64,000 nt of DNA from assembly GCA_963718665.1 (NCBI GenBank), contig OY970359.1, positions 2,400,001 to 2,464,000 on the forward strand, given 5' to 3'. This DNA comes from an uncultured Phycisphaerales bacterium. Lineage in GTDB: Bacteria; Planctomycetota; Phycisphaerae; Sedimentisphaerales; Anaerobacaceae. The notes below the pieces were generated by a model. The model searched no databases. It worked only from the letters and a program-made list of their open reading frames with translations, and was not told the origin of the DNA. Positions within the stretch are counted from its first letter, which is position 1. Each line of letters starts with the position of its first letter. Shown here piece after piece: positions 1 to 64,000 of the stretch. Position numbers and translations under genes: made by a program.

Positions 1-333
1 GTACTTTTTCTTCCGTTGCATGAACCCGAAGGGGGGTTGCCTTTGATTGTTCCCGGTAAAACCTATGAGTATCTGGCTGCTCAAAGACCGATCTTGGCAG
101 CTGTACCGAAGGGGGACATACGACGTTTTGTGGAAAAAGCGGGTCTGGGGTATGTTTGTAATCCGACCGATGTTGCTCAAATTGCATCTATGCTTTTGGG
201 GTTGATAGAAAGATATAGAAGCAGAACGGGTTTACGTGTCAGTCCAAATCATAGTTTCATTGGACAGTTTGAACGAAAAAATTTAACAGAACAGCTTGCG
301 GTACTTTTTGATAAAGTGTTCTCTGGATACTGA
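1..333 (+). CDS. Glycosyltransferase (GT4-like), C-terminal part; gene starts before the window
   Basis: Frame is open from position 1; PGKTYEYLAAQRPIL motif is typical of GT-B/GT4 C-termini. Confidence 0.8.
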   Translation, partial: VLFLPLHEPEGGLPLIVPGKTYEYLAAQRPILAAVPKGDIRRFVEKAGLGYVCNPTDVAQIASMLLGLIERYRSRTGLRVSPNHSFIGQFERKNLTEQLAVLFDKVFSGY

Positions 334-355
334 TATTTATAAGGGATAATTTATC

Positions 356-931
356 GTGTTTTACATTCCTGGCACCAATCGGTTTTATGGACTGCTGTTA
401 CGCTTATTCATGAAGTTTTATTATATTGGGGAAAATGTAATAATTGCTCCTTCTTGTGAGATTCGTCGAGCGGCAGCACCTTATATTTACATCGGAAACC
501 GTGTTTCTTTGGGTAAAGATGTGTGGCTGAATATCCCTTATGAAGTGCCGGTTTCTATTAGAAATAGGCCTATAATAAAAATTGGTGACGGTACAGCCAT
601 TGGTAGACGCTGCATGATTACTGCGCTAAACAGCATTGAGATTGGCAATAACGTTTTGTTTGGCCCCGGAGTCTTTATTGCCGATCATTCACACGAGTTC
701 GGAGATGCTTCCAGACCGATCGTGAGCCAAGGTGTAACAGAACCAGGCAAAGTAATTATCGAAGAGGGGTGTTGGTTTGGTTATCACAGTGTGGTGGTTA
801 CCCATAAAGGTCGTGAGATTCGGATTGGGCGCAACTCTGTGATTGGGACAAACGCCGTGGTAACTGAAAGTTTCCCATCATACAGTGTTCTGGTGGGAAA
901 CCCAGCACGAAATGTAAGCAAAGCAAAGTAA
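356..931 (+). CDS. Hexapeptide-repeat (LbH) sugar O-acyltransferase
   Basis: IGxxxx repeats, DHSHEF and C-terminal VGNPAR motif. Confidence 0.85.
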   Translation: MFYIPGTNRFYGLLLRLFMKFYYIGENVIIAPSCEIRRAAAPYIYIGNRVSLGKDVWLNIPYEVPVSIRNRPIIKIGDGTAIGRRCMITALNSIEIGNNVLFGPGVFIADHSHEFGDASRPIVSQGVTEPGKVIIEEGCWFGYHSVVVTHKGREIRIGRNSVIGTNAVVTESFPSYSVLVGNPARNVSKAK

Positions 932-1003
932 TTAACCGACAGAAATCTTGTTTATCCTGTCTAACATTGATTCAGTGTAACCAGTGTTTTCGGCGGCTGA
1001 ATA

Positions 1004-1033
1004 TTCTGTGTTCATCCGTATAATCTATGGTTT
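1004..1033 (-). repeat. Short 9-nt-periodic intergenic repeat (AACCA(C/T)AGATTA(C/T)ACGGAT type)
   Basis: Reverse complement aaaccatagattatacggatgaacacagaa resembles the element at 60445-60540. Confidence 0.5.
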
Positions 1034-1089
1034 AAAAGTGATTGGTTTGACATGCTCGGGAAATTTCTTGTTTATGCAGTTTAAGTTGT

Positions 1090-2466
1090 ATGAATGAAGA
1101 AAGTGAAATTGTTGGGCAACCGGAATTTGTGGGACATACGGTCGTTCATCCGTTGGGATTGATGGCGGTTGTTGTTCTGGGAATATGTGTCTTGCTATTG
1201 CCAAGACGATGGTCCGTCTTGCCGCTTTTGATAATGGCCTGTTTTATTCCATCGGCACAGAGGATTATTATCGCTGGCTTGAATTTTGACTTTCTGCGTA
1301 TCATGGTGCTGTTTGGCGTTATGCGATTGATCCTTCACAACGAGCATCTTGCATTTGTATGGAAACCGCTCGATACTATAATGGTCCTTTGGGTATGCAG
1401 TGCTATGTTGATCTATAGTCTTCATCAGGGCACGTTTTCCGCCGTGATTAATCGTCTGGGTTTCGGGTTTGACGCCTTTGGTATGTATTTTTTGTTTCGC
1501 TGTCTAATCCGCAACTGGGAAGATATTGACCGGCTGGTAATCGGCGGCATTATCATCAGTATCCCGGTGGCAGCATTTTTCCTGTTTGAAAGAAGTACCG
1601 GACGAAATATTTTTTCTATTTTTGGCGGCGTTTCTGCAATTACGGTGATTCGCGAGGGTCGTCTGCGCTGTCAGGGTGCTTTTTCACACGAGATTCTGGC
1701 CGGGTGCTTCTGGGCTTCACTGATGCCGTTATTTGCTGCTTATTGGTGGAAAGGGACCCGAGAAAGAGTCTGGGCCGTAGTCGGACTTATAACAACATCC
1801 ATTGTTGTAATCTGCTGTGCCTCCAGTACGCCGGTCATGGGTGTCATCGCCGGGATGATAGGAGGGGGAATGTTCTGGCTTCGCCGCCATATGCGTTTAA
1901 TTCGCTGGGCTATTGTTCTAACCTTGGTTGGCCTGCATATGGTGATGCAGGCGCCCGTTTGGCATCTGGTATCACGGGTCAGTGCTGTGGGAGGGTCAAC
2001 CGGATGGCATCGATATAATCTGATAAATCAAGCTATCATAAATTTCAGTGACTGGTGGTTAACTGGCTGTTCCGGCTATACGGTACTTTCATGGGGTGTC
2101 CATGCTGGTGATATAACTAATCAGTATATTTTGGAAGGCGTTCGTGGCGGTTTTTTAACGTTTTGTTTGTTTATTGTTGTAATCGTAATTGCATTTCGCG
2201 AGGTCGGCAAACTCTGGCGTTTACAGTCCCAGCATCCATACTGCCTGGCATTGTCTTGGGCGATGGGTGTGAGTCTTTTTGTCCACTGCATGAATTTTAT
2301 TGGGGTATCCTATTTTGGGCAGATTCATATCGTGTGGTATCTCATCCTGGCCATGATCGGAAGTATGTCGATTCAGGCGGCGCCGGTGTTGATGCCAAGA
2401 ATAACGCTTTCATCTAAAGCCATCAAAAAACAGCGTTATCGAAATCTTCAGGCCGGTGGTGGGTAA
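1090..2466 (+). CDS. O-antigen ligase/Wzy-like polysaccharide polymerase
   Basis: About 11-12 hydrophobic segments; RLRCQGAFSHEILAG loop, STGWHR and DITNQY motifs; EPS context. Confidence 0.7.
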   Translation: MNEESEIVGQPEFVGHTVVHPLGLMAVVVLGICVLLLPRRWSVLPLLIMACFIPSAQRIIIAGLNFDFLRIMVLFGVMRLILHNEHLAFVWKPLDTIMVLWVCSAMLIYSLHQGTFSAVINRLGFGFDAFGMYFLFRCLIRNWEDIDRLVIGGIIISIPVAAFFLFERSTGRNIFSIFGGVSAITVIREGRLRCQGAFSHEILAGCFWASLMPLFAAYWWKGTRERVWAVVGLITTSIVVICCASSTPVMGVIAGMIGGGMFWLRRHMRLIRWAIVLTLVGLHMVMQAPVWHLVSRVSAVGGSTGWHRYNLINQAIINFSDWWLTGCSGYTVLSWGVHAGDITNQYILEGVRGGFLTFCLFIVVIVIAFREVGKLWRLQSQHPYCLALSWAMGVSLFVHCMNFIGVSYFGQIHIVWYLILAMIGSMSIQAAPVLMPRITLSSKAIKKQRYRNLQAGGG

Positions 2467-2468
2467 CA

Positions 2469-3437
2469 ATGGAGTTTCTTGATGTTTCTATCATCATCGT
2501 CAACTGGAACACGCGCGACATCCTTCGGGGTTGCCTGTGGTCGGTGTACGAACAAACACAGGATATATCTTTCGAGGTGATTGTCGTAGATAATGCTTCG
2601 ACCGACGGTTCTGTCGAAATGGTAAAGAGGGACTTTCCGCAGGCTGTTTTAATAGAAAACATGGGAAACCGCGGTTTTGCTGCGGCAAATAATCAAGGTC
2701 TTAAAATCACAAAAGGGCAGTATATCCTTCTTCTGAACAGCGATACAATCGTCCTTGATGGGGCGATACAGAAAACAGTTGTATTTGCGGAGCAGCATCC
2801 GGAGGCGGCGGTGATAGGTTGCAAGGCGTTAAATCCCGATGGGTCTCTTCAACCAACCTGCTTTATGTTTCCATCCTTAATCAATATGTTCCTATCATCC
2901 ACTTACCTATATGAGTTATTTCCAAGGGACAGATTCTTCGGTAGGGAACGAATGACTTGGTGGGACAGAAACGATGTAAGGGAAGTTGACGTGGTAACGG
3001 GGTGCTTTATGCTGGTAAGACGTCGGGCAATCGAGCAGACAGGCCTAATGGATGAGCAGTTCTTTGTTTACGGTGAAGAAACGGACTGGTGCTATCGGTT
3101 CAGGCAGGGAGGATGGAAGGTCCTGTTTATTCCTGATGCTAAGATTGTTCACCTCGGCGGGCAGAGCAGTAAGCAAATGGCATCCCAAATGACTTTACAA
3201 TTGAAAGGCAGTATCCTGCAGTTTATGCGCAAACACCATTCTTTTCTGGAGTATAGCATAGCCTGTATTCTGGTGTGGTTGTTTTTTACGATTCGTGTTC
3301 CATGGTGGTTTATAAAATACATTTTCGCCCGGACGCAAAAGGATTATTGCCGTATGAAGATGCTTACATATCTTACTGGAATGAAAAAACTTCTTTTCGA
3401 GGGCGGCAGAGGGCTTAGTGTCAAGCCCGGCAGTTAA
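2469..3437 (+). CDS. Glycosyltransferase family 2
   Basis: SIIIVNWN, VVDNASTDGS, LLNSD and EETDWCYR motifs. Confidence 0.92.
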   Translation: MEFLDVSIIIVNWNTRDILRGCLWSVYEQTQDISFEVIVVDNASTDGSVEMVKRDFPQAVLIENMGNRGFAAANNQGLKITKGQYILLLNSDTIVLDGAIQKTVVFAEQHPEAAVIGCKALNPDGSLQPTCFMFPSLINMFLSSTYLYELFPRDRFFGRERMTWWDRNDVREVDVVTGCFMLVRRRAIEQTGLMDEQFFVYGEETDWCYRFRQGGWKVLFIPDAKIVHLGGQSSKQMASQMTLQLKGSILQFMRKHHSFLEYSIACILVWLFFTIRVPWWFIKYIFARTQKDYCRMKMLTYLTGMKKLLFEGGRGLSVKPGS

Positions 3438-3582
3438 AGATTGTTATATCCGTATGCAATTTGATAAAAAATGCAGGAACGGTAGATTATGTTGAATTCA
3501 ATCTTAGGTCTGACCAGGGACGTGGCAACAGTTTATCCGTCAGGTCAGAGACCTAATCTGTCGATTCAGGAACTGATTACAA

Positions 3583-4629
3583 ATGGAAATAACTCTACAA
3601 CCCGTTGATCGGGACACAGGACAGCAGTTTGCACCATCCTTTATGGATTATAACTATCGACAGCTTTGGGAATATGGTGTTGCCAGTGCTGCAAGGGTGG
3701 GAGCTCAAAGCGAACATGTTGCAATTTATTGTGATGATGAGTTAATTGGTCTTGCGGATGTCCGGATAAAAAAGATTCCCATAATAAAAACAGGGGTTGC
3801 CTATATTAATGGGGGGCCATTAGTTAGGAAAGAATGTGATTCCGGCGGGAAAACGCTTGGATTGTGCCTAAAAGCACTCATTGCTGAATATGTCTGTCGG
3901 CGTAAACTGTCTCTTAGAATTAATCCGTTGCCAATGTGTCCTGATTGGAATCGGCGTGCAGAAGCTGCGTTCCTTGAAAATGCGTTTCAGTGGACTGTGA
4001 ATTTCAGACAGTATCATACGATCATCATTGATATCGGGCAGCCTTTGGATGTTATTCGTAAACAGCTTCATCGAAAATGGCGTAACTGTCTGAATAATGC
4101 GGAAAAACAAAATATGTCGATTGTCAGCGGAACGTCATTGGAGCTTTTTGAAAAATTTAACGGATTATATAAGCAGCTTCGTTCCAGAAAGAACTTTGAT
4201 GTCGATCATGACGATGGTTTTTTCATGAGGGTGCAGAAGACACTTGATGAGTCCGAGAAGCTGTATACCAGTATTGCCGAAGTAGATGGAGTGCCTATCG
4301 CTGGACATGTTTCAAGTATGCTGGGCGATACCTGTGTCTATTTATTAGGGGCGTCAAGCGAGCAGGCGCTGAAAACGAAAGTCGCTTATCTGCTGCAGTG
4401 GCATACGATCAAGGTGGCAAAGGAAAAGGGATGCCGATTGTATGATCTTGGCGGCATTGATCCGGAAAACAATCTAGGGGTGTTTCATTTCAAGCAAGGA
4501 ATGGGCGGGGAAGAGATGACATCGCCTGGGCCATTTGAGTATTATTCAGATGGCCTCAAGCGGGTCGTGTTGTGCGGCGTTTTCGAGCACGGCGGCGTAA
4601 TGCAATTTGAGAGAGTACTGCAGTTATGA
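3583..4629 (+). CDS. FemAB-like/GNAT family protein
   Basis: AYINGGP, KWRNCLN, AYLLQW and YDLGGID...GVFHFKQGMGG motifs. Confidence 0.8.
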   Translation: MEITLQPVDRDTGQQFAPSFMDYNYRQLWEYGVASAARVGAQSEHVAIYCDDELIGLADVRIKKIPIIKTGVAYINGGPLVRKECDSGGKTLGLCLKALIAEYVCRRKLSLRINPLPMCPDWNRRAEAAFLENAFQWTVNFRQYHTIIIDIGQPLDVIRKQLHRKWRNCLNNAEKQNMSIVSGTSLELFEKFNGLYKQLRSRKNFDVDHDDGFFMRVQKTLDESEKLYTSIAEVDGVPIAGHVSSMLGDTCVYLLGASSEQALKTKVAYLLQWHTIKVAKEKGCRLYDLGGIDPENNLGVFHFKQGMGGEEMTSPGPFEYYSDGLKRVVLCGVFEHGGVMQFERVLQL

Positions 4630-5510
4630 CATCTTATGTGATTATTACACCCGCCTATAATGAGGCGAACTATATCGGCAAAACAATCGACAGTGTGCTG
4701 GGGCAAACGGTCCGTCCGCTGATATGGGTGATCGTTGATGATGGTTCTTCGGATAAAACCTGGGAGATTATTAGCGATGCTTCCCAAAAACATCCATGGA
4801 TTGTAGCACATCATCAATTCAAAAACGGTCAATCTAATGCAGATGGCCTGGTGACTGCTTCAGAAGCAATAGCATTTTTGCGTGGATATGATATTGCCAT
4901 CGAAAAGTACCCGAATCCTGGTCTCGTCGTGAAACTTGATGCTGATTTGAAGTTTTCGCCAGATTATTTTAAGCTGCTTATAGACGAGTTTGATTCAGAT
5001 GAGACTCTGGGAATTGCAGGCGGTGTGATCTACGAGTACAAAGGCAAGAATTTAATCCGTGAAAAAATAAGCATGGCTCATGTTCGAGGAGCCACAAAGG
5101 TGTATCGTTGCAAATGCTATGAGGATATTGGCGGAGTACGTCCGGTCTTCGGATGGGATGTGATTGATGAAATACAAGCCCGTGAGACAGGCTGGCAGGT
5201 AAGCAGTTTTGAACACATTCATCTGATTCATTTGCGTCGAACAGCGTCGCGAGGCGGACGGTTTACAGGTTGGGCCCGCAATGGGTATATGGCTTATTAC
5301 ATTGGTATGTCTCCACTCAGAATGCTTCTTCGTTCCCTGTTTCGTTTGGTGGTTATTGGTGATGTTATCCAATCGTTGGGCTTGGCATATGGATATTTTA
5401 AGAATTATTTTTGTAGAACAGGGCGCTTGGAAGATTTAGAAATACTAAGTGCTGTAAAAAAACATCAATGGGTAACGGCCAAAAAAAGTCTGCGTGAACA
5501 TATTGTATAG
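4626..5510 (+). CDS. Glycosyltransferase family 2
   Basis: ITPAYNEA, IVDDGSSD, KLDAD and GWD motifs. Confidence 0.88.
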   Translation: MTSYVIITPAYNEANYIGKTIDSVLGQTVRPLIWVIVDDGSSDKTWEIISDASQKHPWIVAHHQFKNGQSNADGLVTASEAIAFLRGYDIAIEKYPNPGLVVKLDADLKFSPDYFKLLIDEFDSDETLGIAGGVIYEYKGKNLIREKISMAHVRGATKVYRCKCYEDIGGVRPVFGWDVIDEIQARETGWQVSSFEHIHLIHLRRTASRGGRFTGWARNGYMAYYIGMSPLRMLLRSLFRLVVIGDVIQSLGLAYGYFKNYFCRTGRLEDLEILSAVKKHQWVTAKKSLREHIV

Positions 5511-5533
5511 TAACTGCTGTTAAAAGGTAAATT

Positions 5534-6604
5534 ATGAAAAATGGTACCAAATTAAGTGTGGCTGTTATTGGTTGTGGAATAATAGCCAAGGATCATCTTG
5601 GTTCAATAAGAGATAAGTGCGGCCCGGTAAAACTGTTTCTTTGCGACAGGAATACTCAGGCAGCAAATGCTTATAAACTTTCTCTTGGAGGTGATACTGA
5701 AGTTTATGAAGATGCGTTTCGGTTAATATCGGAAAATAAGCTTGATATAGTCCACGTTCTTACTCCGCCGGATTCGCACTATGGTATTGCCCGCCATGCT
5801 ATTGAGAACGGCGCTAATGTTTTAATCGAAAAACCCATGACACTTACTCTTTCTGAAACGGAAGGTTTATTTCAGTTGGGAAAAAAGTATGGGAAAAAAG
5901 TATGTGTGGGGCACAGCCTTTTATATATGGAATGTATGTTAAAGGCTTTCGAACTGATTAAGTCTGGCAAAATGGGGCGGGTTATTAGTGTACATTGTTT
6001 TTTCGGACATGCAGAGAAGAAGAAAACGATTCCTTATGGCGGTGTTAGTCATTGGGCATATAGTATGCCGGGTGGCCCATTGATCAATCTCGTGTCACAT
6101 CCAGCAAGTGTTCTGGTGGAATTATTGGGAATACCTAAAGATATTAATCTGTTTAGTGATGCTCGAAATCTCATGCCGTATGGATATTCTGATTTGCTTG
6201 ATATTTCTATTAGGTCTCCTAAAGGGCATGGTTCACTTACTGTGAGCATGGCCCATGGCAATTCTTCTCGCTATGTTAATATTGAATGTGAAAAAGGAAG
6301 CATATATGTTGATCTTGGATGGCAAACATTCGTGTCTAAGTATCATAAAGGCAAGTTTGGCCCATTGTCCAAAAAGTTTGGCGGTATTGGAAAGGGGCTT
6401 TCACTTATTAAAAGTACACTTGGCATAATCTACAAAGTTGCTACAAAAAGAATAAAATCTAATCCTGGCACAAGGGAATTGGTAGTAAGATTTTATCAGG
6501 CGGTACGTGAACAATACGATTCTCCTGTTAGTGATGCTAATGCAATTGGCGTAGCGAAAATATTGGAACATGTCATTGCGGCAAGTAACAAAAAATCTGA
6601 ATAA
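5534..6604 (+). CDS. Gfo/Idh/MocA family oxidoreductase
   Basis: GCGIIA Rossmann motif, TPPDSH and EKP motifs. Confidence 0.88.
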   Translation: MKNGTKLSVAVIGCGIIAKDHLGSIRDKCGPVKLFLCDRNTQAANAYKLSLGGDTEVYEDAFRLISENKLDIVHVLTPPDSHYGIARHAIENGANVLIEKPMTLTLSETEGLFQLGKKYGKKVCVGHSLLYMECMLKAFELIKSGKMGRVISVHCFFGHAEKKKTIPYGGVSHWAYSMPGGPLINLVSHPASVLVELLGIPKDINLFSDARNLMPYGYSDLLDISIRSPKGHGSLTVSMAHGNSSRYVNIECEKGSIYVDLGWQTFVSKYHKGKFGPLSKKFGGIGKGLSLIKSTLGIIYKVATKRIKSNPGTRELVVRFYQAVREQYDSPVSDANAIGVAKILEHVIAASNKKSE

Positions 6605-6631
6605 TTATAGTTTTAAGATAGGTAGGATGAT

Positions 6632-7612
6632 ATGAATATATTGGTAACTGGTTTTTCAGGAAACTTGGGAAGGGCTGTTGTTAAATCCTTAATCCAAAAT
6701 GGGCATAAATTGCGAGTACTACTTCATGGTTCAGCGTTTTATGCTCAGGAGTTTGATCTTGATGTTGAAATTATATGGGGCAGTTTATCTGACCATCAAT
6801 TGTTTGAACAGCTTACGGAAGGTATGGATGCAGTTGTTCATTGTGCATGGGAAGGTCGCGGTGCTGGTGATGGTATGCTTGAAAAAGTGAATTTAGATGG
6901 TACGATGGCTTTGATTGAATGTGCTGAACGTAATAATGTTAAAACGTTTGTGCATATATCCAGCGTGGGTGTCTATGGATTGAATCGTTATCTATGGGGC
7001 AGCCAGGTAAATGAAGATACGCCGATGGTTAGCGAACAGGATTCAATGAATAGCTATCCTTGGGTAAAAGTGCTCATAGAAAAAAAATGTGAGGAGATTC
7101 ATGATAGATTGGCAATGAACCTTGTGGTTATACGTCCAGGGTTGTTGTTTAGTGATGTGAAAGCACCTGCTAAAAAATTAATAGGGTCTAAAGTAAAGCG
7201 GTATGGATTGTTTGTTGGTAAAGCGAACAATCACTTGCCTTATATTCATGTGGATGATGTTGCCGGAATGATTCTATTGCTGCTTGATAATCCTGTCAAA
7301 TACAGGGTGTATAACTGTGTACCGACTAATCGTTTATCTGCGGCGGAATTCTTTGAACAATGGGGTCTCTACAAAGGGTATTCTGCCAGAGTGCTTAAAA
7401 TGCCCCCTATTATGCTGCGTCTCATGTTCTGGGGTGTTCAGAAGTTAAAAAAAGCCATGGGCAAGAAAATTGGCAGTTCAAGTGTTGATTATCAAATTAT
7501 GACTGGTATTAGGAATATCTTCTATAGTGCTGATAGGGCAGTAAGTGAACTTGGGTGGCAGGACACTACTACCAGTTCTATAATATCGACAGATAAAAGC
7601 ACACAGAAATAG
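6632..7612 (+). CDS. NAD-dependent epimerase/dehydratase (extended SDR)
   Basis: TGFSGNLG, HISSVGVYG, YPWVK (YxxxK) and YIHVDD motifs. Confidence 0.85.
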   Translation: MNILVTGFSGNLGRAVVKSLIQNGHKLRVLLHGSAFYAQEFDLDVEIIWGSLSDHQLFEQLTEGMDAVVHCAWEGRGAGDGMLEKVNLDGTMALIECAERNNVKTFVHISSVGVYGLNRYLWGSQVNEDTPMVSEQDSMNSYPWVKVLIEKKCEEIHDRLAMNLVVIRPGLLFSDVKAPAKKLIGSKVKRYGLFVGKANNHLPYIHVDDVAGMILLLLDNPVKYRVYNCVPTNRLSAAEFFEQWGLYKGYSARVLKMPPIMLRLMFWGVQKLKKAMGKKIGSSSVDYQIMTGIRNIFYSADRAVSELGWQDTTTSSIISTDKSTQK

Positions 7613-8083
7613 GTGAATATACCTATGAAAAGCAAGAAAATATGTCTGGTAGCATCGGCGGGGGGGCATTTGACTCAGCTTTTAAAGCTTGAGGATTGTT
7701 GGCGAGATGGCGAGTTCTTCTTTATTACGACTACTGATGTAATGAAAGAAAAACTTGAAAAGTCAGGCAAAACATATGTAGTTGGCGAGTGTAATCGTAA
7801 CCATCCTGCCTGTGTCATTAAGGTATTACTGAATTGCATCAGGATAGCGTTCACAGAAAATTTTGATGTTGTGATAAGTACCGGTGCTGCTGCTGGTTGC
7901 CTGATGTGTTTTCTTGGTAAAATCAAAGGTGCGAAAATAGTATGGCTTGATAGTATCACAAATGTTGAAAAACTTTCACTATCGGGTCGAATGGTGAGGT
8001 TTATAGCGGACCTGTTTCTTGTTCAGTGGCCTGAACTCGCCAAAAAACACAAAAATGTAGAATATATAGGTACAGTAGTATGA
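7613..8083 (+). CDS. Alg14/PssD/CpsF-like glycosyltransferase subunit
   Basis: ASAGGHLTQL, ISTGAA, LSLSGRM and VQWPE motifs. Confidence 0.88.
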   Translation: MNIPMKSKKICLVASAGGHLTQLLKLEDCWRDGEFFFITTTDVMKEKLEKSGKTYVVGECNRNHPACVIKVLLNCIRIAFTENFDVVISTGAAAGCLMCFLGKIKGAKIVWLDSITNVEKLSLSGRMVRFIADLFLVQWPELAKKHKNVEYIGTVV

Positions 8084-8562
8084 ATTTTCTGACAGTGGGG
8101 ACACAATTTCCATTCGACCGTCTAGTTCGGGCTATAGACGATATGTATGACGAAGGTTCGATTAATGAAGACATATTTGCTCAGATTGGACAAAGTACAT
8201 ACAGACCCCGCAATTTCGAATCGGTGGCTTGTCTGGAAAAAGGTGTGTTTGACGACTATATGAGGCAAGCCTCCGGGATAATCGGCCACGCAGGAATGGG
8301 TACGATAACCATGGCCTTATGTAACCATAAACCATTGCTCGTGATGCCGAGGCTCAGGAGATATCGCGAGGTTGTTAATGACCATCAATTGGCCATTGCT
8401 AAGAAGTTTTCGGAACTCGGGCACATACTAGCAGTCTATGATGCTAAAGATTTACCGGAGGGCGTTCGTAGGTTGGATAATTTCGTCCCTCTGGACAGAA
8501 AAGCCAACCCTGAAGCGGTGGCTGATAGAATTGTTCGTTTTCTTAATAATCTGCGTGACTGA
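8080..8562 (+). CDS. Alg13/PssE/CpsG-like GT28 C-terminal subunit
   Basis: TVGTQFPFDRL, HAGMGTI and NDHQ motifs; overlaps its partner gene. Confidence 0.88.
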   Translation: MNFLTVGTQFPFDRLVRAIDDMYDEGSINEDIFAQIGQSTYRPRNFESVACLEKGVFDDYMRQASGIIGHAGMGTITMALCNHKPLLVMPRLRRYREVVNDHQLAIAKKFSELGHILAVYDAKDLPEGVRRLDNFVPLDRKANPEAVADRIVRFLNNLRD

Positions 8563-8577
8563 CTTCGGGAAAAACAA

Positions 8578-10560
8578 GTGCTTACCAACAACCGTATCAA
8601 AGCTGTAATACTCGCTGGAGTTCGTGACTTTGGGCGCTGCCCCATAGCATCACGTTTGCCTGCACCGCTGTGGCCGGTGGCAGGAGAGTTTACCTTGAAA
8701 CGTCTGCTTCTGCACTTAGCCAGTCAGGGGATAAAGCACATAACAATCTGTTCGAACGGTGACAGTTCGTTGCTAAAGAAAGCAATTGATATTGAAAACA
8801 TCCGGACGTTAGATGTGTGTTTTTGGGAGGAACCGCTGCCGGTCGGCACCGCGGGATCCATTCGCGACGCCGTGAATGGTAAGACAGACGAATTGGTCCT
8901 GGTATTTTCCGCCAATATGATGCGTCCCCCCGATATTAGTTTGTTGATAGCCGCTCACCACGAACAGGGGGCCGACTTAACCGTGGCGTTCAATCCAGCG
9001 TCGGAAAATGACAATATAAGGGGTGAGGCAGCTGGCATCTATGTCTGCAATTCATCTGTGTTGGAACACATTCCAGCAGTAGGTTATTACGACATAAAAG
9101 AAAGTTTGATTCCGGAACTGCTTCGAGCTGGTAAACATGTGCATTATTCTGTGCTGCCACACAGTGCTGGCAATTTCCGCGATTGGCGAGGGTATTTGGA
9201 TGCCATCAGCAACTACCTCGAAAACATGGCAGAAACAGATATCGATTTGAAAATATGTGAGAAGAATAGCAGGCACGTTATCTGGAAGGGTCATGGGGCA
9301 ATTGTTGAGTCAGGAGTGCGGTTTTGCGGCCGGGTTGTTATTCTCGATGGCGCTCGCATCGAAACAGGTGTTGTGATATTTGGTCCGACTATTCTCGGGC
9401 GCAACGTCAGTATCGGCGAAGACAGTGTTGTTGCCGGCAGTGTTATTTGGGATAATTCGCAGATAGGTAAGAACTGTGAAATCCAACGATGCCTCGTCGA
9501 TTACAATGTGGTCGTGCCGGACAATAACGTGGCAGGGGGCAACTGCATACCATCTGAACCGAAGGGAAGCTTGAAAAGGTCGATTACCAGGGCGTCGAAG
9601 CCGGAGAAACAAGGAGTTGGCGGATTGCGGCGGCAACCGCAACAGGCGTTTGGCAATCTGAACGAAAAACAACCGAATCGAAGGCAACGACAAGAACGAA
9701 GCATTCTGCCGTGGTTGGCGAGTGGGTTTGTATTCCTTGCTTTCTTGTGGTCTTACTGGCCTGGGATTATGGACCTGTGGAATACCTGGCAGAGGAGTGA
9801 TGAGTATTCCTCCGGCCTTTTGGTTCCTTTTCTTGCTGTTTACATCTTGTGGTCGAGGCGCCGGCAGATAATCGGAGTTCAGATACAGCCATCCTTGTGG
9901 GGCCTGCTGGCGTTTGTGGTAGTTCAGGCGGTGAGATTCTTCGGTCTATTCTTTATGTACGGTTCCGCGGAGAGATTATCGATTGTTTTAAGCATTGCTG
10001 CGCTGGTGTTGCTCTTGTTTGGGTGGGAGTTTTTCCGCAAAGTGTCTCCAATAGTGCTGTTTCTGCTCTTGATGTTGCCTTGGCCCAATCGGGTTCAGGC
10101 CGCTCTCGCGTTGCCTCTGCAGCGATGGGCTACATCATCTGCGGTGTTCTGTCTGGAGGTGATGGGTTACGATGTTGCGCACGAAGGCAATATCATTCAT
10201 ATCGGTAATGTCACCGTCGCAGTGGCGGAAGCGTGTAACGGGTTAAGGATGGTCACGGCATTTTTTGTAATTAGTGGCCTTGTGGTATTGCTGGTCGAAC
10301 GGGCGTGGTGGGAAAAGCTGATAGTCTTTGTTTCCAGCTTGCCCATCGCTCTGCTCTGCAACACTGTGCGACTGGCAATTACCGCGATTGCTTTCACAGT
10401 ACTTAAAGGTGAATACTGGGAGAAGATGTTTCATGACTTTGGTGGATATGCGATGATGCCGCTGGCCCTTGCGATAGTAGTTGGTGAACTTTGGTTTTTG
10501 GTAAAACTAACGACAGCCCCAAAGCAGAATAGAATAGTGGTAACCAAGGGTGCCCAATGA
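8578..10560 (+). CDS. Fusion protein: degenerate nucleotidyltransferase + LbH + exosortase (EpsH family)
   Basis: N-terminal KAVILAG.. and EEPLPVGTAGSI, then hexapeptide repeats; C-terminal multi-TM domain with EACNGLR (Cys), CNTVR (Arg) and FHDFGG (His). Confidence 0.85.
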   Translation: MLTNNRIKAVILAGVRDFGRCPIASRLPAPLWPVAGEFTLKRLLLHLASQGIKHITICSNGDSSLLKKAIDIENIRTLDVCFWEEPLPVGTAGSIRDAVNGKTDELVLVFSANMMRPPDISLLIAAHHEQGADLTVAFNPASENDNIRGEAAGIYVCNSSVLEHIPAVGYYDIKESLIPELLRAGKHVHYSVLPHSAGNFRDWRGYLDAISNYLENMAETDIDLKICEKNSRHVIWKGHGAIVESGVRFCGRVVILDGARIETGVVIFGPTILGRNVSIGEDSVVAGSVIWDNSQIGKNCEIQRCLVDYNVVVPDNNVAGGNCIPSEPKGSLKRSITRASKPEKQGVGGLRRQPQQAFGNLNEKQPNRRQRQERSILPWLASGFVFLAFLWSYWPGIMDLWNTWQRSDEYSSGLLVPFLAVYILWSRRRQIIGVQIQPSLWGLLAFVVVQAVRFFGLFFMYGSAERLSIVLSIAALVLLLFGWEFFRKVSPIVLFLLLMLPWPNRVQAALALPLQRWATSSAVFCLEVMGYDVAHEGNIIHIGNVTVAVAEACNGLRMVTAFFVISGLVVLLVERAWWEKLIVFVSSLPIALLCNTVRLAITAIAFTVLKGEYWEKMFHDFGGYAMMPLALAIVVGELWFLVKLTTAPKQNRIVVTKGAQ

Positions 10561-10601
10561 CCGGTTGGCACAACAAATTGTGCCGGAAGGAGAGTTGATA
10601 A

Positions 10602-12908
10602 ATGAATACCATAGAAAAATATGAGGGCGCTTCGATTGAACGCAGCCCAATCGATTTTGAAATGCCCCCCATGCCTGAAAGTGCCTCGACAGCCAGCTTG
10701 ATTGCTGCTGTTCTTCGCCAGTGGTACATTGCAGTGCTTGTATTTCTTGTAATGTGCGCAATCGGAATCCCTGCAATATGGTTGTTTTTAGAACCGCGGT
10801 ATGATGTGACCGGCGCAATAAGAGTTGCCCCTATTTTGTCGAATATCCTGACTGGAGAGGCCGATAAGGGAGAAATATCAAACTACCAAAGCTTTATGAA
10901 CACTCAGGCAGATATGGTTATTAGCCCTCAGGTAATCCAGAGAGTGGCGGATGATTTGACGGGCAAGCATCTGACGTTCTTTGAAGACCGAATAACTGGC
11001 ATTGGTGCAAAATTGAGACGCAAGATGGACATAGGCAAGGTAAAGCTTGATGCGGCGAACATATTAAAACAGGCGATGTACGACGGGATAATTACATCTA
11101 TGGCGGCTCGTAATAGCGAACTGGTGAAAGTTACGATGACGAGCAACAACCCGGAAGAAGCAAAGAAGATTGTTGATGCTTTCATTCAGGCCTATATGCT
11201 TGTCGAGGTCTCCAACTCTCTGCAGGGGCGGGATCAGCAACTGACGGTTCTTGAGAATGAGCAGAAGGTTTTGGCCGAGAAACTCGAAAGTCAGCGAGAA
11301 GCGATTCGGCAGCTTGGGCAGGAATATGGAAGTGTTACACTGACCGGCCGGCAGGATATGATGTTGGCGCGAGTGTCGAACTTGCTGGCTGAACAGACAA
11401 AAGTGGAAGCAAAAAGAATGGGGCTTGAAACACAGATTAAACTGCTCGAGGAGAAAAAGCCAAGTTTATCGCCGGACGAATTGATGAAGATGAGTGAGGA
11501 ATACCTAAACTCGGACATTGCCGTGAAGGAACTGACTAAGCAATTGGCGCAGCTGGAACAAGACGCGATTCTTTCCAGCCAGACGATGGTGCCGGGTAAT
11601 CCTATGTTGCAGCAGAAAAAGGATTTCGTAAAGACGTTTCAGACGCGACTCGACGAGAAGCGGGAAGAAGTGAGTAAGAAGTTCGATGAGCGGATGTCCA
11701 AGCAGGTGGATAAAGCCAGCGCTGACGGGTTGGCTAATGCCCGGCTGGATCTTGAGCAGACGGTTGTGTATGAGAATCGACTTCGGGAAATGCTCGCAAA
11801 TGAAGATGCTAAGACAGTGGAAGTGGGACGAAAGCAGTTGGCTATCGAGGAGATTAAAGAACAACTGGCTTCAACGAAGGAGATATACGACACTATTGGG
11901 CGGCGAATACAAGAGCTGGAAATGGAACGAAAACGTCCTGCACGGGTCTCAGTTGCCTATAACGCGGATATCGCGAGCATTCAGGATAAACGAGTCAAGC
12001 TTACTCTGGCGATTATATTTGGCGCGCTGGCCTGCGGACTGTTTGGAGCCATAGTAAGGGACAAGGCAGACCTTAGCTTGCACACTCCCGACGATGATGT
12101 GGTCAGACGCATTGGAATTCGGATAATCGGGACCACCACACGTCCTCGAACAGTTGAGCAAGCTCTTTGGTCAAGACAGGTGGCCGAGGACTATCAAACA
12201 ATTCGCGCCAACCTGGGATTACTTGACGATGGAGGGATGCCTAAGAAACTGGTTATTACCAGCCCTGGTCCGCGAGACGGCAAGACCACTTTTGCTGTTA
12301 ACCTTGCCACAAGTCTATCAAGGTCGGGTAAGAAAGTTCTTCTGATAGATGGCGACTTGAGAAAACCTGATATTGGGCGGCTGTTGAATATCCCGAGAGA
12401 ATCAAGATGTCTGCAGGATGTGCTTTTAGGAAACAAACTTGAGAAAGCTGCGTGTGCTGTGTCTTCAAACGGGTTGTATGTGCTTGCAGCGGATTCCCAA
12501 AGTTCTATTGACCCTTACGAGTTGTTGGCTTCGCCACGGATGGCGGAGCAGGTAAACAATATCAGCGAGGAGTACGACCACGTCATCATTGATACCCCGC
12601 CGGTGCTGGCATTTCCTGATGCCCTTTTGTGGGCCAAGGCGGCAGGCGCCGTCATACTGACCGGTTTTGCCGACCAGACGACCTCGCCGGACCTCAAAGA
12701 AACAAAGGAGAGGCTCGATGAGATAGGCGTGAGAATATTGGGGACTGTTCTCAGCAACGTTCCAGTCGGTCGTAGTTATTACCGTTATGGATATGGCTAT
12801 TACGCACAGGGCGGGCATACAAAACGAAACGGCAGAAATGCTGCCAAACGACCTTTGTTGTTACCGACAGATAACCCTGATGAGAAACCTAACGATTTGG
12901 TTTCGTGA
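10602..12908 (+). CDS. wzc: Wzc-like polysaccharide co-polymerase / BY-kinase
   Basis: Two TM segments flanking a coiled coil; Walker A GPRDGKTT, LIDGDLRKP, IIDTPP; C-terminal Tyr cluster SYYRYGYGYY. Confidence 0.9.
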   Translation: MNTIEKYEGASIERSPIDFEMPPMPESASTASLIAAVLRQWYIAVLVFLVMCAIGIPAIWLFLEPRYDVTGAIRVAPILSNILTGEADKGEISNYQSFMNTQADMVISPQVIQRVADDLTGKHLTFFEDRITGIGAKLRRKMDIGKVKLDAANILKQAMYDGIITSMAARNSELVKVTMTSNNPEEAKKIVDAFIQAYMLVEVSNSLQGRDQQLTVLENEQKVLAEKLESQREAIRQLGQEYGSVTLTGRQDMMLARVSNLLAEQTKVEAKRMGLETQIKLLEEKKPSLSPDELMKMSEEYLNSDIAVKELTKQLAQLEQDAILSSQTMVPGNPMLQQKKDFVKTFQTRLDEKREEVSKKFDERMSKQVDKASADGLANARLDLEQTVVYENRLREMLANEDAKTVEVGRKQLAIEEIKEQLASTKEIYDTIGRRIQELEMERKRPARVSVAYNADIASIQDKRVKLTLAIIFGALACGLFGAIVRDKADLSLHTPDDDVVRRIGIRIIGTTTRPRTVEQALWSRQVAEDYQTIRANLGLLDDGGMPKKLVITSPGPRDGKTTFAVNLATSLSRSGKKVLLIDGDLRKPDIGRLLNIPRESRCLQDVLLGNKLEKAACAVSSNGLYVLAADSQSSIDPYELLASPRMAEQVNNISEEYDHVIIDTPPVLAFPDALLWAKAAGAVILTGFADQTTSPDLKETKERLDEIGVRILGTVLSNVPVGRSYYRYGYGYYAQGGHTKRNGRNAAKRPLLLPTDNPDEKPNDLVS

Positions 12909-12936
12909 CGTCTGACCGTCCTGTAGGTAATCAATT

Positions 12937-14628
12937 ATGGGAATCATAAGAAATCTGATTGTTCTACGCGATACAAGCAAACAGCAGGCAAAAGATAGCA
13001 GCGACCTGCTCCGGCTTATGGTGTGCAACGAACCGTTTGGGAGTTTTGTTCTTGACTGCCTCAATGATACTGCCGGCTTTTGCAAGACGGGGAGGACGAT
13101 AGCAATTCCACAGGAGTGGGCTGTTCCGGATATAAAAAGCAGGCCAGGTATAGTTTACTACACAGAAACCGTGCCCATTTGTTCCAAACATATAGGACCT
13201 GTGCGAGAAAATTCTTGGGTTGTCGTTTACGACGGGAGATTTCTTACAGCGGTGGATAACCAGCAAATCCGTGAGATATTAGCTGACAGCCAAGCGGATG
13301 TGATAGCGATAAACATAGTCACTCAACTACGAACTTCATACGAGAAGGTTCTGACCACTTCACAAAATGAGCTTGTTGGGTTTCGGTTGTTCTATGAAGA
13401 TGCAGCCCAGCCATTTCCGGTCCCAGACGACTGGCCTCATCATCTCTTCTTGAGGGCTGGCGTGCTGAGCAGGCTCTTGATGGAAGGCGGTTTGCCTTTG
13501 GCTTTCGATAAGCTACTTGATCTGTGTTATTCAAAGTCGCTCGTGGTGCACAGCGCCAATGTCGGAGGCTCTGTGCTGGACCTGACTACAGAAAATGGTT
13601 TGCTGAAGTTAGTGCAAGGCAGGTTGGGTTCAATCGCAATGCTCTCTCATCACTGTGTGGACCATTCGCGAGGTAACAACAACGGGGATGATACCGCCGT
13701 AGCGGACAGTGCGAGGTTATTCGGCAAAATACTGCTCGGGAAAGGTATCAATATAGGTGAAAATGCAATCATAGTTGGTCCTACGATGGTTGGCAATGAT
13801 GTTAAGATTGGCAGGGATGCCGTTATAAGGGCATCTGTTATTGGCCCTGGTGTGTCAGTTCAGGCAGGCGAACTTATCGAGGAGAGGGTTCTCACGAACT
13901 TGCAGGCTGTTCCGAACAGGCCTGCGATAAAAACGCGCAGAGCTAACGCAGACCCAATGTGGAACGACGCTCAACATAATACAAGTCGGGGCAATTTCCG
14001 AGAATGGCCGAAATTTTCATATGCGAGGTTCATCAAAAGAGTTCTTGATATTCTTACAAGTGTAATTGTGCTGATTCTGTTTGCACCTGTTCTGCCAGTA
14101 ATCATGCTGGTCATAAAGCTGACCTCTCTCGGGCCGGTATTCTTCAAGGACACACGTCAGGGGCTGCATGGAAAGGTGTTTAAGTGTCTAAAGTTTAGGA
14201 CTATGCAGGTTGGCGCCGACCGAATGCAGGAGCGACTTCGGATTTTGAATCAGGCCGATGGGCCGCAGTTTATGATAACCGACGACCCGCGACTAAGTGC
14301 TGTCGGGAGATTTTTGCGCGAGACGTATATTGATGAGATACCACAGTTTGTCAACGTGCTGTTGGGACAAATGAGCGTGGTGGGTCCGAGACCGTCCCCC
14401 GAAAGTGAAAACCGCCTTTGTCCGTTCTGGCGGGACGCTAGGCTGTCGGTCAGGCCCGGCATCACCGGCCTTTGGCAGATGTGCAGGACCCGCCAGCCAA
14501 TGAAGGATTTCCAGGAATGGATACATTACGATATCAAGTATGTTAGAGATTTATCGTTGAAGTTGGATTTGTGGATATGCTGGCAAACTGCCAAAAAAAT
14601 GGTGGCGAAGTTCGTCAGCCAATTTTGA
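12937..14628 (+). CDS. Priming sugar transferase (Bac_transf) with N-terminal degenerate NTP-transferase-like/LbH region
   Basis: KRVLD, KFRTM, DDPR, DEIPQF, MSVVGPRP and RPGITGLWQ motifs; hexapeptide repeats upstream. Confidence 0.88.
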   Translation: MGIIRNLIVLRDTSKQQAKDSSDLLRLMVCNEPFGSFVLDCLNDTAGFCKTGRTIAIPQEWAVPDIKSRPGIVYYTETVPICSKHIGPVRENSWVVVYDGRFLTAVDNQQIREILADSQADVIAINIVTQLRTSYEKVLTTSQNELVGFRLFYEDAAQPFPVPDDWPHHLFLRAGVLSRLLMEGGLPLAFDKLLDLCYSKSLVVHSANVGGSVLDLTTENGLLKLVQGRLGSIAMLSHHCVDHSRGNNNGDDTAVADSARLFGKILLGKGINIGENAIIVGPTMVGNDVKIGRDAVIRASVIGPGVSVQAGELIEERVLTNLQAVPNRPAIKTRRANADPMWNDAQHNTSRGNFREWPKFSYARFIKRVLDILTSVIVLILFAPVLPVIMLVIKLTSLGPVFFKDTRQGLHGKVFKCLKFRTMQVGADRMQERLRILNQADGPQFMITDDPRLSAVGRFLRETYIDEIPQFVNVLLGQMSVVGPRPSPESENRLCPFWRDARLSVRPGITGLWQMCRTRQPMKDFQEWIHYDIKYVRDLSLKLDLWICWQTAKKMVAKFVSQF

Positions 14629-14670
14629 GATCCGGACACACACTTAAAAGGGTAAAAAGGAGTAAGCGAG

Positions 14671-17600
14671 ATGGCAGGGAGATATTTTAACTGGAAATTG
14701 ATAATAGTCTTGTTGATAGGACTTGTTGTTCTGGGCTCTACTGCTTTGGGTTTACGTAAATGGCAGAAAAGCAGAAGGGCCGAACAGGGGCTTGTGCTCG
14801 GGAACAAAGCGTATGATGAGCACAGGTGGGAAGAGGCAGCAAATCAACTTGGCCGTTATCTCGGTGTTATGCAGGATGATGTGCCGACGCTGCTCAAGTA
14901 TGCCGAGGCGCAGTTAAATATCAGACCTTTGAAACAAGACAACATTCAGCAGGCCATAGCAGCTTACCGGAACGTTTTGCGACTGGACCAAAGCAACATC
15001 AAGGCTGCGAAGCCCCTAAGTGAAATGTATTTAAGTATGGGGATGCCCGGAGAAGCCGAACTGGTTGTTACTCGGGCACTGCAAGCGGGCGAATCGATAG
15101 AACTGCGAAAAGTCCTGGCAATCGCTCTGGCAAACCAGCGCAAATTTACAGAAGCGGCAAAGGAGCTCAAAAGCATCATCGAGAAAAATCCCGAGCAGGC
15201 ATCGGTCTATGAGGTATTGGGTCGGCTGGTTGAGCAGCGTCCCGAAGAATTCACCGAAGACCCTAACTTTTGGTTTGACCAGGCAGTAAAAACAAACCCC
15301 TTTTCCGCAGAGGCCTATATTGCTCGCGGGGCATACTTCTTAAGGCATGGAAACAAGAATGGGGCGATGGCCGATTTGGAACAGGCAGAACAAAAGGATT
15401 TGTCCGATCCAACTACACGGCTTCGGCTTGCGGAGGGGTTGATTAATGCGGATGCTGCGGACCGCGCCAAAAAACAACTCGAGATTATTCATGCTTTGGA
15501 GCCAAACAATCAGCTTCTGTGGCAGCTATGGGCGCAGCTTGCACTTAAATCGGACTTAAATGATATGATGTTGAAAGTTGCGGACACCGGATTGAAAGAG
15601 CTTTCGTCTCAACCTTGGGATTTTATGCCCGATGCCGCAGAGTTGTTCATCAGATGTGGTCAGCTTGAACGTGCCGGAGAGTGTATCTCTATGATGCGCC
15701 AAAAGGACGTTGCTCCTGCGATGACGGCTTTTTTGGGGGGGCTTTTGGCTGAAAGCCAGGGACGCGGTTATGAAGCTGTCAAGTATTGGCGTCAAGCGAT
15801 TCAGTTGGGGGCTAAGTCCGCGAGGGTGCGAATCGCACTGGCTAACGCGCTATGGCGGCTTGGTGACAGGCAGTCAGGTATCAATCAGTTACGTACCCTC
15901 GTTTCGGAACAACCGAATCTTTTTAGCGGACGTATGGCTCTTGCACGGATGCTGGCGGAGACCGGTCGATGGGCTGATGTGGCGGAGCAAACTCGTATGG
16001 CAAGGCAAATCGCCCCGCATAGCGGCGATGCGGTCTTACTGGATATCCAGGCGAGGATACAAGTGCTCGCAGACAGCAAGACAGATAAGGAGTCATCGTC
16101 GTATCGTGATATAGAGGCGACACTTGATAACCTTGATAAAGCCACTAATGGCGCCATCGAAGTCAAACTTTTGCAGTTTCGGCTTGCTCTTCAGCGGGAC
16201 AAACTGCCTGAGGCCGAGAAACTAATAGCCGACTTGGAGAAGGCACATCCGGCTGAATTGAAGGTTACTTTGGCCGAGGCAGACTTGCTCGTTGCACAGA
16301 ACAAAATCGATGACGCAATCGCAAAACTACGCGAGGCAATCGGCACATCCCCGCAGTCCACGGCGGTTATGAGGTATCTTGTTGTTTTGCTGGCAGCAAA
16401 GGGGGACCATCAGGAATGTGAAACGCTGATTAAGTACGCCCTCGCATCCGGGGTACAACCTCCCGCGAAAATAGAGATGTGTTTGTTGCTGAGTGACGTT
16501 TATAGTCGCTGGAACGAGAGCGGCAAACGTTATTCGCTGCTCAACTCGCTTGCCGAGGAGCTGCAGGACGACATTATCGTCCAGCGGGAGCTGTTGACGT
16601 GTGAGGAGGTATTAAAAGACAGCAGCCGTGCACAGCATGTCGTTGACAGGATTAAGAGTATCGAGGGCGATGACGGCTGGCAGTGGCGATATGAACAGGC
16701 GAAGATTTGGTTCGCTCAGGAAGATTTCAAGAGTCGATACCCTCAAATCGTGTCGCTTCTTCAGGGAAATCTTCTGGCCAATCCCGATGACCAGGCCAGC
16801 CGAGTGTTGTTGGCGGCGGCATACGAAAAAGGGGATGACCAGCGTCTTGCGATTTCGACTTATACTGAGGCGATTAACCGATCACCAAAAGACATTCGGA
16901 TAATAGTGCCCGCGGTTGCCGCTCTTTATAGGGCTGGCGAATATGCCCGGGCGGAGGAAATTCTCAAGCAGGCGGCCGAAGAGAAGCTTTACCATCCCGA
17001 ACTGGAACGGCTGGAGATCCAGGGTGCCCTTGGACGCGGTGACCTTGGCTCTGCGAATGATGTTCTGGAGAAAATGCTGGACAGAGACCCGAACAACCAC
17101 TCGGTGTGCTTGTCTCTTGCCCTGCTGAAAATTCGGCAGGATCAATTAACGGAAGCGGATAAGTTGGTGGGGAAGTTGAGGACCGAAGAGCCGAATTCTT
17201 TGCCGATTGCTGCGGCACAAGTTGAGCTGGATATTCGCAGGGGCAAGTCCGACGACGCCTTACACATCTGTGATAAAATGGTGAATAAATTGCATACTGC
17301 TTCTGCCTGTTTGCTTCGCGGGAGGACATACGCTGCTCTGAAGCAGGCCGACAAGGCAAGAGAAGATTTTGAACGTGCAGTAACTATGGAACCCAACAAT
17401 GCGGATGCATGGGTTGCCAAGAGTATTTTTCATCATTCACTTGGAGAATCTGACAAGGCAATTTCCGATATTAGCCACGCATTATCTGTTATACCAGATG
17501 ACCTGCAAATCCAGAAAACCGCAGTGTCCCTTTATCTGGCATCGGACAATAATGCTTTACGTCAGGAAGGAGAGTCGATTCTTCAAAAAGCGATGGACTC

Positions 17601-18842
17601 GCATCCTGAAGATGCCGAACTTCGCCTCCAGAAAGCGCAGCTGCTGCTTGCCAAAGGGACAGCTCCAGAAATCGAGGAGGCAACAGGTATCCTTCAGGCC
17701 ATAACCGAAAAGCAGCCGGATGTTGGAGATGCTTGGGTGCTTCTGGCACAGATTGCTTTGCAGGACGGCAAACCAGCAAAGGCGATTGACATTGCTTTGC
17801 GTGGTCTTGTCCACAGGCCTAATGACAGAACCCTGCTGTTGTTGAAGGCGAGGGGGGAGGCGGCAAGGTCTCCGGCTCTGGCGTTGCCGACTATGAGGGC
17901 TTTGTGGGAACTCGACCCGAACAACGCAGACGCGACGGTTTCTCTGGCTGAAACATACGTGGCCGCGGGCGAGTATGAGGAGGCAGTAGATTTTCTCAGA
18001 AAACAACCGGCTTCTACAGATGCTTTGCAACAACGCAGGATTAAGTTGGCTCTTGCCATGGCGATGTACAAGAATGGCGATAAGACCGAGTCAGAGGAAA
18101 TACTCCGAGTGTTGTACGAGTCAGAACCGAACGACCCCAGTCCGTTGTTGGCACAAATCAGACTGCTGCGGGACGACAAACTGTGGGGCCAGTTGCGAGA
18201 GAAGGTTACCGCCTGGTGTGAAGAGCATTTCAATGAGACAAGAACAACTGTCTTTATCGCTGATGAGCTCGCGGGAGTCAAAGACGGCGAAAGTAAACAG
18301 ATAGCCGAGGAATTATTGCGATGCGTTCTGAAGCGAGATGCGAATTCTGCTGTGGTAATGACGCGACTTGGTATGTTGCTGCAGACGGCCGGGCATCGGC
18401 AGAAGCGGCAAAACTGTATGAGCGGGTTCTTGAACTGCAGCCCGATAATCCGATCGTCATTAATAATCTTGCGTGGATTCTTTGTGAGGAGCAGGGGCGT
18501 CCTAATGAGGCGATAGAGCTTGCTGAACGTGGCCTGGCGAAGGCGCCTGACTACGTTGATTTGATTGACACTCGTGGTATGGCGTACTATCGGCTGAAGC
18601 AGTACGACAAAGCGGCGCAGGATTTCAAGAAGTGCGTCCGCTTATATCCCAGCCGGGCGTTGGCCATAGTCACTTCGTATTTTCATTTGGGAAGGTGTCT
18701 GGCAGACCTTGGAGAAAAAGCTCAGGCAATTGAGCAATTGAACAAGGCCCTTGAGTTAAACAAAGAACTTGGCGGCCTGGGCAGCGCTGATATCGCCGAG
18801 GCACAGCGATTGCTGGTACAATTATCAGGTGGAGGAAATTAA
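14671..18842 (+). CDS. Large membrane-anchored TPR protein (PrsT-like), about 1390 aa, with a 1-nt frameshift near 18390
   Basis: N-terminal TM segment and many TPRs; ORF 14671-18516 continues in ORF 18321-18842 (NNLAWIL, DTRG); adding 1 nt restores one frame. Confidence 0.8.
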
Positions 18843-18843
18843 T

Positions 18844-19257
18844 ATGTTGGAATCATCACAACCAGGAAGAAAAGTCAGCGGCACTGATAACGGGGCGGAC
18901 GAGTCACTGTATAAGCGGCCTGATGTGAGTTTGCTTGATGATGGACAGTGGCTCTATGTGCAGCACCGCTATCGCTTAAGCCCGCGCGAGCTACAGGTGG
19001 CTAAACACGTATGCCAGGGGTTTGCCAACGAAGAGGTAGCAGCGTGCCTGAGGATAAGGGCCGGCACCGTGAAAACACACTTGCGCAACATTTACCGGAG
19101 AGTTCACGTCACCAACAAAATAGGGATGTTGCTGACCTTTGTTGAACAGGTAGCCAGTTCCTGTAGTAAACCCGGGACCGTCGGCTGCGGAATGACTATT
19201 GTTAATATGATACAGCAGGCAAAACCGGCTACAGGGTCATCTGATGAGACACATTAA
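18844..19257 (+). CDS. Stand-alone LuxR-type HTH regulator
   Basis: LSPRELQVA...TVKTHLRNIYRR; GGAGG upstream; starts 1 nt after the TPR stop codon. Confidence 0.85.
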   Translation: MLESSQPGRKVSGTDNGADESLYKRPDVSLLDDGQWLYVQHRYRLSPRELQVAKHVCQGFANEEVAACLRIRAGTVKTHLRNIYRRVHVTNKIGMLLTFVEQVASSCSKPGTVGCGMTIVNMIQQAKPATGSSDETH

Positions 19258-19489
19258 AGAACACAGGCAAACAGGATATCAATCCTGAACATATACCTGC
19301 CATAAGTTTCATTTCTTTTTTCTCGCCTCCGAATAAGGTATTCCCGCAATTTTGTCATAAAGAGCATTACCATTTTAGGGTTAACCCAAAAGAGTATATT
19401 TGCTCGTCTTTGAGCTAAAATCAAGAGGTGAAATATACCACCATTAGAGTTTTCCCGCAAGTATTTCTCAGAATTTTCGGACTTTTCTG

Positions 19490-19519
19490 TTGACTAAATG
19501 CTTACGATAGAGTTAAACT
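19490..19519 (+). promoter_or_regulatory. Putative sigma70 promoter TTGACT-N18-TAAACT
   Basis: Near-consensus hexamers upstream of the 19606 gene, which has a GGAGGTG Shine-Dalgarno. Confidence 0.5.
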
Positions 19520-19605
19520 TACCTATTGTAGCTTAGTGCGGGGAGGGATCCCCAGGTAGTATAACGCCTCAGTTCTTTAGTATGTGTTAGGTGGAGGTGT
19601 AAAGA

Positions 19606-20415
19606 GTGTCAGAGCGGAGACGGGGGAAAACCTTAGCGATTGTGGTGTTGCTATGTGCGGCTTCGGTTGCCAGCGCATTTCCTACCGTCATTTCAGGAAA
19701 TGCACCCGTCTGTTCTATATCCACATCAGACGACTGCGCCACCAATGTTATGATCTATTGCCTGGGCCCCAGTGCGGCCTGCGACCAGATAAGTGAATTG
19801 GGCAGGGTGATGCTCCAGCCGCCGTCCGGCAGTCAGATAACGGTAACATCAGAGAACCAGCGTTGCCTGCCCGCGTTGCCGTCGGCGATAGCAATGGTTC
19901 TGACGGGATTCATATGTATCTCTTTGATTCGGGACCGCAGGGCCTGGCTGGCTGTCCTGGCGGGGCTGCTGTGGGTGGGCCAGACAGGTATTTGGGCTTT
20001 GCCCGAAGTGACCTCACGGCTGAGCCGAAGAGTCCACAGCGGCCAACAAGTTAACACGGCACTTGCTGCCCCGTATCCTCTCGGAGGATGTTTCTATCCA
20101 GATAGTTACAATGAAGAGACCCGATATGCAGGTCTTTTGCACCACCTTGCCGGCATACCTCGAGACATCAGCACCTTCACAAATAACCGCACGGTACTTA
20201 TCAGGTATTTTTCCGGCGTGGCCGGTAAAGATACGCGAGCATTGCATCACGCGATTCTCGAATCGCAGCTTGTCTTAAGCCAGCTAACTAACTGTTTGGT
20301 TTCCGGAACCAGGCAGTTCGTTTGTTTCAAACCAGCATTCATTTCTTTCTGCCAATTACCGCGTGGCCCTCCTATATCCGCAGAGATACTTTTTGAAAAA
20401 CCCGCAGGAGTGTAA
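19606..20415 (+). CDS. Exported/membrane protein with internal PEP-CTERM-like segment and C-terminal RGPP motif (candidate arrest-peptide leader)
   Basis: Signal peptide (..ASVASA), LPALPSAIAMVLTGFICISLIRDRR, a second TM segment, LPRGPP near the C-terminus; strong SD. Confidence 0.7.
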   Translation: MSERRRGKTLAIVVLLCAASVASAFPTVISGNAPVCSISTSDDCATNVMIYCLGPSAACDQISELGRVMLQPPSGSQITVTSENQRCLPALPSAIAMVLTGFICISLIRDRRAWLAVLAGLLWVGQTGIWALPEVTSRLSRRVHSGQQVNTALAAPYPLGGCFYPDSYNEETRYAGLLHHLAGIPRDISTFTNNRTVLIRYFSGVAGKDTRALHHAILESQLVLSQLTNCLVSGTRQFVCFKPAFISFCQLPRGPPISAEILFEKPAGV

Positions 20416-20512
20416 TCGCGAAACACTTCTTGAAGGTTTGAATCGTTTTAATAAGGAAACCGGCATTTTTGCCGGAAAAGATAAATCGAAAAAAATAGAA
20501 AGGATGACAATT

Positions 20513-21142
20513 ATGAAAAAGTTACTTTTAATAACAACGTTGGTCGCCTTAATGACCGTTCCGGTCTTGGCGACACCAACTATTGACTTCAGCCAGTCCA
20601 CCGGCGGATGGAGTTATACGGCATCGGGTCCGGGCACAGGGACTTTTTCGTTCCAGCCTATGATTATCGTTGATCAGGGACTGGGCAGTAGTTTGGACCC
20701 GCTCGTTGGTAAAGAGGTAGTCATCCCTGACCTGACTCTAAGTGTACTGAACGTCCTTACTCCAGTAACCTCAACGATAAAAATTACGGATGGTTCAACA
20801 GATTATCTTACCGGTACGCTCGGCAGTGGGAATGCTTACATAGTTTTTGCGACCGTAACCGGCTATCCCGAAATCCAAGCTGATATAACGGGCGTTACAG
20901 TTATTAACACCATTTCATCGCCGGCTTTGGCAGCTATTGACTCATATCCATTGGACTTTGCTCTTTCATTGAATTTGGCTGGGGTAAATGTCCAAAATGC
21001 AATCAGTCTTGGTCATCCAAATCTCAGAGGCGGTTCAGTGGCAGGATCGATGAACATTATCGTTCCTGCTCCTGGTGCAATTCTGCTGGGCAGCATCGGT
21101 GTGGGTCTTGTCGGCTGGTTGCGAAGGAGAAGAACACTGTAA
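20513..21142 (+). CDS. PEP-CTERM-type (VPAPGA) exosortase substrate
   Basis: Signal peptide MKKLLL..VLA; C-terminal [35 protein letters not shown]. Confidence 0.9.
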   Translation: MKKLLLITTLVALMTVPVLATPTIDFSQSTGGWSYTASGPGTGTFSFQPMIIVDQGLGSSLDPLVGKEVVIPDLTLSVLNVLTPVTSTIKITDGSTDYLTGTLGSGNAYIVFATVTGYPEIQADITGVTVINTISSPALAAIDSYPLDFALSLNLAGVNVQNAISLGHPNLRGGSVAGSMNIIVPAPGAILLGSIGVGLVGWLRRRRTL

Positions 21143-21181
21143 GGAATTACCTTGATGAGTTTTTTAAGAAGAAAGATGATT

Positions 21182-21847
21182 ATGAAAAAGTTAATTTTAA
21201 TAATAGCTTTGCTGGCGCTAATGGCAACACCTGCGCTGGCGGCCCCAACTATCAACATCGGTAACCAAAGTCTCGGATACTGGAAGCAGGGCGACCCCGG
21301 CACTACATATCAAGTCTGGGATTTCACGCCAGCTTCCCAGAATCCAGGTAATCCTATCCAGTTCTTCCCTGAGCAAGAATTAAATCCCAATGACCCGGGC
21401 AATATGGTTTACGCACAGACACTTCCTGGTACCTGGGATGGAAGCAGCGCTCTCGTAAGCAGCGCGGACAACGGCAACAGGATTGTTGTAGACTTGAAAA
21501 TCAATAACTATGCAAACGCCAACCCCTATAAGTATATCTGGGTTGACTTAGGGCTAACAGGTGGCAGCATAGAAAATGCTACAGCGGCAGGAGATGATCC
21601 CACAGTCGACGTTACCTCCAGTCTCGTCGGATCTGCACCTAATGGAATAGGAACTAGTTTCGGCTTTTTACTCAGGCCAAATCCGAGCTTTGAAACAATA
21701 GTAATCACTATAGATGGTGGATCACTGGATTGGATTCACGTCGATACCATCTGCACCACCACCACCGTCCCTGCTCCGGGAGCAATTTTGCTGGGCAGCA
21801 TTGGCGTAGGTCTTGTCGGCTGGCTTCGAAGACGCAGGACTTTGTGA
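21182..21847 (+). CDS. PEP-CTERM-type (VPAPGA) exosortase substrate
   Basis: Signal peptide MKKLIL..ALA; identical 26-aa C-terminal sorting signal after a Thr run. Confidence 0.9.
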
Positions 21848-21880
21848 ACTTTTGAAGTTGGAACTGTGATGTAAAGCAAA

Positions 21881-21915
21881 GGGGCTGGGAATTACGACCC
21901 AGCCCCGTTTTTTTT
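21881..21915 (+). terminator. Rho-independent terminator
   Basis: GGGGCTGGG/CCCAGCCCC stem followed by a T run. Confidence 0.85.
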
Positions 21916-21941
21916 GCGCAGGTTTATCCGCCGCCCTTCTA

Positions 21942-22013
21942 ACCGCCGAGACCGCGAAGCACGCAGAGGTTATTTTTTGTTTTTTTCTCTGCGTTCTCAG
22001 CGTGCTCTGCGGT
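21942..22013. repeat. Palindromic element with 27-bp, 9-nt-periodic arms (..CGCAGAG / CTCTGCG..)
   Basis: accgccgagaccgcgaagcacgcagag ... ctctgcgttctcagcgtgctctgcggt. Confidence 0.6.
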
Positions 22014-22027
22014 AAATTCTTCTGTTT

Positions 22028-22309
22028 TTACCACAGCCAGTTTGCTGCCATAATAGCCAGGTCATTAAGGTCTACAATTCCATCGTTGTTCAAATCCTCG
22101 ATGACCTGCACCTCACAGGTTGCCAAGTTGGGCCAGGTCAAGGAAATCTACTCTGCCGTCAACGTTGAGGTCGGCGATATTACCGTTTTTGCTCGCCTGA
22201 GACGTCCCGCCGTAGGCGCCCATATTGATTCGTTATAAATAATATTGGCGTCCGAGACCGAAACGGCAAGGCAGACAATCATTGTTGTTATTAAAACTTT
22301 ATGCTTATA
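22028..22309 (-). pseudogene. Internally deleted secreted-protein gene: signal peptide joined to RINMGAYGGT plus two dockerin-like repeats
   Basis: Minus strand: damaged start after AAGGAG, then KHKVLITTMIVCLAVSVSDA; other frames give RINMGAYGGTSQASKNGNIADLNVDGRVDFLDLAQLGNL* and EDLNNDGIVDLNDLAIMAANWLW*. Confidence 0.75.
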
Positions 22310-22328
22310 CGTATCCTCACTCCTTCTT

Positions 22329-23156
22329 TTAGGCCGGGGTGCAGAAACTAACAGTGGGGTTTCGCCAGCTCCCAATACCATCCCACCAGTTTGAGATGTG
22401 GTCAGTAATAGTCAGGTTCTGATATTTCTCCTTATACAATTCCAGCGCCATACCGTGAAGCCGGTGCATACAATCGAGTCCTCCAATTTGCCATGCGCGA
22501 ACACCTATACCCACTGCCTGACGTTCGGCTTGTGCAAAATTTGCCCTGTTCGCAGTCAGAAGCACTGTGAGCTTTTCGGCATCAGGCGTCAGAAGCACCT
22601 GCCAGCGGCGCCGGTCCTGCTCCTGTTGTGCAAACAGCCGGTTGAGCAGTTCCTCTCGGTTTCGTTGTCGTTCTTCCCGCTGGCGTTTGCCTTCGGCCAG
22701 GCGCTGGAGCCGGTGCTCTCGACTCGTGGGTGCAAGCGTCTCCAACATTGAGGCCAGAGGGTCTATGATAACCCACGTCAGGAACGTTACTGCCAACGTT
22801 CCAAGAGCAATACCAGAAAGGAACTGGGTGATTCTTGTCTCGCCGGCCATTGCGACGGCGCCGGTCAAAACACCCAGTAAAGGCACCGAGACGTAAAAAG
22901 CTAGGTAGGGGCCTGAGCTGGTAAGAGGGTGCTCAGCAGTCATTTTTTGGCCTGTGGCGGTTGCACCAAATATAGCGAACAGATACAAGCTGATTAACAG
23001 AAATATCAATAATGCCGATTGCCCGGATAGAGAAAATATGAGCCACCAGTTGAACCCCGCCTGGCGCATTATCAGCATCGAGAGATAACCCAGGCACACC
23101 ACAAACCAGATGGTGCCCGCAAGGTGAACCATTTTCAGCGTATTTCTCTGGTTCAT
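22329..23156 (-). CDS. Hypothetical membrane protein (about 4 TM segments, coiled coil, C-terminal GGxxxM..WDGIGxW domain)
   Basis: Hydrophobic N-terminal half and charged helix; lies downstream of wza on the same strand. Confidence 0.7.
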   Translation of the reverse strand: MNQRNTLKMVHLAGTIWFVVCLGYLSMLIMRQAGFNWWLIFSLSGQSALLIFLLISLYLFAIFGATATGQKMTAEHPLTSSGPYLAFYVSVPLLGVLTGAVAMAGETRITQFLSGIALGTLAVTFLTWVIIDPLASMLETLAPTSREHRLQRLAEGKRQREERQRNREELLNRLFAQQEQDRRRWQVLLTPDAEKLTVLLTANRANFAQAERQAVGIGVRAWQIGGLDCMHRLHGMALELYKEKYQNLTITDHISNWWDGIGSWRNPTVSFCTPA

Positions 23157-23215
23157 TTGCCCTCGTAGTCGCTTGACCGTAATACGGTAGTCAAGAGAAA
23201 GTCAGTCCATCTATA

Positions 23216-24007
23216 TTATTGTCCTTGTTGTTGTACGTAGTTGCCATAGCCACTGACGTTCTGCTGGTTAGTACCTCCAAAACCACTTTGCATGATATAG
23301 ACACCTGAAAAGGCCCTTGCGATGGGTCTGATTACCTCTTCTATCTTCATGCTTATTGCGGAGAGCACCGTTGGTGGGACATATATAACGTCGCCTTCCT
23401 GCAACAAAACGTTCTTGCCAAGCTCACCGTGCGCCATCATCCTGTCGAAGTCCACTTCAAATATCTTTGCTTTCACTTTTTCGTCCCCCGAGGGTCTTAT
23501 CACCTGGACTCTTCCCAGCCACGCCATCGGGTTAGGTTGTGCATCGGAAATGGCCGACATCACGCTGTCGCGACCAGTGTAGAGTTTAGACCCGGGCTGA
23601 TAGACCTGGCCGAGAACATAAAACACCTTGCTTTTGAAGGCGATGACGCGAACCTCGATGGGTTGGTCGCCGACGAGTGCATAAAGCGTTGAAGCTTTCT
23701 TCTGGATAGCGGCGGCAACTTCCTCCGGTGTTTTCCCTGCTGCCTGGAACTCGCCAAGTATCTCAAAGCTGAGTTTGCCGTCGGGCCGAATTCGCATACG
23801 CTGTGCATTTAACTCGGGGATTCTGGCGCAGTGCACTTCAATCTCATCCGGAGGTTGAAGAATATACTTTTCTGCGGTGACATCGGTCTGGTAGGGCTTC
23901 AAAAAAGCCTGTATATCTCGTGGATTCGATGAAAAACAGCCCGTAATAAAAAAAACAGTTGTCAAGAGCAGGAATGCGCGTATAATCCTGATTTGTAAAG
24001 ATAGCAT
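23216..24007 (-). CDS. wza: Polysaccharide export lipoprotein (Wza/OPX family, SLBB domain)
   Basis: Lipobox FITGC; YILQPPDEI, IRPDGKLS and LQEGDVIYVP motifs; AGGAG SD before ATG at 24007. Confidence 0.85.
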   Translation of the reverse strand: MLSLQIRIIRAFLLLTTVFFITGCFSSNPRDIQAFLKPYQTDVTAEKYILQPPDEIEVHCARIPELNAQRMRIRPDGKLSFEILGEFQAAGKTPEEVAAAIQKKASTLYALVGDQPIEVRVIAFKSKVFYVLGQVYQPGSKLYTGRDSVMSAISDAQPNPMAWLGRVQVIRPSGDEKVKAKIFEVDFDRMMAHGELGKNVLLQEGDVIYVPPTVLSAISMKIEEVIRPIARAFSGVYIMQSGFGGTNQQNVSGYGNYVQQQGQ

Positions 24008-24289
24008 TTTATTAGCTCCTTTCCCTTTTGTTATGTAATCCGTTGTTTTCACAAAGCCCATAATTGGCGCAACACTCTCCTTTTCATGAAATTATTATAT
24101 TATTATATCAATTGCTACGGCTTATGTCAAATTATTTATGAGATTTCTGGGTTGGTTTATGAAGAGGGGCGAGAACCCGAGGGGGTTTGGGGGAGAAACT
24201 CCCCCATGTTGTCGGGGTGACCGTCGCAGGCGGACCAGAGGGGCAGAGCCCCTATGGAGAGCGAACGAAAGTGAGCGATGGGTTCAATG

Positions 24290-24316
24290 CCTAAGGCAGG
24301 AGCCCCTTCGGCCTCG
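24290..24316 (+). repeat. Degenerate tRNA-Asp 3' end (att-like direct repeat)
   Basis: gagccccttcggcctcg at 24300-24316 is identical to 28327-28343; preceded by gggttc plus a 14-nt insert. Confidence 0.7.
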
Positions 24317-24587
24317 TTGTTGCAATTTGAGGGCTGGTAAGCAGTTACGTTTGCCAGCTCTTTTGCATTTATGACCGTAGTATATAAAAATTCGTCTTAC
24401 GTTAAGTATTTAGTAAAGCTAATCTTATAATCAGCTTGTTTTGTTGAAGCTGGTCGATTTTCCAGCAGTTATGCAGTATAATTCATTTATCGGAAACGTC
24501 TTGGTGGGCTTTTGAAATCATACAGAAAGGCGGCCTGATGGATTGGATGAATATTTTTACAGTACGAGAATATCTTCTTTCCTATCC

Positions 24588-24725
24588 TTCAAATCACTCA
24601 CACGAACCGGTATCAGCAAAATCTCCGACCGCGGCCTCGGCATAGACCGATTCCGCCTTCTCACCCACTCCGAAATCAACTACCTCCGGAAATCCACCGC
24701 CGAAAAACACCCGGCTAAGGATTAA
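24588..24725 (+). pseudogene. C-terminal fragment of an RsuA/RluB-family pseudouridine synthase
   Basis: KSLTRTGISKISDRGLGIDRFRLLTHSEINYLRK resembles the L-x-R-x-x-IG...L-x-x-G-x-x-R-x-LT-x-x-E C-terminus; no N-terminal part is present. Confidence 0.5.
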
Positions 24726-27567
24726 CATTAACCACATCGCGTCCGCTGAAACTGGCAAAATCGATTCCAAAAACCGTCTCGCCGGCAGCAGTTGCGAAAT
24801 TGGTCTTATTTATCGTCAGCGTAAACGTGCATTTGTTGAAATCAAAAGTCGCGGAGGCAATCCCTATAAGGGTGGAAGAATCATATAATTTCACCTTCGA
24901 GCAGGTGAATTTGTTTTTCCCGGCTTTGAAATTTCCCTCCGGTATCGTAAATGTCTGTGAACCAACGGTAACAGAGAACGAATGCGTTGCCATATTCTCA
25001 TCGTTAAGGTTTTCCACGGAGAACCCGCCGCTGACAGCAATCTGGGTGATGTTGCTCGTTATCTTATTGCGCGTGAATTTTGGCTTACCATCAACCCGCA
25101 GAGAATCCTTCACGCCCATCAAAAGGTTAATGGGTATGGGCGTTTTGGGGCCGTTGACTATTGTCTCGTTGACTTCGGCTGTCCCTGTCCAACCCCCAAC
25201 ATCTATCTCAATACCAACAGGGCAGGAAAGCCCCGTGAGGTCCACATTACTCGCCGAGAAGGAAAACGTCGTCTTCCTGGTATCGAAAGCAAAAGACATC
25301 TTCGAAGGTTTACTGGTTATCGTGCTGCTGAATTTGCCCTTCTTTAATGTCTTATTGTTGACTGGGAAGGTGAAAACACATGGGTCCATATCCTCAGCAT
25401 TCTCAGCTCTAATTGTAACCTCGACATTGGCATCGCTTGAGTTATTGGCGTCATTGAAATCATCCGCTGTGGCGCCCATCGTCCCTGAAAAGGAAATATT
25501 ATCGCTATTTACCTTACTGCCTGCAGTAACAGTGCATTTGATAATTGACACGGTATTTGAATTCGTGGAGACATAACCGGAATCCGATAAGCTGAAATCA
25601 CTTATCCCGCAACTGTTCTTGGCCTTGACCCAGTAGTAATACGTCGTCCCAGAGGTTACGCCGGAGTCATCAAAAGGCGATGTGTTGCTATCGCCTAACT
25701 TCGATGCCGAACCTGAACTTTTGCTGGTGCTGCGCCAGACCTCGTAACCGGTGGCATCTGAAGCCGAATCCCATGTTATTCTAATATGGTCGTTATATGT
25801 TCCATCGGTAGCAGATACGCCTGTGGGGGCCGATGGCACAGTGCAGGACGGTGAAGCATATCCTGAATCTGACGAGCTAAAGCCGCTTGTCCCGCAACTG
25901 TTCTTGGCCTTGACCCAGTAGTAATACGGTATGCCGGTAGATACGTTGCTGTCATCAAAAGGCGATGTATAATCACCTAACTTAAAGGCCGAACCTGAAT
26001 TGTTGCTGGTGTTGCGCCAGACCTCGTAATCGGTGGCGTCTGAAGCCGAATCCCATGTTACTATAATATGGTCGTTATATGTTCCATCGGTAGCAGATAC
26101 ACTTGTGGGAGCCGATGGCACAGTGCAGGACGGTGGTGGGGGTGGGGGTGGCGGCGTGGTCGTATGAGCATACCCTGAGTCCGACAAGCTAAAATCACTC
26201 GTCCCGCAGTCATTCCTGGCTTTCACCCAGTAGTAATACGTCGTCCCGGGAGTTACGCTGCTGTCACCAAAAGGTGATATTGTGGAATCACCTAACTTCG
26301 ATGCTGAGCTTGAATCGCTGTCATTGCTGCGCCAGACCTCATAGGCGGTGGCCCCGGAAACAGAATTCCAGGTGACCCGAACCTTATCTGTGTAAGTCCC
26401 GTCGCTGGCCGATACGCCTGTAGGAGCTGATGGAGGGGTGCAGATGGACTGCCAGGCGAGTTTTGGGTAATCCACGCCGGAGATTTGCCAGACAGAAGTG
26501 AAGTCCCACCCGGCGAAACTACTTTGCTGCTTCATTTGAGTATTCGTTAACGGCGTCCCAATACCGTTGTCAGGCCCGGCAGTATCCAGAAAATAGCTGT
26601 TTAAGATAAAGGTGCCATTATCGTCGTAAGTGAGATTGGTCCCAACCAGTCCGCCGATATCGGCATTATTAACTTCGACAGATACACTATCTGTTGAGTA
26701 GCAGTTGTTGATATCTCCCCAAAAGTTTATCCCTACCAGACCGCCGATACTCATGCAATTAGCTTCGTTTGTAACAGTCCCCGCCGAGTAACAATTTACG
26801 ATAATGCCTAAATAGTTTTTCCCTACCAGACCGCCGATGTATGAACTATTATTTCCGCCGGTAACAGCACTTGTCGAAAAACACATGTTGATAACACCAT
26901 TGCCGTAAATACCTCCTGCAAACCCGCCGATATAATTCGCATCATTGCCGCCGCTGACGGTACCTGCCGAATACGAATCGATAATATTGCCATCGTTAAC
27001 TTCCACCCCCACCAGCCCGCCCATATAGAAGGAATTATTTCCCCCGGCAACATCGCTATCAGAAAAACAGTTGCTGATAGTGCCCGCGTCTTCCCCTGCC
27101 AGTCCGCCGATAAAAGCTGAACCATTTCCGCCGGAGATGCTGAAATTTTCCAGCTGGAGATTTTCTATCTTACCCCCGGAACCAACAAATCCGAATAGTC
27201 CCAGGTAATTATTTCCGATTCCGCCGGTATTTATGGTCAGATTGCTGATTGTATGGCCGTTACCATCGAAAACACCGATGAACCTAACCCCGTCGAAACT
27301 GCTGTTTGTATTGTCCGTATCGGGCGCAATTATTGCGGCTGTAAATGTACCGGATGCGCTGAGGTCAATATCAGCCGTAAGAACAAAATTTGCGCCGTAA
27401 TCGCCTGTACTTAATGTCAGCAGGTCCGTCGCTGTGCCGATTTTGTATGGATCACCTGAAGTGCCCGACCCGCCGGAGTATTTGGCAAGGCAGACTTGGC
27501 CAAACAAAACCATCGCCGCAACAAACACAATTATCTGCCGTTTGGATATTCTTGTTTCTGAGTTCAT
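24715..27567 (-). CDS. Secreted surface protein with GLUG-type repeats and three FN3-like repeats
   Basis: Signal peptide, YSGGSGT..DPY, repeated IGGLVG, a Pro8 linker and three PSAPTGVSA..YYYWVKA units. Confidence 0.85.
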   Translation of the reverse strand: MNSETRISKRQIIVFVAAMVLFGQVCLAKYSGGSGTSGDPYKIGTATDLLTLSTGDYGANFVLTADIDLSASGTFTAAIIAPDTDNTNSSFDGVRFIGVFDGNGHTISNLTINTGGIGNNYLGLFGFVGSGGKIENLQLENFSISGGNGSAFIGGLAGEDAGTISNCFSDSDVAGGNNSFYMGGLVGVEVNDGNIIDSYSAGTVSGGNDANYIGGFAGGIYGNGVINMCFSTSAVTGGNNSSYIGGLVGKNYLGIIVNCYSAGTVTNEANCMSIGGLVGINFWGDINNCYSTDSVSVEVNNADIGGLVGTNLTYDDNGTFILNSYFLDTAGPDNGIGTPLTNTQMKQQSSFAGWDFTSVWQISGVDYPKLAWQSICTPPSAPTGVSASDGTYTDKVRVTWNSVSGATAYEVWRSNDSDSSSASKLGDSTISPFGDSSVTPGTTYYYWVKARNDCGTSDFSLSDSGYAHTTTPPPPPPPPSCTVPSAPTSVSATDGTYNDHIIVTWDSASDATDYEVWRNTSNNSGSAFKLGDYTSPFDDSNVSTGIPYYYWVKAKNSCGTSGFSSSDSGYASPSCTVPSAPTGVSATDGTYNDHIRITWDSASDATGYEVWRSTSKSSGSASKLGDSNTSPFDDSGVTSGTTYYYWVKAKNSCGISDFSLSDSGYVSTNSNTVSIIKCTVTAGSKVNSDNISFSGTMGATADDFNDANNSSDANVEVTIRAENAEDMDPCVFTFPVNNKTLKKGKFSSTITSKPSKMSFAFDTRKTTFSFSASNVDLTGLSCPVGIEIDVGGWTGTAEVNETIVNGPKTPIPINLLMGVKDSLRVDGKPKFTRNKITSNITQIAVSGGFSVENLNDENMATHSFSVTVGSQTFTIPEGNFKAGKNKFTCSKVKLYDSSTLIGIASATFDFNKCTFTLTINKTNFATAAGETVFGIDFASFSGRDVVNVNP

Positions 27568-28295
27568 TAGATATTTCCTTTAAATTTTCGAATTCAAAAT
27601 TTAATTATACACTGTCAAAATCATACCATAACAACCCCCTATTTCAACCACAAAACCACATGCTTACCCATTTTGCAAAACAAAGAAAAGCATTGCGCCA
27701 GCCCTTCCGAATCACGTTTTTATCGGATGTTCCTGAGTGCCGTAAGAAGAATTAAAAAAGTTTACTGTTAAATATCAGCAGAAGCTGAATGTTCGCTTTG
27801 CACAATTCAACAGGATGTAGATTGTAATCTGAATAGCCGCGAAAAACCCGGCAAATGATCAAAGAGCAACACTATAAAAAGGATAATCGCGTGCAAAACC
27901 GGCTCAAACCCTGTACTATAAAAAAACTCATCCGACGTGAAGTTTTGAGGACACCTGACCTTAAAGCAGCTTATTTCATTGAAATTGGTCAACGTAACGT
28001 AGTCTTCTTATACGGCTTAAGCCACCGCGCACCATTTTTTCCGGAAGGTATTTTTCGTGTGAAGCGGCCACGAGCGTGCCCCCGCTAGTGGATCACAGAG
28101 ATAACTTTCTGGCCCACAGGGGAACAGTTCTCAATAGCGTTTTGCTTAAGTAAAAAAGATTAATCCGAGCCATCGATTTGCAACAGACATGCTCGTTTGA
28201 GCTACTGTTACGCTTCGGTTGCGCTTCGGTCAGCATCATAAGTCTTTATTTGACAAGCATAAACCGTTTATTCACAAATACTTACAAAACCCCGA

Positions 28296-28343
28296 ATCGG
28301 ACTGTCGATCCGAAGGTTGAGGGTTCGAGCCCCTTCGGCCTCG
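28296..28343 (+). tRNA. tRNA-Asp(GTC) 3' fragment (anticodon arm to discriminator); not an intact gene
   Basis: tcgga-ctGTCga-tccga, aggtt, gaggg-ttcgagc-ccctt, cggcctc-G; no D-arm or 5' acceptor strand upstream. Confidence 0.8.
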
Positions 28344-28406
28344 CTTGCAGAAATAAAACATGATGCCTTTGCGGCGACCTGTTTTGTTGAGCCAATCATC
28401 AGGATA

Positions 28407-29543
28407 TCATCTGGGTTTGCTATACCATTCTTTTACGATTTTCTCCGCCGGCTTTCCGTATATGCAGAAGGTCGTATCGCTTTTCGCTTTTTCGAGCGAA
28501 TAAAGGTCGGTGTGCCAGTCCCACCATGCGTAACCGATGAACCATGGCTCGTCCCAGAAGGTTTCCAGCATCACCTGGTAAAATCTCGCCTGTTCATCGC
28601 CGTCGTAAACCATCGTATTGGGGTCGTTGTGAGTCCAGGGGATGGCGCTGCACCCCTTGGCACTGCACATCCCAAGCTCGATGAAAAATACCGGGCGATT
28701 AAATTTCTGGCTTACCTTGCGCAGATTTTCTTTTACCGGCATCACTCTTCGCCTAAGCGCCTCTAATGTGGTATCTGACGGCAGAACATTGTTAAGGTCT
28801 TTCATTGCCGTCTGCACATCATCTGTCCCTATCGGGTAGTATCCGCTTACGCCTATGACGTCCGTCGCGTCCCACCATCTTATTTTGATTTCATCGCCGT
28901 GATTGGTGTTGTAAGTAACTGCGCCGGGATAAATCTTTCGTATCTCGGCAATCAAATCCCGCCAGCGGTTGACGAACGGCTCAGTTGTCGTCATCTCGCA
29001 TCCTAAGCACAGCATTTCGCAGTTTGTTTCTTTGGCAAGCTGGGCGTAATGCAGAAGAAACCGGTCGAACTCGGCCCACCATTGCGCCCACAGCTCCGAG
29101 TCGATGGTTTTGCCGTCCGATTTTCTAAATTGAATATATCCTCGCCATGTGCCGTCCCGCACGTTGACTGTGGGCTTGAGGATGACTTTGAGATTATTCT
29201 TGCGTGCAAGCTCAATAGCCCCGCGAATTTCATTGTCCGTAGCCATACACGGGTCGTTTTCGCCCCAGAAGATATTCGGCTCATTTGGCTTGTTCATTTC
29301 CGCGCCAAAAGCGATACAGACCCAGTTGGCGCCCGTATCGGCCAGCTTCTTCATCGACTCAGCCGGCGCATCGCCGAGATATTGTCCCCGCGTCCCCGTC
29401 CAGCCCCAGCTATGACCCTTTATAAAACCCGTCGGCGAATATGTGCTGGTAAACTTGGAGGGCTGATTTGCATCTGCTGCGAACGCAGATGATGCAATAC
29501 ATAAAACAGAGGTCACAAGACAAAGCGATATTCTTTTAATCAC
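28407..29543 (-). CDS. Glycoside hydrolase family 113 (beta-mannanase-like)
   Basis: Signal peptide; VILKP, WRG, LGCEM, YNTNH, FIELG and WWDW motifs. Confidence 0.8.
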   Translation of the reverse strand: MIKRISLCLVTSVLCIASSAFAADANQPSKFTSTYSPTGFIKGHSWGWTGTRGQYLGDAPAESMKKLADTGANWVCIAFGAEMNKPNEPNIFWGENDPCMATDNEIRGAIELARKNNLKVILKPTVNVRDGTWRGYIQFRKSDGKTIDSELWAQWWAEFDRFLLHYAQLAKETNCEMLCLGCEMTTTEPFVNRWRDLIAEIRKIYPGAVTYNTNHGDEIKIRWWDATDVIGVSGYYPIGTDDVQTAMKDLNNVLPSDTTLEALRRRVMPVKENLRKVSQKFNRPVFFIELGMCSAKGCSAIPWTHNDPNTMVYDGDEQARFYQVMLETFWDEPWFIGYAWWDWHTDLYSLEKAKSDTTFCIYGKPAEKIVKEWYSKPR

Positions 29544-29557
29544 AGTTACATCTCCAA

Positions 29558-31426
29558 TCAGTTATGTTTTCCGTATTTTATTTCCACGCGGGATATTTGT
29601 GCTTCGCACCCATATTCTATTTTCAGATATTGTGCGTCATCGCCGGCTCCTGTGCCTGTATAAAGAACAGGAGAGTAATAGCTGTAATCGCCCTTGCCGG
29701 TGAAGTAATCGTGACGTGAGAACTTGACGGGCGTGAACTTTTGGTCGTCGGCGGACACATAAAAATTAAAATCCGTAATACTTGCAGGGAAGAATGAATA
29801 AACCTCCCAGGAAACAATCGGCGGTTCTACTTTGTAAATTATGGAACTTCCTTTTATGCCTTTCAGCCGGTGTATGTCCTCTTTGAATTTGCGTGCTTCT
29901 TTTGTCTCTAACGACAGTGCCCCTTTGCGATTATTGATTGACTTAAAATCCTGCAGTTCATCGACAAGTGTTTTGCAGGTTACAGACACAGGCCCAACGA
30001 CGTTTGATGGCCCGGATTCGCCCGCGGAGTTCCCTGCTGTAACACGGTAATAATAGCTTTTGCCGATTTCGACTCCGGTGTCATTGAAAAGGGGGCGATA
30101 TTGAAAATCAGCATCGGATATATTTTGTCCTGCGCTCAGCCACGGGCCATCTTTAGATTCTGCTCTTTCGATTGTGTAACCGGAAGCGCCTGCACTGCCT
30201 TGCCAGGAAATTGCCGCCGCGTTTTTAATATCGAGAAGTGTCGGCTCTGAGGGCTTTTCAATGGCCGGGACAGCAGCGGGGGTGATTTCAAAGGCCTTAC
30301 GACGCATCAGGGATAAAACATTGGCCTCGTCAAAAGTGTCGCCGGAAGCAAAGCCCGGCCAATGGTATGCCTTGTACTTGTCGCCTCCGTGCGGCTCGCT
30401 GTGTGAATAGAAGCCGCCGTCGCGGTCATGAAAACGCAGCGACCAGATTAAAACGCCGCTTACCTTTTCATCTCTTACGGCATCCAGCAGGGATTCGACG
30501 TCTTTGGTGGGGATAAAACCGAACTCGCCGACAATATAGGCCTTTTTACCGCGGGCAAGGGCGGCGGTCCCTTTAATCTGTTCAATCATCTCAGCAGGGC
30601 TTATCGGTATCTTGAACATAACAGGATAGTGATGAGTCGTAACGATATCGATGTTTTTATCTTCAAGCGACAGGTCGCGGACGGGGGTTAGATGATAGCC
30701 GTCCATAACAAGATGATTCGGGTCGATACTTTTAATGTATGCGGCGGCCTTGACCGTCCACTCCGGCGGGCATATAAGCTCATTACCGGTCTCCCACGCG
30801 AGGATGGCCTTGTCGTCCCGGTATTTTACGCCTGTAATCGAATTGGTGCGGTTTACGACCGAATTAACAATCGCTTTATAATCCTCAAAAAGCTCAGGGT
30901 CGGTCCAGAAATCATCCCTTGTTTTGCCCCTGAATGCTGCGCAGGCCTCGATTCCACCCCACCATCTGGCGTTATCGATGAATGGGAAAATAATCCGAAT
31001 GCCCTTTTTATTCGCGATAGCCAGGGTCATATCGAGGGATTTATACGCCTTTTCATTGAATTTCCCCGGCCCGACTACATGCCTGGGGATATTAGGGTCT
31101 TCGCTGGCTCTGCGGAGGGAAAGCGTGTAAATACGCGCGACCCGGCCCCCCATTTGCCTGACGGATTCGAGCGCATCGTTGATTTCGAATTCATCGGGCA
31201 GCCGCCAGGGGTTCATCTCGGTGAAAGGCATGTTATCTTCGTTATAGTGCAAACAGGGGACGTTAAAACTGATAAAGCGAAACTCGCCGTTTTCGTCCAT
31301 TAGCTTGTCGCCGCGGGTATAAACAAAGGATTTAAACATTGAGTCGGATTGTCTGGCGGAAGTTTCGGCCTTTGTGACAGATATGAGTAAGGCCATAGTT
31401 GCGAGCAGAACGATTAACTTTTTCAT
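29558..31426 (-). CDS. GH5 endo-mannanase-like enzyme with FN3 domain
   Basis: Signal peptide; AWETGNE, TTHHY, VGEFG and WSLR motifs; YYYRVTA FN3 motif. Confidence 0.82.
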   Translation of the reverse strand: MKKLIVLLATMALLISVTKAETSARQSDSMFKSFVYTRGDKLMDENGEFRFISFNVPCLHYNEDNMPFTEMNPWRLPDEFEINDALESVRQMGGRVARIYTLSLRRASEDPNIPRHVVGPGKFNEKAYKSLDMTLAIANKKGIRIIFPFIDNARWWGGIEACAAFRGKTRDDFWTDPELFEDYKAIVNSVVNRTNSITGVKYRDDKAILAWETGNELICPPEWTVKAAAYIKSIDPNHLVMDGYHLTPVRDLSLEDKNIDIVTTHHYPVMFKIPISPAEMIEQIKGTAALARGKKAYIVGEFGFIPTKDVESLLDAVRDEKVSGVLIWSLRFHDRDGGFYSHSEPHGGDKYKAYHWPGFASGDTFDEANVLSLMRRKAFEITPAAVPAIEKPSEPTLLDIKNAAAISWQGSAGASGYTIERAESKDGPWLSAGQNISDADFQYRPLFNDTGVEIGKSYYYRVTAGNSAGESGPSNVVGPVSVTCKTLVDELQDFKSINNRKGALSLETKEARKFKEDIHRLKGIKGSSIIYKVEPPIVSWEVYSFFPASITDFNFYVSADDQKFTPVKFSRHDYFTGKGDYSYYSPVLYTGTGAGDDAQYLKIEYGCEAQISRVEIKYGKHN

Positions 31427-31552
31427 TTGCAGCTTCCTTGCGTTATCGAAGTTATGTTAAGACCGGACAAAAGCTACACCATTTTAGCGTTGGCTTCGGT
31501 TCTATCAAGTATCTTCAAGTGAAAGAATGCGGTTTTATATGTCCCTAAAATA

Positions 31553-31592
31553 AACGGGGCCTGCCCCGCCACTCGGCGTTGCAAGCCCCGAA
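31553..31592 (-). terminator. Probable terminator of the 31625-34834 gene
   Basis: CGGGGC..GCCCCG stem, followed by TTTATTTT on the minus strand. Confidence 0.55.
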
Positions 31593-31624
31593 GAAAACAC
31601 TAACTAATTAACAAGTTGCGTTTG

Positions 31625-34600
31625 TTACGGCCACAGTTGGATCTGGTGCCACTCATTTCCCATTACAGCCAAATCCTGGAAGTCGACAATTTCCGTTGCC
31701 GGGTTGCCGGAACTCTTGAGATTGGCTTTGGTAGTCAATGGCAGTAGCAACTGGCCGGTGCCGTCGGTTGCAAGATATGCTATTTCTGCATCTGACAGAG
31801 CATAGTCGTAAATCTGGAAGTCAGCGAGCTTACCTGACCACATGGCCCAGTTGGTGCCGCGTGTGCCGATATGGATTGAACCAACCGGCGTCGAGAACAT
31901 AGGGAGTCCGACAGCAGCATTCGGATCACCAGGCAAACCGTTAGTGTCCACTTCCGCGACGTTGTAACCATCTTGGTAAATTGCCATTCTGAAGTTGCCG
32001 TTGGGGTCCGGTCCGCCCTTGACCCATGTCCAGTGGTTCCAGCGGCCGCCAAAGTCCAGCAATGGCAAGTATGTCATTAAACCGCCGTAGTAAACAGGTT
32101 GTGCGGGCGAAACGTGCAGGTATAAACCAGTTTGCGCTGTGGCAGCACCCGCCGTGAGACGTGACGGACAAGGAACTTCCACTTGTTCTGCGCTATTGTC
32201 TGAGAGCCAGACACCCCAAATACCTGGGTATTGAACAATGAAATCGGCTAACATGCTTGCGTTAGACCACACTGAGACGGTTATTCCGCCGCCATCAGGT
32301 GTCGAATGGTTGCTGTCAGTCATAAAGTTCACAGCGGCTGGAGGGGCGGAAACGTAACTCTGAGCGTTTGCAGATCCACCTCCCGCGGTTGGGATTGGCT
32401 GAATGAAGTAGCACGCGCCGCCATTACGGCCGTCAGTAGCGTCCCAGTTGAGTGCAGCCCAGTTGCTGACTGTGCCTGTATAACTGCCCGTTGAACCGTA
32501 ATCAACAACGTTAGTCGTGGTGCCGGTATCGTTGAATTTGTACCAGAGTACCGGTGTCTTGGGTTTCGTAATAGTAGCGAAGGTGCGTAACTCTGCTTTC
32601 TGGAGCCAATACTCCGCGAAGATGCTCAAATCATTGATGTCAACGTCGCAGTCGCCGTCCATATCAGCCGATAGGGTAACAGACGGGTTGCATGTCGAGG
32701 CATACAGCCGGATGTTGTCAAACATCACGTTGCCGTCGCCGGCGCTGCCCCCAGGGTTGGCGAAGAGACAACGCTGACCAAAGCCGAGGTGGAAAGCGCT
32801 CACTGCTGCCATGTTCACAGACCCTGGATATGCATTGGTGGTGAAGTTGGGGTCATTGAGAGGGATATACCATTGTTGCCAGGCGGTCGCCAGTTGGGCG
32901 TTGGGGTTATTGAGGTACACGCCGACATGGCCAGCCGTATCTTCGATAGCTACATACATTACGTTGTAAGTCGGATCGACCGCGTTAAGCGAGGCCCCGA
33001 TATAATCTACTCTTAAGGCCTTGGGCTGCGTAGAAAGCACGTTGGTGTTGCCTGTGAATATCGTGCCGCCGCTGTAAAAGCGTGAGACCTCTGAGAATGG
33101 TTGTGCGTTATAGTAGTAACTGCCATGTTTCCCAAGTGAATCGAGTGCAAAGGTCAAAGTACCACTCGGGATTACATTAGGGAATGTTGTTTGGTAGGTA
33201 AAGTCGTAGCAAGAAGCGATGGTATTACCCATTGTCCAGTTGGCGTTTACATCAGCCGTGTTGTTGTAATCTTCAAAGTCATCGATGGTGATAATCCCCG
33301 AAGGTGTAAAGGTCCAAAGTACAGGTGCAGTGACGCCGCTGAGGCCGGTTGAACCCCATTGCGTTGTGCCGTTAACTTCCGTTACCTTCCACCAGTAGGT
33401 TGTGCCCGGCACTAAAGGTCCGTACCAGTTAGTCGCTAAGCCCGTAAGTGAATATGAGGTGCCGGTCTGTGTGCTTCTGTAAACTTTAGTAGTGCTGCTG
33501 GTGGCGCTGTAGACCGTCGCGCTGTCCGTGCCAACAAATACCATGTGGCTGGTTGCAAAGTCGCCTTTCGTCCAGCGTAATGCCAACGGTTCGGTTAAGC
33601 CATTCCGTCCGTTATACGGGTTTGGATTGTATGCCTTGCCGTCATGGCTCGTGAATTTCCAGACCAGGCCTTTATAAAGCGTGGTGTTAGAGCCGATAAT
33701 ATTGCCGCTTCCGTCGTATATGTTTGATGTGATTGCATTATCATCAACTCGCCAATAGTAGTTAGTATTAGTTTTGAAGTTGAAATTGTTGACATCCCAC
33801 TGGTTCGGTTCTGCATTGGCTTCATTTACTTCGTGCATGAATTGTGGTGATGTTATGGTTGCGGCACTAATGTCCGCGGTGGATGTCCCGAAATACACGT
33901 CATGGTTTATGACGTTGGGTTCGCTGCCACTGTTCCAACTGAGCATAATGCCGACATTAACATCGCCGACTCTGTAATGAACGTTCGTCGAGTTCATATC
34001 CGGCGAAGGTCCCCAGGGCCTTAGCATGTTGACGCTGTCACTTACTAATATTGTATTGGTGCCGTCAAATACAGGTATTCCGATGTTGCCGCGTGTGGAC
34101 ACAATGCTCTTGCCCGCGATGAGACCGGGAAGATTCGGACTGGTAATCAAATAGTTGCCTGCAAGTTGCAGTGTGCCGCCGCTGATATCGATTTTGTTTT
34201 CCGGATAGTCCTGGTAGAAAATGAAATTGTTGTCTCCTATGCACTGCAGAGTTCCGCCATACAGGGCAATATTGCCATGATAGAGAGCGACCCTTGGGAC
34301 GCTAATGAGTCCGCCATACATCGTCACTACACCTTTGTTCATAAGTTGATAAGTGGTCGAGCCGCCGCCGATATAAAGACCGTTTCCCGTGACAGAAGTC
34401 GGGGTAGTTACCGTGCCGCCAAGAACTGTCAGTCCGGCAGTGCCCACTGAGTTGGCGTCACCATATGTGAAATCGGTGCCGTTACTGGCGAGGTAGATAC
34501 ATTCTCCGGCATTAAAATCTCCTGAATTAACTTCGACGGCTGTGCTCGGAGCGCCTGACCATGACCAATCTAATACCGCCAAAGCTGAGCATGCCGCATC

Positions 34601-34834
34601 GCCGTTGATTATCGGGCCGGGGTACGGTTCGATAACCACAAATGTGTTGCCGTCTGGTGGAATTGCTCCGGCAGGTTCGCCGGCATTATGGACCCAGTTA
34701 CCGGCGTCAAACCAGTCCTGGTTACTGTTGGTATTGTGCCATACCACAGTTGTGTTCCAGTCGAAGGCCATAGCATAATTGCACATGGCCAAAAAACATA
34801 GAAGTGCTAAAATGGATACAATTTTCCTTGACAT
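31625..34834 (-). CDS. Large secreted protein with LamG-like jelly-roll, YYWRVD Ig-like modules and dockerin-like repeats
   Basis: Signal peptide; YYWRVD and YWWKVTE; ADMDGDCDVDINDL..W; WNHWTWV..DFQIYDYALS; C-terminal VDFQDLAVMGNEW. Confidence 0.75.
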   Translation of the reverse strand: MSRKIVSILALLCFLAMCNYAMAFDWNTTVVWHNTNSNQDWFDAGNWVHNAGEPAGAIPPDGNTFVVIEPYPGPIINGDAACSALAVLDWSWSGAPSTAVEVNSGDFNAGECIYLASNGTDFTYGDANSVGTAGLTVLGGTVTTPTSVTGNGLYIGGGSTTYQLMNKGVVTMYGGLISVPRVALYHGNIALYGGTLQCIGDNNFIFYQDYPENKIDISGGTLQLAGNYLITSPNLPGLIAGKSIVSTRGNIGIPVFDGTNTILVSDSVNMLRPWGPSPDMNSTNVHYRVGDVNVGIMLSWNSGSEPNVINHDVYFGTSTADISAATITSPQFMHEVNEANAEPNQWDVNNFNFKTNTNYYWRVDDNAITSNIYDGSGNIIGSNTTLYKGLVWKFTSHDGKAYNPNPYNGRNGLTEPLALRWTKGDFATSHMVFVGTDSATVYSATSSTTKVYRSTQTGTSYSLTGLATNWYGPLVPGTTYWWKVTEVNGTTQWGSTGLSGVTAPVLWTFTPSGIITIDDFEDYNNTADVNANWTMGNTIASCYDFTYQTTFPNVIPSGTLTFALDSLGKHGSYYYNAQPFSEVSRFYSGGTIFTGNTNVLSTQPKALRVDYIGASLNAVDPTYNVMYVAIEDTAGHVGVYLNNPNAQLATAWQQWYIPLNDPNFTTNAYPGSVNMAAVSAFHLGFGQRCLFANPGGSAGDGNVMFDNIRLYASTCNPSVTLSADMDGDCDVDINDLSIFAEYWLQKAELRTFATITKPKTPVLWYKFNDTGTTTNVVDYGSTGSYTGTVSNWAALNWDATDGRNGGACYFIQPIPTAGGGSANAQSYVSAPPAAVNFMTDSNHSTPDGGGITVSVWSNASMLADFIVQYPGIWGVWLSDNSAEQVEVPCPSRLTAGAATAQTGLYLHVSPAQPVYYGGLMTYLPLLDFGGRWNHWTWVKGGPDPNGNFRMAIYQDGYNVAEVDTNGLPGDPNAAVGLPMFSTPVGSIHIGTRGTNWAMWSGKLADFQIYDYALSDAEIAYLATDGTGQLLLPLTTKANLKSSGNPATEIVDFQDLAVMGNEWHQIQLWP

Positions 34835-35213
34835 TATGTTTCCTCCTAATCACCCTAAAAAACGACTACATTATAAAACTATGGATGCCTGGCGGACGCC
34901 GCCAGACGTTATTCACCAAGTATAATACCAGACCAATACTGAAAAATCAAGCTATTTTTGCAGTTTCGCGAAGTTTTTTTGGACCATAAGTTGCCGATAT
35001 TTCGCGTAACTTCTTGTCTGACAATACATTATGCGATAAAAACAAGTCAGTATCATCGATGGAACAAAATTTAATTGTTGTAACATATTGTAATTACTGT
35101 ACTTAGAGCTTAAAGCCCTGTTATCGCCCGTTAATATGGTCAAAATTTGTTTAAAGGCCTAAAAATCCCCTGTTTTTATAAAGAGCTGCTATTTTTACCG
35201 CCTAAGCGGCTTA

Positions 35214-36956
35214 TTACATATTCCATTCCTGGGCAAAATGGGCAAAGTCAACGAAAGTGTATGGGTTAAGCCATGTGCTGGTGAAATCCTTAAGGTCCCA
35301 GATGTTTACATGGCAATCGGGAACCCCTGATGGGCCGGTCAAATCCCACGTCGGCGGGGAGGCCTGCAGAACTATATGGCAAACAGTTGTTGCCGGTATA
35401 GTATATGTGAAGGAGTTATTTGTGATAGAGCTGATTGGCGTTGTGGCCATGATATTTACGCTGTTATTGTCAAATTTCCAGACATTGCCTGATGTGAAGG
35501 TTTGCGGGCTGGTAATATTGAAGGTTCCGGTGATGGCATTTGTGATGTTCTTGTTGATGACTATAAGGTGCATCTCGCAGGTATAGCCGTTGAACACAGA
35601 GGCATAAATGGAGCTGTCAGCCGTGTCGGACATTGTCGAATAAACTTCCGTATCTCCGAATGTGGATTTGTTGTTGTCGTAGTTTGTGTAGATTTTTACC
35701 GCGGCATCTACATAGTTACCGTCACCCCAGTAACTCGCAAGGTAAACTCCGTATTTGCCGAAGATACCAAGGACATCCGTGGTGGCTATGCCGCCTGAGT
35801 AGTGGGTTTCTCCGCCGTAAGCATACTCGGTTATCGTAAGATTGGTGTCAGGATAATAAGTATTTATTGATTTCTGTATCCTGGGGATTATTGGCAGGTA
35901 ACTACTGTACCACTCATTAATCCAGCTATTTTCACCGTTAGCCCCAACGTAAGTCGGGTCCCATAGGGTTCTCGGTGCCTGCATACGTGCGTTATACATT
36001 GCCGTGGTCCTTATGTCATTAGTAATCCTATTACCATCGGTAAAATCGGGGGTATCCTGTGCCTCAGGATACCAGTGAACATCGAGGGCGTCGAGGAGTC
36101 GCTTGCCGGCGACGGATGAATTTGCATCCATCTTGTCTAAGTAGTAATCGAGGAACCAGCTATAGCCGGCGCTAAGGGGGGCAGCCCAGTCGGGTGCGTT
36201 CTGGAAACTATAATAACCATTAAATCCATAACTTACGGGGCCAAGCATCTGGGCATTGGGGTCAACATTTTTTACAGCTAAGGATATTGCCACGCTTTTA
36301 TTTTTATATTCCGCGCAGCCGGTCGCGGCAGGGTGAACTTCAGGGTGAGTGCTGTCCCAGAGGTCGGGTTCGTTGTCCATACAATAAAACTTTACGCCGT
36401 TCGGGTCACCCCCGTGGCCATACTTGCTAACAAGGAAATTAACAAATTCATCCATATAAACAACACCGTCGGAAGTATTCGGACTGCCGGGCGGATTGCA
36501 GAATGGCGATCCTTTGGCGAAAACAACCGGATAAAAATAAATTGATGGAGCCGATTGAGTAGCGAGATTTATCTGTACCCAAATAGGGGCTGAGACATAT
36601 CCTGCCATTTGCACTGTTACGATAGAGTCCTGATGGTTCGCAACGCATAAATCGCGGAAATCGTTGGTAATGGCGTAGCCGGGTATCGAACTCGAACTCA
36701 TTTCCTGGTCGTTTTCATAATACCAGTCATTGCCTGCGTTGGACCAGTTGTTTTCCCAGTTGTAGGCGGTCAGGCGATTACCGCCGCTTCTTACTACGGT
36801 GTAATTTGAGTTGCCTGTATCGTTTGTGCCGTAAACGTATTTGCTGATAGGCGTCCTGTTGACGTCGGTATTGATATTATAGGTGACGTTTATGTTGGCT
36901 GATGTGACTGATGCGCAGAAAACAAAGACCACCAGTATCGGGGCGGTACGCCTCAT
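35214..36956 (-). CDS. GH44 endoglucanase/xyloglucanase with C-terminal dockerin-like module
   Basis: RSGGNRLTAYNWENN, DNEPDLW, LDVHWYP and ITEY motifs; GGAG SD. Confidence 0.9.
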   Translation of the reverse strand: MRRTAPILVVFVFCASVTSANINVTYNINTDVNRTPISKYVYGTNDTGNSNYTVVRSGGNRLTAYNWENNWSNAGNDWYYENDQEMSSSSIPGYAITNDFRDLCVANHQDSIVTVQMAGYVSAPIWVQINLATQSAPSIYFYPVVFAKGSPFCNPPGSPNTSDGVVYMDEFVNFLVSKYGHGGDPNGVKFYCMDNEPDLWDSTHPEVHPAATGCAEYKNKSVAISLAVKNVDPNAQMLGPVSYGFNGYYSFQNAPDWAAPLSAGYSWFLDYYLDKMDANSSVAGKRLLDALDVHWYPEAQDTPDFTDGNRITNDIRTTAMYNARMQAPRTLWDPTYVGANGENSWINEWYSSYLPIIPRIQKSINTYYPDTNLTITEYAYGGETHYSGGIATTDVLGIFGKYGVYLASYWGDGNYVDAAVKIYTNYDNNKSTFGDTEVYSTMSDTADSSIYASVFNGYTCEMHLIVINKNITNAITGTFNITSPQTFTSGNVWKFDNNSVNIMATTPISSITNNSFTYTIPATTVCHIVLQASPPTWDLTGPSGVPDCHVNIWDLKDFTSTWLNPYTFVDFAHFAQEWNM

Positions 36957-37153
36957 ATCTACTCCTCCTTGCTAAGCTATGCTGCCCGCCGAAAAATACT
37001 ACCCCCCGGCAGGAAGCTGGTTTCGGGTATGGCTATCTTATTATATATCACAGAAAGGGCAAAGTCAACGAATTTGTCCGGAAAAGTGTTGCATCATTAT
37101 AATATAACCCGCAAAATACCTTACTATATTGATGGCCTGTTTTGTGAAACAAC

Positions 37154-39652
37154 ATGAATACGGAGAGAAAAATGAAGACGCAAAGAGGATTTTTGATTGT
37201 AACGATTGTAGCGTTTGTGTTTATGCTGAGTTTATCCTGCGAACCGAAGTTTGAGCCATTTCAGATACAACCACAAACCGGCGAAAATACCGCCGGACGA
37301 CAGGTAGTCAATTTCAACGGCGACTGGAAGTTCGCCAAAGGCGGGCAGAATGGGGCACAGGCGGTTGATTTTAATGATTCGTCGTGGAAGGCGGTTCGGC
37401 TGCCTCACGACTGGGCAATTGCCGGGCCATTCAATCCAAAGGAAGACGGCTACGCCGGCAAACTGCCCTGGTGGGGGCAGGGCTGGTATCGCAAAAGCTT
37501 TAAGCTCGACAAGGCCGACGCTGGTAAACGCGTATATTTTGATTTCGACGGCGTAATGGCGTTTCCGAAGGTTTATGTCAACGGGCAATTGGCCGGTGAA
37601 TGGGACTATGGTTATATGTCTTTCCGTGTCGATGCGACCCCATTCGTGAAATTCGGCGCCGACAACGTAATTGCGGTGTATGTTGATACTCGCAATCACG
37701 GCACGCGATGGTATCCCGGGGCGGGTATTTATCGCAAAGTAACAATGACTATAACTGAGCCGGTTCACGTCGCACACTGGGGAACTTATATTACGACTTC
37801 CGAAGTGGCCGACGCGTCAGCGAAGGTCAATGTTCGCTCGACTATTGAAAATCATAGCAAGGGCAAATCGAAGGTCAGCGTTGAGGTTACACTGTTTGAC
37901 CCGGATGGCAAGACGGCTGCGACCCTCAAGACCGACGGCGTTGCCATATCGGCAGGAGGGGCAAAGGACGTTAACCAGTCGTTTGTGATTGCAAACCCGC
38001 AGAGATGGGACATCACAAGCCCGAAACTTTATACGGCGAAGACAATTATTCGCCAGGGCGATAAAGTAGTGGATACTGATACGACCACATTTGGCATACG
38101 CGAATTCAAATTCACCGCTGATGACGGATTTCATCTCAATGGCAAACGAGTGCAGCTTCACGGCGTGTGCCTGCATCACGACCAGGGCGCTCTCGGCGGG
38201 GCGTTTTATACCCGCGCGATGGAACGCCAATTAGAGATTATGCGTGATATGGGCGTAAACGCAATTCGCACAAGCCACAACCCGCCTGCGCCGGAATTGG
38301 TGGAGCTTTGCGACCGGATGGGTTTTGTCGTGTGGGATGAGTGCTTTGACAAGTGGGACAAGACCGCGGACAGATTTGACCCCAATAATATGCCGTTAGA
38401 AAAATACGGCGAAAAACAGATTCGCAATTTCGTGCAGCGCGACCGCAATCACCCAAGCGTTGTTGTCTGGTCAATCGGCAACGAAATTGACTCACCGCCC
38501 AAAGACCCGCAGGGCCTGACAAAAGAGCGGGTGAAATTTATGAGCGATTTTGTTCGCAAATACGATTTGACCCGCCCGGTTGGTATGGCCTGTTGTTTTC
38601 CCTACCAGGTGGCAAAATCGGTATTCGACGCACTGGACCTTACCGGGTGGAATTATCAGCGAAGATACGCCCAATACAGGCAGCGATATCCGGATAAGCC
38701 CATCGTTTACAGCGAGTCGGCTTCTGCGCTTAGCACTCGTGGTTTTTATGATTTGCCGCTCAAGGGTTCTAAAACACAATACTCAAAGGAGTTTCAGGTC
38801 GATTCTTACGACCGTAACGCGGCGCAATGGTCGGATATCCCGGACCGCGAGTTTGCTTTGATGGAAAAGGATAAGTTTGTCGCGGGCGAGTTTGTCTGGA
38901 CGGGTTTTGATTATCTCGGCGAGCCAACGCCTTACAGCAGGCAGGCAAGAAGCTCATATTTCGGCATTGTTGACCTCGCGGGCATACCAAAGGACCGCTT
39001 TTATCTTTACCGCAGTCACTGGCGGCCCGATGTTGCCACGGTGCATATACTGCCTCACTGGAACTGGCCCGACAGAATCGGGCAAAATGTCCCCGTGTAT
39101 GTTTATACCAACGGTGACACAGTTGAGCTGTTCCTCAACGGCAAATCCTTAGGCAAACAGACCAAGGCGAAAGAAGCGGGGCCATCTTACTATGGTTCAA
39201 TAGATAAATACCGCCTCTGCTTCAACGACGTAAATTATGAGCCGGGCGAGCTGAAGGCGGTCGCCTATAAGGATGGCTCGGAGATAGGTCAGGAGATTGT
39301 GCGCACGGCGGGTGAGCCAGCGAAAATCCGTCTTACTCCGGATAGAAAAGAGTTGTCTGCCACCGGCGATGACCTCTGCTACATCCTCGTTGAGGCCCTC
39401 GATGCCAATGATACTTTGTGCCCGCTGGCGGATAATCTGATTAAGTTCAAAGTCGATGGCCCCGCTGAAATCGCTGGGGTCGATAATGGCAATCCTCTTT
39501 CTTATGAGCCGTTCCAGGCGGATTACAGGAAGCTGTTCTTCGGCAAAGCAGTGCTGATTCTGCGGACTAAAGAAGGGCAGGCCGGAGACATTCACATAAT
39601 CGCCGACAGTGACGACCTGACCCCTGCGGGCGTTGTCGTCCAAAGCAGGTAG
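37154..39652 (+). CDS. GH2 beta-galactosidase
   Basis: LPHDW, HHDQGALG, IRTSHNP, WSIGNE and WTGFDYLGEP motifs. Confidence 0.92.
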   Translation: MNTERKMKTQRGFLIVTIVAFVFMLSLSCEPKFEPFQIQPQTGENTAGRQVVNFNGDWKFAKGGQNGAQAVDFNDSSWKAVRLPHDWAIAGPFNPKEDGYAGKLPWWGQGWYRKSFKLDKADAGKRVYFDFDGVMAFPKVYVNGQLAGEWDYGYMSFRVDATPFVKFGADNVIAVYVDTRNHGTRWYPGAGIYRKVTMTITEPVHVAHWGTYITTSEVADASAKVNVRSTIENHSKGKSKVSVEVTLFDPDGKTAATLKTDGVAISAGGAKDVNQSFVIANPQRWDITSPKLYTAKTIIRQGDKVVDTDTTTFGIREFKFTADDGFHLNGKRVQLHGVCLHHDQGALGGAFYTRAMERQLEIMRDMGVNAIRTSHNPPAPELVELCDRMGFVVWDECFDKWDKTADRFDPNNMPLEKYGEKQIRNFVQRDRNHPSVVVWSIGNEIDSPPKDPQGLTKERVKFMSDFVRKYDLTRPVGMACCFPYQVAKSVFDALDLTGWNYQRRYAQYRQRYPDKPIVYSESASALSTRGFYDLPLKGSKTQYSKEFQVDSYDRNAAQWSDIPDREFALMEKDKFVAGEFVWTGFDYLGEPTPYSRQARSSYFGIVDLAGIPKDRFYLYRSHWRPDVATVHILPHWNWPDRIGQNVPVYVYTNGDTVELFLNGKSLGKQTKAKEAGPSYYGSIDKYRLCFNDVNYEPGELKAVAYKDGSEIGQEIVRTAGEPAKIRLTPDRKELSATGDDLCYILVEALDANDTLCPLADNLIKFKVDGPAEIAGVDNGNPLSYEPFQADYRKLFFGKAVLILRTKEGQAGDIHIIADSDDLTPAGVVVQSR

Positions 39653-39675
39653 TATCTAACTAATGGAACTTAGTT

Positions 39676-39718
39676 AAAAAGAGGGCCGGCTGAAAAATGG
39701 CCGGTCCTCTTTGTTTTT
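39676..39718. terminator. Bidirectional terminator between convergent genes
   Basis: AAAGAGGGCCGGCT/GGCCGGTCCTCTTT stem with A and T tracts. Confidence 0.8.
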
Positions 39719-39741
39719 ATGAGTATAGCCCAATCGCTGAC

Positions 39742-40607
39742 TCAAGGATTTAACGTTGATGCTGTAGCTGAACCCCATGCAGCAATCTGTGCCCAGCGAA
39801 TGTCCCTGGTTTGCGTCGCAGGGGTTATTATGTAGCCGGCTGTTCCTTTCTTGGCGGCGTCGAGAGTGCTGGATTCCTGCCATTTGTGGTATTCGGCGTG
39901 GCCATCAGCAAAAGAAAATGTTGTTCCGTCGCCGTGCCGTGCCGATGGCGCGTCCCACCATTGCGGCGGGCTTTGGAAAGTGACCGTCCAACCGCCCTCC
40001 GTTGTTCCTTCACAGCCGCCATCGTCAACAAAAATCATACGTTCGTATGCTTTCTTAATGTCCTGGCGGGTCTTAATGAGCATTACGTTCGTATTTAACA
40101 CAGCAGCCGCGATTACTGTGACATTCATCTGGTCAACTACAGAAAATGACCTCGTCTCGTCGGCAGTAGCCCTCGGGCATTTGTAGGCCTTTACGTCTTT
40201 GACATACCTGAACAATGCCCCATTTGCTATCTGTGTTTTTTTTTCGGCCTGACCAAATACAGCCCCTGTCGGCCAACATGGCGGAGCGCCCAGTCCCTTA
40301 AAACCCAGGGCCATTCATTGTAATGATTTCCGCCTGCCGCATAAGCTAAAGTGGCTGAAGTGCATGGCGGTTCCGCAACTTGCCCGTATTCTTCCGAGTC
40401 GCCGCAGACGATTTTGTCGCCGTTATCGTCAGCGTACATCATCCATGCGGCAGTCAATTGCCTCTGATAATTAAGACAAACAGCCCGTTTTCCCTGTTCT
40501 CTGGCTCGGCTCAGCGCGGGCATCAACACTGCCATCAGCAGAGCGATAATGGCGATAACAACCAATAGTTCGACTAATGTAAACCCGGACCCGCTGCGTT
40601 TGCTCAT
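39742..40607 (-). CDS. Prepilin N-terminal / H-X9-DG (DUF1559-type) protein with a 1-nt frameshift at about 40235-40292
   Basis: GFTLVELLVVIAIIALL..PALSRAR in ORF 40227-40607; RHGDGTTFSFADGH in ORF 39742-40314; adding 1 nt gives 288 aa. Confidence 0.85.
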
Positions 40608-40614
40608 AATAATC

Positions 40615-40656
40615 TTTAGCCACAGAGTAACTTTTTAGCCACAGAGCACACAGAGA
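40615..40656 (+). repeat. TTTAGCCACAGAG duplicated / CACAGAG periodic repeat
   Basis: tttagccacagag at 40615 and 40634, then cacacagag. Confidence 0.55.
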
Positions 40657-40792
40657 AAAGCTCAATCCCTTTGCGTTTTACAGACGTAAACAGTTATTTA
40701 CACAACAACACATTATATTTTGCATCAGGCGGGGCAAAAAAAGAACGCCATTTTTTGCTTAACATCCACCATTTTCGGCATATAATACGGGT

Positions 40793-41971
40793 GTGAAGAA
40801 TCTTAAAAGAGTCGCGTTGATGATTGAAAGCTCTCGGGCATTCGGCAGAGACCTGGTCCGCGGGATTATGAGGTATTCGCGGCTGCACGGGCCGTGGGTG
40901 TTTCCGTGGGTGTTCTACAGGCAGGACCTGTTTTACGTTGCTCGCGGGAGCGAACGAGCCGAATTAGAGCACCTGAAAAAGTGGGGGCCCCAGGGCATAA
41001 TATCGCGCGATACGAGAGATATCGAAGAGTTGGCAAGATGGGACATTCCATTATTTGTCGCGGTGGCGATGGAGCCGCCCGCGGCGAAGCGAAACAACAT
41101 AGTAACTGATAATCGTGCGGTAGGCAGGATGGCCGCGGAGCACCTTCTTGAGCGGGGATTCCGTAATTTCGGGTACTGCGGTTTTGATGATATGTACTGG
41201 TCCTGCCAGCGAGGGGAGAATTTCGGCGCACGCATATCAGAGGCAGGTTTCAAAACGAGCTTTTACAAACAGCCCAAATCCCGCGCGAATCGTTTATGGT
41301 ACAGAGAGGAGGCGATTCTTACGGAATGGCTGCGCGGGCTGCCAAAACCGGTAGGGATTATGGCGTGCAACGATGACAGGGGGCAGCATATTACCGAGGC
41401 CTGCGCCAATGCGAAGCTCGATGTGCCTTATGAGGTGGCTATTATCGGCGTAGATAACGACGACCAGGTATGCGATATTTCAAACCCGCCGTTGTCGAGT
41501 GTTGCCCTGGATGTCGAGAAGGCCGGCTTCCAGGCGAGCGAACTGCTTGACAGGATGATGGCGGGAGAAAAGATGCCGCCCCAGATGGTGATTATTCCCC
41601 CGAACAGGGTGGTGATGAGGCAGTCAACCAATATCGTTGCGGTAGAGGATAAATTAGTCAGCCATGCGTTGAATTTTATTCATCATAACGCCAAACGCCT
41701 TATACAGGTGGATGACGTCATAAAAAATCTGAGTGTTTCCCGGCGTAACCTGCACGACAAATTTATGAAGACGCTGGGACGTTCGGTTTATGACGAGATT
41801 AAGCGAGTTCGGATAGACCTTATCAGCCAGATGCTGATTGAGACGGATTTGTCGATATCGGATATTGCGTTAGGCCTGGGATACGATAATACTAATCATA
41901 TTGCCCGGTACTTCAAGCAGAAAATGGGAATATCGCCGCTGGAGTACCGCAAGCTTCACGGCCACAAATAG
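40793..41971 (+). CDS. XylR-like regulator (LacI-type sensor domain + AraC HTH)
   Basis: VALMIESS, PKPVGIMACND, IGVDND and LSSV motifs; C-terminal AraC FKQKMGISPLEYR. Confidence 0.9.
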   Translation: MKNLKRVALMIESSRAFGRDLVRGIMRYSRLHGPWVFPWVFYRQDLFYVARGSERAELEHLKKWGPQGIISRDTRDIEELARWDIPLFVAVAMEPPAAKRNNIVTDNRAVGRMAAEHLLERGFRNFGYCGFDDMYWSCQRGENFGARISEAGFKTSFYKQPKSRANRLWYREEAILTEWLRGLPKPVGIMACNDDRGQHITEACANAKLDVPYEVAIIGVDNDDQVCDISNPPLSSVALDVEKAGFQASELLDRMMAGEKMPPQMVIIPPNRVVMRQSTNIVAVEDKLVSHALNFIHHNAKRLIQVDDVIKNLSVSRRNLHDKFMKTLGRSVYDEIKRVRIDLISQMLIETDLSISDIALGLGYDNTNHIARYFKQKMGISPLEYRKLHGHK

Positions 41972-42027
41972 CCGCGAAATGTTTTAAAAATTCCGGCATA
42001 ATTGATTGAAAGCAGGAGAAATGTGAA

Positions 42028-44208
42028 ATGAAAACTGAAAAGCGGTTCAACAAACAGCGTTCAGCGTTCAGCGTTCAGTGTTTGGCGATAATTGTTCTTT
42101 GTTCATCGGTTGTTTTTGCGGCGTATCCCTTCGAAGACCCGAATCTCCCGATAGAAGACAGGGTGAATAATATCGTTTCTCTTATGACACTGGAGGAAAA
42201 AATATCCTGTCTCAGTACCGACCCCAATGTTTTGCGGCTCGGTATCAAAGGTTCCCGGCATATCGAAGGGCTTCACGGGGTTGCGCTTGGCGGGCCGGGC
42301 GGATGGGGCAGGGATAATCCCGTCCCTACGACGCAGTTTCCGCAGGCGATTGGTATGGCAGAGACCTGGGACACAGACATAATTAAGCAGGCGGGCGAAA
42401 TCGAGGGCTACGAAGCGCGATACACATTCCAGAAGTTAAACAGGGGCGCGCTTGTCGTAAGGGCACCGAACGCCGATTTGGGCAGGGACCCGCGGTGGGG
42501 GAGGACCGAGGAGTGTTACGGCGAGGACCCGTATTTTAACGGGACACTCGTCGTTGCCTTTGTGAAAGGGCTTCAGGGGGACAATCCGAAGTACTGGCAG
42601 ACGGCCGCGCTTATGAAGCACTTCCTGGCCAACAGCAATGAGAACGGCCGCGGCAAATCATCCTCCAATTTTAACGAACGCCTTTTGAGAGAGTATTATT
42701 CGGTTCCTTTCAGGATGGGTGTTGTCGAGGGCGGCTCCCGCGCTTATATGGCCTCATACAATGCCTACAATGGGATACCCTGCACAGTTCAGCCGATTCT
42801 GAAAGATATCACAATCAAAGAGTGGGGACAGGACGGCATAATCTGCACCGACGGGGGCGCTTATAAAAACCTGGTTACTCAGCACAGGTATTATCTCGAA
42901 ATGGATATGGCTGCCGCGGCGTGTATTAAGGCGGGCATCAACCAGTTTCTGGACAGATACCGCGATGGTGTAAACGATGCGCTTAAAAATAAGCTGCTGA
43001 CCGAGGCGGACATCGATAATGTTATAAAAGGTAATTACAGGGTTATGATTCGGCTTGGTCTGCTCGACCCGCCTGATAATAACCCTTATGCCAAAATCGG
43101 CAGGACCGATGCACAGGACCCCTGGCTTACAGACAAGCATAAGCAATTTGCCCGATTGATTACGCAAAAATCGATCGTCCTGCTGAAAAACACCAATAAT
43201 TTATTGCCTCTTGATAAGGACAAGCTGAAATCCGTCGCGGTAATCGGTCCACGTGCCGATGAGGTCCTGCTCGACTGGTATAGCGGCACGCCGCCTTATA
43301 CTGTTTCACCGTATGAGGGAATAAAAAATAAACTCTCTGGCAGGGCGACGGTTCAGCTCGCTATTGATGATACCAACAACGCTGCGGTTAATCTGGCGAA
43401 ACAATCCGACGTAGTTATTGTCTGCGTCGGTAATCACCCGACCTGTGACGCCAATTTTGGAAATTGCCCGAATCCCGGCGAGGGCAAGGAGGCGATTGAC
43501 CGGAAAATCATCACTCTCAGTCAGGAAGAACTGATAAAAAAGGTATATCGAGCAAATCCCAATACGGTTGTCGTGTTAATCAGCAGTTTCCCCTATGCTA
43601 TTACATGGACACAGCATAATGTCCCCGCGATAATTCATATGACGCACAACAGCCAGGAACTTGGCAACGCTTTAGCGGATGTTCTTTTTGGCGATTATAA
43701 TCCGGCTGGCCGGCTCGTCCAGACGTGGCCTCGTTCTCTTGACCAGTTGCCGCCTATGATGGATTATGATATTCGCGACGGCAGAACGTATATGTATTTC
43801 AAAGGCGAGCCGCTTTATCCATTCGGATATGGTTTGAGTTACACCACTTTCAAATATACGAATATGCGGACAAGTTCAGACAGCATTTCCGAGAATGGCC
43901 GGATTACTGTAAGCGTGGATATTACAAATACCGGCTCACTCCCTGGCGACGAGGTCGTTCAGATGTATGTCAGGCACCTTGGTTCCGAAATTCAAAGACC
44001 GCTTAAAGAGCTGAAAGGTTTCAGGCGAATTACGCTGCAGCCGAATGAAACGAAGACCGTCCAGATACAGTTAAAGGCAGAATCGCTCGCTTACTGGAAC
44101 ACGGATGCGCAGCGATTTGTTGTGGAGCGTGACAAAATCCATATAATGCTCGGCGGGTCTTCCGCACAGACCAAACTCGAAAAAACCGTAAGCGTAGTTG
44201 GGGGGTAA
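42028..44208 (+). CDS. GH3 beta-glucosidase/xylosidase
   Basis: [24 protein letters not shown] and YPFGYGLSY motifs; FN3-like C-terminus. Confidence 0.92.
42055..42082 (+). repeat. Heptamer tandem repeat (CAGCGTT)x3 + CAGTGTT inside the GH3 signal-peptide region
   Basis: Read directly from the sequence. Confidence 0.8.
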
Positions 44209-44213
44209 TTACA

Positions 44214-46589
44214 ATGAATCTTAAAATAAACGATGCCGTAAAAACGATAGGTTGCATGTTGGTTATTTGCTTCGCGGGCTTTGGCAATGGTGCGTCCGCT
44301 GACGACCTGACGTTGTGGTACACACAGCCGGCGAAACAATGGGTTGAGGCGCTGCCCATCGGCAACGGCCGGCTTGGTGCTATGGTCTTTGGCGGCATCG
44401 ATAAAGAACGTATCCAGCTTAACGAAGACACCCTTTCCGCTGGCGGGCCATACGACCCGACTAATCCAAATGCCCTCGCTGCGCTGCCCGAGGCACGCCG
44501 GCTCATCTTCGCGGGTGACTTTAATCAGGCCAATAAGCTCATCGGCGAGAAAATGATGGGCAGGCCGATAACGCAGATGCCGTATCAGACGGTAGGCGAT
44601 TTGTATCTTACGTTTGCGAATATCGAAGGGGCCGCAAATTATCGCCGGCAGCTTGACCTTGATACTGCTATTGCCCGTGTGGATTTCCGCGCCGGCGATG
44701 TAAATTTCACACGCGAAGTATTTTCCAGCCCGATTGACCAGATAATTGTTATTCGCCTAACAGCGGACAAACCGGGAAAGATTTCGTTTGCCGCGGCGAT
44801 GCGCACTCCACAGAAAGCAACCATAATGGTGGAATCGCCAGATACGATGATAATGCGAGGCGTCAATCCGCAGGCGGCTGGCATAAGGGGGGCATTGAAG
44901 TTTCAGGCCCTTTTGAAAGTGATGGTTACTGGCGGGCAAATTAGCAGTGACCAGAACCAGGTTTCCGTTACCAACGCGGATTCCGCAACGCTTCTGGTCG
45001 ATGCGGCGACGAGTTATAAAAGTTTCAAGGATGTCACCGGCGACCCGGACGCTATTATACGTAAGCATATTGGCGAGGCGACAAAAAGAGCTTTTGAAAT
45101 TATTCGCAAAGACCATATAGCCGAACATCAACGGCTGTTTAGCCGGGTAAAGTTAGACCTCGGCACTACGGAAGCTTCCAAACGTCCCACCGATGCGAGA
45201 ATCAAAACCTTTGCTTCCGCCAATGACCCTCAGCTTGCGGCCTTATATTTTCAATTCGGGCGTTACCTGCTTATTTGCTGTTCTCGTCCCGGTGGCCAGC
45301 CGGCGAACCTGCAGGGTTTATGGAATGAAAGCACCAATCCGCCCTGGGGCTGTAAATATACGGTTAATATCAATACCGAAATGAACTACTGGCATGTGGA
45401 AACGACGAACATTTCTGAGTGTGTAGAACCGCTGATAGCGATGATAATGGACTTGAACGAAACCGGTGCTCACACCGCTAAAGTGTGCTGGGATGCCGAC
45501 GGCTGGGTTTGTAATCATAACACTGATTTGTGGCGTGCTACTGCGCCGGTCGATGGGCCATTGTGGGGCTTTTGGCCTACGGGCGGGGCGTGGCTTTGCC
45601 AGCACATCTGGGAACACTACCTTTTCACTTGCGACAAGGAATTTCTGGCAAAGACGTATCCTGTGATGAAAGGTGCGGCTCAGTTCTTTCTCGATACCCT
45701 TGTTGAAGAGCCGAATCATCACTGGCTTGTTACCTGCCCGTCACTGTCTCCTGAGAACATTCATCCTTTCGGAAACGTTAGCATTTGCGCGGGGCCGACG
45801 ATGGATACGGAAATTCTGCGTGACCTGTTTTCCAACTGTATAAGCGCATCGGAAATCCTCGGCATTGATAAAGATTTTCGTGAACGTCTTGCTGTCGCGC
45901 GAGCCCGTCTTGCGCCGTTACAAATCGGCAAAGCGGGCCAGCTTCAGGAATGGCTCGATGACTGGGATATGCAGGCGCCGGAAATTCATCACCGTCACGT
46001 ATCGCATCTTTACGGGCTTTTTCCGAGCGACCAGATTTCAGTGCACAAGACGCCTGAACTTGCCGCGGCAGCCCGCAAATCGCTGGAGATTCGCGGCGAT
46101 GACGCCACCGGTTGGGGACTTGGCTGGCGTTTGAATCTCTGGGCGCGACTTCACGACGCCGAACACGCTTATAAAATCCTCCGTATGCTGCTGTCCCCGG
46201 ACCGCACCTACCCGAATATGTTCGACGCACATCCGCCTTTCCAGATAGACGGCAACTTCGGCGGAACCTCCGGTATAGTGGAAATGCTTCTACAGAGCAT
46301 AAATGGTGAAATAGAAATGCTGCCCGCGCTGCCGAAGGCCTGGCCGACCGGCTCAGTAAAAGGATTAAGGGCGAGAGGCGGGTTTGAGGTAGATATTGCG
46401 TGGAAAGATGGTCTCCTGGACAACGCAACTATAAGATCGCTCAACGGCAACGCTGTTCGCGTTCGCACGGCAGCGCCGATAAATGTCACCTTAAAGGGGA
46501 AAGCCGTTGAGGTAACCAGACCACAAGCCAATGTCGTGGCCTTCAAAACCAAGGCAAACCAAAGTTATAATCTCACGGTCAGCCAATAA
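44214..46589 (+). CDS. GH95 alpha-L-fucosidase
   Basis: [37 protein letters not shown] and [10 protein letters not shown] motifs. Confidence 0.93.
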
Positions 46590-46600
46590 AAGGACGAGTT

Positions 46601-49369
46601 ATGAGAGCAGCAAATACAATTATTGTATCGATACTTGTGATTTGCTCTGCATCTGCTTTTGCCGGAGACAACTTGGTTAATCTTGCGGGTCAATGGCGGT
46701 TTGCTCTCGATGTAAACAACGCAGGGATAAAAGATAAATGGTTCGAGAAATCCTTAGACGACACCATTCAACTTCCCGGCACCACCGACGAAAACCGCAA
46801 GGGAATACTCAACAATGCCCGCGAAACAAGCCGGCTTACGCGTTTGTATCCATTTGTCGGCTCCGCCTGGTATCAGCAGGATATAAACATACCGGCTGAA
46901 TGGTCAAACAAACGTATCACATTATTTCTCGAATGCACAAAAAACAGTCGGCTTTGGGTTGACGCCAACGGTCTCAGCACACAGGATTCGTTAGTTGCTC
47001 CTCATATTTATTCGCTTGGCCCTTTGTCGCCGGGCAGGCATCAGTTAACGCTGCGAATCAATAATTCCGAATACCCGCCCATCGGCGACCCGCACCAGAT
47101 TAGTGACCAGACGCAAACTAACTGGAATGGCGTCATCGGCAAAATCGGACTTATCGCGACCGACCCTGTCTGTATCGACGACGTTCAGGTTTATCCGGAT
47201 GTTGTCGCAAAAACAGTCAAAGTTCGCGTCAGTGTAATCAACACTACGGGGCTGCAGGCCAATTCAACCTTGACGTTTAAAGCATCGAAAACAGACGGGA
47301 CGCCGCAGGGCCAGCCCGTTTCGATTTCTTTTCCGGCAGGCGACAAGCCGGTGGTAGTTGAAGTCAACTATCCGCTCGGTGATAACGCGAAATATTGGGA
47401 TGAGTTTTCTCCTGTGCTTTACAGGATTACCGTTTCTCTTGATGCTTCGTCGGCAGGAAAAAAATATGCCGACAGCAGGGAGGTTACTTTTGGCCTGCGA
47501 GAATTCAAGGCGAAGGGGACACAATTCAATATCAACGGAAGGACAACATTCCTTCGCGGCAAACACGACGCCTGTGTCTTTCCGCTCACGGGTTATCCGC
47601 CTATGACTGTCGCGGGCTGGCTGAAGGTTTTCAATACCGCAAAATCATACGGCATAAATCATTATCGTTTTCATACCTGGTGTCCGCCCGAGGCAGCGTT
47701 CGAGGCGGCGGACCAGGTGGGCGTATATATGGAGGTGGAATTGCCGAACTGGGCCAACTTCGGCGAGCCAAACCATGATAATTTCTGTCTGGCAGAAGGC
47801 GAACGGCTTCTGAAAACTTTCGGCAATCACCCGTCTTTTGTTATGCTTGCCCTGGGAAATGAGCTGGGCGGCAAACAGGAGCTGATGGTGCCGGTCGTGA
47901 GGCAATTGCGTCTGCTTGACTCCCGCCATCTCTATGCTCAGGGCACCAACAACTGGTTCGGTATGGTTGACCCCAACGACGATTTCTGGGTGAGTTGGCA
48001 GGTTCGCTGGCAGAAAATCCGCGGTTCATACGCAGCGGTCGATACCCCTCTGGGACATATACAGGTCGGCCCGCCGGGGACAGATAAAGATTACACCCGT
48101 GAAATCAAAGGCATTACCGTACCTGTTATTTCTACCGAAATAGGCCAATATCAAATATATCCCGACTACCGTGAAATCGACAAATACACTGGCGTTGTGC
48201 GGGCGCGCAATTTTGAAATCTTCCGTGACCGTCTCAAACAAAATGGAATGCTTGACCAGGCAGGCGATTTCTTCCGTGCGTCAGGGGCATTGGCAGTGCT
48301 GTGCTATCGTGAGGATATCGAGGCAGCATTGCGAACTCGTGGTTTTGGCGGCTTCCAGCTTCTCGATTTGCAGGATTTTCCCGGGCAGGGCACCGCTCTT
48401 GTGGGCATACTCGATGCTTTTATGGAATCGAAGGGTCTCATCGAGCCGGCCAAGTGGCGTCAATTTTGTTGCGAAACTGTTCCTCTTGTCCGTATGAGTA
48501 AATACACTTGGACAGTGGGCGAGACATTTAACGCCAAGACGCAGGTTGCTCACTTTGGTTCGTCCGACATCAATAACGCCGTCGGCGTCTGGATCCTGCA
48601 AAATGCCAAAGGGAACACTCTTGCCTCCGGGCGATTGCCTGCACAAAATATATCTCAGGGGACGCTTGCGTCACTTGGGGATATCAATATCCCGCTTAAG
48701 GATGTTGCTTCGCCGACAAAACTTAAACTTACGTTTGCGATTGAAGGAACCAACTTCGCTAATTCATACAATATCTGGGTATATCCTGATAAGGCCGACA
48801 CATCCGTGGGTAATGTCATCATAAGCCGAAAGTATGATGATGCGACGCGAGAGGCATTGAATATCGGCAAAAGTGTTCTGCTCATACCGGAAGCCAACGA
48901 CCTTAACAATTCGCTCCCCGGTATGTTTGCCTCTGATTTTTGGAATTACGGAATGTTTAAAAAGCTGGCCGAGGAGAGAAAAGTCCCTGTTGCTCCTGGG
49001 ACTCTGGGTATACTTTGCGACCCTTATCATCCTGCGTTTGCTGATTTCCCCACGGAGTTCCACTCCAACTGGCAGTGGTTCAATCTGCTTCGCAATTCCC
49101 GCACGATGATTCTTGACGCGATGCCTGCCGGCTACAGGCCGATCGTCCAGGTTATTGATAACTGCGAACGGGCAAAGAAACTGGGCAATATCTTTGAAGT
49201 CAAAATGGGTAAGGGGAAACTGCTGGTCTGCTCAATAAATCTGCCTGCGATACAGGATAAACCCGAAGCGAGGCAGCTATTGCACAGTTTATTACGGTAT
49301 ATGAACTCAAACCGTTTTGAGCCGAAAACGACAATTGATGACACGACCCTTGGCCGCATACTTCAGTAG
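46601..49369 (+). CDS. GH2 family glycosidase
   Basis: NWNGVIG, FGLREF, NHYRFHTWCPP, LGNEL and LQDFPGQG motifs. Confidence 0.85.
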   Translation: MRAANTIIVSILVICSASAFAGDNLVNLAGQWRFALDVNNAGIKDKWFEKSLDDTIQLPGTTDENRKGILNNARETSRLTRLYPFVGSAWYQQDINIPAEWSNKRITLFLECTKNSRLWVDANGLSTQDSLVAPHIYSLGPLSPGRHQLTLRINNSEYPPIGDPHQISDQTQTNWNGVIGKIGLIATDPVCIDDVQVYPDVVAKTVKVRVSVINTTGLQANSTLTFKASKTDGTPQGQPVSISFPAGDKPVVVEVNYPLGDNAKYWDEFSPVLYRITVSLDASSAGKKYADSREVTFGLREFKAKGTQFNINGRTTFLRGKHDACVFPLTGYPPMTVAGWLKVFNTAKSYGINHYRFHTWCPPEAAFEAADQVGVYMEVELPNWANFGEPNHDNFCLAEGERLLKTFGNHPSFVMLALGNELGGKQELMVPVVRQLRLLDSRHLYAQGTNNWFGMVDPNDDFWVSWQVRWQKIRGSYAAVDTPLGHIQVGPPGTDKDYTREIKGITVPVISTEIGQYQIYPDYREIDKYTGVVRARNFEIFRDRLKQNGMLDQAGDFFRASGALAVLCYREDIEAALRTRGFGGFQLLDLQDFPGQGTALVGILDAFMESKGLIEPAKWRQFCCETVPLVRMSKYTWTVGETFNAKTQVAHFGSSDINNAVGVWILQNAKGNTLASGRLPAQNISQGTLASLGDINIPLKDVASPTKLKLTFAIEGTNFANSYNIWVYPDKADTSVGNVIISRKYDDATREALNIGKSVLLIPEANDLNNSLPGMFASDFWNYGMFKKLAEERKVPVAPGTLGILCDPYHPAFADFPTEFHSNWQWFNLLRNSRTMILDAMPAGYRPIVQVIDNCERAKKLGNIFEVKMGKGKLLVCSINLPAIQDKPEARQLLHSLLRYMNSNRFEPKTTIDDTTLGRILQ

Positions 49370-49420
49370 GTTAGCGGGAACAGAATAATATAAACAGACA
49401 GGCGAGCAGGAGTCAGGTTG

Positions 49421-49504
49421 TTATTTCTTTTTTTTGCCTTTGCTCTTTTTGGCCTTTTTGATGCTCTTTTTCATTCCCGACCGACATCCACACGTATTAC
49501 ACAT
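49421..49504 (-). CDS. 27-aa small protein MCNTCGC + Lys-rich tail
   Basis: AGGAAAGGA SD before the ATG; its own candidate promoter upstream. Confidence 0.6.
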   Translation of the reverse strand: MCNTCGCRSGMKKSIKKAKKSKGKKKK

Positions 49505-49556
49505 TTTTATTCCTTTCCTAAACCTGATACATGTTGACTTGTTTGCCGCACAGGTT

Positions 49557-49585
49557 ATACTACCATCCTGCCCCGAAATGGTCAA
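49557..49585 (-). promoter_or_regulatory. Putative sigma70 promoter TTGACC-N17-TAGTAT for the small ORF
   Basis: Hexamers and 17-nt spacing read on the minus strand. Confidence 0.5.
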
Positions 49586-49676
49586 CAACCCACTGTCTGA
49601 GGCGAGATTGACTGGCGCATTTGCGTTGATTTTGCCGAACATTTAAATAAATGGCCGATAAGGCAGGACGGCAACA

Positions 49677-50492
49677 TTGGGATGCCAGATGTTACAAAGT
49701 GTTGTTTTAGCTGAACTGAATCCGTTAAAGCCGGTGATAGCTGCGCCGTTGTTTCGTTTTTCAATAGACGGATACGAGATTATATTCAGCAACCACATGC
49801 TGATGGTAACGGTTGCTGCGGTTGTCTTGCTGATAATAATCCCTCTTGGGATAAGCAGGAAAAGCTTGACGCCTCGCGGGTGGCAGAACTTTGTCGAAAG
49901 TTTATGCGTTTTTCTTCGTGATGAGGTCGCCCGGCCAGTCCTCGGACATAACACAGACAGGTTCATCTTTTTCGTCTGGACGATGTTTTTCTTCATTTTG
50001 ACGATGAATCTGCTCGGGATGGTTCCTACTGAAGCGATGGTTTATCTTATAACGGGCAAGGAGTATCGCTATGGCGGCGGTGCCACAGCCAACATCTGGA
50101 TTACAGGCGCCCTGGCGATGGTGACATTCGTCCTTACTCACGCTGTCGGGATAAAAGAATACGGACTATTAAAATATCTCTCGATGCTGGCGCCGAAGGT
50201 GCCGTGGCCCATCCTGCCTTTGATTTACGTCCTGGAGATATTAAGCGCGCTGGTCAGGCCTTTCGCCTTGGCTGTCCGTTTGTTCGCTAATATGCTCGCG
50301 GGCCATATAGTACTGGCGACCTTCATCGGCCTCATACTGATTTTCAAGAACTGGTTTGTCGTAGCGGGTTCGGTTGGGGCGATAATAGTGATGTCATCTC
50401 TTGAGCTGCTTATTGCTTTTATACAGGCGTATATTTTCACTTTGCTTTCAGCTTTATTTATAAGCTTGGCTTTGGAATCAGAACATAGTTGA
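49677..50492 (+). CDS. atpB: F0F1 ATP synthase subunit a
   Basis: RPFALAVRLFANMLAGH and IQAYIFTLL motifs; start may instead be the ATG at 49689. Confidence 0.95.
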   Translation: MGCQMLQSVVLAELNPLKPVIAAPLFRFSIDGYEIIFSNHMLMVTVAAVVLLIIIPLGISRKSLTPRGWQNFVESLCVFLRDEVARPVLGHNTDRFIFFVWTMFFFILTMNLLGMVPTEAMVYLITGKEYRYGGGATANIWITGALAMVTFVLTHAVGIKEYGLLKYLSMLAPKVPWPILPLIYVLEILSALVRPFALAVRLFANMLAGHIVLATFIGLILIFKNWFVVAGSVGAIIVMSSLELLIAFIQAYIFTLLSALFISLALESEHS

Positions 50493-50522
50493 TGGGTTAA
50501 TGTTTTTGGAGGTTTTGAGCAA

Positions 50523-50798
50523 ATGACAGAATTAGCAGGAAGCGTGTTGGCGGCCGAGGTAGGCGTCGGCAATGGTTTGGCGATACTCGGCGCCGTCGTC
50601 GGTTGCGGCCTGGCGATTCTCGGCGCAGGTATCGGTATCGGTTTCATCGGCGGTAAATCGACCGAGGCGATTGCCCGCCAGCCGCAAATAGGCGGAAGAA
50701 TCGTTTCGGCGATGATTATCGCAGCTGCGCTCATTGAGGGCGTTACTTTGTTTGCCTTAGTCATCGGCTTTTTGGCAATCTTCTGGATGAAGGGTTAA
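50523..50798 (+). CDS. atpE: F0F1 ATP synthase subunit c
   Basis: GAGIGIG, ARQP and LIEG motifs. Confidence 0.95.
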   Translation: MTELAGSVLAAEVGVGNGLAILGAVVGCGLAILGAGIGIGFIGGKSTEAIARQPQIGGRIVSAMIIAAALIEGVTLFALVIGFLAIFWMKG

Positions 50799-50814
50799 AC
50801 AAGAGGGCAAATAA

Positions 50815-51393
50815 ATGTTCAGATTAAAAACAACAGTAGTCGTGTTGCTGGTGCTTTCAGCAGGCGCATGCGCATTGGCGTCAGGCGGCGAGGCGTCGAC
50901 CGAGGAGCAGGGCATTTTCAGCGGCACGTTCGCTGATTCGTTATGGACTCTGATTGCCTTTGTGCTGCTCCTTGTAATCCTTACCAAAGTTGCGTGGAAG
51001 CCGCTGGTTAAGCAGCTCCAGGCCCGTCAGGATTATATAAAACAGCAGATAGACGCAGCGGACACGTCTCGCAAAAATGCCGAGGCGCTGCTCGACCAGT
51101 ACAAACAGCAGGGTATCGAGATTGTGAACAAACTGACCGCGCAGGCACAATTGCTTGAAAAGGAAATGGTCAGCAAAGCCGGCGACGAAGTTGCCCAGAT
51201 GAAACGAAGAGCACAGGCAGACATCGAATACGCCAGAATCTCGGCATCGCAGCGGATGTGGCAGGAGGCCGAGGATATGCTGCTTGCGCTTAGCGGCGAA
51301 ATTGTCGGAAGGGCCGTTACTCATGAGGACAATCTCCGGCTTCTCTATGAATCCATAGAAAAGCTCAAACGCGAACAGACGGGTGGACGATGA
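50815..51393 (+). CDS. atpF: F0F1 ATP synthase subunit b
   Basis: TM segment + AWKPL..L..R + coiled coil; operon position. Confidence 0.9.
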   Translation: MFRLKTTVVVLLVLSAGACALASGGEASTEEQGIFSGTFADSLWTLIAFVLLLVILTKVAWKPLVKQLQARQDYIKQQIDAADTSRKNAEALLDQYKQQGIEIVNKLTAQAQLLEKEMVSKAGDEVAQMKRRAQADIEYARISASQRMWQEAEDMLLALSGEIVGRAVTHEDNLRLLYESIEKLKREQTGGR

Positions 51394-51980
51394 CCGGAAC
51401 CGATATAGGGCTGCACGTTGGCGACCTCTACTCAAAGGCGTTGTATGACCTTGCAGCGGAGTTCGGAATTGTCGAAGAGGTCAAAGACGAGCTGACGATG
51501 CTTGAGACGCTTATCGCGCAGGAAAAGGAATTTCTGCACATTATGGCGTCGCCGCAGTTTACCGCCGAATACAAGCAGTCGCTGCTGAACAAAATGTTCT
51601 CGGGTAAAACAAGTGATTTGACCCTGAATTTTCTGCTCGCAGTTGACAGGCACAACAGGACGATGTACCTGCCGCAAATGATAACCAGTTTCGGCGAATT
51701 ATGGGATGCCCATCATGGTATCAGTATTGTTGAGCTGACGCTTCACGACAATATCAATCCTGATGAGCTGGCCGGCATTACACAGGCCATTTCGAACGCG
51801 ATGGGCAAACAGATTCAGCTTAAATTGAAGGTTAAGCCCGCCATTATGGGCGGGGCGGTCATAAGATACGGTGAAAGTGTTATCGATAATTCGATAAAGA
51901 ATCGGCTGTATCACGCCGTGCGTACTGTAATGGACAGTTGTAAACAGATAAGGATAAAAGATGAAGTCCAATGTCAGTGA
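51390..51980 (+). CDS. atpH: F1 subunit delta
   Basis: YSKAL, NFL and IMGG..IDNS motifs. Confidence 0.9.
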
Positions 51981-53469
51981 AATCAGCAGTATTCTAAAGC
52001 AGGAAATAACCCGCTATAAAAACAAGCTCGACGTTTCCTCTGTCGGAAGGGTTGTCGAGGTGGGCGACGGCATCGCGCGTATCTACGGCCTGGATAACGC
52101 TATGTCCAGCGAGATGCTTCGCTTTGAAAACGACGTCCGCGGCGAGGTGTTCAACCTCGAAGAGGATTCCATAGGAGCCGTCATCTACGGCGACTATACG
52201 AGCGTCAAGGAAGGGTCCGACGTCTATGGGACGGGCCAGGTTCTTTCGGTGCCGGTCGGGCCTGAGCTTATCGGCCGAATCGTAAACCCGCTTTGTGAGC
52301 CGATTGACGGCAAATCGCTCATAACATCCGCATCCAGAAGATTCATCGAATCGGAAGCCCCGAATATCTCCGAAAGACAGCCGGTCAAACAGCCGCTGCA
52401 GACGGGCATAAAAAGCATTGATTCTATGATACCCATCGGAAGGGGACAAAGAGAGCTTATCATCGGCGACCGCAAGACGGGCAAAACCGCTATTGCCGTT
52501 GACACGATAATTAACCAGAAGGGGCAAAACGTAATCTGCGTTTATGTCGCCATCGGCCAGAAGGAATCCACCGTCGCTGAAATAGTCGAGACGCTCAGGC
52601 GTTTCGGCGCGATGGAATATACAATTATTGTCGCCGCCGCTGCCGCCGACAGCGCGCCTATGCAATATATAGCTCCTTACGCGGGCTGCGCAATCGCGGA
52701 ATATTTTATGTATGAGCAGCACCGCGACACGCTTTGCATTTACGACGACCTCAGCAAGCACGCGGTAGCATATCGCCAGTTGAGCTTGCTTCTTCGGCGT
52801 CCTCCGGGACGAGAGGCATACCCGGGCGACATATTCTATCTGCACAGCCGGTTGCTCGAACGTAGTGTGAAGCTTTCCGATGCGCTTGGCGGCGGCTCGC
52901 TTACCGCGCTGCCAGTAGTCGAAACGCTCGAAGGCCAGGTATCGGCGTATATTCCCACCAACATTATTTCAATCACCGATGGCCAGATTTATTTGCAGAA
53001 AGACCTTTTCCACGCCGGCATCAGGCCCGCTATCGACGTCGGCATCAGCGTCAGCCGAGTAGGCGGAAACGCGCAGGTCGCCGCGATGAAGCGCGTCGCC
53101 GCGAAACTGCGTCTTGACCTGGCGTCATATAACGAGCTGCTCAATTTCGCCCGGCTTGGAACCGAGCTTGACGCGACGGCGCAGGCACAACTCGACAGAG
53201 GCGCCCGAATGGTCGAATTGCTCAAACAGCCGCAATTTACCCCGATGACCGTCGGCGAACAGGTCATAACTATTTTCGCCGGCTCTACGGGACTCCTCGA
53301 TGATATCCCCGTTGACAAGGTCAATGAATTCGGCGTCCCGCTCATAAAATGGATTGCACAGGAGCATCCGGCTTACATAACCGAAATTAATACAACCGGC
53401 AAATTAGACGATGTGCTGGCGGCAAATATTACCGCGGCTATCAGTAAATTCAAGGAAACCCGTAAATAG
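51961..53469 (+). CDS. atpA: F1 subunit alpha
   Basis: GDRKTGKT and [12 protein letters not shown] motifs. Confidence 0.97.
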
Positions 53470-53483
53470 AAATACGCTGAACA

Positions 53484-55807
<2,324 letters not shown>

Positions 55808-55819
55808 TATCGGCCTGCT

Positions 55820-56287
55820 TTGAATATGGATAATACTTTTCAATGTGTTGTAGTTGCCCCGCTGGGCAAGATAATCGATTGTAAAGCCACATCGATTGTA
55901 TTCCCCGCCCACGATGGTATGGTCGGCGTCCTTTATGACCATATGCCGATGTTCTGCGAGCTTGGCCTGGGGATGATGGAAATCGAATATGTGTCCGAAG
56001 AAGCCGGCAAGCCGCAGCACAATAAGGCGCTCGTGGTTATTGACACGGGGTTTGCCCTCATCGCACAAAATCTGGCGACTATCGTCTCGAACGATGCTTT
56101 TTCCTCGACCGATATCAAAAAGGAAAGAATCGAGCGTGTGATTGAACGAATCGAGAAAAAGCTGTCAGCCGCCGCTTACCCCCCGGATCAGCAGGAACAC
56201 GAAACACAAAAAGTCGCCCTGCTGAAGACCTTGTTGGCGGGGGGCGAATCGAATCCGCTTGATTTGGCCGGTAAGAGTTCCGTATAA
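55820..56287 (+). CDS. atpC: F1 subunit epsilon
   Basis: VVAP..FPAHDGMVGVL.DH.P motif; operon position. Confidence 0.85.
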   Translation: MNMDNTFQCVVVAPLGKIIDCKATSIVFPAHDGMVGVLYDHMPMFCELGLGMMEIEYVSEEAGKPQHNKALVVIDTGFALIAQNLATIVSNDAFSSTDIKKERIERVIERIEKKLSAAAYPPDQQEHETQKVALLKTLLAGGESNPLDLAGKSSV

Positions 56288-56518
56288 ATGTCCCCGCAGG
56301 AAAACCAGTCGGAAAACAAAAAATGGAAGGCCCTTATGAAATGGTCGGGGCTTGGTGTCGAGTTTGCCGGCGTTATTATCCTGTTCTGCTATTTCGGCTA
56401 TAAACTCGACGAAAAATTACAGACCAGTCCCTGGTTTCTTCTCGCCGGTTTCTTTCTCGGCTTCATCGGGATGTTATACATCATAATCAAGGACACCCGT
56501 AACCTCTGGCGGGACTAA
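56288..56518 (+). CDS. AtpZ/AtpI (ATPase gene 1) family protein
   Basis: Two TM segments and GYKLDEKLQTSPW motif. Confidence 0.8.
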   Translation: MSPQENQSENKKWKALMKWSGLGVEFAGVIILFCYFGYKLDEKLQTSPWFLLAGFFLGFIGMLYIIIKDTRNLWRD

Positions 56519-56519
56519 A

Positions 56520-57782
56520 ATGGATACGCCGAACGACACACGTCCCCAAAATACTCGTCGGAAATTCGCCGCTATGGTTGGGGTATATTTCGTCGGCACC
56601 CTCAACGATAATTTTTGCCGCCAGTGTGTGATGCTTCTGGCCGTGGCGTGGGGCCTGGCCCGTATGCAGAGTTATATTACCGTTCTGTTTACGGTGCCGT
56701 TTATTATTTTCGCCGCTTACGCGGGTTTTCTGGCGGACCGTTTCTCGAAACGCTCGGTGGTGATTGGCGTTAAGCTCGTCTCCTTCGTCGCGTATATTCT
56801 GGGAATCATCGGGTTTTGTCTGAATAGCTGGGCGATTATTTTGGTTACGGTATTTATCCTCGGCCTTCAGGCCGCGGTTTTTAGTCCCGCGATAAATGGT
56901 ATCATTCCGGAACTATATCCTCCCGCTTTCGTCGTTACCGCAAATGGCATTATCGCCGCGGCTGTCAACATCGCGATATTGCTGGGAATCGCTGGCGCGG
57001 GCCTTGTTCTCGACATCAAAGGCACAGTATGCGATGCTCCCCTCGGTATGTTTCTTGCCGCGACAGTCGGCTTAAGCGTCGCTTTTATCACGTTTGTAGT
57101 ATCCTTTTTTGTCCCCGGATTTCCCGCCGCCTCACCCAAAGCCCGTTTCCCCTGGCAGGGGCCCTGGGAGTCGGTAATCACGATTGCTAAAACCAGAGGC
57201 GATTCTCTGCTCGCTAATTCGATTTTCGCCAAGGCCTTTTTCTGGTTCGCCGCTTCGCTGCAAATTCTTGTTATTAATCCGCTGGGCTTGACGCAGTTCG
57301 GCCTTACCAAGACAATGACCAGCGCTCTGATTGTCATTGAGCTTGTGGGAGTCGGTATCGGCAGTTTGCTCGCTCCTTTGATTGCAAAAGGTGAGAAATG
57401 GTATCGGGTGCTGGTCCCCTCGGGCGTTGTGATGGCCATTGCTATGTTCGCGGTGACGACCGTTCCATATCTGCCTTTGTTTACGCACAAACCGGTCGTC
57501 ATAGGCGCACTGGCGTTTCTGGGAATTGCCGGCGGCGTATTTTCGATTCCAGTAACGAGTTTTGTTCAGGTCAGGCCCGCCCCTGAAATGAAAGGCAGAA
57601 TGATTGCCTCGTCGAACTTTGCCGACTTTGCGGGTATATTACTTTCAGGCGCGGTATTTTATATTTTTAACCGCCTGAATATAATGCCAAGCAACTGTTT
57701 TGCGATTGTGGCTGTTTTAACATTCGCAGCAGCGGGCTGGCTCTTAATGTCACTGCGGGAGAGAACCCAGAATGCTTATTGA
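56520..57782 (+). CDS. MFS transporter, LplT (lysophospholipid transporter)-like
   Basis: LNDNF, GFLADRFSKR, FSPA..GIIPE and ANG motifs; adjacent to an Aas-like gene. Confidence 0.82.
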   Translation: MDTPNDTRPQNTRRKFAAMVGVYFVGTLNDNFCRQCVMLLAVAWGLARMQSYITVLFTVPFIIFAAYAGFLADRFSKRSVVIGVKLVSFVAYILGIIGFCLNSWAIILVTVFILGLQAAVFSPAINGIIPELYPPAFVVTANGIIAAAVNIAILLGIAGAGLVLDIKGTVCDAPLGMFLAATVGLSVAFITFVVSFFVPGFPAASPKARFPWQGPWESVITIAKTRGDSLLANSIFAKAFFWFAASLQILVINPLGLTQFGLTKTMTSALIVIELVGVGIGSLLAPLIAKGEKWYRVLVPSGVVMAIAMFAVTTVPYLPLFTHKPVVIGALAFLGIAGGVFSIPVTSFVQVRPAPEMKGRMIASSNFADFAGILLSGAVFYIFNRLNIMPSNCFAIVAVLTFAAAGWLLMSLRERTQNAY

Positions 57783-60445
57783 TGTTGGGATGATAACGGT
57801 GTCGAGATTCCTGCTTTGGTTGCGGTACCGAATACGCCTCGTCGGTCTCGATGCAATCGAGGCGAAGGGAAAGACCGGAATAGTTTTTCTGCCGAATCAT
57901 CCCGCCCTTATGGACCCCATTATCCTTTATACATATCTTCAGAAGCGTTTCGCGCCTCACGGTTTCGGCGACGTTGACCAGGTCGATAGACCTCTTATTG
58001 GCTTTTTTGCCCGCAGGTGGGGCGTGCGAACTGTTCCGAGTATCGAGAAGTATGGCCCGTCTGCCAGGGCCGAGATTGAAAAGGTCCTCGACGAGACGAT
58101 TACTGGGCTTAAACATGGCGAAAACCTTGTTTTGTGGCCCGCAGGAAGGTTATGTCATAGTTACAAAGAATCGCTCGGCGCAAACAGCTCCGTCGAGAGT
58201 ATTTTGAAAAGTTGCCCCGATGTCCGCGTCGTTCTTGTCCGCACACGCGGTTTTTGGGGCAGCTCATTCAGTAGGGCGTCCGGCAATGAGCCGCTTGTGA
58301 TGTCGGTTTTGCGTAAGGGCATTTTGCAATTGCTCGCCAGTTTTATTTTCTTTGCACCTCGCAGGGAAATCACAATAGAATTTTACGAGCCGCCTGACCT
58401 CCCTCGAAACGCGGACCGTAATATTTTCAATCGTTTCCTCGAAGATTTTTATAACGCCGATGCTCCGCCAAATACCTATGTCCCCTATACGCTCTGGGAA
58501 AGGGGCGGCGTTCGCGTTGTCCCTGAGCCGATGCCGCCGACGTTGCAGTCCGATTATTCGAAAATCCCGTCCGCGACGCGGCAGATTGTTATGACGTATA
58601 TGTCCGAAAAAACAGGCATATCGAACCTCAAAGAGACCGACCGGCTGGCCGCTGATTTGGGAATGGACAGCTTGGTTCGCACCGATTTGCTCCTCTGGCT
58701 CGAAAAGGAATTCGGCTTCCGTCAGGCCGACGCTGACGCGATGCAGACAATCGGCGACGTTATGCTTGCCGCCTGTGGGCAGTTTGTCTATCTTGCTACG
58801 ACTTCCATTAAACCGGTTCCGGCAGGGTGGTTCAGGCCTCATCCCCAAATCTGTGCATCAGTGCCCGACGGCGATTCTATTACCGATATCTTCCTTATGC
58901 AGGCCGCGCGTCAGCCGGACCATATTGTCATTGCCGACCAGATTGCCGGCGCAAAATCATACCGTGACATCGTTACCGCCTGTCTCGTTCTTCGCCCTCT
59001 TATCAAACAGTTCGAAGGCGACCGCATCGGCATAATGCTGCCTGCCTCCGTAACTGCCGATATCCTTTATCTCGCGACGCTTTTCGCCGAAAAAGTCCCC
59101 GTTATGGTTAATTGGACCGCCGGGCCGCGGAATATCCTCGCTTCACTCGATGCCGTCGGCGTAAAACATATCCTCACGAGTAAGGCCCTCGTTGACAGGA
59201 TAACTTTGCAGGGTATTGACCTCTCAGCCGTTACCGAACGGCTCTGTTTTCTCGAACAGTTGAGCGGGAAAATCTCTCGAACTCGCAAACTAATCGCCTG
59301 GCTTGCCGCCCAATTGTCCTGGGCTTCTCTGCGTAACGCCAAAGTCCCCCAAACCGCCGCCATCCTTTTCACAAGCGGCTCCGAAACGCTACCAAAAGCT
59401 GTCCCGCTTTCGCACGTCAATATACTTGCCAACATACGCGATGTGCTTGGCACAGTCAAAATTTACGAAACAGACCGTCTCATCGGTTTTCTGCCTCCGT
59501 TCCATTCCTTCGGCCTGACCGTTACCGTTGTGCTGCCCGTTGTCATCGGCGCAGGCCGTCTATTACGCCAACCCTACCGAATCCGATACCCTCGCCAAAA
59601 TCATCAGTGCGTACGGTGTTACCGTTCTTCTCGGCACGCCGACGTTTCTGGGCGGTATCGTCCGCGTCGCAACCGTTGAACAGCTCGACTCCCTGCGTTT
59701 TGCCGTAACCGGCGCGGAAAAATGTCCCCAACAGGTTTATGATTCTCTTGCCGCGAAATGCAAAAAGGCCGTAATATTCGAGGGCTACGGTGTTACCGAA
59801 TGTTCTCCCATTATATCGCTCAATGATGAAAACGACCCAAAACCATTTTCCATAGGTAAACTCCTTCCCTCGCTCGAATGTCTCCTCCTTCATCCCGACA
59901 CGGAGCGCAGCGCAGGGCCTGCTTCAGCAACATTGAAGCCACTTTCTCCGCCCGCCACCGGCATCCTTCTCGTCCGCGGCCCAAGCGTTTTCGCCGGCTA
60001 TCTCAACTATCCTGGCAAATCGCCTTTTGTCGAAATCGGAGGCAAACAATATTACAACACCGGCGATATTGTCTGCATCGACCATGATGGCCTTATGACT
60101 TTTCAGGGACGACTCAAAAGATTTGCCAAGCTCGGCGGCGAAATGATTTCCCTGCCCGCCATCGAATCCATTCTCGAAGCTGCTTTCCCTGCCCTGAGCG
60201 GGGTCGAAGGACCCTCTGAATCAGATAAGTGGCCGACTCTTGCTGTCGAAGCAACCGAGGCCGAGCAACCTGAGCTTGTCTTGTTTACCTCTCGTGATAT
60301 CGAACGCGAGGAAGCCAATAAAAAAATCCGCGACGCGGGCCTTTCAGGTCTTCACAGTATCCGCAGGGTAATCAAGCTCGACCAGATTCCCCTCCTCGGC
60401 ACAGGCAAAACCGATTACCGTGCACTGAAGCAGCTTCTGAAATAA
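57772..60445 (+). CDS. Aas-like acyltransferase-ACP-acyl-ACP synthetase fusion with a frameshift near 59550
   Basis: NHPALMD (PlsC), DLGMDSL (carrier Ser), FTSGSE..PKAV; continues in the +1 frame with EGYGVTE, YNTGD and GKTDY. Confidence 0.85.
60188..60211 (+). repeat. 24-bp REP-like element inserted in frame (encodes PALSGVEG)
   Basis: cctgccctgagcggggtcgaagga spans exactly 8 codons. Confidence 0.6.
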
Positions 60446-60540
60446 ACCACGAACCTGTCCTCTGACTTGTCCGCCATAGTTTTAACGAAGGCGGAAGTCC
60501 TTCAGGGACGTAGGAGGATTACACAGATTTCACGGATTAA
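60445..60540 (+). repeat. Nested REP-like palindromic elements
   Basis: Inner cttgtccgcc..ggcgga within cctgtcctc..ggagga within aaccacgaa|ttacacagatttcacggat. Confidence 0.6.
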
Positions 60541-60671
60541 GTTTGCCGTAAAAAAGCTTGTTTTCTATCATCATAGAACAATATAATGATTCCTTAAGGC
60601 CGGGTGATATGATTTTGCATTACAAAGGAAATAGGTGTGGTGTCCTCAGGATTTGAGAAAGTTGAGTAACT

Positions 60672-61016
60672 ATGAGATGGTTTAAGAAGTATTTCGGATC
60701 TCAACAGGGAAAACGTTGGGCAAAGTTAGAAGCTATACAGGCCAAACTTCGGGAGCTATGCAAGATGCCAACCGAGGGACTCTCGCTCAAGGAGATTTAT
60801 GACCGGCAAATGGGTCCTATCCTTGATCTAGGGATTGAGTTGAGCCGTCTTGGCGGTGTAGAATTTATGCGTGCGGCATTAATCGGCTTCTCGGTGCACG
60901 ATCAGAAAATAATTTCTTATGCTTGGGAAGGACACGGCGGTTGGAGCGATCCAGCAAACAAAGAGATGGATAAAAAAGTGTGGGATGACCTCATAAACAT
61001 TTTTGGTCGTCCATGA
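60672..61016 (+). CDS. Hypothetical protein with GGxxxM..WxGxGxW motif
   Basis: 114-aa ORF; TATAAT at 60582; motif shared with the 22329-23156 protein. Confidence 0.6.
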   Translation: MRWFKKYFGSQQGKRWAKLEAIQAKLRELCKMPTEGLSLKEIYDRQMGPILDLGIELSRLGGVEFMRAALIGFSVHDQKIISYAWEGHGGWSDPANKEMDKKVWDDLINIFGRP

Positions 61017-61136
61017 TAACACACTTCCGAACTATCGTTCAAACCGGGGGACAGCTATCGTTTTCGGCGTTATTCTTTTTCCCTTTTTACTTTTGTCTTA
61101 TACTCTTGTGCCTTATGTGCCTTTTCGTGGCTAAGG

Positions 61137-61970
61137 TCAACGCGTGAACTTTCTGAACTCCTCCATCAATGTCTTCGTCCACTTGCCGGGTTTGCCGTCG
61201 CCCGTCATTTTGCCGTCGAATTTAACAACCGGGATTATGTCCCTTGTCGTTACCGCCAAAAACAGCTCATCTGCGCCTGCCGCCTCTTTGGGTGTCAGCG
61301 ATTTTTCGACAATCCCCAGCCCGATGTTCTTCGCCGCCAGCTCGACGTATTTTCGTGTTACCGAGGGCAATATATTCGCCTTGAGAGGCGACGTGCGCAG
61401 TTTGCCTTTAACAATCCCGAAAAACGCCGAAGATGACCCCTCCGTAATCATCCCGTTATCATCTACAAATACGGCCTCCCAGCATCCCTTTTTGTCCGCG
61501 TCGCCTTTGGCAAGGACGTTCGGCAGCAAATTCAGCGACTTGATATCGCATCTCTTCCAGCGAATATCGGGATACATCGATACCGCGACGCCCTCGTTTT
61601 TCAGCTTGGGGTTATCCTTCAGTTCAGTAATCGTCAAAAAGAAATTCGGCTTCAAATCCGCCGCCGGTAAATGGTCTCTCATCCCTGAACCACGGGTGAT
61701 ATGAAAATATATCTTTGCGTTTGCTATCCCCGCCTTCTCAAACGCCTTTAGCACTTTCGAGCGGATTTCCCCAACGTCAACGCCGGCTATCTCAATCGCC
61801 TTCAAGCTGTTGGCAAAACGCTCAAAATGCTCATCTATTGCGAATATCCTGCCGTTATAGCTCCTTAGCACTTCATAAACTCCGTCGCCGAAGAATATCC
61901 CCCGGTCAAGGTACTCGCTGCCTACCTCCTCGATGCCCATCATTTTGTCGTTTATCATCGCTATCTGCAT
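61137..61970 (-). CDS. dat: D-amino-acid aminotransferase (PLP class IV)
   Basis: DRGIFFGDGVYE, RCDIKSLNLL, EGSSS and ILPSVTR motifs. Confidence 0.85.
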   Translation of the reverse strand: MQIAMINDKMMGIEEVGSEYLDRGIFFGDGVYEVLRSYNGRIFAIDEHFERFANSLKAIEIAGVDVGEIRSKVLKAFEKAGIANAKIYFHITRGSGMRDHLPAADLKPNFFLTITELKDNPKLKNEGVAVSMYPDIRWKRCDIKSLNLLPNVLAKGDADKKGCWEAVFVDDNGMITEGSSSAFFGIVKGKLRTSPLKANILPSVTRKYVELAAKNIGLGIVEKSLTPKEAAGADELFLAVTTRDIIPVVKFDGKMTGDGKPGKWTKTLMEEFRKFTR

Positions 61971-62058
61971 AATTATGATTCCTTAAAATTACTCCCGGGT
62001 TTATCCCGTGGGATTCGTTAAAAATATCCGATATTTCTCTTTACTGCAATACCGCAGT

Positions 62059-62067
62059 TGCTATAAT
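62059..62067 (+). promoter_or_regulatory. Extended -10 element (TGnTATAAT) upstream of rplU
   Basis: tgctataat 46 nt before the start codon. Confidence 0.5.
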
Positions 62068-62113
62068 ACTCAGCTTTTACGAATGTTTGAATTTGAACGT
62101 CGGAGTGATTGAA

Positions 62114-62443
62114 ATGTACGCAGTAATCGAACAAGGCAGTAAACAATATAAGGTCTCGCAGGGCGATACGCTCGATATCGAGCTTACGGAAGTTGCCCCA
62201 GACGCGAAAAACATCGAGCTTGGCAAGGTCCTGCTCGTCAGCGATGGCAAAGACGTCAAAATCGGCGCCCCATACCTCGCAGGCGCAAAGGTTATCGCCT
62301 CATTCAAAACCTCAGCGGAACAGGCGGTTGTTAAGGGCGAGAAAATTCAGTCCCAGTATTTCCGCAGACGCAAAAACTACAACAAGAAAACCGGCCATCG
62401 CCAGAAATTTCTCCGCGTTACCATCGACAAAATCGAATCCTAA
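62114..62443 (+). CDS. rplU: 50S ribosomal protein L21
   Basis: MYAVIEQGSKQYKV, IGAPY and GHRQ motifs; GGAG SD. Confidence 0.95.
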   Translation: MYAVIEQGSKQYKVSQGDTLDIELTEVAPDAKNIELGKVLLVSDGKDVKIGAPYLAGAKVIASFKTSAEQAVVKGEKIQSQYFRRRKNYNKKTGHRQKFLRVTIDKIES

Positions 62444-62452
62444 AAATGTTTA

Positions 62453-62484
62453 GCCCCTAGGTCTGCCTGGGGGTTATTTTTTTT
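62453..62484 (+). terminator. Hairpin/terminator after rplU
   Basis: GCCCCTAGG..CCTGGGGGT followed by a T run. Confidence 0.55.
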
Positions 62485-64000
62485 CGTGGGAGTATATTAT
62501 TTCCATCCCACATTTTCCGCATCGAAATTTTACTTCGTATTCCCTGTCATCCTCATCCAGCAAAATCATCGGCTCCACGGGTGTTTTTTCATCTTTTCCG
62601 CCGCATAGCCCCAGTTCCTGTCGTAGGCAGTATTTTGTCGTCATTACCACCTGTCCCGACAAATCCAGCCCCGATTCCGCCGCCGGCTCGATTGTCTCAA
62701 CGCCGTGGCGATGGTAAAACTCCTCCGCCTTTTTGTTCAGCACGTTGCCTCTGAAATCCAAAGTTTGTTGCGGGTAGGGCACATCATTTTTCAGGATATG
62801 ACCCGCCGCGCGAGGCCGATTCACTTCTCTTGCCTCAAGCATTTTTTCAGCCAGTTCCCGTTTCGCGGCGTTCAATCGTGACACAGGCAGAAAATAAACA
62901 TCCAGCGTCTCTACCCGCACCTCCGAACACTCGAAAATCGTATTTCCGAGTTTGCTTAACTGCGTAATAATCGTTTGCTTTGCCTGCTCTTTTTTCAACG
63001 CCGGCTGTTTATCTCCGTTTATTTCCACCGTTGCCTCATTGCTGTCCTCATCAGCCCCGATGAGAATCAATCCCTTGGCCGACTCACGCATAACCATCGT
63101 TAATCCGATTTTGCGTTCTGCGGATTGGCCCGACAGCTTGCGATAAAACTCGTAATCGTAATTACGGTAAATCTTCTCACCCCTTCTTATATCCTGCATC
63201 TTTTGCGGGTAAATCTTTCTGCCCTCAACCCGATTGATGACCGTCCCGGCCAAATTCTTCTGTCTGTCAAAAAAGCAAAGCCCGTCCGCGTTATGCAGTT
63301 CCTGTTCGCCGTCTATGGCAAAGTAATTATTTCCCGTTTCCGTTACCGTGCCCACAAATTCGCCCATCGATTTGGGCGTATCAATTGAGCCAAGATTTGC
63401 TTTCTTGCCTGTAATGCCGTAATCAGAAAATCCCCGATTAAACGTCTTCTCCGGGTTCGGCTCAAAGTTAATTTGTGGCGTTCCCGATGATGCGCGTTTG
63501 AGTTTCTTTTTCGCTATTATTTCATCCAAACGCCTGCGATAAAAACTCACGGTATTCGCGACGTATGCCGTGTCCTTCAATCGTCCTTCAATCTTGAACG
63601 CATCAACCCCCGCGTCAATCAGCTCTTCCAGATGCTCGACTAAGTTCAAATCCTTCAGCGATAACAAGTGTCTGTCTTTGGCGATTATTTTCCCCTGTTG
63701 GTCTTTGACGCTGTATATCCTCCTGCATGGCTGTGCGCATTGTCCCCTGTTGCCGCTTCGTCCGCCGATTGCGTAACTCATATAACATTGTCCGCTCGCC
63801 CCGACACATAATGCGCCGTGTATAAAACACTCAAGCTCGATTGTCGTCGCCTTGCGGATTTGCCTGATTTGTTCGAGTGTCAATTCCCTCGCCAATATCG
63901 CCCGCGAAAAGCCGACGTCCTGAAGAAATTGCACCTTCTCAGGCGTATCGTTATTCATTTGCGTGCTCGCGATTATCGGCAGGCCGGGCAAATCTAATTC
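62474..64000 (-). CDS. Peptidase U32 family protein with C-terminal extension (RlhA-like RNA hydroxylation protein), 5' end outside the window
   Basis: ASTQM, ILAREL, HGALC..SGQC..RSGNRGQCAQPCR and KIEGR motifs. Confidence 0.88.
   Translation of the reverse strand, partial: ELDLPGLPIIASTQMNNDTPEKVQFLQDVGFSRAILARELTLEQIRQIRKATTIELECFIHGALCVGASGQCYMSYAIGGRSGNRGQCAQPCRRIYSVKDQQGKIIAKDRHLLSLKDLNLVEHLEELIDAGVDAFKIEGRLKDTAYVANTVSFYRRRLDEIIAKKKLKRASSGTPQINFEPNPEKTFNRGFSDYGITGKKANLGSIDTPKSMGEFVGTVTETGNNYFAIDGEQELHNADGLCFFDRQKNLAGTVINRVEGRKIYPQKMQDIRRGEKIYRNYDYEFYRKLSGQSAERKIGLTMVMRESAKGLILIGADEDSNEATVEINGDKQPALKKEQAKQTIITQLSKLGNTIFECSEVRVETLDVYFLPVSRLNAAKRELAEKMLEAREVNRPRAAGHILKNDVPYPQQTLDFRGNVLNKKAEEFYHRHGVETIEPAAESGLDLSGQVVMTTKYCLRQELGLCGGKDEKTPVEPMILLDEDDREYEVKFRCGKCGMEIIYSHEKK

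Follow-up and report, generated by a model that had tools for sequence, protein, structure and literature searches.

A conserved gene with an RGPP motif upstream of PEP-CTERM genes in an uncultured Phycisphaerales bacterium is a probable ribosome-arrest leader

Why a gene for a small exported protein, carrying both an internal look-alike of a PEP-CTERM sorting signal and an RGPP motif close to its end, should stand directly before two genes for PEP-CTERM proteins is the question raised by this locus. Genome sequences have shown the existence of exosortases and PEP-CTERM proteins for about twenty years, the sorting signal and its exosortase having reportedly been described by Haft in 2006, yet few tests have addressed how an exosortase recognises its signal and deals with it. 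By comparison with the published RAPP/RGPP arrest peptides, the reading of the upstream gene as an arrest leader appears well supported: its RGPP likely stalls the ribosome, and expression of the next two genes, both for PEP-CTERM proteins, is predicted to be set by this stall. Within the window, the whole stretch of 64,000 nucleotides that was analysed, the locus is laid out as follows.

18769..19257, + strand: LuxR/GerE-type regulator (EpsA-like HTH), just upstream of the leader gene, in a conserved neighbourhood
19490..19519, + strand: promoter-like site TTGACT-18-TAAACT, 5′ of the leader gene; weak, by consensus match alone
19593..19597, + strand: Shine-Dalgarno sequence GGAGG of the leader, 8 nt 5′ of the GTG, read from the sequence
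19606..20415, + strand: leader gene, 269 aa, GTG start, encoding a cargo-like exported membrane protein ending in RGPP
20498..20503, + strand: Shine-Dalgarno sequence AAAGGA of the first cargo gene, within conserved UAAAGGAU and then AUGAAAAAGUUA
20513..21142, + strand: first PEP-CTERM cargo gene, 209 aa, with a PEP-CTERM tail
21176..21847, + strand: second PEP-CTERM cargo gene, with the same tail as the first; start ATG at 21176 or 21182
21881..21906, + strand: canonical intrinsic terminator at the end of the leader-cargo unit, with a U tract after a GC stem of 9 bp

The leader ORF reads through to a TAA stop codon at 20413-20415 and is co-directional with the cargo genes, and a terminator scan found a terminator only after the second of these. 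The promoter-like site has 9 of 12 hexamer matches, with the regional number of such sites being not above that in shuffled sequences. The Pfam PEP-CTERM profile scores 19.0 and 19.4 bits on the two cargo proteins, just under the cut-off of 20.7, and 21.5 and 23.6 bits on their genes in a six-frame genome search. The expectation that PEP-CTERM genes would also follow the leader elsewhere is borne out: a PEP-CTERM gene, counted when a PEP-tail gene ends within 1.3 kb, comes directly after the leader in 62 of the 70 motif-bearing loci, six of the remainder being too short to judge and two being without a PEP-tail gene. Usually two to three cargo genes are arranged in tandem.

The leader ORF is confirmed as a real gene belonging to a large, unannotated and widely conserved family. 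A homologue search returned 225 homologues, and the family comprises 435 clusters at 50% identity (E ≤ 1e-3), mostly from Phycisphaerae and Sedimentisphaerales MAGs, with 77 loci in species-representative genomes. Profile searches gave no Pfam or NCBIfam match to the protein (no Pfam family at E ≤ 1), and an ESM Atlas look-up gave no match of ≥0.9, the SecM and DUF2946 clusters found at 0.79 being at chance level. Among 41 related genomes, the leader is present in 17, compared with 34 that have similar cargo tails, and eight cargo clusters that were examined are without it; its absence from half of the cargo-bearing genomes and from these clusters implies that the leader is dispensable.

The evidence for arrest centres on the C-terminal part of the protein.

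20287..20361, + strand: conserved pre-motif stretch NCL..QF.CF.PAFI.F..LP, 25 residues, consensus of 100 sequences
20362..20373, + strand: arrest-type motif RGPP, R253-G254-P255-P256, invariant in 100 sequences

The first-pass annotation, which had proposed this gene as an arrest leader, tied its proposal to the conservation of RGPP among homologues, and on this count the proposal stands, the motif being either invariant or replaced by RAPP, RSPP or HGPP only. All four residues are unchanged in 100 aligned homologues, down to 37% identity. Among the 150 best representatives, RGPP is found in 123, RAPP in seven, RSPP in eight and HGPP in six, and six have no such motif, several of these being fragments. 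The 75 complete loci include 67 with RGPP, one with RAPP, two with HGPP and five with none, and four of these last five still precede cargo genes. The motif is located three residues before the stop in 89 of the 144 motif-bearing representatives from the 150 best, and in 51 of the 70 motif-bearing complete loci, and the window differs from this usual layout in that the stop lies 13 codons after RGPP, with the motif 140 nt before the first cargo ATG (20513). RGPP occurs once in the gene set of this genome, as compared with seven occurrences of AGPP and 12 of AAPP, in a crude set of 2321 ORF-based genes with 786,295 aa. On both counts, its rarity in the genome and its conservation in the family, RGPP in the leader is more than a chance match.

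The codons for the Arg, the Gly and the first Pro vary synonymously, which indicates that selection acts on the peptide. While the residues after the motif are poorly conserved (0.23), the 25 residues before it have a conservation of 0.67, with pLDDT below 50 for residues 234-253 in the AlphaFold2 model, and they would sit in the ribosomal exit tunnel at the stall. In the halted ribosome, Pro255 is predicted to occupy the P site and Pro256 the A site, the register of the published RAPP/RGPP peptides, in which the third codon of the motif occupies the P site according to the available text of PMC10987492.

The leader has several properties of the RQH class of arrest peptides, for which ApdA, ApdP, the uA_/uDF_RQH groups and seven S. 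lividans proteins served as comparators (Sakiyama 2021; Fujiwara 2024, PMC10987492; Fujiwara 2025, PMC12992588). First, by Kyte-Doolittle hydropathy it fits the class as a small protein (<300 aa) with an N-terminal hydrophobic signal-like segment, corresponding to the N-terminal localisation signal of the comparators. Next, an R-(G/A/S)-P-P motif close to the C-terminal end is kept while the rest of the protein drifts, and the natural variants RGPP, RAPP, RSPP and HGPP are common to both. Finally, a co-directional gene lies directly downstream. In contrast, the leader has no sequence relation to the class outside the motif, exceeds most members in length and in the number of conserved blocks, and contains an internal copy-like sorting signal. 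The available text of PMC12992588 describes the Arg of the motif as irreplaceable, the change of Ala to Gly as fully permissive or enhancing and Ser as partly permissive; RGPP-type motifs are depleted from proteomes (RGPP in Planctomycetota, mean_bias 0.154) and show enrichment towards the C-terminal ends of small proteins, secreted or membrane-bound, that are encoded upstream of diverse genes, and seven out of seven such proteins of S. lividans stalled. RGPP, HGPP and RSPP likewise occur within RAPP clusters in the corresponding part of PMC10987492. PEP-CTERM cargo is unnamed as a downstream class in the main text and nine of the ten supplement files of PMC12992588, and the available parts of PMC12992588, PMC10987492 and PMC9426467 include no planctomycete ribosomes tested with such motifs. 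Even a cautious reading of the locus would assign a function to several hundred "hypothetical proteins" of one family, make PEP-CTERM cargo a new target class for RAPP/RGPP arrest peptides and add Phycisphaerae as a lineage, such regulation there not being found described in the literature searched.

Upstream of the motif, four further parts of the protein can be distinguished.

19606..19680, + strand: signal-peptide-like N-terminus, residues 1-25, RRRGK followed by a hydrophobic core and SVASA
19867..19941, + strand: internal PEP-CTERM-like segment LPALPSAIAMVLTGFICISLIRDRR, residues 88-112, LPALPSA followed by 14 hydrophobic residues and RDRR
19942..20010, + strand: second conserved hydrophobic helix, residues 113-135, a candidate membrane span
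20125..20160, + strand: conserved motif Y-x-G-L-L-H-H-L-A-G-I-P, residues 174-185

The coordinates given in the first-pass annotation agree with the sequence, as do the distances of 13 codons and 140 nt, but its suggestion that the mimic and RGPP might be the only conserved parts does not hold: conservation extends to the helix 113-135, to the YxGLLHHLAGIP motif (174-185) and to the 25 residues that precede RGPP. Residues 88-112 are one of the two best-conserved long blocks (mean column conservation 0.80) and, once divergent members are added to the alignment, contain eight of its 15 invariant columns; in the members of 22-27% identity, most of the columns that stay invariant belong to the anchor mimic and to RxPP. 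Y174, G176, L177, L178, L181, G183 and I184 are invariant in the 100 aligned homologues, and the surrounding block 171-186 has a mean column conservation of 0.83. In a 19-residue Kyte-Doolittle scan with a threshold of 1.6, only residues 11-29 (2.31, in the hydrophobic N-terminus with its AxA-type end) and 90-108 reach the threshold. The segment 113-135 that had been taken for a second transmembrane segment is indeed conserved (0.78) and is placed by AlphaFold2 within a long helix 111-145 at a pLDDT of about 80, but its hydropathy is below 1.6. No compact fold was predicted for the leader by AlphaFold2, which gave separate helices only (mean pLDDT 59.1, pTM 0.25).

The helix 113-135 and the YxGLLHHLAGIP motif are as constrained as the mimic, and an arrest function leaves them unexplained. 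Such blocks unrelated to stalling would be expected if the protein were not a regulator but had a working role at the membrane in the PEP-CTERM/exopolysaccharide system, perhaps as an exosortase accessory or adaptor, in which RGPP would be a structural or C-terminal recognition feature. The existence of members without the motif agrees with such a role, as does the conserved neighbourhood, where among 77 leader loci a TPR protein is found in 34, a membrane protein of unknown function in 31 and the LuxR regulator in 35, upstream of the leader in 34 of these and downstream on the opposite strand in one (L067). We nevertheless consider this explanation very improbable, as RGPP-type motifs are strongly avoided in ordinary proteins, both in the available text of PMC12992588 and in this genome, and the substitutions seen are only those that occur in the arrest-peptide clusters of the corresponding part of PMC10987492. 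Moreover, the chain mostly ends three residues after the motif and is unconserved there, no folded domain is predicted, and half of the cargo-bearing related genomes do without the gene.

If the protein is an arrest leader, what the arrest would respond to depends largely on the internal segment. Aligned by hhalign with a profile of the cargo tails, residues 88-112 match over 25 gapless columns with P 1.7e-5 and a probability of 79%, as compared with P values of 0.12 and 0.024 for two control segments, which lends support to the likeness to the cargo sorting signal pointed out in the first-pass annotation. Much as in the PEP-CTERM signal (PF07589/TIGR02595), a Pro motif is followed by about 14-17 hydrophobic residues and an Arg cluster, and the spacing of these elements equals that of the local cargo tails. 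The leader segment differs in reading LPA(L/V)PxA where PEP-CTERM cargo has (I/V)PAPGA, and in being internal to the 269-residue chain, the PEP-CTERM signal being normally C-terminal. The Pfam PEP-CTERM profile gave no match to the leader protein at E ≤ 1 and none at the segment in the six-frame genome scan; an HMM made from the cargo tails reached at best 11.4 bits (E 0.02) on other members of the family, the leader of the window being absent among the matches listed. The N-terminus is also cargo-like. After the signal peptide, T27 is invariant and P26 is present in at least 90% of the 100 aligned homologues, and PT at this place is found in 97 of 100 leaders and 33 of 63 first cargo proteins, as against 18 of 405 signal-like N-termini of the genome. 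Three features make the leader appear cargo-like in sequence: its signal peptide, the "PT" at the N-terminus, and the internal anchor, which is PEP-CTERM-like.

This likeness could be accounted for by descent from a cargo protein, in which case the segment would be an inherited anchor, the leader would be of the classical type, released by Sec-dependent export or membrane insertion only, and the exosortase would be uninvolved. Such release is what all characterised monitoring substrates of the class answer to, by Sec/YidC pulling, in the available text of PMC10987492 and PMC12992588, and the signal-peptide-like N-terminus and the one clear transmembrane segment of the leader agree with it; that Pfam PEP-CTERM fails to recognise the segment also fits. 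The anchor, however, is far more constrained than a plain transmembrane segment requires, with no change among 100 sequences at P89, P92, G101, C104 and R111 and hardly any at F102, S106 and D110, and it persists at 22-27% identity where almost all else differs. The genes that would be regulated, moreover, encode cargo of the exosortase and no components of Sec. Release by Sec alone is rather unlikely.

The tentatively favoured reading is that the look-alike is handled by the exosortase that sorts the real cargo, for which the nearest such enzyme is a candidate.

8578..10560, + strand: nucleotidyltransferase-exosortase fusion, the nearest exosortase (Exosortase_EpsH 198.6 bits; 1295 homologues), which may act on both the cargo and the mimic

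A second exosortase is encoded at C1:1354403. The ribosome would then remain halted until the nascent chain is pulled, once the exported part and the sorting-signal look-alike have been handled in the membrane. Against such release stands the long stretch between the last hydrophobic segment and the stall, which measures 120-147 residues, varies by indels and is ill-suited to a timed membrane-insertion force. No arrest peptide for exosortase systems was found described in the literature searched, in agreement with what had been asserted at the outset. If true, a leader that copies the signal and carries a force-sensitive stall motif would turn exosortase recognition into a genetically readable reporter read-out, and among monitoring substrates it would be the first that reports on a sorting transpeptidase and also the first to govern cargo rather than machinery. 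A cell-surface sorting pathway would thereby join Sec/YidC and metals in the range of nascent-chain sensing.

The way in which a stall could act on the cargo genes was considered from the mRNA between the motif and the first cargo gene.

20300..20385, + strand: stretch rich in C and poor in G across the stall site; 78-nt windows with their centres at 20340-20370 have a C-G of about +0.15
20397..20440, + strand: hairpin 1, with inner stem AGGAGUGU/ACACUUCU, loop AAUCGCGAA and outer stem AAACC/GGUUU
20460..20475, + strand: hairpin 2, CCGGC-AUUUUU-GCCGG, seen by eye in alignments

In principle, the locus is similar to SecM-secA, MifM-yidC2 and VemP-secDF2, in which a substrate-like leader of a localisation pathway also carries a force-sensitive arrest sequence. 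Those leaders control machinery, whereas the present one precedes cargo; the SecM profile (PF06558) does not match the leader, and the downstream genes encode PEP-CTERM proteins and not secA. Their switch is a helix whose melting by the parked ribosome unmasks a Shine-Dalgarno sequence, here that of the first cargo gene, and a coupling of this kind was implied in the first-pass annotation. The minimum-energy fold of the window does pair CAUUUCUUUCUG (20339-20350) with the cargo Shine-Dalgarno region GAAAGGAUG, and a partner of the ribosome-binding site is predicted at the motif in loci L054, L064, L069 and L084. Yet the fold is no better than those of shuffled sequences (z -0.55), and the predicted partners are scattered over 61 loci. 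In partition-function folds of these 61 loci, the footprint of a stalled ribosome changes the predicted accessibility only from 0.43 to 0.42, and in 34 standard loci the values are 0.42/0.40/0.42 with the ribosome at RGPP or at the stop. The A-rich stretch that contains the cargo Shine-Dalgarno sequence is also 3′ of the two conserved hairpins. With neither a systematic change of accessibility nor a conserved partner in the two sets of folds, unmasking was rejected as the switch at these loci, where it is improbable.

The layout instead resembles that of CruR (DUF2946) from Bordetella pertussis (Roy 2022, PMC9426467), for which the available text describes RAPP at a distance of three residues from the C-terminal end, a C>G bubble and intergenic Rho-dependent termination. 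The same text provides the parallels, namely the distance of the motif from the C-terminus, usual also in the leader family, a C>G stretch running out of the uORF end into intergenic sequence, an intergenic region that is long and a downstream gene outside the Sec machinery. CruR has a DUF2946 match and a CxxC about 45 residues before RAPP, whereas the leader gave no DUF2946 match in Pfam at E ≤ 1, has no CxxC in the family consensus, hence none at a fixed spacing, and no copper link; CruR, according to the same partial source, needs an unstructured stretch, and the leader has a conserved hairpin after the stop. The genome encodes Rho, and the stretch 20300..20385 is a candidate Rho-loading region: between -100 and +20 relative to the Arg codon, 95-100% of the 62 loci have more C than G, with coding windows genome-wide averaging -0.023 and 4.7% of them reaching +0.14, a composition on which the Rho proposal rests and which may be imposed by the conserved F/S/P/A/L/R codons alone.

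Following the CruR scheme, the C-rich end of the leader mRNA would be shielded by the parked ribosome, and Rho would be kept from a polymerase paused at the intergenic hairpin, so that transcription would continue into the cargo genes during the halt, and on release the ribosome would finish and leave and Rho would terminate. That the leader is in full an exosortase decoy, in which co-translational engagement pulls the chain from the RGPP arrest and sets cargo transcription through Rho, is possible but doubtful. If regulation follows CruR, cargo synthesis would fall when the decoy is handled efficiently, which is no obvious homeostatic design.

Hairpin 1 is found in 48 of 62 loci with its loop centre 40-57 nt after RGPP, has compensatory pairs across the loci, and in the window encloses the leader stop codon in its loop. 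Its covariance model matches 20385-20454 with 65.8 bits. At E ≤ 0.01, the class A covariance model gives one match per locus, only at the 3′ end of the leader, in 24 loci and the window, and none before second or third cargo genes or in leaderless clusters. At the place of hairpin 2, other loci carry a different stem sequence, as judged by eye from the alignments. Several other interpretations of hairpin 1 were tried and set aside. An intrinsic terminator would be expected to have a U tract, which is missing, and the scan that called 21881..21906 did not call the hairpin; a DNA operator for the neighbouring LuxR protein is less probable, as the stems use strand-specific G-U pairs, and an RNA reading is preferred. 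Pairing of CGCGG, from the Arg-Gly codons, with the hairpin loop was dismissed by eye, as loci with CGA-GGN cannot form it, and the sole match from Rfam at E ≤ 1, to rseX, was sub-threshold and lay on the opposite strand. Nor is the hairpin a genome-wide repeat, there being just one other copy, at a paralogous cargo gene; the module of hairpin, Shine-Dalgarno sequence and cargo gene has a second copy in this genome that is 90% identical and has lost the body of the leader.

The open reading frame directly preceding the two PEP-CTERM genes (the leader and its cargo) appears to apply an established stall motif and principle to the cargo of a sorting pathway via a built-in copy of the sorting signal, and such an application would be new. 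A literature search returned no paper joining an exosortase with an arrest peptide, PEP-CTERM is absent from the 20 papers listed, out of 432, for translation arrest, ribosome stalling or monitoring substrates, and neither PEP-CTERM nor exosortase is mentioned in the text and nine of the ten supplement files of PMC12992588. The wider window is an exopolysaccharide/exosortase locus with the following features:

8578-10560, nucleotidyltransferase-exosortase fusion, 9 kb upstream of the leader
18769-19257, LuxR/EpsA-like regulator
19606-20415, + strand, leader, GTG start, 269 residues, GGAGG eight bases upstream
19867-19941, + strand, internal segment LPALPSAIAMVLTGFICISLIRDRR (the anchor, residues 88-112)
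20362-20373, + strand, RGPP, with the stop 13 codons further on
20513, + strand, ATG of the first cargo gene
ending at 21847, + strand, second cargo gene, with a tail identical to that of the first
21881-21906, canonical terminator after the second cargo gene
opposite strand, polysaccharide export protein
within the locus, glycosyltransferases
within the locus, tyrosine autokinase
within the locus, priming transferase
within the locus, PrsT-like TPR protein

The internal segment and the first cargo ATG were read directly from the sequence, and these, RGPP and the stop distance all lie where the first-pass annotation had placed them. The cargo tail scores slightly below the Pfam PEP-CTERM cut-off on the proteins and above it in the genome search. 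The exosortase (660 aa) carries a fused N-terminal sugar-nucleotidyltransferase and hexapeptide-repeat part, a common arrangement with 1295 homologues of similar length, many annotated just 'exosortase'. The TPR gene (14671-18842) is a single ORF in five relatives, but here a 1-nt deletion at 18390-18400 breaks it into the frames 14671-18516 and 18321-18842; the window has GGCCGGGC-ATCGG where a relative at 95% identity has GGCCGGGCGCTCGG. The break is a genuine frameshift or else an artefact of assembly. Beside the locus, at 24715-34834 (- strand), lie four large ORFs (950, 378, 622 and 1069 aa) with no NCBIfam match at E<=1e-5.

Homology shows the leader to be a genuine gene whose large family is unnamed. 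It has no match at E<=1 in Pfam or NCBIfam, while 225 homologues of similar length, all called 'hypothetical protein' and coming from Planctomycetota, Phycisphaerae and Sedimentisphaerales MAGs, turned up in a word-indexed search, and the family profile matched 435 of 1.84 billion cluster representatives at E<=1e-3, 245 of them at E<=1e-30. Species-representative genomes hold 77 leader loci. In an alignment of 100 sequences, conserved blocks alternate with linkers that are variable and rich in indels. The blocks comprise the end of the signal peptide with P26-T27, the anchor (mean column conservation 0.80), the helix 113-135 (0.78), the Y-x-G-L-L-H-H-L-A-G-I-P block at 174-185 (0.83), the last 25 residues before RGPP (228-252; 0.67) and RGPP itself, which is invariant (1.0); the residues after it score 0.23. 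The expectation that the anchor and RGPP would be the sole conserved parts is therefore contradicted by the helix, the 174-185 block and residues 228-252. AlphaFold2 on the family alignment predicts no compact fold (mean pLDDT 59.1, pTM 0.25) and separate helices at 6-23, 55-70, 93-109, 111-145, 171-182 and 211-234, with residues 234-253 below pLDDT 50.

The leader shows every sequence-testable defining feature of the RAPP/RGPP arrest leaders and is a member of neither SecM nor DUF2946. First, the proposed conservation of RGPP among homologues is borne out: beyond the invariant alignment columns, the best 150 representatives have RGPP in 123, RSPP in 8, RAPP in 7, HGPP in 6 and no motif in 6, several of the latter visibly truncated, and 75 of the genomic loci (two more ORFs are cut by contig ends) have RGPP in 67, HGPP in two, RAPP in one and none in five. 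Exactly three residues follow the motif in 89 of 144 motif-bearing representatives and in 51 of 70 motif-bearing loci. These variants agree with published work, in which the Arg is irreplaceable, Gly in the Ala position stalls as well or better and Ser stalls in part (PMC12992588), and natural RAPP clusters include HGPP and RSPP, with the third motif codon in the P site at the stall (PMC10987492). Next, the Arg, Gly and first Pro codons differ synonymously among 63 distinct loci, so the constraint acts on the peptide. AGA and AGG, which make up 35% of Arg codons in the window's genome, are never used for the motif Arg, and CCU encodes the second Pro in 55 of the 63, against 19% of Pro codons genome-wide; the tRNA-Pro anticodons of this genome are CGG, GGG and UGG. 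Finally, a crude set of 2321 genes from the window's genome contains a single RGPP, against 7 AGPP and 12 AAPP, and its sole RAPP lies 243 residues from a C-terminus. Arrest motifs are reported to be depleted from proteomes (Planctomycetota RGPP mean_bias 0.154) and enriched near the C-terminus of small exported proteins ahead of diverse genes; the seven S. lividans proteins that fit this description all stalled (PMC12992588), as did CruR (PMC9426467). Since the motif pattern matches that of published arrest peptides, we infer that programmed ribosome stalling at the leader RGPP is highly probable. In L079, L080 and L082, three of the five members without RxPP (L079-L083), the start of the first cargo gene is 14, 0 or -43 nt from the leader stop, far closer than the usual 50-230 nt.

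The leader resembles the cargo in architecture and profile rather than in plain sequence. Residues 89-113 of the family profile align without gaps to positions 4-28 of the cargo-tail profile (whole-protein P 5e-4, segment-only P 1.7e-5; control segments, helix 113-135 P 0.12, signal peptide P 0.024). A 'PT' follows the signal peptide in 97/100 leaders, in 33/63 first cargo proteins and in 18/405 signal-like N-termini of the window's genome. Two very divergent leaders (22% and 27% identity) carry RGPP 3 or 6 residues from the end with cargo downstream, and their inclusion leaves 15 invariant columns, eight in the anchor and three in RxPP. The segment had been read as a sorting-signal mimic, which the gapless alignment favors; however, neither the Pfam PEP-CTERM model nor a custom cargo-tail HMM scores the window's anchor, and by profile or by position it is not a bona fide PEP-CTERM domain. 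The decoy-like anchor suggests that something specific reads it, for which the exosortase is the obvious candidate, although we regard it as a tentative and rather doubtful partner. A long stretch of variable length separates the hydrophobic segments from the stall, which suits a motor-like or binding-driven pull and speaks against an insertion force that is timed.

The predicted succession of PEP-CTERM genes after the leader is found in 62 of the 70 motif-bearing loci, where the end of a gene carrying the same type of tail falls inside the next 1.3 kb. Of the remaining eight, two have no such gene and six offer too little sequence for a verdict. The cargo genes mostly stand two or three in tandem, and in the window's genome the two behind the leader are the only ones of their tail class. 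Among the 77 loci, a TPR gene lies upstream in 34, a LuxR regulator upstream in 34 (on the other side in a 35th, L067) and a membrane protein downstream in 31; loci without these neighbors keep the leader-cargo pair alone, and the flanks end before reaching any exosortase gene. In the window the membrane protein is encoded at 22329-23156 (- strand, 275 aa) and has a charged coiled-coil-like middle and no family match; among the 31 loci its gene mostly stands beside the polysaccharide export gene. The leader is dispensable, because it is present in 17 of 41 related genomes (with a single-sequence or a profile query) and cargo-like tails in 34, eight cargo clusters examined have no leader, five family members lack the motif, and a leaderless copy exists. 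The latter, at 2386300-2387344 of the window's own genome (G000:C1; about 13 kb before the window start), repeats window positions 20370-20536 at 90% identity (150/167 nt), spanning the post-RGPP codons, two RNA hairpins (20397-20440 and 20460-20475), the Shine-Dalgarno and the cargo start. It precedes a paralogue of the second cargo gene (62% identical) and is joined upstream straight to codons resembling the leader's signal peptide, and thus reads as a natural copy from which the leader body, RGPP included, is deleted.

The stall would more likely than not serve to control the cargo genes. A SecM-like unmasking of the Shine-Dalgarno is unsupported. The best fold in the window pairs codons just before RGPP with the cargo Shine-Dalgarno and is no better than shuffles; over 61 loci the region predicted to pair with the ribosome-binding site differs from locus to locus, and the stalled-ribosome footprint does not open the site, nor does a ribosome placed at the stop codon in 34 loci. 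The original observation is confirmed and its interpretation partly supported. A C-rich, G-poor stretch runs from about -140 to +20 around the motif Arg codon, with C>G in 95-100% of 62 loci from -100 to +20 and a mean C-G at the stall of +0.14 (genome coding-strand mean -0.023, 4.7% of windows reaching +0.14); this may follow from the conserved F/S/P/A/L/R codons. In CruR, RAPP stands three residues before the end, a C>G bubble reaches from the end of the uORF into the sequence between the genes, and the stalled ribosome prevents termination by Rho (PMC9426467). This layout, together with a Rho encoded in the window's genome, favors a CruR-like attenuation, in which each step would be conjectural and the stalled ribosome would govern Rho-dependent read-through into the cargo. 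The first, two-tier hairpin could be a polymerase pause site. Its loop centers 40-57 nt after RGPP in 48 of 62 distinct loci regardless of stop position, it has two sequence classes of one geometry with compensatory and G-U pairs, and the order of first hairpin, second hairpin and open A-rich Shine-Dalgarno is conserved. No Rfam family corresponds to it; a covariance model of its first class matches once per locus, solely at the leader 3′ end, with no match before later cargo genes or in leaderless clusters. Just 3′ of this hairpin, loci of its second sequence class (class B; L047, L051, L058, L061, L065, L067, L069, L073 and others) have a strongly conserved GGAGGUUGAUG, often GGAGGUUGAUGUAA, comprising an SD-like sequence, a start codon and an immediate stop, and in five loci the leader ORF itself extends to the UAA of this element (RGPP plus 26 residues).
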